A DNA stretch of 60,985 bases, filler included, from Diploschistes diacapsis (lineage: Eukaryota): assembly GCA_023645945.1 (NCBI GenBank). It is 6 parts of 6 records of this genome, joined end to end, with 100 filler letters (N's around TTAATTAATTAA, not from the genome) between each part and the next. Parts side by side here need not be neighbours in the genome. Positions count along the whole stretch, not along the records: positions 30,602 to 40,687 come from JALAIB010000964.1; 5 more parts are not named here. The stretch is one strand, 5' to 3'. The position numbers and the translations under genes are program-made. Below, piece by piece: positions 1-60,985 of this stretch. Numbering within the stretch: the stretch's first letter is position 1; each line of letters opens with the position of its first letter. A model generated the notes under the pieces. It saw only the letters and a program-made list of their open reading frames with translations, had not been told where the DNA came from and ran no database searches.

Positions 1-246
1 GAGGAGGGCGGAGGATCGGGTGGGGATGTGGGGTTGGCGAGTGGCAGTGGGAGGGAAAGGGAAAGGGATGAGGCGGTAGGAGCGGAAGAGAAAGGGAGGG
101 GCGAGGATCAAGAAGGCATGAGGCTGAGGGTGCGGCGACCGGAGGAAGATGAGATGTCGCGGAAGAGAGCGAGTTCGAGTTTCGGCGACGTGTCCGGCAC
201 GGATAGCGAGTGGGACAAGGTTAGTGAGAACGAGGGGAGGGAATAG
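1..246 (+). CDS. 3' end of a gene truncated by the contig start; possibly the ER V-ATPase assembly factor Pkr1 C-terminus
   Basis: The ORF ends ...RKRASSSFGDVSGTDSEWDKVSENEGRE*, resembling the charged tail with STDSEWEKV seen in Pezizomycotina Pkr1-like proteins. The N-terminal TM region is not in the window. Confidence 0.4.
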   Translation, partial: EEGGGSGGDVGLASGSGRERERDEAVGAEEKGRGEDQEGMRLRVRRPEEDEMSRKRASSSFGDVSGTDSEWDKVSENEGRE

Positions 247-1445
247 GGATAGAATACGGCGCTGAGTGCTATGTCGTCTTCGGACTGGACGGTAGGGGCA
301 GGGGGTGGTCATGGCGCCTACTACTACTAGGCCACCTGCATATATAGTCAGGGCACTCCCCGAGTTCCATACCTACTACCTCCTATCCACTTAGAGTACT
401 CCCGAAAGCAATGCATCTCGATCATTCCCAGGCGAGGGGCATGATCCGTTTCCAGCAGGAGTAGCAAGAGCCATAGAATCAAGGTGCAGTCGGATACGAC
501 TTTTCCCTACTTTATGCTCTCTCTAAATTGCAAGCGCTAGGAACGCTCGAAAGCACAACCCTATGAAGCTCAATGGCATCGTTTTCGAACTTACAACGCT
601 TCCACACGCACTCTGTCTTTGGGCTTCTTGAAGAAGCGTTGCTGATGTCTAGTCTGTCCTAGGCATCTACTTGAATTGTGATGCGATATCATGCAGCCCT
701 TTCCATAGCTGGTGTCGTGAAGCTCAACGCAGGAAGGAAGAGATTAGGCAAGTGAGCTCAGATTGCTCAACCCTTGCGAAACGAAGACTAAGAACATTGA
801 TCCCAACAGCTGTACTCTGTCCTTCGTTAATCGTTTCGTGAGCTACAAAGGAACTGTGGAGAATTGGGAAAAGATGTCCTACGTTTTACGATTGGATGGC
901 ACGTTAAACAAAACCTTTGGTTCCTATAGAGATGCAGATCGTCGACTATCATTACTTATATGCAATTTACCTGGGGATCAAGGCCAATGTTCCACCGAAG
1001 GTCTCCCAGTAGTCGGAAATTACTGTGTTGGAAGCCTACAAGGTTTGCGTGTCCAGATCTGATGGCTGTCAGGAAGGACCACTGGGTATCCACAGATGGA
1101 CCAAATAGGAACGATGAGGGCCATCGAAGAGCATTAAATGTGAAATGCGATGATGTCCGAAGGCGAACGGCTTCCATAGGAGCAACTCGCCGGACATCAT
1201 TCTTTATAAGACAAGATGCTTTATTCTCGAGGGGTTGACCTAAGTCCTTTCCGCTAGCAATTTGTATTCGATATAACTATTATGACAACAACCTCTTTAT
1301 ATCATCCGGTAAGCTGATCTTCTTTAAGAGATCGAGCAAGCTTTGGATAGCTCTCCTTAGGAAAGCTCCAGCATCGTCTCCACCATAAAGTTCTTTCTAT
1401 CGTCCCTGAGCTTCTTCAAACGCAACTTCTCCAGCCTTCTAGCGC

Positions 1446-2440
1446 TTAGTTGGCCAATCGGAATTTTTGTAGCGCTCCAGTCTTTTCATCAAATAAGTCA
1501 TCCGTGGCTTCGACATGCTCTGCGTTCTCGTCTACCCCTTGACATATAAATGCTTCTAGACCGGCGACATCCGCATCGAAATCGAGTATATCTGCGACGG
1601 TTTCCGCTGGCGTGCAGCTTGCACAAATGCCACCATCTGATTGACCCAAGCTTCACATTCTTCGAGACCTTCAACACCAGGGCCGCGACTAAACTCCACG
1701 GTCATTATACTTCCGAAGTATAGGTTCATGAAATTTCGACTACAGTATCGATCACCAGTATTATTCATGAGGTCCGCGATCTCAACAATATTGTCATAAG
1801 CTTTGACGGCATCAATGCACTCTGTCAGAGAGGTTCATGAGCTCCGGGTTATCAAACCTGTTGCTTTTGGTTTACTCGTTGCTTCGTCGTGCTTGCGGAA
1901 CGATAACATTCCATGCAGTTTCGAAGTGGCGAATCGCAGCTGCAATCTTCTTTAACTCTTTAGTCGACCAGTCGGAAGCACCCTCAGGATAAATGTGAAC
2001 ATGGAGTCCGCAGCTGCGATTGGTCTCAAGGTTACAACAATCGTCGGCAACTGAGAACACTGCTGCCAGCTCTTCACGCCAGTTTGAGTTGCCGTATTCA
2101 AGAACTGGCGACAAAAGGCTCAACAGCCCCTAAAAATGTCAGTAATAAGCTTATTAGATAAACCATTCCTCTAGCAGGGGATTTGAGGACCAACGTTAGT
2201 TTTTCTCTTCGTTCAGCTTAATTGTGCTATCATTTGTCACGCACCATCCTTCTTCGACTCCTTGGTATTCGCCCATCTATGTCCGCATGCATGTGAAACT
2301 TTCCTTCAGTTTCATTATTGGAGAGCTCTACCAGCCAATCTGCAAATGTGTCTACCTCGGCTGCAGCAGCAACGTCCATTCTGTCTTCTCTTTGGCTCAG
2401 AAGAACCTAGATCTCAATCCCAATAGCAGCCGTAATCAGC
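1446..2440 (-). pseudogene. Putative amidoligase (COOH-NH2 ligase type 2 / Amidoligase_2 family), disrupted
   Basis: Motifs reconstructed across frames: IGIEI* (normally GIEIE; TAG at ~2407), WCVTNDSTI, VE/LLSPVL (frameshift), NRSCGLHVHI, RRSNE* (in-frame TAA at 1872), DRYCSRNFMNL, TVEFSRGP (normally TVEFR). One probable intron at ~2130-2195. Confidence 0.75.
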
Positions 2441-3029
2441 TATCACTAGTGTCAAAAAAGCTCGGGAAGAAAGAGGAATAGTGAGAAGGGAAGACAGCAT
2501 TGAGAGAACTCGCAGACGAAAGAGTAAAGAATATAAAAATTCCATATTCTGTCCCCAGCTACTTTAAAGTAAATAATTTGAAAATGTTCGAGTGAATTCT
2601 TGACAATAATCATGACGGAACATGGTCGACTAAAGGGGAGCTTACGAGAGATAAGATATTCCCAATTCGGATCGATTCGAGGATATTATGATTATACGCT
2701 TTTGTGTAATAGTTTGATATCGAACTTACTGAAATAGATGGACAGGCGCTCGGCTGCCAAATCTTGTTTATTATTTCAATAGCCCACTGAAGTCTGTCTG
2801 AGCCCGGCATATAATTAAAGATATTATAAGAACTAACAACAATCAAGCAGAAACACAAAACGAGATCCGACGAAGAAGACCAGCGGCTTATCGTAGATCC
2901 AATCCAATTCACTTCAACGATCTCAGAGAAAGTTCGAGTCCTCTTTTCCGACTCCGACTCAAGCCGCGGCAGATATTGCTGGCATTTGCACGCACTCGCT
3001 TGATTCTTCCAGATATGCAGGATTGGCTC

Positions 3030-3601
3030 CTAGCGCTCCCTCAACTGCCGCATCTCCAACCGTTTCATCTGGTAATCCTTCAAGTCGAACGCTCCCTCCC
3101 GCAGCTCTTCAACAGCCGAATTCCACACAAACGTTACTCCCCAAAACTTTCTTGCCATCCTCCATCAGCCAGATCCCACAACCAGCTTTCCTGTACCGTT
3201 TCGTCTCGTAGTCCTGCAGCAGCTTGACCTGCTCCGCGGATCGAACTTCGAACGCAACCCCTTCTACCTTCCCACCGCGCGGTCCGTCCAGGAGCGCGGG
3301 GTAGGGCCCCCCATTGTTTGCAGTGGTACCCAGAAACCGTAGCCCGCTGAAATACCGGTCGTTCATCTAGATGCAGAACCTTCTGTAGTGTTTCGGGATC
3401 CGTCAGGGTGCCATAGAAGAAGAAGAAGAGCTGTTTGCGGGACGAAAAACGCCTCCCTGTGTTGATGCCGACGCTGGGCCTGGGGTTTGCGTGAAAATTG
3501 TAAAATCTTTTCGCGAATCCTCTGAGTGGTGGAAGGTTTTCTTTGAGAGGCCCCCAACCGAGGAAGCGGTTTGGATGGCGACTGATCTTCTTTGGCGGCA
3601 A
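3030..3601 (-). pseudogene. Gamma-glutamylcyclotransferase / AIG2-like protein with two +1 frameshifts
   Basis: Signature FFYGTLTDPETLQKVL, then CKQWG|PYPALLDG across an extra G in a G6 run (~3307-3312), LQDYET, and a second shift in TTTTGGGG (~3140) leading to GVTFVWN...GAFDLKDYQM...* (stop at 3030). Confidence 0.7.
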
Positions 3602-3953
3602 TGATTGTCTTCGACTGATGATGAGACATGTCTGACTTCGATCTTAAGGGTGGAACCAAGAGAAGAAATTGGGAGCGATGGGACAGGAAAGTGGGTTACA
3701 GAGAGGATTTATAAATCGAGGTCAAAGCGGCATGTAGGTCTAGTGAGGCGGATAATGGTGGTTGAGACCAAAGACATTGTTGATGTCAAATCATGCATTT
3801 GTGAGTCCCACGAAGCTAATAAAGGATGCAAAGTTAATCAATGCTCAATCAATATTTACATTTAGGAAAGTCATTATCATCTTGGCAGATTAACAAGCTC
3901 CATAAACTCGGCCGTGAATTAATGTTCGACCAAATATCTCCGATATGGCTGCT

Positions 3954-6900
3954 CTATTGATAACCAAAGCCTCGGTTGTTGGCAATAGCTAGCCTAAGCC
4001 TTTGAGCCATGATTTCTTTGCTGGAATATTCCGGAAGTAGCAAACGACCGAAACACGTCGCGCTCGAAGGTAAACGCTGTTTGATCGTTAGTGGTTGTCA
4101 GACTCGAAAGAACGAAAGAAGAAGGGCATACCTCGTCTCCAACTCCGTTTCTTTGAACTATGAAGGTCATCTCCTGGATGCCACGCACAGGAACCCTGTC
4201 GCTGGCCGTCACAAACTCGAGCAACAACCGCGCTTCCTCCGGTGAATAACTTTTGACAATATTCCAAAAGTCGACAATGGTAGGATGCTGCGCGCTATAG
4301 CCATCTTCGTACTCCGTTGTTCGCTGAAGGCCATCGATATCGATTTGTTGAATTCCTTCAACCAGAGCTCGAAGCGCTTCGGGTGTGAACAGCCGAAGAG
4401 ATTTCTTCTGAAGGGGCAGGTAGAAGCCCGTGGCAAAAGCAGAGAACTGAGGAGCAATCGACTTATCCGTCAGCCAGTAGATATAATCCCACACATATCT
4501 GGATCTGTTTTCATTCGTCACCATGGCTGCCTCATCCGCTTGTGTAACCTTGTTTTCTGCGGATCTGTCGGAAGCGGCTCCATCTACAACATCAAAATTT
4601 TGTGAAGTAAAGGCGCTTGACATATCTTCGAACGATTTCACGCTTTCAAAGTGATCCTCGGGCGCTGAGACGTCTTGCTGTGGCCAAGGATCTCCTCGCT
4701 TGTACTTTTGCATGTCAACATCGTGGTTCATGCCTTGGGAAACGAAGCTAAAGGTGTATTGGCGCATGAAAACATCCTCGACAGAACCATGATACTTTAG
4801 CAATTGGACAAAGCCTCTCGTGAGTGCTGGCCAGCCGTCCGTTATATGCGACAGTATGTTAACCGGCAATTCAAGGAGTTTGCGGTAGAGCGCAATGGGG
4901 AACGTAACCGGCAATGTTAATCCATTATACACGGCAAGACCAAACAACAGCCCAATAAGAACGTACTGATAGAGAGGTGCTTGGGAACCTGGGAGAAACC
5001 AAGTCATCCGAGTGACTTCGTCAACAGAGAAAAGTCCATGGACAGGGTCAAGAGCTTCTGCGACGGCAAGGCGGAAGAATTCTTGCTGCACTCCTCCCAG
5101 GTCGAAACCTTCCTCGCCCTCGTCCATACCCATCCTAACCTTCAATGGCCTCAGCAACTCCCTCTTCTGGCGTCTCCACAACTGGTTTAGGGCATCGCGA
5201 AGAAGATTGTCCCGTCGGATTTCCAGAACAAGGAAGGTTGTGGTGGATACCCGAAGCTTATCGAACAGTTTTCTCCGCGCGCCATTGACATACCAAGCCA
5301 TCCGACCCATCAAACCATCCACCATGGTGGACCTCTCATAGGATTTGAACATGACCGAGAAATTGATGGCCCTGAAGAACGTAATGATGGATGACGGGGT
5401 GAAAAGCCAGGGAAAAGAAAGGAGGTGACCGGTGCGAGTAGTAGGTATGAATGTCATCCAGGCCTTCGGCATCTCAACAAAATCTGTCCTCTGGAAGAGG
5501 ATCCTCATTGCGAAGTCTTCTGGTCCAAGACCAAGGGCGAAGCGATTCTGGTCTTCGCCCTGTTAGCATCGTGTCCAGACATCGGAAAGGTACTTACAGA
5601 GAAACCACATAAAGTCGATCGCGCACCCGGCATCACTAGACCAAGAGAATTCGGGCTCACCGTTCCAGTCCTGAAGAAAGACCATTCTGGCCCACTCAAG
5701 GAGAAATTTACAAAGTAGGGAGCGGCGAGGAGGTTTCTGCTGCCGAGTCGCAGTTTCCAGGAACTGCACTATCCTGGTTCTGAAGACCGTGGGTTTCGAT
5801 TGAAAGCGGGAGATCCCTTGTGGTGAATCTTCTCCATCTTCCAGAGGGCTGGTGGATTGATAGTTCCAAGAAGCAAGCGACCGAAAGACGATTCGGGCCA
5901 GATGCAGGGCTTGCTCATCCTGATACGACAACATATACTCCGCGACCGACTTTCGAACGGGCAAGCTATGGTTATTGATGGACAGGAACTGACCCTTCTT
6001 TCGACCGTCGGAGAAAAGCTTCCAAGATTCTTGCTTGAGCTCTTTGCCCTGGTTCTTGACGGCGCGTGCAACAAGCGCGGCTAATGTGACATTGAATATA
6101 TGCGCCGCATCTGCCACGGGAATAGTTTTAGAGGAATTGGGAAGCCTTGGATCAATATAAGTAGCTTGCACGCAAAGGGCAAGACTCATAAGGACGGTTC
6201 GTGGGTGCTGTTCAAAGTCGAGCAGTACGAGGAGCTCTTGCACCAGAACCGCTATTGGAACTTCCTTCGGTTCGCTGTTGGGAAAGAATTTCGAGAACCG
6301 TAAGTCCATGCCGTACTTCTGAATTTCGGAAGGAGAGCCTAAGACGTTCGCAATCGATCGCAGCAAAGCATTACGCTCATTCGCAACATCGAGTACGCCC
6401 AGAAAGCAGTGTCCACCAATTGGACAAGTGCGACCAAGGTTCCGAACGTCACGTTTGGGAACTCTGCGGTGTGGAAACCTCCCAAATAAAAGTTGACCGA
6501 AGTTCGATAACGCATAAGGGTTCCAAACGGTAGCCAATGCTGGAGTCGGGGGAACGGAATAACTAAAGACACCTATCCGAGGGTGCAGGCTCACGGTCTC
6601 AATAAAAGGCTTGTTGGGCTTGACCGGCACGGAAGAGCTAACGTCTAGATTTGCGAAAGCCTTCAGGATTGGCGTTAAATGATCGTCTGTCCAGGGCGGA
6701 AGCAGGCGATATTTTCCTAGGTAGATCTCCGTGAATGAACAAAGCCTCCATGTAACCGTACTGAAGAGTTTCTGAGAAAACGATTTGGGGTCGATTGGGG
6801 GCTCAGAAGTGTTTTTCACCTCAGGTGACTCGACGAAGTTTGATTCCTCTTCATCATGCAGCGAGTTATGGAGAGTGGTCGAGGCAGAAGTCTGTCTAAA

Positions 6901-7431
6901 GTCTCCATCTGCTTCGAGGATTTTCTTAGATGGTCGTCCTGCACCGCGGACTAAACTGTGCTCTAGATGTCCAGCCCATACCGCAGAGTCTTGCTCTTTC
7001 TTGAACGCTCGATTTAACACTTCCAATGTTGCAAACGCACGATCGCGTTTATCAGGCTTCGGCAATGGAGGGTGTCGACAGAGATGTCTGTAAGGGTCGT
7101 CCAGGCTTGCTAGGTAGGATGCGATGGCTCTCGCAGTCAGGGGCGTTGGTACCCGATATGGAACACTCTTGACCAGTCGGTCGCGGCATGTTCGGCAAGT
7201 AGGGACGGTACAAGCGGGCTCCTGACAGCCATATCGAATCTGGGTATAGAAGCTGTGCGGCGGTCAATCAGAGACCAGTGATGGGCGACGGCGCATATAC
7301 CACTCGACAAGGGCAACAAGTTGCCTCCGTCTTTCGTCTCTTTGGTCATCATACTGCAAATATGGATAGCATCTAGCTTTAGGCAGAGCAACCGATGTGC
7401 GCGCTGAATCCGCTTGCACACTGGGCATCAT
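3954..7431 (-). CDS. HECT E3 ubiquitin ligase with N-terminal AZUL-like Zn motif (E6AP/mug30/Hul4-like), multi-exon
   Basis: N-terminal [22 protein letters not shown] after intron 1. HECT domain: [21 protein letters not shown] and [12 protein letters not shown]. The last exon [17 protein letters not shown]...GFG* carries the catalytic Cys. GT-AG introns near 7255-7300, 5545-5597 and 4078-4131. Confidence 0.9.
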
Positions 7432-8118
7432 TTTAAGGATAGGCTAGATTTGATGCACCAGAATGCTAGAGTCGAGCATTGGCTTAACATTGTCTCGAGA
7501 GACGTTGCCGTGAACGGTATATTCTGGTTATGTCTTATAAGTAGAGCATGGATTCACGGTCCTCCAAAAGAAGCACATGAAGCTTTACGACTTACCCTAG
7601 CCCTGGTGGGATTGAACGTGACCGGAAAATAGAAAATCCCTGCATAGCGGAGACATGGAGGCTGGAAGGTCAACGACCTATTAGCATAGCTTCCATATCT
7701 TCTGCTGAATACTCTGCTTACAACCAATGACCTAGCTCGTAACTTAAATGATGCTAATAACAGAACATAGCTCGGTTCAAAGGCCGACTTGAAGGGTCCT
7801 AAATGCGTCATACTCAGTCATACTCAGTCCAAACGGTGATGGCGATAGGGCTGCCCATAACTTACTTCAAGCACACCTATTATTATTCATTCTTATTCCC
7901 ATATCATCGCTGTTGACTCATTGACTTTGGTCGGTTTTCTTTCTCAGAGCTGCCTCTTGGTCAACAGTTTGATTAGTGGTTTGTCTTCCGTTGAACCATC
8001 GCAGCTCACCCGTGCTGTTCAGTCATCCTTCACTCAAACTCCACTTCTGGATTTAAGCACCTCAGTGGCCACCGATTTCTTGTCATTACAACTCTCCCTC
8101 GAAATAGGCTTCTTCAAT

Positions 8119-9867
8119 ATGGCCACCATTACAGCAAGCAGGCCTACAGCGGCAGGAAACCAGGGCTCCGCTGCCTCGGCGTCAATATCTTCGCATCCTT
8201 TCACTGTATGTGTGGCCCTGCGATATTCCAAATCGAGCTAACTACCCAGTGCGTGACATGTTCTATTGCTTTCCGAAGTAGTGAGCTCCAGAGGGCGCAC
8301 ATGCGGAGTGACTGGCAGTATGCGGCCCATCACCAAATTGTATAGTTTACGCCCTTACATATTTAGTCGCTATAACCTCAAGCGCCGTGTTGCATCCCTA
8401 CCCCCGTTATCATCCGAAGTCTTCGCCGAGAAAGTGCTCCATGCCCAGACAAGCTCATCGGCGGCCGCGGCCAGGGCTTCATTTGAGAAAACATGCCCCG
8501 CATGCCAAAGAACGTACTATAGTGAGAATGCATATCAAAACCATCTGGGAAGTCAAAAGCATCGTATGAGGGCAACTGCCTTGTCCGAAGCAAACGGTAT
8601 GGTGGACACCGAGACTGCCTCGATATTGAGCTCTACCATATCCCTTGGTGAACCCCTGGAGACGACAGCACCAGAAGACACAGACGATCCGGAGGTGGAA
8701 GCGGAGTTCTCAAGGGTTGTGAATGGTATCAAGGATATTCAAGTTGAAAAATCTGGTCCAGTCTCGCGACGACCAACTCGGCCACAAAATTCTGCCGATG
8801 ATTATCGTCCAGAGCATTCCATATCTCCAGAAACTCGGACCACATCAGTAGCAACGACAGCCACCACCCAACAACCATCATCAATGCCAATAAGTCGTTG
8901 CCTATTCTGCAACTACGACTCTCCAAACCTTAAATTGAGTATCATGCACATGACCAAGTTCCATGGCCTCTTTATACCAGAGCAACCGTACCTTGTAGAT
9001 CTAGAAGGGCTAATAGCATATCTACAGGCTAAAATAGCAGAAAATTATGAATGTCTATTCTGCCATAAGCTCAAGGGCTCGATGAATGGCGTCCAAACTC
9101 ATATGCGTGATAAGGGTCACTGCATGATTGCTTTTGATACGGAAGAAGAGATGATAGAGGTTGGGCAGTTCTACGATTTCCGAAGCACCTATTCCGATGA
9201 TGAAGAGGAGGAAGATGGAGAGTCCGAGTCCGAGTCCGAGTCCGAGTCCGAGGCCAAGGGCAAGGGGCAAAAGGCTGCTAAGCTTGGCGCCAGGCCATCT
9301 TCTTGTAATGGCGGCGAAGATGATGAAGGATGGGAGACTGACTCTTCTGCTTCGGTCGACACCAATGAGATCAGTTCTGTGCCCATAGACCAGGATTATC
9401 ATCGACTACCACACCATCGCCATCACACACATTACGATGCCCGGGCGCACCGTGCTCCAGACGGCTTCCACTCACACGCCCACTCCCACCATGCTTCTTT
9501 CCACTCCGACTATGAGCTCCACCTTCCAACAGGCCGGACAGCGGGCCATCGCTCACTATCTCGCTACTACCGCCAGAATCTCCACAGCCATCCGTCAGCT
9601 GAGGAGCGTCAGCAACGGCTCTTGACGGACGGCCCATCTAAGGAGAGCGAGGAAAACCGGAATCCGAGCGGCGGTCGCCAAGTCATGCGAAGAGGCGAAG
9701 CTGGCATGCTCGGCGTTACGGATGCAAAGAAAAAAGATGTTGCTGCGGTCCAGAAGCGACAACAGCGCCAGGCGGATCGGGCGCAGAGACAGTACAACTG
9801 GGGTGTCCAAAGAAGGGCAAATAACCAGAAGCATTTCAGGGATGACAACTTTGGGACTCATATTTAG
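8119..9867 (+). CDS. REI1: Cytoplasmic pre-60S maturation factor, C2H2 zinc finger (Rei1/Reh1/ZNF622)
   Basis: HPFT|CVTCSIAF..QRAHMRSDWH|RYNLKRRVASLPP across two short introns; CLFC...HGLFIPEQPYLVD; HMRDKGHCMI; ELHLPTGRTAGHRSL; ANNQKHFRD. Confidence 0.92.
9220..9252 (+). repeat. (GAGTCC)5 coding microsatellite encoding an ES repeat in REI1
   Basis: gagtccgagtccgagtccgagtccgagtccgag read directly. Confidence 0.9.
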
Positions 9868-10105
9868 ACTCTTCAGGGAGAAATGCTAGGTCGCTTAAGC
9901 GGCGCAGTACATGCATAGCAGGAGCGCTCCTCGTTACAAAGTAGACGCGTGCAGAACTAGGTATAGCAGAACGAACTAAAGTGACAAGAGATCTAGAGTA
10001 TCTCAATCGGTAGTGTCTATGTGCCATGCTACTGCATCAATGGACAAACATGCATTAAATGTTAGTGGAGAAACGAAAGGCATCTTGCCCCAGCCCCTAC
10101 CACCC

Positions 10106-10205
10106 NNNNNNNNNNNNNNNNNNNNNNNNNNNNNNNNNNNNNNNNNNNNTTAATTAATTAANNNNNNNNNNNNNNNNNNNNNNNNNNNNNNNNNNNNNNN
10201 NNNNN
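10106..10205. other. Artificial contig linker (N-run + TTAATTAATTAA + N-run)
   Basis: 100-nt spacer with stop codons in all six frames. Confidence 0.99.
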
Positions 10206-11124
10206 AGGATAAGTTGCGAGAATATACTATCAATATTCTGTCTACGTACAGACTACATCGCATCTTTTCTTCTATAAGAAGTATGGAAATACGGCAGCAA
10301 CATAAGATATGGGTAGGGTACCTCTGGTTCGACTCTTTAAGACAGGCCTTAGGCATGCACTAGGTAGGTAGTCTTCAGTTAATCTTGACCACTTGAGATG
10401 TTGCGGAGCACTCTGGATCACTCACAGCGGTATCAGTTTTCGACTTTTTATTTTTATTTTATCTTTTAGGCTATCTTTCCTTTGGTCCAAAGCTTGGCCG
10501 CTTTCGGTTCCTCGGCTCTGTCGAAGAAGTCAACACTCCCCCCCCCCCCACCTGTCAGACAATGCTTTTTGACATCACCATTGCAAATTTCCCAACGTCT
10601 ACCTCGTTGTAATAACAGCAGAAATGGGCGGAGCAAAAAATCTTTGGCGTTCCCATGATAGATCCTTGTTGGCCGCTGCTGTTTAGGCTCAAGGACGGAC
10701 TTGGGGACAGAGCTGGCTTCTGGGAGGGGGTTCGCAAAGAGAAAGAGGACCGTTGTGATGTATGGATCTTCCGTTCAGCAGGATGCGACTTCTCTATGAT
10801 TAAGTGCTTTTGGCGTGCTGGAGCTCGATTTTGGGTTTATTCTAAGCGGATATGACGGCAATGGGGGACGGACGATATTTTCAACAACGCTCTTTTGTGG
10901 GTCCAGCGTCATTAGGCACTGGGCTTTTGCCTTTGATGTAGTCTACTTTCTTTTTATTCGTCATTGCATATACCCAAGTTGATCTCTCTTTTCCCTCCCT
11001 TGTTTCTGCACCACAGTTTCAAGAAAGCCTGGAGCTTCCTCGGTGAAGATCCCTAAAAGAGTCCTGGCTGTTTCCCGCAACGAGCAAGCACTCATATTGA
11101 ACGGACTGCAAACATTCTTATCCG

Positions 11125-13030
11125 ATGCAGTCTTTCAAGCAGTATCGCGCCCTCGGTAAGCGTGTCGAGGCGCAATTCAACAGCAAAGCCAAGCCGAACC
11201 CCAACCCACTGGACTTGTGCGGTGATGGACCAGCTCGAAGGGGACCGTTTCATGACTCTCGAGAGACAGACCGCTCTAACAGCTCCTCGCCCACGTTATC
11301 ACCATTATCGAATGACGTAGAGAAAGCCGATGCTCAGGGTCTCACTCCTCAGCCCAAGGCACAAGACGAAGATACCGATAGAGAGATGGGTGAGGCCGTA
11401 CAAGGAGATCTAGAAATGACACCAACCCACGCTACGGCTATCGGCCGGACAATGACCGGAGTAGAGGTCCGGAGAAGAACGACGAGGGAAGGCGGCAAGG
11501 ATAAGCAGGTCTTTGTCGTCGGATTTCAGGGCGACACCGATCCATTGAATCCGCACAATTGGCCCCATACAAAGAGGATATGGATAACGTGAGCAGTTCC
11601 CGTCGCCAATTGCAAAAGGTTCTATAGCTCATGTAAACCGACATAGTATGAATGTGGGAGCTATTGCCTGGATCGTCGGTTTCTCCTCCTCTGTCGACTC
11701 AGGGGCGCTACAGCAAGCAGCAGCAGAGTTTGGCGTGTCAGAAGTCACGGAGTCGTTGGCCACGGCACTGTTCCTGATTGCCTTCGGATGTGGTGGCCTG
11801 GTCGCCGGCCCCTTTTCCGAAGAGTTCGGACGAAATCCCATTTATATCGCGACAATGCTGGGCTTCATGGTCTTCGTCATGGCCTCTGCCCTGGCACCGA
11901 ATATTGGAGCGCAGCTTGCTTTCAGATACATTGCTGGATTCTTCGCATCGACGCCTTTGACTTGCGCTGGAGGCTCGATCTCAGATCTCTTCAATCCCAT
12001 GGAGAGGGTGTATGCTTTCCCGATCTTTGCGACGGCAGCTTTTATGGGACCCATATTCGGTAGGTACAACATACCCCATCAATTATCGCAAACGATCTCC
12101 TAACACTATCCAGGTCCCGTAGTCGGCGGATTTATTGCCGAGTCTAACGTGACATGGCGCTGGACTGAATGGGTGAGCCTCATTGTGGCGGCTGCCATCA
12201 CCTTCTCCCTCGTCCTTACTGTACCCGAAACCTACACGCCCGTTCTCCTCAAATACAAGGCGCAACAGCTCCGCAAGATCACCGGCGATGACCGCTACGT
12301 TGCCCCAGCCGAGATCAAAGACGAGACTTTTTTCCAGAAAATTAGGCGCGCCCTGTACCGGCCTTTCCTGATCCTCTTCCGGGAGCCGATCGTGCTGGTA
12401 TTTGCCCTGTACATCACCATCATCTACATCATCTTGTTCACCTTTCTGAACGGCTATACCTTCGTCTTTACAATGACCTACGGCATCTCCCAGGGTATTA
12501 CGGGTCTCTGCTTCTTGGGCATCATCATCGGTCTCGCATGCTGCCTGTTCATGGTCCCGCTAATCGGGTACTGGTACAAGCAAGACCTCGCCCGTGCCAA
12601 GGAGCGCAACGAAAACAGCCTCCCGCCCGAATTCCGCCTCTGGTTTTCCATCTTCGGGGCCCCCGCCGTGCCCATATCCATGTTCTGGATGGGCTGGACC
12701 GCACGCCCGGGGATCTCCATCTGGAGCCCGTTGGCGGCGAGCGTCCTGTTCGGCTACGGCATCTTGACCATCTTCATCTCGTGCTACCAGTACCTGATCG
12801 ATTCCTACGAGCTGTTTGCCGCGAGCGCCCTGGCTTCCATCACCGTCGTGCGGTATGTTGCGGCGGGAGGGATGGTGGTCGTGGCGATACCGATGTATGG
12901 GAATCTGAGCGTCGAGTGGACGCTGACGCTCCTGGGGTGTTTGAGCGTGTTGATGGTGCCGACGCCGTACTTGCTGTACAGGTATGGTAGGAAGATTAGG
13001 GGATGGTCGAGATATGCTGTTGTTACTTGA
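11125..13030 (+). CDS. MFS transporter, DHA1 (drug:H+ antiporter 1) family, 3 exons
   Basis: DPLNPHNWP, GPFSEEFGRNPIY, FRYIAGFFAS, GGSISDLF, WRWTEW, PETY, PEFRLW, YLIDSY. Introns at ~11589-11647 and ~12061-12113. Confidence 0.92.
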
Positions 13031-14099
13031 AAGCGGCCTGCGATGTACTGCGAAGCGGAATACACCGGCCCGAGTCTCTCCTTGGCTCTCACACTGGTCG
13101 GATGCCGTGCTTCTCTCATCTGGAAGAAGAGCCTGCAATGACGACGCCATGTGCATCGCGGTCTCGACGCAGTCATCCGTAACAGCGTGTCAAACGGATT
13201 GAGCATACCCGTTGCGCAGCCGGTCGTGGGCGGACAGCTCAGGGGTTTTCCGGGAGACTCGGTAAAGATGGACGAAGGGGTAGGCTGGGCGTTCGCGGGA
13301 ACTCCGCACGGTTGGAGGTAGTGCTTTTGCTCTGCAGTATTGCCGGACAAGACGACAGCGGTTTTCAATGCATCTGCGAACGATCGGGGGTTGCTGAGCT
13401 TCCTGTCTCCGCTGACGGATCATCGAGTGCCCAGGAGCGGGACGAGGAAGGCCGGGGTGGTCGTTGGAGATGTGTTGCTGGTGGGGCGTACAAGAGATGG
13501 CCAGCCGGCCTGTAATTAAGCAATTCCTTGCGAGTCACGCCGGACCTAGCTGGCATGTGAGACAGCTGAACATGCCCATGCTGCTTGTATCTACAGTAGT
13601 ACCCTTTTACGGAGGCCCATTTGACTTGGTTCTCAGCCACTCTATCAACGGCCTTCCTTCCGGTCGGTCGTGGAGGGCTGCTGTGGCCGCCGGAGGATAT
13701 ACTTGATGGACAGCTTTTTTTTTTTTGGACCATGGGACTTCGCTTGATTGAAGCCTTTCCATACCTCGTCGTGATTGCAGCCGTGTGTGATATGTCTGGC
13801 TGTAGTTCAGGAAGCTGTGCCGGTTTTGTCGTCGTGTTGAGCATCTGTTGGGTTAATCTTTGTGCCCTTGTCGGCCCCTGGCGCGGTTCGATGGGTATCT
13901 TGTGTCGGGCAATGTAAGCCAGCCCCTTTTTGCGAAGTTCAAAACGCAAATAAAGAAGATACGATACTTTTAAAGAACTGGATAGGTTATAAGGCTCAAG
14001 TCAACCTGTCTGAAAAAGAAGATCACTGCTACTATCATCGAACTCGATTAAAGGAATTTCAGTCAGTCCCATATGTGTTTGGCTATTGGTATAACATTC

Positions 14100-17000
14100 A
14101 ATAAAGGCTAGCCATTGGGCGGGAACTTTCTGGAGGTTGATCCATACTTTCCCTACGGCTTCCAGGAGAGGCTGGCCACCATCATGGCGAGGTCTACAGT
14201 ATTCAGATCGGCCGGTCCACGTCGAATATTCGTCAACTCCCATGCTCTGCGGACCGAGCTTTGCGATGAATCGAGGTACTGCACGGATCCTAGCTTAGCG
14301 AGAGGCTCTGCATGCTAATCCATATTCCAGGTTCTCAAAGAACATACATGCGGTCCTGGAGCAGGTCAGAAATGGGACCGGAGATGGGCTCTTCACCGCC
14401 CATCCTGGCGGACACCAATGGGTGGTCGCACATCGGATTTTCATCCCAGCCTTCAGTCCGCTGTCTATCCGCAATATGTTCGACGATATGCATGACATCG
14501 CCGAGCAACTGACCATGAAATGGGCTCGCGCTTGTCCAGACTTTATCGCTGACGCGTCCGAAGACTTCACGCGCCTGGCCCTTGATACGCTTGCTCTCTG
14601 CTCTATGGAGTACCGGTTCAACTCCTTCTACAAGAACGAGATGCACCGATTCATCGATGCCATGGGCCGCTTCCTGAAGGAGAATGGAGGAAGAAGTCAG
14701 CGGCCTAGCATTATGGCACCACTTTATAAATCAGCGGACCAAAAGCACTGGCAAGACATCGAAGTCCTCCGAAAGACTTTCGGACGAGATAGTCCAACAC
14801 CGACGTGCCCATCCATCGGATCGCAAGGGCATCTTCTCAGCGCTATGATCGATGGCAAGGATCCAAAGACAGGAGAAACAGCTAAGCGATCAAAACATCA
14901 CCGACAATCTCATCACGTTCATGATTGCCGGGCATGACACCACCTCCGGCCTCTTGTCCTTCGCCTTCTATGAACGTCTCAAGAATCCTCAAGGCGTACG
15001 AACGTGCCCAACAAGAAGTGGACGAACTGCTTGGCCAAGGACCAATCATGGTAGACCATCTGAGCAAGCTGAAATATATCAATGCCATCCTGAGAGAGAC
15101 GCTAAGGCTCCATTCTCCACTTACAAGTCTTAACTTTACCCCAGTAGAGGATACCGTCATTGGAGGCAAATCGGCGGTTGAAAAGGGTGAAGCGATTGCT
15201 CTGGTCCTACGTCAGCTCCATGCAGATCCAAAAGTGTACGGGGATGATGCTCTGGCATGGAAACCGGAGCGCATGCTTGATGAGCCTTTTAACGCATTAC
15301 CGCCCAGTTCCTGGAAACCTTTGGGCAACGGCATACGTGCCTGCATTGGTCGGCCATTTGCGTGGCAGGAAGGTTTGTTGATCATGGCGATGCTCCTTCA
15401 GAATGTCAACTTTTGCTTCGAGGATCCCTCCTGCACCCTTGCCCTCAGGCAAGCTGGAACTATCAAACCAAAGGATTTCCACAGGAAAGCTGTTATGCAG
15501 CATGGCTATTCAACGACTAAGCTGCAGCAAGCCTTCCAAAATGGCAACGACAATGGCAAAGCCACGGACATGCACGCTGAAGCAAAGCCCACTCGGAAGG
15601 TTGCTGAGTCGGGAATGAAAGGAAAACCTATGACTTTGTTCTGCGGCTCGAACACTGGAACCTGCGAGCCCTTTACCAATCGCCTTGCTAGCAGCGCTTC
15701 AAGCCACGGCTTCCAGTGCATTGTAGCCTTCGTTGGATTCAGCAAAAGAGAACCTGAAGAGCGACCGACTGAACGTGATCATGACCGCCAGCTACGAGGG
15801 TGAGCCACCCGACAATGCTCGTCACTTTATTGCCCGGCTTGAGGCTCTGAAGGGTCCAGGATTGGAGAACGTTCCTTTTGTTGTCTTGGGATGCGGTGAT
15901 TACTGATCTTCATACCTTCAAATGTGACGTCGTTACTAACAAAGGTGTAGGGCATTCCGACTGGGCAGCTACCTTTCGAAGGATTCCAAAGCTTATAGAT
16001 CGGGGGATTGGAAGAATGTGACGGAAGGCGAATCGCTGAACGTGGGTTGGCAAACGCCGCCGAAGGCGATATGTTTTCAGAGTTCGAGGCTTGGGAAGAT
16101 GAGGTATTCTGGGATAGCGTCGAGAAGAATTACGGAGGCGAGGTTTCAAAAGACACTGTTTCAACCGATGGGGGTCTCCAGGTCGAGGTCTCTCACGCTC
16201 GTGCTTCCCTTCGTCAAGACGTCAGCGAAGGCAAGGTTATTGCGAAGCGCATACTGACGACACCGGACGTTCCGCCAAAGATGACTGTGGAAATACAGCT
16301 TCCCACAGGCATGGCTTATAGAGCAGGCGACTATCTTGCAGTACTCCCAGCCAATCACAAAGACAATGTTGAGCGAGCTATGAAGTATTTCAGCCTCGAC
16401 TGGGACAGCAGCCTCACAGTCAACGGCCTCGGGTCGTCCACTATGCCTACTAACGTTCCACTTCCTACTAAGGATCTATTCTCGGCCTATGTAGAACTGA
16501 CCCAACCAGCTACTCAACGGAACGTCACTGCTCTTGTCGATTTGACTCAAGAGCAGGCCACCAAAGACTCGTTGAAAAGATCCTTAAAGGAGACTTCGCA
16601 ATGGAGATCACTGAGAAGCACGTCGCCGTGCTCGACCTCCTCGAGATGTACCCGGATATCAGGCTCCAACTTGGCCACTTTCTGACCATGTTACCACTGA
16701 TGCGTGTTCGGCAATACTCTATCTCTTCCTCTCCGCTCGCGTCTCCGAACCGCTGCGCCATTACCTTCCGCGCACTGGAAGCCCTCGCTCTAAGCAGTCA
16801 CGGCACCCACTACGGCACCGCTTCCAACTATCTTGCGACGCCAGAGGCTGGCGATGTCGTGCATGTCGCCGTCAAGTCCAGCCACCCCTCCTTCCGCCTC
16901 CCCCACAGGCAGTAGGTCCACCCCTATCATCATGATCGCAGCAGGCACGGGTCTTGCGCCATTCCGAGGCTTTGTCCAGGAGCGCGTGGCGCAGGTCGCT

Positions 17001-17409
17001 GCTGGTAGAAAGCTTGCGCCGGCTCTGCTTTTCCATGGCTGTCGTGCGCGGGACGAAGATGCGATTCACGCGGACGAGCTGGAGGAATGGGAAAATGCTG
17101 GCGCGGTCGAAGCGCTGAGGGCGTTCAGTCGTTCGACCTGCGGATGCCGAGGGATGCAAGTATGTGCAGGATAGGCTGTGGAAGGAGCGCGAGAGGGTCG
17201 GAGAGCTGTTCAGGAACGGAGCAAGGGTGTATGTCGGTGGGTCGTGGCAGGTTGGTAAAGCGGTGCAGAAGACGACTCGGGATATCTACATCGAGGACAT
17301 CAAGGCTCGCGGGGAGGACTTGGATGGCGATGAGGAAGGGAAGGCGAAGGGGTTTATCGTGAGAACCCGGAGTGAGAGGTATGCTGTGGATGTTTTCAGT
17401 TGGGAATGA
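14100..17409 (+). pseudogene. Bifunctional cytochrome P450/NADPH-P450 reductase (CYP505/P450foxy, BM3-like), heavily frameshifted
   Basis: [62 protein letters not shown] (heme Cys), GSNTGTCE (FMN), RQYSISSSP, AAGTGLAPFRGF, RYAVDVF. These are spread over about ten frame segments, with a TAG near the N-terminus (14109). Confidence 0.88.
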
Positions 17410-17579
17410 CCTGATGCTCTCATGAGGATACGCCTGAAAACTACTTCTCCACAATGGGATCTTCCACAATCACCCATACCGAAATGGGGGCTTAGACAAC
17501 AACTTGCAGCAACTTGGTCATAGTCTGCTTGCTCAACAAATAACGAATGGATTCTGCGGAGATATGCTAGCTGGATGAC

Positions 17580-17830
17580 GTCTCCCCTTTCCTTTCTATC
17601 GCGATATCGTAAAAAATCGGAATTTATTTTACGAAATATAACGACCTAAAAAACGATATAAAAAGCTTGAAATAAAGATTTAACCGCTCGAAAAATCTTT
17701 TAAATTTAATATAAAAAAACTAGCTATTATTTGCGAAAAAAGTGCCAAGATGCCAAGACAATTCTATTTACTTTTGTAACGTACTATAGCGCAACGTCCC
17801 CACTAGTATTTTTATAAAGAGCGGATACAA
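17580..17830. mobile_element. AT-rich RIP-like repeat relic
   Basis: Abrupt AT-rich island with CpG retained, TpA enriched and CpA/TpG scarce. Confidence 0.5.
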
Positions 17831-18060
17831 TTTTCCTTTCTCTTTTTTTTTTCTTTCTTGGGAGAAAGGTGTTTTCGACCCGGCAGCATACTGTCTCTTG
17901 GTAAATGAGCTACGGTAGCTGTCTCGACTAGTGGTACTCCTTTTGGTTATTGTCCTTCCTTTTATACCCTTTGAATACTTTGGTCGCTTGGAAAACCTGG
18001 AGCGCGGAAGGCTACTAGTCGAAAGCTCCAGTTTCGAACACCATCTTTATATTTCCAAAT

Positions 18061-19967
18061 ATGCCTCTCACGAATGGAGACTTAAGCGGTGTCACATGTG
18101 CTCAACTCCTACACGATAACGAGCCAATCGACTTCCGAAATGCGCTCGAGGTTCTGAAGGAGGATTATGCGGCACGTGATGGCTTGGATGTGCGGCAGCT
18201 GGTTGATTCAAGGGAGAACGGGGGCTTGACGTATAACGACTTCCTGGTATTGCCAGGCTACATCAGTCTGTAGACTTCATAGGTTATTTTACCGTACTTA
18301 GCTAACCTAGTATGCAGGCTTCCCAGCAGCTGAAGTCAACCTAGAGACCCCGGTTACAAAGCGTGTCGCACTGAAGACACCACTCCTCTCATCCCCCATG
18401 GATACCGTCACAGAGCATTCAATGGCAATTCACATGGCGCTGTTGGGAGGTTTAGGCGTCATACATCACAACTGCTCTGCAGAAGACCAGGCAGACATGG
18501 TGCGCAAAGTAAAGAGATACGAAAATGGCTTCATACTCGATCCTGTTGTGCTCTCTCCTTCGACCACTGTCGGCGAAGTCAAGGAGCTGAAGGAGAAGTG
18601 GGGCTTTGGAGGATTTCCGGTCACAGGTAGGTTTTTGCCCCAGCCTTAGCGATTGATGCTTGGAATCAAATGATGCATAAGAAACATAAAAACCATATAA
18701 CTTTCGTTCATCCGAGACGACTCGATCGTGCTGCGGACTCATGTCAAGACGGGACTGATACTTTCCTTCATTGATAAGCCTTTTGAAAGATCTCATTCCT
18801 GGGCCTTTGTTAATTCATGGCCCTCTAGAAAACGGAACGTTGCGCTCGAAGTTGGTGGGTATGGTGACTTCACGAGACATCCAATTCCATACAGATCTGG
18901 ATGATCCGGTTACGACTGTGATGACACAGGACCTCGTCACGGCCCCGGACGGTACAACGCTACGTGAAGCGAACGCGGTGCTCAGCAAGTCTAAGAAAGG
19001 GAAATTGCCGATAGTCGATGCAAACGGCAATCTCATCTCTCTACTTTCTCGATCCGACCTTATGAAAAACCTCCACTTTCCATTAGCATCGAAACTGCCA
19101 CATTCGAAACAGCTGGTCTGCGCAGCCGCTATAGGTACTCGGCCTGACGACAAGAGGAGGTTGCAGTTGCTCGTCGATGCTGGGCTAGATGTCGTCGTCC
19201 TGGATAGCAGCCAAGGCAACAGCATCTACCAAGTTGAAATGATCGAATACGTTAAGGAGAAATTCCCAGAGCTCGATGTCATAGGCGGCAACGTCGTCAC
19301 TAGAGAGCAAGCTGCCTCCCTCATTGCCGCAGGAGTCGATGGCCTGCGCATCGGCATGGGGAGCGGAAGTGCTTGCATTACTCAAGAGGTAATGGCGGTA
19401 GGGCGTCCACAGGCCGCGGCGGTGTACAATGTCTCCTCCTTTGCTGCTCGCTTCGGCGTGCCTTGCATCGCGGACGGCGGTATCCAGAATGTGGGTCATA
19501 TTGTGAAGGGGCTGGCAATGGGCGCATCGACAGTCATGATGGGCGGGCTTCTTGCGGGCACTACCGAGTCTCCTGGAAGTTACTTTGTCCGCGACGGAAA
19601 GCTAGTAAAATCGTACCGCGGCATGGGCAGCATCGATGCGATGGAAGACTCGAAAGCTGGTGGTGAAGCCAAAGATTTGAAGGCGAACAACGCAGGTACA
19701 GCACGGTACTTCTCCGAGGGCGACAGACTGCTGGTGGCGCAGGGTGTTTCCGGGTCTGTGCTGGATCGCGGCTCGGTCACGAAGTTCGTTCCGTATCTCG
19801 TGGCAGGATTGCAGCATTCGCTACAGGATATGGGCGTTAAGAGCCTGCCAGAGCTGAGGAAGGGTGTGCTTGAGGGTACGGTGAGGTTTGAGCTGCGGAC
19901 GGTGAGTGCGCAGGCGGAAGGCAATGTACATGGACTGCATAGCTATGATAAAAAGCTTTATAGTTAG
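18061..19967 (+). CDS. IMD: Inosine-5'-monophosphate dehydrogenase, 3 exons
   Basis: [25 protein letters not shown] pair, [22 protein letters not shown] (catalytic Cys), ADGGI, YRGMGS, AQGVSG. Introns at ~18266-18318 and 18627-18828. Confidence 0.97.
18664..18762 (+). ncRNA. snR54: Intronic box C/D snoRNA, snR54/SNORD59-like, with a second 25S guide
   Basis: Lies inside the 202-nt IMPDH intron 2. Box C-like ATGATGC (18670-18676); guide TAACTTTCGTTCA (18698-18710) complementary to 18S UGAACGAAAGUUA; D' CCGA (18712-18715); guide TCAAGACGGG (18744-18753) complementary to 25S CCCGUCUUGA; box D CTGA (18755-18758). Yeast snR54 is hosted in the IMD4 intron. Confidence 0.88.
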
Positions 19968-20308
19968 AACACCATGTGTGTTGAGAAGTATGACATGCAA
20001 CGACATGGGAACATGAAATGAAATGGCACGCAAACCATGCAACAACTAAACCTGATATGACCCCAGTAAATCCAAGCGATTTGACTCGATTCCTAGGCGC
20101 TTCAAAGGTGTTCGGCTTGTCACGGCTTATTAAAGACTTAGGGGGGGCACTGATTTTCTCCATATCGAATAGTTAATCCCGGCAACTCAGTTTCTCCGCT
20201 CCGTAGCCACCTCCGTGCTGTGCTGTGCTGTTGCGCATCAAACCAAAGTCAACAAACAGCAACAGCAACAACGAAAAAACTCACCCACACCCACACCCTC
20301 ACCCCAAC

Positions 20309-20408
20309 NNNNNNNNNNNNNNNNNNNNNNNNNNNNNNNNNNNNNNNNNNNNTTAATTAATTAANNNNNNNNNNNNNNNNNNNNNNNNNNNNNNNNNNNN
20401 NNNNNNNN
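20309..20408. other. Artificial contig linker
   Basis: N-run + TTAATTAATTAA + N-run. Confidence 0.99.
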
Positions 20409-23400
20409 GGATTGGGTGGGGGACTTCGTCTTCCGTGAAGTCTCTGGGGAGACGACAAAGTCTCCAACAGCAATAAGAGGATTTTTCCTTCTGTGCCGTG
20501 TACAGTACAATACGATTGAGGGAGGAATCACCAAGATTTTCCGCACAGACAGGGACAGAGTAGGAGAAGAAGTTGCGGGGGACTTGGCGCTTATGTAAAC
20601 AGCCTTTACCGCGGAGTCGCCCACCAGTTATGGCACAGTAACAGGGCGGTACACTCGACAATCACTCCAATCAAAGTAAGAAAAGGTGTCGGCACGCATT
20701 TTTTGTCTGAGTCCACAAAAAGACCTTCCAGCTGGCTATCTAAAACAATTCTCGACATCTCCGCAAAAGAAGCCCTTTTTCCAACGGGCCGCCAACCTTC
20801 CCTCACGAAATTTAGGATTCAGGACTTGGCGCAAAATGTGAAAGTTTATTCCTCGACTTGTCTCCCGCGAGGGAAGTACCGTGGATGTCTTGCGGCAGTG
20901 ACCGCATGACTTGGTCGACTAACTTTGCAATTGCATGCACTAGGCATGGCCCGATTGGGCCCGTGAACGAGATCTAGATGAAGAGCCTGGACGAAACAGG
21001 AGCAAAGTCTTCCGGCATAGGAGAGGAGCAGCAAAGAATGATGCAGTGGATGATGTGCTTTCGACTTCAAGGGCGGCTCAAAACAGGTGTCCGGTAAAGC
21101 TCGTAGCTTCGATAACATGCCATGCGAGGAAGGAAATCTCCGCTAGTGTATGCAATGGCTGATCATTGGGACTTGAGCATCCAAGCTCGACTGTCTGCGG
21201 TGATTGGTCATCAGGTTAATTATGATGCCGGCGTAGATTCAACCGATGAAGCTTACCATGCGTGTGGCAGGAGCGGTGAAGTCCTTCCTGTTCTTTAGAT
21301 CGTCCTACAGTTAATTCTTACCGTAATGTCCCGCTTGCGACATGCGAATCGCGGTTGGAAAAGACAAGGCCGCCGCATAGGTAAGTGTCTTGTACGGGGA
21401 AGATAAGTCCCTCAGTCTCTGTTCCATTGGCACCCCGCAATTGGCCATGCATAAAAAAGGTTAAGGTGATTCGTGGCCAGCTTTTGGTTTCGGCCCGTGG
21501 TCCTGATGCAGGTAATCCACTCCCCCTTCGGCAAGATGGTGCCGGAGGACTCAGCCAGGTTCGGTGAAACGAAGCCCTTCCCTGTGACGAATGCATGACT
21601 GCCGCAGCAGGGTCAATCAGCTCCTCCTTACTGATGGGCGCGTAACTAGACCAGCTCTGAATTGGATTACGACAGAGAGGCCGAAGAGGGAAGAGAGCAC
21701 GAGGACCAAGCAGGGCGATACTAGCTTATCGAGCTCGCAATAGAAAAGACCGAAGGGAAAGACCGGCAGTCGATATCGAAATTCACCTACCGGCTTTGAC
21801 GTGTCTTTGAAGCAAGGGTCAGTCGTCCTCGTCACATAAAAACGCTCCTACATCTTGTACGACGATGCTTGTAACGATGCGCAGCGGATGTTGCAGGCCA
21901 CACAGCATCTTGACGGCATGCACCAGACTTGGAGATCCTCCAGCTTCAAGGTCATTCGAATTTTGCGCATCGGGTTTCCTGTCAAAGCTTGCTCAACCTG
22001 TGGTAACAATACGGACTTGTTCATGATTAAAAACTGCTTGGAGGGAAAGGGTTGCACTTTGCGCTCTCTTTTTCGGAAAACCTATTGGACTTGATCCACG
22101 TCAGAACGCTACGTCAATAACGAGGTTATGTAACTCACTCTTGCTGTACCAAGTACGATTTTGATCACCTACAAACCCTGCCAGTAGTGGTAGCAGAGTT
22201 CTTTGCTGTAAGGCCATCCCCAAAGCGCCCATGCAGGTTGCACACCGCCTCTTGAGCTCTTGACAGCTCCAAAACGGGCCTCACGCCATCGCAGATGTCC
22301 GAAGACACACCCCGCGAGCGAGCAGCCTCCTTGCCTTCTGTTCCAGATGATTCCGCGTGTCTGACTTCCCCAGTCGCGTTTCTCGCGACGATAGTCACAC
22401 TGGAACTCGATGAAGGCGTAATTCGCTAGGGCAAACGTCTGATTTCTGGATCAAATCCGTTGCTGCATAGCTTTTAATGTTCATTCGCTCTGCAAAATTG
22501 TCGCATTGGACCTCATGTGGGGTGAACGGCGACTTTGCCTAATGAACATTGGTGCATCTGCTCCTTCTCGACTAGGGTGTTTCTGCAACCTGCATGATGC
22601 GGATGCAGCTTTCCTGCCCGGCCTACGGTTCGTCGCAAGCCAAGCTCGATCGAAGGAAGAAAGCGTCTTCGTACGACTTGGTCTCCGAGTGTACGATACT
22701 AAGTGGAAGTCGTATGTCATGTTGGGCGGATTTTGTTGAGGTTCTGAGGATTTGTGATGCCAAGTAACCTACTTGGATTGGTAAAACCTCTTCTATGACC
22801 GTTAGAGGTGTCCCAATTTGGGCTCCTCTCTTCCCACACAGTAAGCGCAGTCTGGCGAAACATTTGCCATTTGCTTGTCCTTGTATATTCGAGGAAAGGC
22901 CAACGATAGTGAAAGTAAACTTGGGTACAACAGGCTTCGGAAGTAAGGAGAGAGCTCGAATAATCATGTTCAAGGTTGTGCGGCAGGGATATCGGCTAGC
23001 AAGAAGCTCTTGACAGACCGGAACCGGAATGGCGCAAGCTGGATGCGTGCTGGCATACATGTCGGACTTAGGCAAAGCACTCTGCGCCCGGGTGCTCTCT
23101 TGATGCATGGTGATTGATCATATTGAAACATGTAACTCGTCTAACGTAAAGCGCCTTTGCACCCCCAGTACACACCCCCATTATAGACGACGGACTCCAA
23201 TTTCAAGCTTGCGCTTTGCCCACCCTCTAGCTTTTCTAGTCATTAGCCTGCCAGTACAAACATATTTGCGCATTAGGTAACGTCGTGGCGTCCATCGAAC
23301 TAGCAACTGATCGGAAGGGCGTTCAGATTTTCATATCGCCGGAAGACATATCGTCGGCTCGCTCTTCGCCCTTCAGCACTGTCGATAGCGGAACGACATG

Positions 23401-26400
23401 CATATGAGATGGGATCTTGCCAACGCCGGTCCTGGTTGTAGATGAGCAACAGCAAAGGCTGAAACTGAAGTGGCAGTGGCTTACGGATCATCCTCCGCAG
23501 TTGTCGCACTTCTCCCCAGAAGTAACAACCTTCTCCGAGATGCCTTTGCAAGATCCCGACTTCTTTCCCGCACAAGGTGCTGTGTCAACTCGCTGGTGGC
23601 CGCAGGCGTATTTGTGGATAACCTTGACACACATGGCGATTGATGGTAGCTGTGTTCGGAAGGGCAACGAAAGGCTGATGCAACGAAATACAAGAACAGC
23701 GTAGCAAGTGACGAATCCAAACTAAGCCTAAATGTTAGCCGTAGTGAAACTGGAGATGTCGCAGTAGTTTCTCGCGGCGAAGGTTCCGTCGAAAACGCAC
23801 ACGTGCAAATGACTGTTTCTTTCCACAGTTCTAACACAGATGACAACAACTGTCTGAAGGAGCGACGAAAACGGGGGGTCCTGTGGTCTGTCTTTGAGAG
23901 GGACGTAAGAGAAATATAAGAAGAATCAAGCTTGGCCCAAGGATACGGGTCTGCAATGGCCGCTCGAAAAGGGCGCGTCTTTCCTTTCCGGCCGTCAACG
24001 GATAGACTGAAAAGATTGAGGCTGCTTTCCGTGTAGCCTCCAAGTTTAATGGGAACACAAGAATGATCTGAGAGCAGCCCGGAAGGGGAAGCGGTTCTTA
24101 TAGAAAGTTTTCAGGGGTATTCCTGACAGAAGCTAGAAAATCGAGATCTGTAATAGTGTCTAATCGACGAGCGGTGGGATCAATATGAAATTAGATGTAC
24201 TCCCTAGGCATGTAACGGTCGCGCTGCAAAACTCGACAAACCGAGCATATGTAGGTAGGCAACCATGGCAGTAAGGATGGTGAAGTGCGTCTGATTGCCG
24301 GATTGATGACTTACCTATGCCAAATAGGATATGGGTTGCAGTGGCTGGTCTCTGCCACGAGGCACGTCAAAGGGGAAACATCTCGTGTGGAATCTTATAT
24401 CAGCTCCACACTACCCGGCCGGCGAAGCTGAAAATAACAAGATTGACCGCGTGGATGTGCACAGTACAAGCTCCATGCAGACCTTTGACTGGATAGAAGT
24501 GAGGTAGCGTGTACATTGTAAGTAAGATACATGCGGTGAAAAGGAACGACATGTACTTATTTCAACAAAGTCGGAAGGCTGGACCCACCAATCAGTAGTG
24601 CGAACCGTTAGACGTTGCCTGCGGCATGTGGAAGGCATGGCAGAAAGTGGCTAAGAGTCTCCATCTCTTTCAACCCTTGACAACAAAGGCCAGAGCTTTA
24701 AGCCAGCAGAGGCAAATGCCAAAAAAGGCTGGCGCAGGCAGGTTGCACTCGCTTCGGTTTTTAATTCTCGCCCAATTTCCATACAAACAAATCACGAGCC
24801 GGACACGAGGTTTCCGATTTATCCACAATCCTAGCCATCGACACATCAGACAGCAGACTGGAGTTGAGACTCACAATCGATGGCGCAAATGGTCTTCCCG
24901 CTTTGATGGAAGCTCTGGCCAATCGACAACGTTGCAGGCAACTGCCACGCCTCGAGGAGCCATTAGGGCGAAAGCAAAAGGTAACGTGTAGGTCACACAC
25001 CCGGACAGCGATGCGCATGAGCCACATAGCGTCCGTCGATTATTTGCTTGTCCAAACAAGCTTCGTCAATAGTCTTGCAAACTCAATGTGGCTGGCTGAG
25101 GATGTTGAGTATCTCCACACAATGGCAAGAGGGGAGCGCCTTGTCCACGCGGGGGAGTTTGGGCTTGCCGAGCCGATGCACACTGTGCTTGAAGGGGTGA
25201 CTCTTGATTTTGGAGGAGCGCCAAATAACCCCACGGTTTCTGGGCCGAATCCTAAGACCTCCACGATTGAGCAAGAGGACTGGCACTTTGATCCTTCCCA
25301 AGACCGAATGAGCGCAAAACTGCGAAATATCGAGTGCTCGGACCGAGATGCTGCATGCCTATACTTCCCTGTACGAACGCAGTCAGCTGCCAGGAGTATG
25401 CATTCTCTGACTTCGAACGCCGAGTAGACAAAACATGTCCGACTGCAGCAAGCCATGTGCATCAACAGGTAGGGCTGCATCTCGCGCGCCTCATATTGTG
25501 TTATCGACCGCATTCCAGCCTCGGATTCTCAAGCGGTAGCCCCCCGCCAAGTCCACGCACTGCAGAGATCACATCCTGATCCATGCGGCGGTGATTGGCA
25601 AGATCCCCATGCTAGCGCCGGTTCGAACGTTGTATGCATGCATGAGAGTTTGGTCAAGTGATCTAGGCTGCAGCTGCGAGGGCGGACTGCTTTCTAATCA
25701 TCAATTCCGTCGGCAGAGATGCTAGGAGGGAAACCATGTGTGCGCTGCCGGCGATAATTTCCCCATCATGCCATTCATTTGAGCAATAGACTAGTTATAA
25801 GTCGCCGTGGCCACGAGACGATGCTATGGAGTGCAAAAGTAACATAGTGCGCGTCGAATTGTTGCGTTTCATTCCCAGTTGGACATGTCTGTCCAGTTCG
25901 TCGGTGACGTGGGCCGGTGCGCTATTCGATAACGGTCTGGGGGATGACGACAAGGCAGGCGGATGCACAGAGCGATCGATGAAAATAATCAATCCTGCGG
26001 TTCAGCAGGTCAGAGGCATACAGTACGAAAGGATATAGCTGCATCACGGTTTATTTCCAAGGTAAGGCGTTGTCCACTTTGGTGGAGGAAGCGCACGAAC
26101 TTATGAGCAAGGCCTTCTCGTTTCCGCAGTAGACGCTGGCAGCCCCCAGAATGAGGCCTGAAATGGATACAACGATATGGAGGGAGATTGATTCAGTATA
26201 CCATGTTATAGTTTGCAATGGAGTAGTACTCCGTAGAGGGTTGGTGTTTGTTAGCGGATAAGTTGGCAACTGAATTTGAATTTTGGCAGGGGAGCTGAAT
26301 ATGGGGCGGTGCAGAATGTGTGAGTGAGTGTGTGTTTGTTGTTTGTGTGGGCAAAAAAAAAAAACAGCCCTACGAACTTGAGCCGCATCTTCTTGAAGTT

Positions 26401-27107
26401 TGTTTGTTCTCTGTTCTCTTCACTTACGCTCATCCTTCACCCTTCACCGTCTTCGGTACTAACACAAACACACAACCCACTCCCACTACTAACTAGCATC
26501 GGATGTCGGATGTCGTCTTACAACTGCACTACCTACCCGGGTAAGGGTTTGACTGGCCGGATGGCTTCTCGACTTCATCTCGTCTTCAGTTGTTTCCCCA
26601 CATACATCACTTCTTTCCTACGAGTCACGACTCCCCAACCTGTTTGCCCTTCTACACCCCCTGTTCGTTCCATTCCCCTTCGAAACATCCCCCCCGAAGC
26701 CTTGCCTGCCTGGATCTAGGAGGTCTTGCTTATGACGGTTGGAGAGACCAGAAAACAGTCTGTGATAACCCTGAAGATAACCGGCTCCAACTGTTCGGTC
26801 TGGATTGGTACCCGTCTTCCAAAATGTTTTCCGCCCTGTTCCAATGGTGGACCATACACCATAACATCTACAAGCCAACGTCGGAGCCACCGAGAGGACT
26901 GGGCCGTCGAGCTATATGAATGCTTATGCCACCCCTCTGCAGAATTCCTGTCTTCATGCTCTCACCAGCTTGAAAGGATCTCCATCCCCAAGATTCATCT
27001 ACGTGTCCACGCTATACTACTCTGCTGATCGTCGTGCTGGGAACGACATTTCTTTCTCTCTTTCTCTATCTAACACCTCTTAATCGTTAATTTCTAATAC
27101 GTTCACC

Positions 27108-27524
27108 ATGAACCGATCAATCTCCTACACATGCACATCGTCGTCAGAGTCCTCCTCAGACTCTCAGCCGAGACGGCTGGGCCTCAAGTCATCCAAGTCG
27201 TACACCGTGTCGACCTCTCCAGACATCCTACAGCTTTTGCCCGCCACAACATATGTCCCACCGTCGCCGCGAGGACGCCTCGTCCAGCACTCCTACGTGA
27301 GGCCCTCGCTCCGCCTCGATCACCATATGATGCCTTCCCCCGAAGAGATCATTGCAGCCGCCACGGCCACGCGAGGCAGGAGATCTTCAAGCACGAGTAG
27401 CACCAGCTCGATCGAGAGCAACTCCAGCTCGAGGTCCGAGAAGAGACAAGGAAGAGTCTTCATGCCCACCTCTGGCGGCAGTATCCTCGACCTCCTAGCC
27501 GAGAACCAAGACATGGAAGACTAA
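27108..27524 (+). CDS. Small Ser/Arg-rich, probably disordered hypothetical protein (138 aa)
   Basis: ATG in good context (CACCATG), CT-rich tract just upstream (27050-27070), C-rich codon usage like host genes, RRSSS motifs. No recognisable domain. Confidence 0.55.
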   Translation: MNRSISYTCTSSSESSSDSQPRRLGLKSSKSYTVSTSPDILQLLPATTYVPPSPRGRLVQHSYVRPSLRLDHHMMPSPEEIIAAATATRGRRSSSTSSTSSIESNSSSRSEKRQGRVFMPTSGGSILDLLAENQDMED

Positions 27525-28603
27525 TAGAGACTAAGAAAGAAAAGAGAACAAGAAAGAGACCACAATAACCATCCCACCCTTGCCGTCCCAGCAGCAGCAG
27601 CAGCGTCAGCATCAACATCAGCACAAAATCATTCACTTTAAGCGTTCGGTCTTGCATTTTGAGCGTTTCATGATACCCACCGGAACTTTACAGCGCGAAG
27701 TCCACGACTCTTGTATTTTATTCTTCAGCGGCATAGCGGCATGGCGACGGCGTTCATGGTTTTTTTTGGGTTTTCTCCATTCCACCGTCTTTGGGTGTGA
27801 GCTGGACCTCGGGAGCCACGGTGACATTATGGGACTTACACGGGGCAGGCCTCGTCTTTGGGACAACGAGCCTCGGAGTTTTGACAATTTGGTTCGCACA
27901 CTCGCATGGACTTTGGGGGGGCCCAATACAAGGATACGACCCTTGGAAATTGGGTTTCGGCAGCTGGCAGCTTGTTATTTTCATTTGTTCCTTCTTTCAT
28001 CAGTCTTGTTCTATTCACCCTACAACAACAGCCATCTCGTGGAGGCTTGTCACGCAACCATGCAATCACCCGAATCGATCGATTGGTGGCAGTGGATGGT
28101 GAAGCTCTTCCTTTTTCTTCTTTTTCTCTCGATGGCGATCAGGTTGCGGGCAATTCTCTCGTACTTGATCCCTTCTCTCCTGGTCCTTCCTCAAGCAAGC
28201 AAAACTAGAGGCAACCATATCCATCTTCATTGTTTTTTGTTCCAGTCTTAGTCTTGGTTCTCGGGTCGGAGTTCTGGTCGGTAGATAGGGTGCAATAGGA
28301 TCTCCTTTGTCATAACCATGATATATCTCCAAATCGAGTGATTCATTGGTGCCGCCGTCATGCAATCTGCTGCCCTTGCCTGCTAACATGCAGGTACAAC
28401 ATCATGTAAGCAAGCTTAAATGAAGTCTCTATGGTAATTTGTACCAGGTTCTAAAAACGTGAACGTTTAGGGATATACATCACAAAATGGTGTAGAATTC
28501 TCAAGAGGGGACATAGCCTAGTAGGTAGGACTGTCATTCCCTACGTGAGATATCTCCGTAGTAGTTGTCCTCCCTAGTTGAGTTTGTTCTTTTTTATTTT
28601 CTA

Positions 28604-28701
28604 CAGCTCAGTAGTTAGGTACACCATAAGCGGCAGTAAAATAAGCAGTCAACTCTTTACTGCCGCTTATGGTGTACCTAACTACTTTTGGCCTAGTACT
28701 G
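28604..28701. mobile_element. 98-bp Tc1/mariner-derived MITE flanked by TA
   Basis: Perfect 31-bp inverted repeat (28610-28640 / 28656-28686) with ends TA|CAG...CTG|TA. A near-identical terminal sequence recurs at 40867-40928. Confidence 0.85.
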
Positions 28702-30501
28702 TACCATTGGAGGGTTCCAGAATTAGCAATTAAACCAATACGGCATCCTCAAGGCTACATACAATATTCTGTCCAGCCCTCCATCATTTACAGGCTAAAA
28801 AGCGTTTTGCCAACGCGCATCCCACCCAACCTTATCTCATCTTCGGTCCAAAGATAGAGTTGCCCAAAACACCCAATTTCCCGTAGTCTATCATTCATCT
28901 CCCCCCCTCCCCCCAAAAAAAACCTACTGCAGGCCAGCAATCCACTCGAGCTCAGGGCAAAGAAGCTTCCCCCAGCACAGGAAGAGCTTTCCCTGTTGTT
29001 GCAGGCTTTACCTGGCAAAGCGCATACGTACAACAACAGAGGTAACACTTCTCAGCGCACGCAGCCCCCTGTCGTTAATACGCCGCCATCAACCTTCCCT
29101 GCTGCCCCCCTACTTTGTCCAACAAAATTTACAAACAGTACTTGGGATAATAAATCTGAAGGGCCCCCCCGTTGTAATTTCGGAACCGGTTTTTCTGTTC
29201 GAGGGCAGTGCCCCTATCTCAAACATCCTTTTCATCCCCATCACGTCGTTGTGTAATCTTGTTCTCGCGTCCGGGGGCCGTTGCTTGTTTGTTTGTTTGT
29301 TTGTGTACAGTCGCTAGAACTTAGTTTGGCTGGTTAGTCAGCCGTGCAACTAAAACTTCTTAAAACCAAAATACTAGTTGTAAAGAATTTTGCCCCCGTC
29401 GGGGTCTGGAAGATCTTGGGCGCTTTCGCCTATTTAGAGAAACCCCCCGTTGCTATGTAGCTTGGGTTGGAGTTTGGGGATAAATGGGCTGCGCCCCGCC
29501 GCGCCCGTGTGTGCGCTTGGGTACACTGGGGATACGGTCGGGCGGAAGGGAAAGGGAGATAGGATGGGAGGGAGATGGGACAACATGGGGGCTGTTGGAT
29601 ATTACTATATGTAAAAACACCAAACTGCCCCCCATTTTCTCTTCCTATTCAGCGATTCCCCGCAGACAGACGTATGTATCTTGCAGTTATACGCCCATGA
29701 ACCGCATAAGAGGCAAGAGAGGAAGCTTGTGGCTCTGTGCTTCTATTCCAAAAAAAAAGCAAAAAAAAAAAAAAAAAAGCATAAAAAGCTGCCTGGCCTG
29801 CTGTAGATATCCTGGGCCTCGCCAGGCTCTGACTTCCAACGTCTGTTTTGTCGGATGCGATAAAGTCTAAAATCTATTGTTGTTCAAAGTATCTATCTTT
29901 CAAACGCATTCCGTCCAAATCCCCAACTTTGACGACAAGCTTGAAACCAACGTGAGCTAGGCAAGGCCGTTGCTCCAACCCGATCAGGGACACGATCCTG
30001 ATCGGGTTGCCTGCTTCCTGGTCGCAATCGCTAGATCTCAGATCCTGATTGTTGTTTCCGCTGGGCTCGTCCGTAAACTTGGTCAAGGTTTCCAAGTGAA
30101 TGGGAGATGGGGAAGGGCCGGTGCAGTCGCGTAGGGGTAAATTACGACGCCAATCGATGTGAGTTCTGTGGTGCAGATTACAGAGCCTCAACTCTCCAGT
30201 TTCTGCCCTGTAGGGTATTGGTATGGTCCGCATATCCAGTATCGAGTCTGAGAGTTAGACGTGCGAAAGTTGAAACTTGAAGTCGTTGCAAGGACGAACT
30301 CTGCTGTGAGCCGTCCCCGTAGCAAAGTCCCATGTCTCTTCCTTTCTTCTCTAATCGCACCTTGCGGCGCTTGACCAGTCCAGAATCCAATGCGCCAACC
30401 CCATGTGAAGACCCCAGCCTCTACACCAACTCCCCGTCCGATCTGCTGACCGCCCTACTCCTCCCCGTCCCCACCATCCCTCCCTTCTCCCCCCTCAACC
30501 T

Positions 30502-30601
30502 NNNNNNNNNNNNNNNNNNNNNNNNNNNNNNNNNNNNNNNNNNNNTTAATTAATTAANNNNNNNNNNNNNNNNNNNNNNNNNNNNNNNNNNNNNNNNNNN
30601 N
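30502..30601. other. Artificial contig linker
   Basis: N-run + TTAATTAATTAA + N-run. Confidence 0.99.
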
Positions 30602-30778
30602 AGATAACTCGGTTAAAAACGAGTAGCGCTTTTTAATTACTTTATTTTAAAACGAGTTAAACGCGATGTTAAAATAGTTATATATCTTAACAATACGAGC
30701 TAAAAAATGTTACTTATTTTTAAAACCGGGGAGCCGTAAAGCGCTACTTATTTTTAATATATTGGAGACGCTAGCCTA
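30602..30778. mobile_element. AT-rich repeat relic with reiterated motifs, possibly a DNA-transposon end
   Basis: Repeated TACTTATTTTTAA / AGCGCT / AAAACGAG units. Ends in GACGCTAGCCTA, which resembles the terminus GACGGTCAGCCTA at 39967-39979. Confidence 0.45.
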
Positions 30779-30932
30779 AAGGAGGGTGGTAACCTGTCTT
30801 CGTAAAACAGCAACCTAAACCTCTCTTTTCGAGAGCCAAATTACCGTCCACATAGCAAATCCGCGTTAAGGAAACTCTAAGAGGCTTGCTTGGTTTTCTG
30901 TCAATTCATTCTCTTTCCTTCTATGGCTCCTA

Positions 30933-33900
30933 ATGGCCCAAGAAGTGTCCGAATATTCAAAGATTGCCGCACAATTTGCATCAGCGAAAGCAAAGGCGGC
31001 GCAAGGACCCAAAACAAATAGAAAAGCCTCGTCGGATGCTGTCATCTTCAAGACGCGACACCTTCTGGCCATTACTTTCTTTCTCTGGATCTTGTACGTG
31101 CTAAAGGTGCTCAATTCTAAGCCCTGCTAACAGTCTCAGCTTTCTCCAAGCAACAGGTATATATCTCTTCACCAAAGGCTTCCTCCTCACCCGTCTTGTC
31201 CTCGAGAACAAATCTTCATGCGCTCAACCGCCTGTTGTGCTCAAAGATCATGGTGACTGTTGGCTGCCGAAGTCCTTTGATAAAGCGGTCGTTCTAGTCA
31301 TTGATGCGCTGCGATACGACTTCACGATACCCCATGAAAGGAACGAGCATTACCTGAATTCGTTCCCAGTCCTATACGAAACCGCGGTTGGGTCGCCTCA
31401 GAATGCCTTCCTCCTTCCTTTTATTGCCGACCCGCCTACAACAACGCTACAGCGGCTCAAGGCACTGACGACGGGCACCTTGCCGACCTTTGTTGACGCG
31501 GGCTCGAATTTTGCAGGAACAGCAATAGAGGAAGACAACCTAGTTGCGCAATTGAGAAACTTAAACAAGACCTTGGTGCATCTTGGAGACGACACATGGC
31601 ACTCGCTTTTTCCAGACTATTTTGACCTAAACTTGACACATGCCTACGATTCGTTCAATGTTTGGGACCTCCATACGGTTGATAATGGAGTTGCGGAGCA
31701 CCTTCTTCCATTACTGAAGAAGCCTGAGGCATGGGATGTTATCTTTGGGCATTTTCTCGGTGTGGACCATGCTGGACACCGCTATGGACCCAGTCACCCA
31801 GCGATGGCTTCTAAACTTCGGCAAATGGACGGTTTGATCCGAGATGTTATTCGTGACCTTGCCGACGATACATTACTTGTCGTATTGGGGGATCATGGGA
31901 TGGACGGCAAAGGAGATCATGGAGGCGAGTCTGATGATGAGGTCGAAACTGCACTCTGGATGTACTCGAAGAAAGGCATATTCGGCCGAAGCACTCCCAG
32001 CTATACTCAGCCACCTCTTACGGCGAAAGACAAACCTGTTGCGCAGATCGACCTTGTTCCGACTCTGGCTTTACTATTGGGTCTTCCTATTCCTTTCGAC
32101 AACCTTGGTGCTCCCATTCAAGAGGCTTTCGTAGGCGTGGGTACCAAGCAGTGGGAACGATTAGTGTCTGCGCAAGCGCTTACAAGCTCCCAAATTCATA
32201 ATTACCAGCTTGAGTACTCCAAAGCTCGAACCTTAGATGAAAGGGCCATGTCAGAACCTGAGCGTCTATGGGCGGAAGCTCTGGAATTATGGAATGGCCG
32301 CCCCTCGGTTAGTCCAGAAAACCAAGTTTACATGAAGATATCCAAAGCATTCTCAGACTACCAGAAGGGCAATCTTCAAGTCTGTAAAAGCCTCTGGGCT
32401 AGATTTGACATACCTAGTATGGCTAGTGGCATATTGGTACTTTTTCTGGCTGTTGCTGCACTGATTGTTTTTGCTAGCTCCGCGCTTAAAGATAGATCCC
32501 TTTTGATCCCTTCTGTGCTACGACGTGTTGGAATCTTCGGCGTTATTGGTGCTGCCCTTGCCAGGGTGGTAGGTTTTGGCTTCCCCGACGTGCCAAATCT
32601 GGACGCGTCTTTACTTGGAGCTGCGCTTGGGAGTTACACTGGTTATGCTTCAGTATTGTTACCGCAGCTATCCTTTTTAACTTTACCGACAACAATCTGG
32701 ACTTGGCTAGCCATAATATTCACGGGCCTGCAATCTATCGGATTTGCTTCAAACTCTTTTACTATTTGGGAGGATGAGATTTCCCTTTTTTTCCTTGGTA
32801 CTTTTGGCGCCTTTGCGTTAATATCATCCTTGCGACAGTCTAATGATGCTGACCGTATACTCGGAGTGTATCATTCAATCATTTTCCTAGTAATGTCCAG
32901 ATTGGCTTCTCTGTCCAGGTTGTGCCGCGAGGAGCAAATACCTATTTGTAAATCAACATTCTATGTTTCTGAAACTTCCTCGACCTCTTCCATCTGGCAG
33001 CTCTTCATTCCATACGTGGTCGCAATAGCACTGCCCTCCGTTGTTAAATCTTACTATAAAGGGACCAAGTCCTATGAAGGCTCTGCGGCATTCTGGATTG
33101 GCTTATGCTTCAGATTGGGACTTCTTGGATCGGCAGTATACTGGACACTTGACGCTGCAGACAACGGGGAATGGTGGACTAATCTTAGCACCGCAGATAT
33201 GTCAAGAATCAAGACTACTCTTGCCCAAGTTGTCCTTGCACTGGCATTCGGCGCCGGGACAGCTACTTTCATCTGGGCGCCACCTTGCGTCCGTGTCGAA
33301 ACTTCCAATTACGCATCGTCCGAACTGGGCAACACCAGATCCGGAGCCAAGCCCAAGTCCATCACCATTTTAGGCTATGCCAATGTTCATGGTTCTCGCT
33401 ATGCCCTACTCTACACTGCATGGCACCTTGCAGCTTCCCTCGTCTCCAAACCTATGGGTTCCGGTTCCCTAGCTCTCATGGCATGGCAACTTTTCTCTCT
33501 CCTCGAAATTCTCGACAGCAACGGCCTCACGCCGTCTTCCTCTACAGAATCTTCTCCTATCGGCCCTGCCGCTGTCGCCCTCCTTGCGTCCTTTTATTAC
33601 TTCAAGACAGGCCACCAGGCCACACTATCATCAATACACTGGGACACGGCATTCATCCCTCTTACAACGGTTCAGTATCCATGGTCACCGCTCATAGTTT
33701 TTCTGAATACATATGCCGCCCAGATTCTCGCAGCAATCTTTGTACCACTTCTTGTTTTCTGGAAGCAACCTCCACCAGGTCCACAAAAGCCAATTCTGAG
33801 CACGTTGAACGATGTCTGTGGCGCCTTTGCTGCGTTTTTCAGTCACGTCGCTGTTCAAAGCCTTGCTACCACTATATGGGCCGGCTGGCTTAGGAGACAT

Positions 33901-34047
33901 CTGATGTTGTATAGGATCTTCAGTCCAAGATTTCTTGTGGGAGCTGCTGCGCTTCTGGTTGTCGAGTTGATTGGCATTTTCTTTGGCTTGGGACTCGGAG
34001 TGTGGTATAACATTACCAGCATCGCAGAGGTCTTCGGCTGGGGCTAA
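30933..34047 (+). CDS. GPI13: GPI ethanolamine phosphate transferase 3 (PIG-O)
   Basis: GIYLFTKGFLLTR, VIDALRYDF, ADPPTTTLQRLKALTTGTLPTF, HFLGVDHAGH, GDHGM..GDHGG, SNSFTIWED, TGHQ, RRHLMLYRIFSPRF. Intron at ~31094-31139. Confidence 0.96.
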
Positions 34048-34106
34048 CTCTATTTTTTCCACAACCAAAATCATTCGATATTCTCCTTAAAGACAAGCCC
34101 GCAAGC

Positions 34107-34520
34107 TCAATTTCGAATGCTCAGACCACCACAGACCCCACAATGCTTCCACCGGCCTCTACAAGTTGGGCAAATCCGGTCGCGCCAGTACCTCGCCAGC
34201 TCCACCATCCGCATAGCACACTGTTGCTCTTCCAGCTGTCGCCTTTGGATCGCTTGCTCTTTCTCCCTTTTCTGCTGCGGTATTATCGCAAATATCATTA
34301 ATCGATCGAGCTCGAGTTGGATCGGTGTGAAGAATCCAGTCTCGGTCACGAAATCGAAGATCATGGACCGGCAAGCTTGCTCGAACCAGGGATCTTCATG
34401 GACCCAGCGGTCTACGTCAGGGCAGGAAAGCTCAAAGAAAGAGAGGAGGGCTGAGGTGGAGGTACGCTGCATTTCTTGAATGATAGAAGAGACGTCGAGG
34501 TTCATTGTGGGTAGTGGCAA
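34107..34520 (-). CDS. Hypothetical protein with a coiled segment and C-terminal CxxC-x6-CxxC
   Basis: ORF ends ICPTCRGRWKHCGVCGG. The frame stays open upstream to ~34646, so the start is uncertain. Confidence 0.4.
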   Translation of the reverse strand: MPLPTMNLDVSSIIQEMQRTSTSALLSFFELSCPDVDRWVHEDPWFEQACRSMIFDFVTETGFFTPIQLELDRLMIFAIIPQQKREKEQAIQRRQLEEQQCAMRMVELARYWRDRICPTCRGRWKHCGVCGGLSIRN

Positions 34521-35202
34521 TGCGGAAGGTATGGAAGCGTCGGCCAGCGACAGCAGATGATCGTGACGATGATGAAAGATTGAGTAAGCAAATAGAGATG
34601 ACTGCTTGGCGTCACCAAGTAGATAAAGGTAGATGTTGAAGTGGCGTCATACAAGTCTGAAGAAAAGTTGTGTGTTCACTTCAAGTGTATATTCGCAAGG
34701 TCGCGATCACATAACATCGTGATATCGCGTTGAGGAAAATGCCAAGTGGCAGTACCTCTTTGTGCAAGAAGTCGCAGCTCACATTCTCGCACCGGCTCTT
34801 TTGCCTATCTACCTTTCTTTTCTCCTCTGATTCTGACCTCAGTCCGGGCACCGCGTACGGCGACACAAAGCCCATTGTCCTTCAAGTCTCAAAACCACAT
34901 CCCCTCTGTTCCTAGCCCTGAACCCAACCAAAGCATTGTCTCGCCCCTCGCTCTGCTTGTTTGCCAGATTGGGTGGTACTAAAAAGCTACGCTTGGATCC
35001 TCTACCGCTCCTGCCGCGGCCTTTGAAAGCGCATCGCTCACACATCTCAGTCGCGAGCACAGCACAACCTACCTCCCCCACGCCATCCGTAACGGCCACC
35101 CTTTCTCCCTCTTCGGTGCCGTTAATACTGGCCCCAAGCACCACCCAGCCCCGTATCCCCAACCCGTCCGGCCCTCTCACCCCGCGTGTCTGCGTCCTTC
35201 TA

Positions 35203-38200
35203 TCAACACATTCTCGGCTCCCAAGTGCAGTGTGTCGGTGAACTGTCATCTCCCGTAAGTCTTGAAGGTGCTTCCCACGGCCATTTGGTCCACATCTTGA
35301 CATCTTTGCAATAATTGCGAATCCTGTGGTAAAGCTTGGCCTTGGTTGTAGATTGCCCTTTTAGACTGTCGTGATCGACCATGACGACAGCGCCTGTCTT
35401 TGGTCTGGTCAGGCTCGTAAGTAGTTTGCCGTGATCTAGCGTAAAACCCCATTTCGCTGCTGTACGTACGAGATCGAAGATGATAATGTCATTTGATTGT
35501 CCAATGTATCCATCCAGAACCGCAGATTGGATAGGACGCCGATTCTCACTAAATACTTTGTATAATTTGCTTTGTCCTTCGTATGGAGTAAGCACCGTGT
35601 TTTGTTTTCGGGGAATACCATATTGTTCCAATCGGGAAACTAAGTTCTCGGCGTGATCGATTGCGGTTTGATTTATCGAAGATCTTGTGGGTCCCCATTG
35701 TTGTTCTTCGGTGTTGTCCATTTCGAGGAATACAACGAGCGATTGGGCTCTCTGGTAACTCCATCTGTTCCCTGATAAAGTTGAAGAGGTTAGGAACCAG
35801 GGGACGGTCTCGATCGGTTAGGCCACATTGAAGACGTCCATGATAAAAAAATCTTTCTGACGAACTCAAAGTACATAGGTGGAAATCGGTAGGTTACTTC
35901 GAGTCTGTTGACTGGGCGCTTACGTGCGATTTGCAAGTTTAGAACCGATGGTTCGAGAATGCAGGCTGCTGGAACTTGATATGTGTCCAGGGGAAAGACA
36001 GAGATCTGTTTTGGGTCCCCACATACATGGATCTTAGCCTGTGGGTGTCCCGCCATTACAACATCCCATATCTTGTTGGCTAATCTTTTGTCCTTCGGTG
36101 CAATCTATGATGTCCGCTTTCCAACCCCTGATAATGTCGTCGCCTGACCCATAGAGAGTGGTCACAATGCAATTGACAGTCTTGGTCATATCTTCGAAGA
36201 TCGTACGGAGTAGTGAAACAAAGGAGTTCTCTTCCTTCTTAGTGAACCTTCCCGCTTGGTTGTAGCGTACTAATAGGCCCTTTAGTAAGCGAAGATCATG
36301 CTCTGCTCCCATCTCTTTCTCTAGGTTGACCTTGTTTTGCGCGGTCTCTCTTGCCAGGGCTTCCCACTCCCCCTGATTGAGACCTATTGGGGCTGCCGGT
36401 GCTTGCTTTTGTTTCTTGATGGATTTTCCTCCCGTCTCGTAGTCGCCCGTATCATCGTCGTCCTCCATCTCATGCATATCTTCTCCTTCCGGTAATTCAA
36501 GGGAGCTGGAACCGGATGCACCATTGTTCTTCTCCTTCTTCGTCTGCGTCTTCCATCTCCTTGTCCTCTTCTTATGCCTCGAGGATTTCAAGCGTAGGAG
36601 CATGTTTGGTGTCTGGGTTCGGCTTCCAGTTGTAGAGGTCTGGTTTCTTGGCAACGTGGTGTGCAAAGCTCATGCATGGTAGAAGGGAACGCTTATCGGT
36701 GGTTCCATTGTGGCCCTTATATCGCTCATGAGCTGCTTGCTGTAGTTTCAAGGTTTCTGTGAATTCTGATGGGAAAATCTCTAGGAGTTTAGAGGGTACG
36801 AATTTCGTCTGTCCTGCCGCAAGCCATTTAATAAAAGCAACGTTCGTGTTCTCTGTGCAGTGTCTGATAACCCGTAGCTCTGGATTGACTGCGTTCAGGA
36901 TCGGTACAAAGTATCTGCCATATGATCTGCTATTGAATTCTGAGGCGCCACTATCAACACCTTCTGACCTGATTCGATGAAGAAAAGGGTCAGCAGCCTT
37001 TCTGAGAACGTTTTCGCGGTTCCCGTTGATCCTACCGTAACGGCAATCTTTCCCGGGGCTCTTTCAAATAATCGGTATAGAGAATGTTGTTCTTCGATCA
37101 AGACAAGGTTCTGGATTTTCATAGCAGAGCCTATCCGTGCTTCTAAGTTACGAAGAGAAGCACCCCGAAAGCCTCTCATCAATATTGTAGTTCTCTCAAT
37201 ACCGGTTTTTCGGTTGGCACTGCTTCCGCATATTGAACCCCATTCGCTCATCCTGCCAAGCTCGTGCAGTGTGTTTCTCAGGATCAGTAGCATCAACGTC
37301 AAATGGGTTTAATTCACGAAATGCGGCGAACTGACGCTTGATCGACTGATTGGAATAGCGGACGTGAAGCTTGGCCCAATTTGCTGGTCCGTCATGAAGG
37401 AACTGTACTAGCTTTGGTATGTCTGTGCCCTTGAGCGCTGTAGCATCGAATATGTGCTCTGGTTTAGCTGAATGAATGTGCTTGGAAGTATTGACATTCC
37501 CTTCTTCATCAGTGGTAGTTTCAGTCTCTACATAAGCGGTTACCATCAGGCAAACATCTGTAGCGCTGGCATGCTTTGATGTACGTGCAACCACTCTTCC
37601 CTGCCAAGATCTTCCGATATCAGGCGTAAAGTAGATAGTTACAGAATCCCCGATCTTTAATCTTGTTTTGAACCCTTCTTCTAGTCGAAGAAAACCGTGA
37701 TACACTCCGTATTTGCTTGATTGGGTATGTATCAGACGAAGTTGTGAGAGAACTTCTTTGGACTGGTCTCCTTGTTCGCATTCTAGTTGGCGCAGATTAT
37801 GGCGAGCGATGATCTGTTGAAGAACCCATTCCTTGGCATCGAGGGGGAACAGCTTTTTGTCGAAAGAGATCTGCGGCTGGGCCTTCATTGACTTAAGGAC
37901 ACCATAGGTACTTCGGTACGGATTTCCCTTTTGCTTGTAAAAAGCAACATGAGGGTCTTGGCTCTGGAGTGTCTCGATACAACGCTCATACTCCGCGAGG
38001 TCTACTTGAAGAGATAGATTCGCGTATTTGTAAGATGTCTCGAGTCCTGGGTTCGAGGTTGATAAGTTCTCCTCATCCACGGTTGTCAATGTCTGAGATG
38101 CCTGAGCTACAGCTCTCTTCTCTTTCTTTCCCAGTGTAGCTACACGAATTACCAAATGTACAAGAATCGGTTGTCGGTGCATAGCTTCCAGCTGCAACGT

Positions 38201-38965
38201 CTCTGCAAAGAATTGTTCGACTTTCGCATATGAACTCTTAGGGTCATGAGGAATAAGATTGACTCCCGGAGAGTTGAATTCTGGGGTGAAGAGAAAGGAA
38301 AGATAGTGAAGCTCTTCATTGTTGTGATAGATCGCAATCTGGCGCGATCTGCGTGAGCTTGCATCTTTTGGAACCTTCGTAGGTGTTGTTTGACGGCATA
38401 TTGTGCTTAATTCTGACCGATTGAAGGTTGCTTATCAGACTGTTCGTTTCGAAGATGATTGTTCATCCTGACTCGAAGGTTTCTTGATTGGGATCAGGAC
38501 GTACTGCAGCTGCATTCTATAGTCGATATGGAGATTATAAAATCGTATAATCTTGGGTTCGTTCATTTCACCATTCCCTTTGAGAACATCACACCTGAGT
38601 TCAAGGTATGTGTCCCACTTCTCACTAGGTCTGAGATAGAAAATTGCCTTCTCTGAGAGGACTTCCTGTTGCTTAGTATCCGTGAACTGTCCAAACTGAA
38701 TACCTTTGATCTTGTCTTTTTCCTGCACCTTTGGTTCTAGTGTAACTAGGCATGGATACTTGCGCTCGTAAGTTTGTTCGAAGTTACGACTTACCAAAGG
38801 GGTTTCAGTCGTTGGTAGAGTTGATGGCGGTGGCTTTAGTTCTACTGCGGCAATAGGAGCTGTCTCAGTTGGAGTTAGTATCAGGTCTTCCTCCGCTGAG
38901 GTCTGGTTCGGTGGGTTGAGCTGAGATTGCTCAGGGTCTCGACCTCCAAGTTGATCTGACTCCAT
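35203..38965 (-). pseudogene. Intronless, highly divergent superfamily-1 (UPF1/DNA2/NAM7-like) helicase, disrupted
   Basis: Motifs in the correct order: AVTVGSTGTAKT (I), KVLIVAPQNSIADHM (Ia), ADIIDCTEGQK (II), VCGDPKQI (III), LEVTYRFPP (IIIa), VLTPYEGQ, VLDGYIGQSNDIIIFDLVR (V), LLTSLTRPK (VI). Tandem in-frame TGA TAA at 38432-38437 and several frameshifts. Confidence 0.8.
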
Positions 38966-39470
38966 TTGGAGGAGCGATAAGGTTAAGTGAAATTAATATG
39001 TAGCTTCCTTTTTTCAAAATGAATGACTTCCTGGTTGTGTTGCCGTGTCATGTAAGATGAAGGTGTGGAGTGAAACCGAAAAATTTGTTGAAGTGTAAGT
39101 GAAAGTTTGTTTTATATTTGCTACGCGATTGAGTTTGAAGGTATGCCCAAAGAGGTAATAAACCCAAAAGGGTATAAGTATGATCCGTTAGGTAACATAC
39201 TGTGACGAAACAAACGAGGCTTCTAGTAGAGGTCCTAATGCCTAGGCAGCATATAGCACTTGTCGAGCTTCGTTTGCTTGCCGCAAGAAAGCTCTATTAA
39301 AGCTATGTTGTTCCGATCTGGCTCGGGATGAGGTTCCTTAGGGCGTCGAGTGTTTCGGTGTCGGTTGAAGCTTTCAACCACGCTAGGTCCCAAGTATCTC
39401 CCAAGAAAGTTGAAACAGCAATTCGCCTCCGTCTTCCTTGCAAATTGGAGACAGATCTCCATATCTTAAT

Positions 39471-39979
39471 TAGGCTGGCCGTTTCGTGCCACGGTCACTG
39501 ACACGGACACTGCATTATAGTAAAAGCACGGACACGGACATTACAATTAAATTTTTAAAATATTGATACTGACACGGATACTACACTTCCGTGAATCCAC
39601 CGAAATACTGCGGTGAATCCACCGAAACACCGCGGTGCAATTTTTTAAAAAAAATAAAAACGTGAGAAATAAACGTGATAATTCCAGAATTATTAAAATT
39701 AAAAAATATTTTAAAATATTTCGGTGAATGCACGGACACGGATATCGTAATAAAAATTTTCTCGATACGGATATTAATACGGATATTACATTATAATAAA
39801 AACACGGACACGGATATTATAATTAAAAAATTTTAAATATTAATATTAATACGGACATTACATTTCCGTGAATCCACGGACACGGATACCGCAACTAAAA
39901 AATCTAAAACACGGATACTGACACTATCAGTATCCGTGTCACTGACACGGCCGTGTCAGTATCAGTGACGGTCAGCCTA
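39471..39979. mobile_element. Non-autonomous hAT-like DNA transposon (~510 bp) with subterminal repeats, RIP-mutated
   Basis: Terminal inverted repeats TAGGCTGGCCGT / ACGGTCAGCCTA, many ACACGGA(C/T)AC units, and an internal ~100-bp duplication (39500-39600 vs 39777-39877) differing mostly by C>T and G>A. Confidence 0.7.
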
Positions 39980-39984
39980 ATTTA

Positions 39985-40687
39985 ATTATTTAAGAAAACC
40001 TTCCCAGCCAGTCTTGCTTATATCAATTCTTAAAATAATCGATTAAATCTTGATCACCGTATAATCTAACGGCTTTAAGATAGAAATATTAGTAAATAAT
40101 AGTTTAAGTATATCTATAACTTACTATTAATGAAAACTTTATAAGAAAGATTGATCCTTTTTTAATAATTAATATAGAGGCTAGGCGATAACGGCAAAAT
40201 CTTTAATCCAAATACGATAATAAATACACATTTTTAGAAATCTTTTAACTTGCGTAATATCTCTCGAAATAGATTAATCCATTATTTTCAAAACCTTCTT
40301 TAATGCTAAAGAGCGTTCTTCCGGGGTATAAAGATAGCCCATTATTTTCAATTTTTCAATACATCACTATAACTTCCTTTTTAAGATAATCGTATCGATT
40401 ATTTTTATCGTATATAAAATTTGATCGATATTTTATATATGTTTAAATATATATTTCCGTATATTAAATAAAACTTTTTTTTATTTTAAATGTGTTTAAG
40501 ACCTTTAATTCCAAAATCATTAAAAAAGGATTAAATTATATAAAAAAGATCGATAAAAATAATTATTATTATTCGTATAAACTATCCGATTAAATTAATA
40601 CCTCCTTATAATAAAATAATACTTTTTAATAGATCTAAAAGAGTCGAAAAAGTCATAAAATTACGAAATCTTTTATAAAAAATATAC
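39985..40687 (-). mobile_element. RIP-degenerated Ty3/Gypsy LTR retrotransposon pol fragment (RT to start of RNase H)
   Basis: Minus-strand translation gives *GGINLIG*FIRI (QGATNSVAQFVRI), FFNDFGIKG (FLDDIGVKG), KIMGY..KKVLKIMD, RFLKMCIYYRIWIKDFAVIA*PLY and IDISKTGWEGFL (VDAS..GWGGVL). Very AT-rich with many stops. Confidence 0.85.
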
Positions 40688-40787
40688 NNNNNNNNNNNNN
40701 NNNNNNNNNNNNNNNNNNNNNNNNNNNNNNNTTAATTAATTAANNNNNNNNNNNNNNNNNNNNNNNNNNNNNNNNNNNNNNNNNNNN
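40688..40787. other. Artificial contig linker
   Basis: N-run + TTAATTAATTAA + N-run. Confidence 0.99.
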
Positions 40788-40926
40788 TAAAGGGCGCCGA
40801 GGAGCTCCGAACGCTCGAAGGGCTTCAAACGGCGTTGTGGTGGCATAATTAGAAGAATAATAGCAAGAGTTGAATGTTTATTTACTACCGCTTATGGTGG
40901 ACCTAACTACTTTTGGCCTAGTACTG
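40788..40926 (-). mobile_element. 5' end of a Tc1/mariner transposon (TIR plus start of a putative transposase), truncated by the contig end
   Basis: Minus strand reads TA|CAGTACTAGGCCAAAAGTAGTTAGG (Tc1-like CAGT terminus). ATG at 40856 opens MPPQRRLKPFERSELLGAL, resembling the first helix of Tc1 transposase HTH domains. Confidence 0.75.
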
Positions 40927-41427
40927 TACAGAAGTCAAGCACTGGCCAAGATCGGAGCTGTTGTGAAGAAGCTGGCTGAACTAAACTTTTCCAAGGAAAA
41001 TTTCCTGCTAAATCAGGGTGGAGAACAAACCTTCCGAGTTACTCTCATCTCCAGAGGCAGCACCCTCTTACGTGTAGGTGCGGGCTTCGAGGATAACCCC
41101 TCATGCCTATAACCACTGATATAGCATAACAGAACGTGCCTTCATGCAGACTCTGTGGTATGTATTTTGTCAAACACAAGTAGACATGAGAGAATAATGG
41201 GTTGTTTATGTGCGTTTTCGGAGAATCTGATTTTCCAACCAACCGTAGATTTAGTCAGCATATCTTCTTCCAATGACATTCGGCTATACCGCAGCGCTCA
41301 TAATGATGGAGCCCGGATAACTTTACCATCCAAGCAGTCCGAATTCTCGCTGATATCTGCCATATTCTTCATACTGATACATTCGCAATAACTACTAGCT
41401 TGAGAAAGTCTGAGACTGTTTCCAGAA

Positions 41428-42883
41428 ATGGCAGACGTCGCAGTCGAGCATGCACCGGGCCTTCCGTTGACGAAGAGAGCGACTTTCTCCTCTATACCTA
41501 CTATTGACTCTCTTGAGGGAATAACGGATGGCGAGGATGAGTACGCGACCTTGAAGAAACTTCAGCGGCATCTCGAGTAGGTTTCATCTACGACTTCCTG
41601 CCAAACATTCTTTAACATGGTACAGGTATATAAACCTCCAAGAAGAGTACATCAAGGACGAGCAGAGGTCCTTGAAGAGGGAGCTGGTCCGCGCACAAGA
41701 AGAGATCAAGAGAATACAGAGCGTACCGCTTGTTATTGGACAATTCATGGAGGCGATAGACCAGACGTGAGCTTGCTTCTGCTGTAACCCTTGCGCAAGC
41801 TGAATCTTGTGGAAGCACTGGAATAGTACAGTCTTCAACAGGTTCAAACTATGTTGTGCGGATCCTCTCAACGCTCGATCGCGAAAAGCTCAAACCATCC
41901 TCATCTGTCGCTCTGCATCGTCACTCGAACTCCCTTGTCGATATACTCCCGCCAGAAGCCGACTCATCAATAGCTATGCTTGGAGCAGATGAAAAGCCGG
42001 ATGTCACATACGCAGAAGTTGGAGGTCTTGACATGCAAAAGCAAGAGATTCGAGAAGCGGTGGAACTACCTTTGACGCATTTTGATCTCTACAAGCAAAT
42101 CGGTTGGTGCAACTTGCAGCCCATGCTCACCACATATTAACGTTGCTCAGGTATTGATCCCCCACGAGGCGTTCTACTCTATGGCCCACCAGGAACTGGC
42201 AAGACCATGCTTGTCAAGGCGGTTGCGAATAGCACCACAGCCAGCTTTATTCGGGTGGTAGGCTCAGAGTTTGTCCAAAAGTATTTGGGTGAAGGGCCGC
42301 GCATGGTTCGCGACGTGTTCCGAATGGCAAGGGAAAACTCACCAGCCATAATCTTTATCGACGAGATTGACGCCATCGCCACCAAACGCTTTGACGCTCA
42401 AACAGGCGCCGACAGAGAGGTTCAACGTATCCTACTCGAATTGCTAAACCAAATGGATGGTTTTGATCAGACAAGCAACGTCAAAGTCATAATGGCTACA
42501 AACCGCGCTGATACGCTTGATCCTGCGCTTCTCCGGCCCGGCCGTCTTGACCGAAAGATCGAGTTTCCCTCACTACGAGACCGGAGAGAAAGGCGGTTGA
42601 TATTCTCGACGATTGCTTCCAAGATGTCATTATCGCCCGAGGTAGACCTTGATTCTTTGATCATCCGTAACGACCCTCTCTCTGGCGCCGTAATTGCAGC
42701 GATTATGCAAGAAGCTGGTCTGAGGGCAGTCAGGAAAAACAGATATAACATCATCCAGGCAGATCTGGAGGATGCGTACTCGAGTCAAGTCAAAGGAACT
42801 CAGGAAGCTGATAAGTGAGTACCCTGGCCACGTCTACGAATCAAGGCTGATCCAATATCAACAGGTTCGATTTCTACAAGTAG
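41428..42883 (+). CDS. RPT3: 26S proteasome AAA-ATPase regulatory subunit 6B
   Basis: [65 protein letters not shown]-terminal FDFYK*. Four short introns. Confidence 0.97.
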
Positions 42884-43491
42884 TACCGATCAATTCCGTG
42901 CAGTTTGCATATTCAGGCATTTACATGCGTATCAAGCGAGTTTATAAATTTCCAGATATTCAAAAAGGGCAAAACTCTAGGGATCTGTATTCTATGGAAG
43001 CCTCCCGCTACCTCCAAAGTGGGGAGGAGTAATGGCATATAGATGGGTCCAACACAAGGCAGAAAAGCGACCGGCAAATGGAATCTCTTTATTGTCATTG
43101 AACTCTGCACGGTACCGTCATGAATGTGGTAGTTTCTAGTGTTTACTCAACCCCAAATGTGATCTCTATATGCTTGTACTAATCCAAGCTGGCTGAAGGC
43201 AAAGGCTATAAGCAGCAGTTATGTAAGCGAAATCTGCCAAGACAGGCTTACGAATAAAGCTAGTCTCGGGCAGCGGTAGGATCAACTTGAACCCTGAGCG
43301 AGCCCCCAGCCTTCTCTGCCAGGCAACTGCTTTAACCTACTTGGTCAACGTCATCCGCTCCGTCCACGAGATCGCAATCTCTCCTTCCTCATCCTCCATA
43401 TCCACATAACCTCGCCCATAGTTTCAGCGTCTACAGCGACATTCTTTGATACAACCATAGCACTGCTCTCACCTTGCTATTGTTGCCCATC

Positions 43492-44936
<1,445 letters not shown>

Positions 44937-45753
44937 GCGTGGAAACAACTTACCTTATCCTAATTTAAAGCATAGACTTTCTCGGTGTGCTAGTCACAGA
45001 ACGCTAGGCGCGGCGGCCTTGCAGGACTCTATTATATTGAGAATTGTGGTCATTGTATCATAGTATTAAAGGCGTAGTATATTCGAGTGAGCAGACTGGG
45101 AACCACATTTTCTTTTCGTTTCCACTGATGTGATACTATCCTTCCATTCGTGATTCATGGCATAATAGCCTTGCTAGCCTTCTCTGCTGTAGTTATGATT
45201 TTGCGCTGATATTGGGCTGCTTCGAGGGGTGCGCATGAAGAGCACGCGTATCTCAGATTATATTACGAGGCGAAGTACATCTCTTAATAGGTTCCATGAC
45301 TCAAACTATCCCTTTATCATAGATAAGACGTCCTCCAGAAAGTACTCCACTCTAGGCAGAGCAGGCAGGCAGCGTAGCAGCCTTAAGCTCAAGCATAGCA
45401 CCTTTTAGCTCTGCCGCATCGAGCCAAAGGCGTGGTCGAGCGATCCGTCATATTGCAGGGATCACAGCTTTATTTTCGGGCACATGAAAGCTCCAAGATC
45501 ATGTCAGTCCCCCCATACACCCCGTCAACCCACCACATCCCATGCACACAATCTAGTCAGCCGCTTCATATGGCACTCGACAGTCCATTTCTACCGATAT
45601 ACCAATTTTCAAAGCATGCAGACGGGTGCTGGGCATGTCAAATATACCTACAAAGGCTTTCAACACGATCTGCTACCAGTGTGCTGGGAAAGGAAAGCCG
45701 ATAAAAATATAGTCTGCCCCAATATTCGGCTACCATATTCAAGGTCCTAAGTC

Positions 45754-48700
45754 ATGGCGTCCTTGGAGGAAAAGAATCGCAAGAGGCCACCGAGAAAGCT
45801 GGTAAAGAAGAAAAGACCAGAGCACTCTAAACTACAATACCCAAGGGGACTGGAGCTCGGCGAAGACGCAGATGAGGATGTCACAATGCCTCAGGGGCAA
45901 GGCTCCCAGTACTATCATCTCAATCAATCGGTCTTTTCAATTATTGCTGCTGCGGGTTCAAAGTCGGATTTCCATGGCCGATTCGATGAGGACTCCAGCG
46001 GGAGCGACACTGAGCAAGAGGGGTCGAGCACTGCGACCTTCGCGACCAAGGGCATCGCCGAACCCAAATCAGAGGAGATGAAGAAAGGCGACACGGCCCG
46101 TGCGAGGTCTCAGTCTAGACCAGGATTTGGGCAGCGTAGGTCCGAATCGAAGCTGTTACGTTCCTTGCCCAAACTCAATATTCGAACGAAAAGGGAGAGA
46201 AACTATATGTCTCAGAGCATGATACTCCCGCCAAAGGGGCATGGCTCCCCAGCCAATCCTCCGGCCGCTACACCACGAGATGCTCCGGTAATGAGCCGAA
46301 TTCTCGAAGCGCAAGCCCAGCTGGAACGGGAAGAGCCTGAGGAGATAAAGGCAGATGGCTTGTTTAATATAATGGCCACACCAAAAGAAGAAAAGAAGCC
46401 GGTCAGTCTGGAACAACGCCTGATGGAGATCTTTGGCCTGAAGGGGACAGAAGAGGTGGTTGCCGAATATCCCTGTTGGTTGCTACAAAGCGTCTTACTA
46501 CAGGGCTACATGTACATCACTTCGAAGCACATCTGCTTCTATGCATATTTGCCCAAGAAATCGACTGTGGTCGCTAAAAGTGGACATCTTGCCAAGAGGG
46601 GCAAGTCAAATCCCAGGTACAACCGGTATTGGTTCAGGCTGCAAGGCGACGTTCTATCCTATTACACAGACTCTTCGAACCTGTACTTCCCTAACGGTAA
46701 CATTGATCTAAGATATGGGATCTCCGCCGCGTTGTCTGATGCCAAGGAGAAAAGCAAGGACACAGCGCACTTCACTGTCACGACGCACGCTCGAATGTAC
46801 CATTTCAAGGCCGACAGCCCTGCTAGCGCAAAGGAGTGGGTGAGGACTTTGCAGAAGGTCATTTTCAGGTCGCGCAACGAGGGCGACAGCGTGAAAATTT
46901 CTCTGCCGCTCGAAAATGTGGTCGACATTGAGGAGAGCCCGGTCATTGATTTTGCGGACACGTTCAAGATCAGGGTCATTGACAATGATGAGACATTCGC
47001 GATTGACGAGTACTTCTTCTCATTCTTCTCCTTTGGAAAAGACGCACTGAATGTCCTGCGAGCTTTAGTCGATACTGCCCCAGCGTCGAGATTCTCGACG
47101 GAAATGTTATCCAGTGATCGAGACCCTTCCGGACAGGGCTCGCCACACCCTGATAATCAAGGCAGTCCGCTGAGTCCGATATCTCAACCGATGTTTCGTG
47201 ATAGCGTCAAAGCAACGCTCTCTCCTGGTCTCCCTTTAAGCAACAGAAGCAGCCCAAGAGTCAGCGGGGAATGGGGTAGAAGAAGCTTCGACACAAGTCG
47301 AAGGAGTATGGAGGTGACTCTTGAACCACACCACGAAGGTAGCTCCCTTCGAAGGATCTTTGGCGACCGAGGAAGAAGCGTCAGCGCTGGGAGAGTACCC
47401 TCGTTGTAAGTTAGCGCCATGCCGTGATCTTATAGTAATAACTGAGTATAGGAGTCGGAAAGAAAACCGTATGTCGCAGAAATCGGGGGACCTTTCGGAC
47501 TCTTATGTTCACTCAATTGATCCCAGTGCTGAGTCTTCGACGCTAAACATGTCTACGAATGACAACGCGTCAGCTAGTCAGATACTTAGCAGGAGCGATG
47601 TTTTCCGTTCACCTACCATGAAACGGTTTGCAGAATCGCCCGATGGGGAGGCGGATCCTGAGCGAGACCTCCCAAAACTAGGGCATTCTCGGACAGAGTC
47701 AACGAACGACAATGTGCTGGTCAGCCCACCTTCACGCTCGGCAACCGACCATCCCTTTTCCATGAAGTTCAATCATCATACAGGTCCAACTCCACGTCCA
47801 TCGACCGAGCTGACGAGTGACTCAATGCAAACATCACAATCGGCCCCAAGCTTCCAACAGTACGTTAAGGACTCCTTGCCCATGCAGAAAGCGGCAGGGT
47901 TTGCAGGGTATCTGCGGCGCAACTCGAGAAAAATGAGTGCACTGCTCGCGACAGAATCTATGGGTTATGTTGAGAAGGTTTCTGGCATGTGGGCCGGCGG
48001 CTGGAAGCACTACGGAGATGCACAGGCACCGCTTGACGAGCTGGAAGAGGAGCCTCCCGAGCTAGATGGCACTGACGTTCACGGTGATCGATTCAGGGCA
48101 CATTTCGCCCTACCAGAGACAGAGAAACTGCAGGCTACTTATTTTGGCTACCTATTCCGGGTTCTGCCACTGTACGGCAAAATATATATCGGAGATCGCC
48201 ACTTCTGCTTTAGGTCCCTTCTGCCAGGCACGCGAACGAAGCTCATCCTGCCATTGGCACACATCGAGAACGTTAATAAGGAACGAGGGTTTACTGGGTT
48301 TCGATATGGCCTCGTCGTTGCCATCAGAGCCTATGAAGAGTTGCTCTTTGAGTTCAGCTCCGCCGACGTACGTGATGTTTGCACGATTACACTACTACAA
48401 AACCTAGAGACTGTCAAAACGTTGCAAGGCGACGACGAGGTGCTATGTTCAGAAGAAATATTGGACGCGAAAACAGCACAGGAAGAGCACAAAATGCTTC
48501 AGGAAGCCCGGCTAGACGGCTACAGCGAGCACGAGCTAAGTTTGCCCAAGACTGCCTCTGCAAGCAAGGACTCAGAGGATGCTCATCCGATATTGTTCGA
48601 TGATCCTCGAGCTTCGATCATCAATTTCAAACCCACCGAATCTTTCCGTATAACGTGTTTAACAATAGGTTCACGAGGCGATGTTCAACCCTACATTGCC

Positions 48701-50506
48701 TTGGCAAAGGGCCTCATGGCCCAAGGTCATAAACCCCGGATAGCCACCCACCGCGAATTCGAACCCTGGATCCGCAAGCACGGCATCGATTTCGCAGCCG
48801 TAGAAGGCGATCCTGCGGAACTAATGCGCATCTGCGTCGAAAACGGCATGTTCACCTACTCCTTCCTGAAAGAAGCATCTGTCAAATTCCGCGGCTGGAT
48901 CGACGAGCTTCTGTCTTCTGCCTGGAAAGCCTGCCAGGACAGCGACATCCTGATCGAATCTCCATCCGCGATGGCCGGCATCCACATCGCCGAGGCCCTC
49001 GAGATCCCTTACTTCCGGGCTTTCGGCATGCCCTGGACGCGGACCCGTGCCTATCCTCACGCCTTCGCGGTACCGGAGCGAAAAATGGGGGGCGCGTACA
49101 ACTACATAACGTACGTCATGTTCGACAACGTCTTCTGGACCGCCATCGCCGGCCAAGTGAACCGATGGCGTAAGAAAGAGCTCGGGCTCCGCAGTACAAA
49201 CCTCGACAAGCTGCATCCCAACAAAGTCCCTTTTCTCTACAACTTCTCCCCATCCGTCGTCTCCCCGCCCCTCGACTACAGCGACTGGATCCGCGTGACC
49301 GGATACTGGTTCCTTGACGAAGGCGGCGCCTACAGCCCGCCGCCCGAGCTAGCCGCGTTTATCAGAAAGGCGCGCCAAGACAGGAAGAAGCTCGTCTACA
49401 TCGGCTTCGGCTCCATCGTCGTCTCGGACCCTGCCGCGCTCACAAGGACGGTGGTCGACTCGGTCGTCAAGGCCGATGTCCGTTGCATCCTGAGCAAGGG
49501 CTGGTCGGACCGTCTGGGCTCGAGCGCGGCCAATCATAACCATGATGCTTCCAAACCCGAAGTGCCGCTCCCACCGGAAATATACCAGATCAAGTCCGCT
49601 CCGCATGATTGGCTCTTCAAGCAGATCGATGCGGCAGTGCACCATGGTGGAGCGGGAACGACGGGCGCGAGCCTAAGGGCGGGTTTGCCGACGATCATAA
49701 AGCCCTTCTTCGGGGACCAGTTTTTCTTCGGCAGCAGAGTCGAGGACTTGGGTGTGGGGATTTGTATGAAGAAGCTGAACGTCAGCGTGTTTAGCAGGGC
49801 GCTGTGGGAGGCGTGCAATAGCGAGAGAATGGTGGTCAAGGCCAGGGTACTGGGGGAACAGATACGCAAGGTAAATCTAGTCCCTTCCCCCCCCCTATGG
49901 CTTCTCCTGCTTTTTCTCCTTCTCTGCCTCTCTCCAAGCCTGATTATGTTTGTGCACACATGTACAAAGTTTCTAACTTCTTCGTAAACGCTACAGGAAA
50001 ACGGCGTGGAAACCGCCATCCAAGCACTCTACCGCGACCTCGAGTACGCACGCACGCTCATCAAGCGTCACAACCGCACCAATGACCCTGCTGGCGCCGC
50101 TATGCTGGATAATGATCTAGGCGACGAGGAGAGCTGGACTTTTATCGGCGACGAGAGCGATCCGGAGCTGCTGAGAAGGATCGCGGAGTGGGAACCCTAC
50201 CGAGAGGGCAGGGATGGCAGAGAGGGGAGAGAGGGTAGGGATAGGGATGCGCAGCCGAGGAAGAGCAAGACGGAGCCGCTGCACCAGCAACATGGAGGGG
50301 GCGGTGCAGGCGCAGGTACGGGCGGCGCTACGAGTTCTAGCCGTGGGGAAGGGGTGCGTAGTAGGGGCGTCAGGCAGTCGATGGACAGTACTGCGACTGC
50401 GGGCCCTTGCCCGCTTCCACCACCGTCTGCGGCGGAGAAGGGCGGCGGCGGCGAGACTGCAGGTGGGTTGGGCTTGAAGTTTCTGAAGAGAGGAAGCAGA
50501 TCCTAA
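45754..50506 (+). CDS. ATG26: Sterol 3-beta-glucosyltransferase (GRAM-PH-GRAM-GT1; UGT51)
   Basis: [19 protein letters not shown] domain, [62 protein letters not shown]. Introns at ~47406-47451 and 49871-49996. Confidence 0.96.
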
Positions 50507-50697
50507 GACAGTCAAGCGCGCGGGCAGGCGGGCTATGGACGGACGAGCGAACGAAAGAATGAAGCTGCAAGTGCGGTCAGGAGGAACTGCGAGCGAATTC
50601 TTTTCTGTTATGTCTCGAATGATTTGGTTTCTTTTTGCCTCTGCATGAATGAATGAACGAGTGAATGAGTGAATAACGAAGCGTTGGCGTCTGGTCT

Positions 50698-50731
50698 GGG
50701 TTCCGGGTTCCGGGTTCCGGGTTCCGGGGGG
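50698..50731 (+). repeat. (GGGTTCC)4 tandem repeat, G-quadruplex-compatible
   Basis: gggttccgggttccgggttccgggttccgggggg read directly. Confidence 0.85.
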
Positions 50732-50836
50732 TTTCAAAGGTAGGAGAGGAAGGGGCGCGGGGTTGATCGGGGTTGGGGCTCGCTAGACCGAGGCGGTTGG
50801 CTTGGAAAAGGAATGGTACGTTGCGGCGATTTAGGG

Positions 50837-50936
50837 NNNNNNNNNNNNNNNNNNNNNNNNNNNNNNNNNNNNNNNNNNNNTTAATTAATTAANNNNNNNN
50901 NNNNNNNNNNNNNNNNNNNNNNNNNNNNNNNNNNNN
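50837..50936. other. Artificial contig linker
   Basis: N-run + TTAATTAATTAA + N-run. Confidence 0.99.
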
Positions 50937-50948
50937 TCCCTTTCCCTC

Positions 50949-52555
50949 TCAATCCCAATCCCCCACAACCTCAATATCCTTCCCCTCCTTCTCCAACCGC
51001 AACATATCATCCAGCGTCCACTTCCGATACTCGAACCCGGGCGGCACATTGGTGTTCCTCCACCCTTCCTTACCGTCCACGAAACTCTGCACCACCTTCC
51101 CCCAACTCTCCACCGCATACGCCTCGGGATCATGATCCCAGATCCAAGGCGCAAAACTCAGTTTCACCAGTTCCGGGTTCTCCCTAATCTTCTCAAAATC
51201 CGGCTTCTGCCGCTTAAACTGGTTGATAAAGCCCAGCAGTTGTATGCAATCCACGCGCTCGAAGCGCAGTTTGCAATGCACCTTCACGGCCAGCGGAATC
51301 TGCCGCCTTTCGCCCGCCAACAGCGACAGGCACGTCGCGAGCGACGCCGCGTCCTCAATCGCCTGCGTCGCGCCGTTCCCGGAGCTCGGGAGAAAAGTGT
51401 GTGCGGAGTCGCCGAGCTGCAGCACGCGCCCGCCCGGCGAGACCCACTGGGGCTGGGAGTCACGGAACATGAGTTTCCAGTCGACGAGGGCGGCGGTGGG
51501 CGGCGTGCAGGCGATGGCGCGGCGGAAGAGAGGGTCGTAGCCCGTGCCGTCGAGGCTGGCGAGGGCTTCGGAGGCGGGGGTGCGGTTGGACCAGGACTCC
51601 TCGGCGGAGCCGGTATCCTTGTGCGTCAGGGCCCACGAGAAGTGCGCGTCCGTGCGCCAGACGACGCCCTGCAGGCCGGCGCCGACGTACAGGTGGATCG
51701 CGGAGCAGCGGCCACCGTCGAGCAGGGGGAAGGCTTCGGTGAGGATGGGGTCCGCGAGCATATGTGAGACTGGGAAGGCGGTGCGGTAGACGGAGTTACC
51801 GCTGCTGCGCGCGTCTGGCTGCGAGCCGCCGACGAGTTTCCAGGAGGGGGTGTGGATGCCGTCGGCGGCGACGACAAGGTCGGCTTCGTGCCGGGAGCCG
51901 TCGGCGAGGATGACGCCGCCTTTGCCGGTGATGGTGTCCTCGTAGTAGTCTGTGGCTCGTTTGTCGTTTTCCACGATGATGCCGCAGCGTTGGACTTGCG
52001 CGAAGAGGATGCGGTGGAGGTCGGGTCGGATGTGGCGGTGGATCTCTAAGGGGGCTTTGGTGTCGGATGGATCCTTGGATGTGTATCCGAAGGGCGCGGG
52101 GCCTGCATATCCGATCAGTGAGAGCTCTAATGCAAGAAGATTCCGCGGCTTTACCGCAGAGCTTTTCTCCCGTGTACTTCATGTATGAAATCTGTGGGTG
52201 ATAGCTCTGATTCTGGAAGTCTCTGTACAGAGCCGGCCAGTTGCGAGATATGATATCGACAGCAGTAGGACCAACGCTCAAGGAGTCACCTCGAGGAGCA
52301 GTTAGAACACATTCGCACAACGAATCTGACAAGTTATGTACCTATCAGTTGCTCCCACCTGCTCCGCTCAAGTACTCTTACTTGATGTCCTTTGCGCCAG
52401 CACTCGAGCGCGCACATCAAGCCTCCGATCCCCCCGCCTACTATCAGCACGGAGATTCCTGTGTCAGGATACCGTGGAGGATTCCCCTCTGTTGCGCCAT
52501 TGTCCGACCGAAATTTATCCACGCCATTCTCGATGTTGCTGCCTGTGTCGGTCAT
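50949..52555 (-). CDS. FAD-dependent aromatic monooxygenase (salicylate hydroxylase/MAK1-like)
   Basis: VLIVGGGIGGL (Rossmann), DLVVAADGI (DG motif), LQLGDSAHTFLPSSGNGATQAIEDA (GD motif). Two introns near 52290-52340 and 52105-52160. Confidence 0.9.
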
Positions 52556-53683
52556 GTAGAAATTTGTTTAAGAGGAAGCCGAATTTGGGCCTTCAAGTGA
52601 TAGGACTTTCTTTTTGTTTCTGGCCTTGTTGCAGATTTGAAGGACATGGCGGAGAAGCCTTGACATATACCTTTCCCCCTTGGTGGGCCCAACGATCATG
52701 AGCCTGTCTGTCAGCGTTGTAGGCGCCCGGTAACTTTGAGTCGGACATTGGACAAATTCAAAGTCCAGCTCTCGGAGTTCGAATGCGGGCCGAAATCCGT
52801 TTGTCAAAGACAAGCGGTAAAACTCGCCCCGTTCACGAGTCAGTGTCGCTTTCGTGGAGTCAGTTTTCCAAAGCCATGGAAAGCCAATAGGTGTAGTTCT
52901 CCATCACAGACAGCGTCTGTGTCGGTCCAATATATTCCTCTCGATCATCCCGACCAGAAGGTACAGAATCAAACAAGAGTAGTGGCTTGCTAGATTGTGT
53001 AGGATGACTCATACAGGCAACAGAGTCATCAATTAAAGTTCCACGAGAACACAAACATGAACGATGGAATAGACGGTCAAAGCGTCGTTGTAGAGACTTC
53101 CTATTTCCCTCATGACCGGGAAGAGACTGACAACGTCTTTACGCTCTCTCTCGCGTGCTCTATCCCTATGCCAATACGACTTCCGTTTGGAACCCGAAAG
53201 AACTAGGTTGATATACCCACTATGGCAGGGACCCTCTCTTTTTCTTCTTCCAGCCTAGCTTCCATGCACGCTGAGCCCGCTATGTCAGCTAGATAGCCGG
53301 AGCACATGATACACAACACTTCGTTAATAGAAGTAGTGTGACCTGATGGCATTACTTGATGCGATAGCCGTATCGAGTAGTAGCAGGCAGACAAGTTCCG
53401 CCAGCATCATGAAGCTGGTGCCTAAAAGCGTGAGGGCTTTCCTAGTGGGTTTTTGGAGTTGGTAGCTAGTTGTAAGCTTCCAAATAACTCGGATACTGTT
53501 CGCACAGCTCGCAAGCCGACAGCAAGTCTCCGCTTCAGAGCGTTGAATGCGGGTTTGCGGGAGGAATTGGGAGAATCACTTCGTGGTATATAGCTGAAGC
53601 GGACCACTGACAACGCAGTTGCACTGCGAGCTTGAACGTCTGGTGGGGATCGAGGCATTAACGCCCCAAGGAGGTAGTCGGGC

Positions 53684-55967
53684 TCAGATGTTCTCTGTGC
53701 AGACTGCATCCCAGGTTGACCAATCCCACGGGACTTCATCGGCAATGATCGGATTTCGACCTAGCACGAAGTCATCCACCGACATGCCAAACCCGTGGTC
53801 TGCATTAAAGGGCTGCATAACGCCCGGCGGACCATAGCTTGTATTATCAAAATTTAGTGGGATCTGAAAAGCAGAGTCTGCCATGTTAATGGAAGGCAGT
53901 CCGTTGAGCCCAGTAGAAGGCATTTCCGAGGTCGCATCGGCAGGACTCGTCGATGCTACGTCCACAGGTTCGCGCCTCCTCGTGAAACGAATACGCTGAG
54001 ACCTTTCGTACAGTTTGCAGAGCGGCTTCCAGAGTTTAGATCTCGTGTACCAACTCTTGCCTCTCCAGGCATCGAACGACTCGTCTACAATGGTCCAGGC
54101 TTCACCAAACTCATGGGGTTTCTCGCAAAGAACGCATAGCACAATGACCATGGCGTGCCAGTGCAGGATAGGTTTCAGAAGCCATTTGTGATTCATACCC
54201 TCGACTTCAGATTCGAGTTGTCGGTTGCTCCGGATTGCTTCCAAAGCTTTCTTGAAAGCTTTAGCCTTCAAATCTGGATTGCTCCCCGATTCAAATGATT
54301 TCCTGATCAATGGGTGATATATGACAAGCCACAGACGGGTAATCATCTGCTCCACGTCAATACGAAAGATGTAGAGCCCTCTTATTAGAGTACTTACAAT
54401 TCTCGTTAGCATTACGGAAGCCCATTGCATTGGATGCTTGTTATAGCCGTCCATCTTGCAGTGCTTTAGGTATCGGTCGTCGAGCCTCTGTCGAACTTCT
54501 TCTAACATCTCTTCGTGAACGTGTATTTCCGGTTCATCCAACACAGCCGAAGTGCTCGAGATTCTACCAAAGCGCAAAACCGTTGCTGCAAGCTCCCAGC
54601 GCACTAAGGCGAAGGTCATGACTATGAATTCGGCACGCGGTTGCGGCTGATGCGTCATTCCGGGCCAGATGTCCTCGTCCGCAACGTTTAATGGTAGTTT
54701 CGTATCCGACCAGCGCTCAGCAGTCAAGGAGCTCGCATCGTAGTCCAGACTAGCTCGCATATCTGGAACAAGGGTCAGTTTGATCTATTCCGCTGTTGGA
54801 TTACTGGACGCACCAATCGTCCGGCAAGTCCACCATAATCGCCGCCGTATCTCAGTCTCATATGGAGAAAGGTGGAACTGTTCCCCGTCTCGGTGAAGCC
54901 CCATGGAATGTGCGATATTGACCATGAGCGCGACCATGGTAGGGACATTTGTATCATCGGCGTCCCGGCTCAATGCCGAAATGTACATATGAAACGCTTG
55001 AAGTAAAGTAACATCTTGAGAGAGTAGAAAGCCCGCCCTTGCAAGGGCTTGCTCAGTGGCGAAACGAAACCGGTCCATTGCCTTCTGTCTATCAACACCA
55101 AATCGGGCTATGGAGTCTTCGCGTGTAAGAGTGAGAAAAGTCAGATAGTACATTGCGAACATCAGAGCTTCTGTTGTATGAGTAAGAGTCGTTATATCTT
55201 GCGCCGCTCCTGTCACAATCTGTTCCGTTAAGGGAATATGGATAGACCTGTTTATTGGGCCTATGTTTTGCTTGTACATCTCCCACAACGCCACGACGTG
55301 GTCAGGGGTAGGGTGCATCATCCTCAAGGTTACTGAGTCTGAGGTGAAGCCAAGCACGAAGTTTGGGGAAAGGACTGCCGATGCCTCATCTACTTCCATG
55401 CTTTGGTCGTCAGGTGTCGAGACTTCAGTACCCGTTTCATCGGAAGGGGCGTCTGTCACTTCGATAAGATCCACAATCTTGTCACAGAGAGCATTGTAAG
55501 CGGACTCGATCACTTGAATAGTTTGTACGCATCAAGAACAAGCCTACCTCGTTAGTCAGATTAGCCCAGAACCCCCTAGTCACATAGATGGTTCTGCCAT
55601 CTTTGACCACGAGCCGACCTTCGCCAGGTGTAGGCTGCGTGTACTGCAGACGATCCGAGAACCTCTTGTAACCTAGAGTATCGGCAATTGAAGAACACGA
55701 CTGAGGAATTTGCCGGTTCGAGCAAGGACTGTGAGATGTTGGCGATTGTGATGTGGTAAAGCCATCGCCTTCAAGTCGAGAGACAATGCTTTCAAGTTGC
55801 TTCAGTCTCTTCAAAACCTCAGTATCTGCAGGCTTCTTTAAACGCCTGATGACTTTTGCCCGGGTTTGAGGCACGCATTGAGCTCCAGCTTTCAGGCAGT
55901 ATCGACATGGTTCGCCTCTATCGCATTTAATCTTCTTCTGGCGGCAAGCGATGCACGAGAGCTTCAT
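53684..55967 (-). CDS. Zn(II)2Cys6 transcription factor with fungal-specific TF middle domain
   Basis: SCIACRQKKIKCDRGEPCRYCLKAGAQC, MGLHRDG..LSPYETEIRRRLWW, DTKLPLNVADEDI. Multi-exon; start uncertain. Confidence 0.9.
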
Positions 55968-56413
55968 TATTGTCGAGTGAGCAATCTGCAAAACCAAAAA
56001 CACAACTTCTGAACCTTCTGTACCTATTACTTCTCACTGTTGACATACCATCAGGCAAAAGTTGGAAGACATAGATTGAATATATATGGAGTTTTATTAC
56101 TGTGACCCATCCAACTGTGGCGCGGTCGACATGGTACTGCTCCCCCCATTTTGGGCGCGCTACCTTAACTCTTCGAAAGCTTACTTCAGCCGTCGACATG
56201 GCTCCAATATTGAGAGAAGGGCTTGTAACACGTTATTACAAAGGTATTAGATACAGTGGTGGCTTCGTGCGGGCTTGAGGGTCTATTTGACTCTCTGTAT
56301 GAGTGTCCATCCAAGTTGGCGTAAGTGCAATCGCATCTACCTCTACCGAACAACGCTCCAAGCCAAAAACCCCCTCCCAGTCCGATTAACCGTGAGTTCG
56401 TACCCAGCATCAT

Positions 56414-59400
56414 TTAGTGCATCCTCCGCAGACTCTCTACTAGAGCCCTGATCTCCTCAACCTCGACACCGAGGCCCTCACACATATCATCCTGCACCGC
56501 CGAATTGCATTCGAGGAAGTTCTCTACCAGCTCGCCGTCGACGAAGCGGAAGGGCTCCTCTGCCTCCCTGACTTCGTTCTTGAACGCTCTGTACTTGTTG
56601 AATGGCACATCTCCTGGGGTCTGTACAAACTTAGCAATGTTGCTCTGCAGTCGCATCAATAGATCCAGCTTCTCCGTCCTTATCAATCCAAAAAGGTACA
56701 GAGACCCCTCTGCCGTCGCCATAAACGCCTTTGGCACCACTGCTGCATTTGGTGCGGCAGGAATATTGACTGGCCGTATGCGATTGACCATTTCTCCTAG
56801 TCTGATCTCGCCAATGACTTCGAGCCGCCGCTTGTCATCTGCCGTAACTCCATTGATATTTCGATGTAGCACAGTCAAATTGCCTTCAGCATCACTCTCC
56901 AGATAAGTATTCTCACCTAAAACGGCTGTAGCAGTGGCCCAGGCGGTTTGAAAGTGGCGACCTATTTCCTTGATTTTGTCTGCTTCGCCGGCGTGGCCAG
57001 GACAATACCTGACAATCGATAAGCTTTTCATAATATCCGCTATAGCGATAAGATCTCCGGAAACAGCAAGGTCGATTGGAGTAGTTGAAGTGCGGTAGCT
57101 AGCAATCTTGCTGAAGGAACCGTACTCGAAAGAGTAGACAACCACCTGCCACTGGGTCAGTTGTACTATGCTGGATTATTGGAGCAAACTTACAGTTTTC
57201 ACGAGCGCAGCAATAATCCGACCATGAATACTAGCCAGTACTCGGCATGCGCCCTTCACCGCGATCTCACTGACCACGTTCAACAAGCGATCCTGGGTGA
57301 CCTCAAAGACCAAAATGCGGCCGCGCACTGAGTCCTGTTCATCATCTTCGATGTAAGCAGTGCCCACAACAAAACGCTCAACGAGCCGCCCACCGCCTTC
57401 GTCAAGGTCAGCCCGCATAACGCTCTCAATGATCTCCTCTTCCTTTAGTACATAAGTGTCAAGCTCCTTGAATACAACCTCATCTGCTAGTTTGAATGAA
57501 CTCTGAACAACTTCGACGCCGTTCCTTAGTGTACGTTTGATGGTGCCGAGACCAAATGCCTTTAATCTTGGTGAATATGCTATGCGTCGTACAACTTGAC
57601 CGATATGCAATGTTTGTACATGGGTCGTCCTTTCCGCATCGACCATGGCAATGTTCAAATCATCAGGTGTTGCAATAGCTATAGCTCCCGGGTATGCTTC
57701 TGTATCGAACGAGCATATACAAGATGTTTTGTCTGCAGTTACTGCCGAGTAGACGATGCGGCCGTCGGATCCGTATATTACGCTAGGATGCTCGCAGGTA
57801 GCAAAAACCTGAAACAAGCCGTCTTCCTTGGGGAGAGCACGCAGATTTGCCTGCTGTGTTCCAAGGATAGTACTTTTCCGATTTGTCAACGCAAGGGTTG
57901 AAGGGTCCATATCGAAGGTAATGACGTTACCGTCGGCCATAGCAATTAGCAAAGTAGGTGAATGATCTTGTAGAAGCTGGGTTAACAAGACAGATCGAGA
58001 CACGGCTGCTTCGTCATCGCTGACGGTAATGGTCTGAATGGCCTCGAGAGTATCAATCTTGAGTAGAGCAACGTCAGCAGTCTGCCAAGAGCCCACAATG
58101 CAAACTCCTGAGAGCAGATCAGGCACATCGAGACATGATATCTGCTGTCCAGATTCAAAGGATCTTCTAGTAATCACTTTCAGTTCTGAATTGACATCAA
58201 GAACAACAACTTCGACTCCATCTAACGACAGGGCGAGATGGCGACCGTTGCCAGAAGCGGCGACTATGGGCCGTTCGTGCGCTAGGAACTCCGCAATAAC
58301 CATGCCGTTCTCGGCATCAATGAGTCGAACTCCACTTGGAGTACATTGGAGCAATCTGTTCTGGTCCAGATTTTGCGTAAGGAGCGTGCCAGCACCGAGA
58401 TTAAAGCCTTGAAAGCTCTCGACCTCCTCGACATTCCCCTCAGCATCGAAAGCAAAGACCCGGGTTTCGTCAATGAAAGAGGCAACCAGAACATCGTGAT
58501 GTTGCAGTTGCGGCCTCGAGCGTAGAGAGAATAAGTTTGTAACATTAGGCAGACCTCCTAAGCTTCCAAGGTCTTCTAAGCCTACACCGCTGCGAACGCT
58601 TCGTAAACTACCATCCTGAAAAGCCCCTGATCCAGTCACAATGCGAGCTTGACCTGAAGAGTATTCATTGACTTGGCTGTCTCCAGCCCGACTACCCATA
58701 TCCATAATCGCGAAGTCAGTGATTGGGGCGAGGACGGCCAGTTTCTGGACGACTTCAAGACCACCCTCTTGAACTTTGACAACCAGCGAATCTCCATAAC
58801 TCGAACCAACAAAGACGTGACCACCATCAAGATAGACAAGAGTAGAAGGTCGGGTGATGTCGCCGAGCCCGTCAAGCCGCAAGCCCACGACTTCTCCACC
58901 CGTGCTACCACCGAGCACAACCATTAGGAAGTATAGGCGTCCATAATCATCAGCGAGAAGCCACCTGCGCGAATCGACCTGAGTCCATGCAACCCATATC
59001 GTGGCCTCCTCCAGCGACTCAATCTCTTTCTTCATTGTAACTTCATTCCAATACGTGATGGATGTCTCTGCTAGAACCAAGAACCCATAGGACGGCGCCT
59101 CAACGGCGATGAGATGACTAGAACTGATTTCTACGTCAAACTCACGCTCAATCTGCTCCGGGATAAAGTTCGCGATATCGGGCTCTCCAAAGGCACCGTA
59201 GTCAAAAGCCATCCTCTTAAGGCTGAGACGGCACCTCTGTGAACTGTCCTCAAACAGGATTGCCAGCCTTGGCCCAGAGGCCTTCCGACTTGGCTTGCCC
59301 TCTGGCTGGTATAGATATGTCCAAGATCTTATCACCCTTTCCTCTATCCTGCTTGGGATCGGCTCCCCCAGCACCCAATCACTAGCGCTACCAACTTTGC

Positions 59401-59893
59401 TTTTCCCCTTGGACGAGAATAGCGGTATCACCGTAAGAATACCCTCGAATATCTCTAGCGTCAGGAATCGCTTGGCTGGGTCGAGCATGCAACGCTCGAC
59501 AGACTGGGAGCCACGCTCTATCCTGCTTGACATGTCCACATAGCTCTTCTCGGTACGGAACTGTTTCTTCTCACTGTCCCATGATAACGTAAAGTATGTA
59601 TATCGGTCGGTACCCACGAATAATTGATCCGTCTGAGAACTCGTGGGCCGGAGCCTCTCGAGGATGGTGACCGCACCATAGATGGTTTTTGAGTGCTTCA
59701 GAATCAGACCTTCGGCAGTAGGTTGGTAGATCTCGAGCCGATTAGATTTGCTGTTGAGCGTTAAGCAGCGATACTTTCCAACAAAACGGTTGACTTACGC
59801 GACGACAAGACTTTCCTCTTCGGGTCCGAGCAATGTGAGCTTCAGAGCGTGCCTGACGCCGCTCGGGTGGTGAATCGGAGCTATAAAAGCCAT
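56414..59893 (-). CDS. DDB1: DNA damage-binding protein 1 (CUL4 adaptor, CPSF-A/MMS1 beta-propellers)
   Basis: MAFIAPIH, KSNRLEIY, VFVGSSYGDS, IVTGSGAFQDGSLRSVRSG, GRILVF, IADIMKSL, IRLGEMVNRI, RFVDGELVENFL. Introns near 59750-59798 and 57147-57193. Confidence 0.93.
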
Positions 59894-60258
59894 CGTTGTT
59901 GAATTTCCAGACCAGAACACCGCACGCAGGGCTCAAGGTGCCTCATAAAAGCCTACTAAAATACATGATCAAAATCTTTGAGAGCTTGAGCTCCGCTCAA
60001 TCATTGATCGCTGTAGGCCGAGCTTCACGGGCTTGTGCGGGCCACGATAGCTTATCACCGTGAAGCTCAATGATTGTGTCATCGGTTTGCTCTAGATTTT
60101 TAATTTTTAAGTCAAAGGTGGGTTCTCATTGGAGGTGATATATTTTTAAGTATATAGTACAAACAGCAACATCCAGCCATTCCTTGGGGTGTTTGCTTTC
60201 TATGCCAGGTCTTTGAAAATCTAGTAATTACACATAGGTACGACATGCTCTCGAGATG

Positions 60259-60985
60259 TCATGAGACAGCCTGTATATTTCTCTGAACAGCTACCTCCGT
60301 GTTCATTTCATCCTCCTCGTGCTCCTCCGCATCCGTCGATTCATCAAAGCTTTCGTCCGCAATAGGCGTCTCTCGCTTTGCCCACAACACCTTCTCCCCA
60401 ATGGCAGTTGGGTCGACCCGTGGAGCACTTATGGCATCTAGGTACTGGCGCGGTGTCATAGCAGAAACCAATTGCGGCCGTTCGATATTATCTGGCAGCA
60501 TAAGGTTCTTCAGGTAAGATGTGAAAGCTCGGGGGTCCTATAAATTCAGTTAACTTCCCAGCGGAAATGAACTATAACTTAAGAATCATCGCCCTACTTC
60601 CTGATCGATCCACTCAAGCCGCTGCCATGGTTCCTCCTGCATAGCCCTCAGCGTCTTCCCAATCTCCCCAACCTCAAGCTCCTCATCGTCCGTAGATTTG
60701 ACAGTCATATTAATCGCTCTCGCCTCGGATTCCTGCTGCGGCCGCGCCTCGCCGTCTCGATGAGCCCTCGCATTCGACTTCTCCAAATCGGCCAGGGCAT
60801 CCAGATGATGCGGTAGAGGCTGCAACGAGCATATAGCGCTGACCCTCGTCAAATGTAACTGACCTATGACCCCATCAACACAACAAACCCAGTTAAACCG
60901 CAAAACCCCCCCCCAGGAATACTACTCACTCCCTCTAAAAACCCCAATCGCATAAACCGGATCCCCCTCCTTAACACCCTGCACC
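60259..60985 (-). CDS. RPC37: RNA polymerase III subunit Rpc5/Rpc37 (Sin-like), 3' part
   Basis: GQLHLTRVSAICSLQP..HHLDA, AINMTVKS, LRAMQEEPWQRLEWID, YLDAISAP. 5' end truncated by the window end. Confidence 0.75.

Follow-up and report, generated by a model that had tools for sequence, protein, structure and literature searches.

The window analysed here, a 60,985-nt stretch of Diploschistes diacapsis DNA (GenBank assembly GCA_023645945.1), carries on its minus strand what is very probably a non-functional, decaying unitary pseudogene from a rare, highly divergent, intron-poor or intronless group of eukaryotic Upf1-like helicases (DNA2/NAM7-type, SF1B) in Ascomycota. The locus itself would be an ordinary dead gene without consequence for the organism, and its value is that of a pointer to the family: helicase motifs that look degenerate turn out to be a signature conserved in a tiny, unannotated branch of Upf1-like helicases, and comparison with contigs of near relatives can tell such ancestral motif variants from decay.

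Reading path and lesions

Eight overlapping stop-to-stop ORF pieces cover 35203-38992 of the minus strand and together encode a helicase-like protein of about 1250 codons, in agreement with the frame of roughly 1200 codons proposed in the first-pass annotation of this DNA. The pseudogene path is about 3.76 kb long and runs from an ATG at 38963-38965 to a stop at 35203-35205 in eight frame segments (Table 1). Alignments with the homologues (tblastn, MAFFT and HMM) are collinear and contain no intron-sized gaps, which bears out the reported absence of introns. The TATAAAA described upstream on the coding strand is present; the whole window holds 13 such sites, against 5.2 expected. The stretch 39482-40690, immediately upstream of the gene, contains an AT-rich tract and degenerate 72-nt tandem repeats.

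The frame is broken, as originally noted, by TGA TAA (38432-38437) and by frameshifts. That account, however, underplayed the decay: the window copy is thoroughly dead, and the copies of related lineages also carry lesions. Homologue and HMM alignments of the window copy have to change frame eight times or more and to run through two to four stops; the frame switches mapped by tblastn, MAFFT and HMM lie at about 37163, 36902, 36527, 36068, 35845 and 35743, and the stops passed are at 37196 and 36572. At the frame switches the homology overlaps, without gaps, which leaves no space for introns. The assembly is not generally error-prone, since neighbouring ORFs of 980 (the uninterrupted ORF of the adjacent GPI13-type gene), 889 and 872 codons are unbroken. 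A full-length helicase cannot be made from the window copy, whose sizeable products are N-terminal fragments only, for example that of a 575-aa public model.

We compared the window with contigs of two related lineages: X2, about 96% alike to the window and represented by 105 short contigs of several likeness classes, which may mix haplotypes or strains, and X3, which comes from another study and has a depth of only 3-6x. Both have 1-nt indels exactly at 38447, 38328, 37163, 36902 and 36527; those at 36068 and 35845 are found in X2 only, X3 keeping the window state. When the listed X2 changes are applied to the window, one open frame of about 500 codons results, from 37533 to 36022. X2 nevertheless has lesions of its own (an extra A at 37533, a missing base at 36022, an extra GT at 35237, and substitutions to stop codons at 35900 and 35706), and three of the window frameshifts are common to X3. 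The frameshift at 35743 is counted as shared because no X2 or X3 indel falls there among the 12 of 27 indels listed. The seven lesions private to the window rest on one data set (about 100x depth), because X1, which alone among the runs is identical to the window, may be the window's own source. The TGA TAA is out of frame in the X2/X3 register, in which the window letters give TAA at 38407-38409; the segment around it (38329-38446) can be read in two ways, since the N-terminal 330 aa have no confident homologue alignment. X2 contigs extend past both ends of the stretch 35100-39200, so that a lineage about 4% diverged has the locus between the same flanking sequences.

The listed reading-path substitutions look neutral, with omega about 1.1-1.4. 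Counts and estimate come from the 40 of 161 substitutions listed, of which 38 on the reading path comprise 26 nonsynonymous, 4 nonsense and 8 synonymous changes, distributed 14:15:9 over the codon positions, with omega at 1.07-1.37; if omega were 0.2, the probability of eight or fewer synonymous changes would be at most 2e-6. A further listed change, at 35233, is synonymous. Selection has been lost in the window lineage, whose copy has gathered eight or more frameshifts along with between two and four premature stops, the lesions of X2 and X3 being partly shared and partly private.

Table 1. Features of the pseudogene and its surroundings (positions along the window)
Feature	Position	Strand	Basis or remark
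Whole pseudogene reading path	35203..38965	-	ORF pieces; P0003 and P0006 align collinearly (tblastn, MAFFT, HMM)
TATAAAA	39110..39116	-	About 145 nt upstream of the ATG; presence established, role putative
Segment between two compensating 1-nt indels (38447, 38328) relative to X2/X3	38329..38446	-	Contains TGA TAA 38432-38437
Putative stalk helix and 1B-type beta-barrel	37325..37822	-	Residues 204-369 of the 411-aa ORF; AF2 model
Nonsense TGA	37196..37198	-	GGA in X2 and X3 (37198 A>C on + strand)
Frameshift, +1 base in C/G run	37163..37166	-	X2 and X3 one base shorter; junction spanned by alignments of P0005 and P0002
Motif I (Walker A) GSTGTAKT	37009..37032	-	Aligned to P0003 GIAGSAKT, itself aligned to UPF1 GPPGTGKT
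Frameshift, one base missing	36902..36903	-	X2 and X3 carry an additional G
Nonsense TAA	36572..36574	-	CAA in X2 and X3 (36574 A>G on + strand)
Frameshift, +1 base	36527..36527	-	Not in X2 or X3
Acidic insertion core, between motifs Ia and II	36436..36483	-	Insertion at same position in P0006
Motif II (Walker B) DCTEGQ	36088..36105	-	Thr for Asp of canonical D-E; P0003 FTEGQ aligned to UPF1 IDESTQ
Frameshift, +1 base	36068..36068	-	Not in main X2 contig (depth 78.6 of 114.2); X3 has it
Motif III GDPKQI	36003..36020	-	Homologue and UPF1 alignments
Motif IV TYRF	35883..35894	-	Homologue and UPF1 alignments
Frameshift, +1 base in A7/T7 homopolymer	35845..35851	-	X2 one base shorter; X3 as window
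Frameshift, apparently common to window, X2 and X3	35740..35746	-	HMM frame switch between 35760 and 35729
Motif V DGYIGQS	35494..35514	-	Alignments; inside AAA_12 match
Motif VI LTSLTRP	35401..35421	-	Homologue and UPF1 alignments
C-terminal WTKWPW motif	35275..35292	-	P0006 counterpart WTKWPF

A rare branch of Upf1-like helicases

An exhaustive phmmer search of 1.84 billion representatives with the 411-aa ORF gave six matches, namely the window's own product and five relatives (P0002-P0006, all ENA predictions). The gene is thus nearly the orphan it was first called, yet five relatives exist; that an exhaustive search yields no more than these five, and that the N-terminal part has no Pfam model, agrees with the earlier suggestion of an undescribed family. 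Two homologues are intact and uninterrupted, P0003 (1082 aa) and P0006 (1135 aa), each a self-contained ORF that has a start and a stop of its own, one of them with an RGG-rich tail. Because the intact relatives are single ORFs, the absence of introns seems, as far as the sequences tell, to be a family trait. We did not find among the relatives the syntenic, intron-containing orthologues with canonical motifs that an ordinary decayed host helicase would have, and word-seeded searches with P0006 and the P0003 core returned the queries themselves and no further relatives. This is a small, undescribed and rare branch of Upf1-like helicases, intact in few assemblies.

All five motif strings quoted at the outset (GSTGTAKT, DCTEG(Q), TYRF, DGYIG(QS) and (L)TSLTRP) are present in the window, as is the acidic insertion that separates motifs Ia and II. 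The window copy has neither a canonical motif I (GxxGxGK[ST]) nor a canonical motif II (D-E-x-x), but GSTGTAKT and (DC)TEGQ instead, and the core residues of motifs III, IV and VI (GDxxQ, the Arg of IV and the T-R of VI) are present in order and occupy the same columns in the homologues and UPF1. To call every ATPase motif degenerate was therefore an overstatement: the motifs are non-canonical, but the Lys-Thr of Walker A, the Glu of Walker B and the Gln of motif III are kept, and the label of pseudo-helicase does not suit a sequence that retains the catalytic Lys, Glu, Gln and Arg (the Arg of motifs IV and VI). The window and P0003 have in common GxxGxAKT, TEGQ (for D-E-x-x), GDP[KR]QI, YIG (for F-Q-G) and LT.LTR, and when P0003 is aligned with human UPF1, its GIAGSAKT, TEGQ, GDPRQI, TFRATP, DYIGGE and LTALTRM fall on motifs I-VI. 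P0006 has VAGAAKI at motif I and CAEAQ at motif II; canonical GSGKT occurs, among the relatives P0002-P0006, in P0004 only. The motif changes are thus older than the disabling mutations, as had been proposed, since intact P0003 has the same variants and intact P0006 related ones. Because intact relatives share them, the non-canonical motifs (GxxGxAKT, T-E-G-Q, Y-I-G) were already present in the functional ancestor, and by these alignments the unusual ATPase motifs belong to the family by descent and are not a product of decay.

The Pfam and fold comparisons place the family in the Upf1-like class. The piece at 35203-35817 matches AAA_12 with 53.7 bits (cut-off 27, E 2.5e-14), and the piece with the window's Walker A matches AAA_30 with 23.4 bits, below the cut-off of 27 (E 5.6e-5). 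P0003 exceeds the cut-offs for AAA_12 (55.8 bits), AAA_11 (33.3 bits) and AAA_30 (32.7 bits); P0006 matches AAA_12 with 78 bits, AAA_11 and AAA_30 being below cut-off. The AF2 model of the 411-aa ORF is confident at residues 204-369 only. The best VIA match of this putative 1B region is UPF1 (9qwn_A, residues 304-425; Z 7.3 over 118 residues), with generic barrels within 1 Z, Foldseek E-values of only 0.014-0.1 and Pfam UPF1_1B_dom at E 0.029, below cut-off. In a PDB fold search the best matches of the P0003 model are IGHMBP2, UPF1, DNA2, SETX and ZNFX1 (E 8e-13 to 3e-11), though the model is of low confidence (pLDDT 47) and TM-scores are low, so that the fold scores weigh little either way.

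Among solved structures, the closest relatives in sequence are UPF1, NAM7, IGHMBP2 and DNA2. UPF1/Nam7 is the best solved sequence relative of P0003 (E 3e-7, all seven motifs aligned), and the family resembles it further in the putative stalk and 1B barrel ahead of motif I, in a RecA2 that matches AAA_12, and in the insertion between motifs Ia and II, where domain 1C sits in UPF1. The similarity, however, is only about 32 bits; a CH zinc-knuckle domain was not detected, with no N-terminal Pfam match in the window or the relatives; the family has G-x-A-K-T for the G-x-G-K-T of UPF1, T-E for D-E and, in motif V, I for Q; the N-terminus and WTKWP tail are family-specific, and the window copy is broken. 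Sen1/SETX, IGHMBP2 (Smubp-2), DNA2 and ZNFX1 likewise share the Upf1-like fold class and are among the 1B-domain matches, but their accessory domains (Sen1 N-terminal, R3H/AN1, DNA2 nuclease and NFX1 zinc fingers) were not detected here. For the N-terminal half, the ESM Atlas leads are the 1B-type domains of SMUBP-2/HCS1, ZNFX1 and UPF1, each with a score below 0.9 and to be taken as leads only. Nearest to P0006, with a score of 0.98, are Ascomycota clusters named 'DNA2/NAM7 helicase-like C-terminal domain-containing protein' (222-225 of 256 features, AAA_11 and AAA_12, 789-1115 aa). This likeness comes without an alignment or E-value, and the clusters were not reached by the exhaustive phmmer search with the N-terminal 411 aa; the placement in Ascomycota is by language-model likeness alone.

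The ancestral protein and competing readings of the locus

The ancestral protein was about 1100-1250 aa long. Its putative layout is a family-specific N-terminal part of about 330 aa without a recognisable fold, a stalk helix and 1B beta-barrel, RecA1 in which a long acidic insertion separates motif Ia from motif II, RecA2 (AAA_12) and a W-T-K-W-P tail. By analogy with Upf1, Sen1 and IGHMBP2 it most likely bound single-stranded RNA or DNA together with ATP, and a Walker B that has lost its Asp points to slowed or altered hydrolysis. An intact family member would bear on whether a Upf1-type motor works, or works differently, without this aspartate.

A more far-reaching reading, which we regard as unlikely, takes the locus for the relic of an undescribed, patchy Upf1-like clade defined by a Thr-Glu Walker B, a G-x-A-K-T P-loop and an N-terminal module of about 330 aa. 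Its members would be either dispensable, fast-turnover conflict genes (for example an RNA-surveillance or antiviral clamp-type ATPase) or horizontally moving selfish genes, with recurrent gains and losses across Ascomycota, lichen-forming ones included. On this reading, the altered ATPase site would represent a switch from processive unwinding to slow-hydrolysis clamping of nucleic acid. A fast-evolving RNA-silencing or antiviral factor, proposed in the first-pass annotation, stays a candidate on which the results weigh neither way.

We consider it quite improbable that the gene arrived beside GPI13 in a transposon or some other mobile element (hAT, Gypsy, Helitron-like or Starship-like), as its cargo or as one of its components, and decayed after the insertion. 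Its patchy distribution, the absence of introns and the tandem repeats and AT-rich tract upstream would suit such an origin, as would a GC content slightly below the surroundings (0.466 in the gene, versus 0.498 in the window and 0.491 in the neighbouring GPI13-type ORF), a difference so marginal that the gene is barely the AT-richer stretch it was said to be. The hAT-like element and Gypsy relic placed beside it could not be recovered: 54 flanking ORFs (20.3-31.1, 34.1-35.4 and 39.0-42.1 kb) contain no transposase, RT or integrase at E <= 0.01, they lack Rep and tyrosine-recombinase domains too, and none of these domains occurs in the gene pieces. Within 34000-42200 the gene is not flanked by terminal repeats, whether inverted or direct, the only candidate being a 20-nt, 90% pair with one arm inside the gene, although heavily degraded relics could escape repeat and domain searches. 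With mobile-element domains and flanking repeats both missing, and the same flanks present in the approximately 4% diverged X2 lineage, the cargo idea of the first-pass annotation finds no footing.

An endogenous viral element is very improbable, both as a helicase segment that was reverse-transcribed from an RNA virus (such as a nido-like or alpha-like mycovirus) and as a giant-virus gene. The family is indeed rare, apparently intronless and patchy; the P0003 model matches in BFVD a giant-virus SDE3-like helicase (2.7e-13) and nidovirus helicases (from 2e-10), and the latter (nsp13/nsp10 type) share the SF1B fold and also have a 1B domain. That top BFVD match, however, is itself a cellular-type helicase, and the PDB fold search gives about 1e-12 for cellular IGHMBP2/UPF1/DNA2/SETX/ZNFX1 against 2.5e-5 for SARS-CoV-2 nsp13, with neither a zinc-binding domain match nor a replicase context of the nidovirus kind. 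The eight pieces have no Viral_helicase1, RdRp, methyltransferase or protease match at E <= 0.1, the sole virus-named Pfam match being to a rhabdovirus glycoprotein (E 0.023; 15.2 bits, cut-off 27.2), and P0002-P0006 match no viral helicase or replicase family at E <= 0.01. Two scans of viral contigs, able to detect close kin only, found no relative; the intact relatives are free-standing genes, and the nearest Atlas clusters are cellular helicases of Ascomycota. The suggestion of a reverse-transcribed RNA virus finds no support in these searches.

Equally improbable, and largely refuted, is a functional gene with merely apparent breaks, due to introns, errors of assembly, programmed frameshifting or RNA editing of stops: several breaks do lie in or beside short homopolymers (37163-37166 and 35845-35851), GT..AG pairs can be drawn around the TGA TAA, and restorative A-to-I editing of premature stops is reported in Fusarium (PMC10776026), but homology overlaps or abuts at each switch with no intron-sized gap, the shifts needed are of 1 nt, neighbouring ORFs are unbroken, X3, from a separate study, has three of the shifts, X2 has nonsense changes and frameshifts of its own, omega is about 1, and frameshifts are beyond repair by editing.

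A GenBank-type public model of the locus, P0007 (575 aa), bypasses the TGA TAA with a 42-nt GT..AG 'intron' at 38431-38472, and is an annotation artefact over the pseudogene. The ORFs of 411 aa and 185 aa in the window copy are long for a pseudogene, and a truncated N-terminal product with some function may be made from them.

A disrupted helicase reading path

Eight overlapping stop-to-stop ORF pieces lie on the minus strand between positions 35203 and 38992 and, taken in order, read as a helicase-like protein of ~1250 codons, from an ATG at 38963-38965 to a stop at 35203-35205. All the motif strings quoted in the first-pass annotation were found in the window at the positions tabulated below, as were TGA TAA at 38432-38437 and TATAAAA on the coding strand at 39110-39116. 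The pseudogene is also AT-richer than its surroundings, as had been claimed, but only slightly (GC 0.466 vs 0.498). Pfam found AAA_12 in the last ORF piece (E 2.5e-14, 53.7 bits), and AAA_30 (E 5.6e-5) and UPF1_1B_dom (E 0.029), both under their cut-offs, on the ORF pieces. The window is fungal, since it carries GPI13-type, HECT/AZUL, IMPDH, proteasomal ATPase, sterol glucosyltransferase-type and CPSF-A/RSE1 genes. In the 90% cluster around P0001, which is the window's own product, just one member bears a name: a 575-aa 'MAG: hypothetical protein' from the lichen-forming ascomycete Diploschistes diacapsis. The GPI13-type gene and the 3′ end of the pseudogene are separated by a stretch that includes a 179-aa ORF (34107-34646, minus strand) with no Pfam match.

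Positions of the ORF pieces and motif strings of the pseudogene
Feature	Position	Strand	Description
ORF piece 1	38435-38992	-	stop-to-stop ORF
ORF piece 2	37196-38431	-	stop-to-stop ORF (411 aa)
ORF piece 3	36895-37308	-	stop-to-stop ORF
ORF piece 4	36572-37063	-	stop-to-stop ORF
ORF piece 5	36034-36669	-	stop-to-stop ORF
ORF piece 6	35790-36104	-	stop-to-stop ORF
ORF piece 7	35549-35893	-	stop-to-stop ORF
ORF piece 8	35203-35817	-	stop-to-stop ORF
GSTGTAKT	37009-37032	-	motif string
DCTEGQ	36088-36105	-	motif string
TYRF	35883-35894	-	motif string
DGYIGQS	35494-35514	-	motif string
LTSLTRP	35401-35421	-	motif string

By tblastn, by MAFFT fragment alignment and by an HMM of five protein relatives, the window is collinear with those relatives. 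In the homologue and HMM alignments the path changes frame at ~37163, 36902, 36527, 36068, 35845 and 35743, and two stops, at 37196-37198 and 36572-36574, lie on it. No switch leaves a gap between the homologue or HMM positions matched on either side, which meet or overlap; the switches are therefore 1-nt frameshifts, not introns. At 37163 the window frames read NIDERLSG and then ASLRNLEARIGSAMKIQNL; the relative P0005 reads a continuous DVKEELSGAKLVDLEERIGTALGIKNF across the junction, which confirms the ancestral register there. Two hand-drawn introns around TGA TAA were considered: removal of the first (92 nt, 38413-38504) breaks the frame, and removal of the second (99 nt, 38406-38504) keeps it, yet the insertion at 38328 in the related lineages X2 and X3 then becomes a frameshift. 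The public 575-aa gene model (P0007) excises a 42-nt GT..AG 'intron' (38431-38472) that exactly spans TGA TAA, and runs as far as the 37196 nonsense codon; it has the look of a gene-prediction artefact over a pseudogene.

Decay in related lineages

Three sequencing runs cover the stretch. X1 is identical to the window and may be its source; X2 ('organism A') contains 0.29 of sampled words, its contigs showing for the most part 95-99% likeness; X3, from a separate study, is a rock metagenome at 3-6x depth. X2 yielded 105 short contigs, possibly of more than one haplotype, and X2 contigs extend past both ends of the stretch compared (35100-39200). Among the indels listed there (12 of 27), X2 and X3 both differ from the window by 1 nt at 38447, 38328, 37163, 36902 and 36527, and X2 alone at 36068 and 35845, where X3 has the window state; these positions are exactly where the homologue alignments call for a shift. 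The ~35743 shift is, among the same listed indels, repaired in neither. Both lineages read GGA where the window reads TGA (37198), and CAA where it reads TAA (36574). When X2's listed changes were applied to the window by script, one frame of ~500 codons opened from 37533 to 36022, crossing three window frameshifts and both nonsense codons. TGA TAA is itself bracketed by the indels at 38447 and 38328. Both codons are out of frame in the relatives' register, so the pair may be a side effect of two frameshifts that offset each other; read in that register, the window letters give a TAA at 38407-38409.

X2 carries frameshift lesions of its own (+A at 37533, -1 at 36022 inside motif III, and +GT at 35237), as well as nonsense changes at 35900 and 35706. 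With lesions in the window, X2 and X3, the gene is therefore dead in all three lineages. The lesions are partly shared and partly private, and this independent DNA shows that the decay is real and ongoing.

The substitutions tell of neutrality. We classified 38 of the 40 listed (of 161 in all), row 35187 lying past the stop and row 35233 being initially left out: 26 are nonsynonymous, 4 create or remove stops and 8 are synonymous, with codon positions 1:2:3 hit 14:15:9. For these 38 listed substitutions omega, computed with the reading path's site counts, is 1.07 (equal rates) to 1.37 (kappa 3); were it 0.2, 8 or fewer synonymous changes would have a probability of 2e-6 or lower. Row 35233 is synonymous, and the tally with it (30:9) leaves the conclusion the same: the substitution pattern on the pseudogene is neutral. 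The window copy cannot encode a helicase, and its longest possible products, the public 575-aa model among them, are N-terminal fragments that end short of motif I.

A sparse family with altered ATPase motifs

An exhaustive phmmer search with the 411-aa ORF against 1.84 billion representatives (E <= 0.001) returned six proteins, P0001 and five others: P0002 (304 aa, E 2.5e-32), P0003 (1082 aa, E 3.9e-14), P0004 (564 aa, E 4.6e-7), P0005 (341 aa, E 1.9e-5) and P0006 (1135 aa, E 1e-4), each of the five a singleton cluster. P0003 and P0006 are full-length and uninterrupted, single ORFs with AAA_12; P0003 has AAA_11 and AAA_30 too. The thinness of the family, five relatives only, is the remaining unusual feature. 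Word-seeded searches, which have low sensitivity for a family this divergent and bear little on its true size, gave none at E <= 0.001 among 945 candidates with the C-terminal piece against longer proteins, and recovered only the queries among 6562 and 7998 candidates with whole P0006 and the P0003 core (residues 530-1000), respectively. The sole locus from a metagenome scan with the 411-aa ORF (WNEY01108374.1) was a false positive, a chance 8-mer AKPEHIFD in a wrong, overlapping frame of a high-GC bacterial contig that bears ABC-transporter permease-like ORFs. The literature searched on Upf1-like/NAM7-type (AAA_12) helicases and pseudogenes in fungi contained nothing on this helicase family, and the Diploschistes genome literature, at the level of listings, no paper on this gene; passages of 10.1101/2025.11.13.688278 deal with Helitrons and are irrelevant to the family.

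ATPase motifs of the intact relative P0003 and human UPF1, mapped by HMMER alignment
Motif	P0003	UPF1
I	GIAGSAKT	GPPGTGKT
Ia	VLILSPQNQVAD	VLVCAPSNIAVD
II	(IF)TEGQ	(ID)ESTQ
III	GDPRQI	GDHCQL
IV	TFRATP	QYRMHP
V	DYIGGE	DAFQGRE
VI	LTALTRM	NVALTRA

The window departs from UPF1 as P0003 does: its Walker A Lys follows an A, T replaces the Walker B Asp, and GDP[KR]QI, Y-I-G and LT.LTR are all present. P0006 has related variants (VAGAAKI, CAEAQ, GDPLKI, TLRM, DAYQGQS and IFTRAT), and shares with the window a long acidic insertion between motifs Ia and II and a C-terminal WTKWP motif; P0004 has a canonical GSGKT. Because the relatives bear the same or related departures, the earlier suggestion that the ancestor was already non-canonical is supported, and the odd motifs are a family trait rather than decay. 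The description of every motif as degenerate, on the other hand, went too far: the copy retains the Lys-Thr of Walker A, the Glu of Walker B, the Gln of motif III and the Arg residues in motifs IV and VI. Catalysis in P-loop NTPases depends most directly on these residues; the Walker B Asp, absent here, normally helps to hold Mg2+. P0003 also ends in a Gly/Arg-rich (RGG-like) tail (residues ~1030-1082), a kind of tail typical of RNA-binding proteins, which neither P0006 nor the window copy has.

The solved proteins closest to P0003 by sequence are UPF1 (3e-7), Nam7, IGHMBP2 and DNA2. The AF2 model of P0003 is poor (pLDDT 47, N-terminal 300 aa unmodelled), and TM-scores in the PDB and BFVD fold searches were 0.11-0.17, so we used the ranking of families, not geometry. 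The PDB ranking is clear all the same: IGHMBP2, UPF1, DNA2, SETX/Sen1 and ZNFX1 came at 8e-13 to 3e-11, Aquarius at 1e-7 to 1e-5 and SARS-CoV-2 nsp13 at 2.5e-5; in BFVD, a giant-virus SDE3-like helicase of cellular type was best (2.7e-13), with nidovirus helicases from 2e-10. In the ESM Atlas, P0006 adjoins Ascomycota 'DNA2/NAM7 helicase-like' clusters (score 0.98, 222-225/256 features). The 411-aa ORF was modelled confidently by AF2 at residues 204-369 alone, as a long helix, a beta-barrel and two helices, its N-terminal 202 residues being unmodelled. For the barrel stretch, VIA matched UPF1 best, aligning 118 residues to its residues 304-425 at Z 7.3 (rmsd 3.8), and SETX and Sen1 scored almost as well; generic barrels come within 1 Z of UPF1, and Foldseek E-values are just 0.014-0.1. 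Combining the VIA match, the position directly before motif I and the weak UPF1_1B match, we read residues 204-369, with moderate confidence, as a stalk plus 1B module. The N-terminal ~330 aa gave no Pfam match and no confident model in the ORF pieces, the relatives, or the AF2 models of the ORF and P0003. The pseudogene is an ordinary one, Upf1-like in fold and motif order. It belongs to an undescribed variant branch of Upf1-like helicases, distinguished by an ATP site that departs from the canonical one and by a novel N-terminal module.

Origin, ancestral role and surroundings

The few relatives and single-ORF members would fit a host gene that evolves fast and is often lost, and the gene may have moved horizontally. 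Carriage as transposon cargo, one of the origins first proposed, finds no support: a transposase, RT or integrase domain is absent from 54 flanking ORFs, the gene is not bracketed by terminal repeats, and the X2 contigs carry on past either end of the stretch. The same domain and repeat tests did not find the adjoining 'hAT-like element and Gypsy relic'. Derivation from a reverse-transcribed RNA-virus segment is likewise unsupported: Pfam showed no viral replicase domains in the ORF pieces, and scans of viral contigs with P0003 and P0006 gave 1 and 4 pattern matches, none of which was confirmed as a relative.

The ancestral protein would have been a Upf1-type nucleic-acid-dependent ATPase, gripping single-stranded RNA or DNA between RecA1/RecA2 and the 1B/1C accessory domains. 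The Walker B Thr-for-Asp and P-loop Ala changes suggest slowed or regulated hydrolysis. A role in RNA surveillance, silencing or defence is a guess.

The ~11 kb upstream of the GPI13-type gene (20300-31100) holds many ORFs of 70-240 aa, and the 43 scanned gave no convincing Pfam match at E <= 0.01, a spider-toxin family row (E 0.0023, 19 bits vs a cut-off of 27) being taken as chance; these could be lineage-specific genes or heavily degraded repeats. Just upstream of the pseudogene promoter region, 39482-39924 contains degenerate tandem and dispersed repeats with periods of ~72 nt and 22 nt, in units rich in the word ACGGACACGGATA. Beyond it (39980-40790) come ~700 very AT-rich nucleotides and then two N runs (40689-40731 and 40744-40787) around TTAATTAATTAA, and these N runs in part account for the 25% GC at 40-41 kb in the composition profile.
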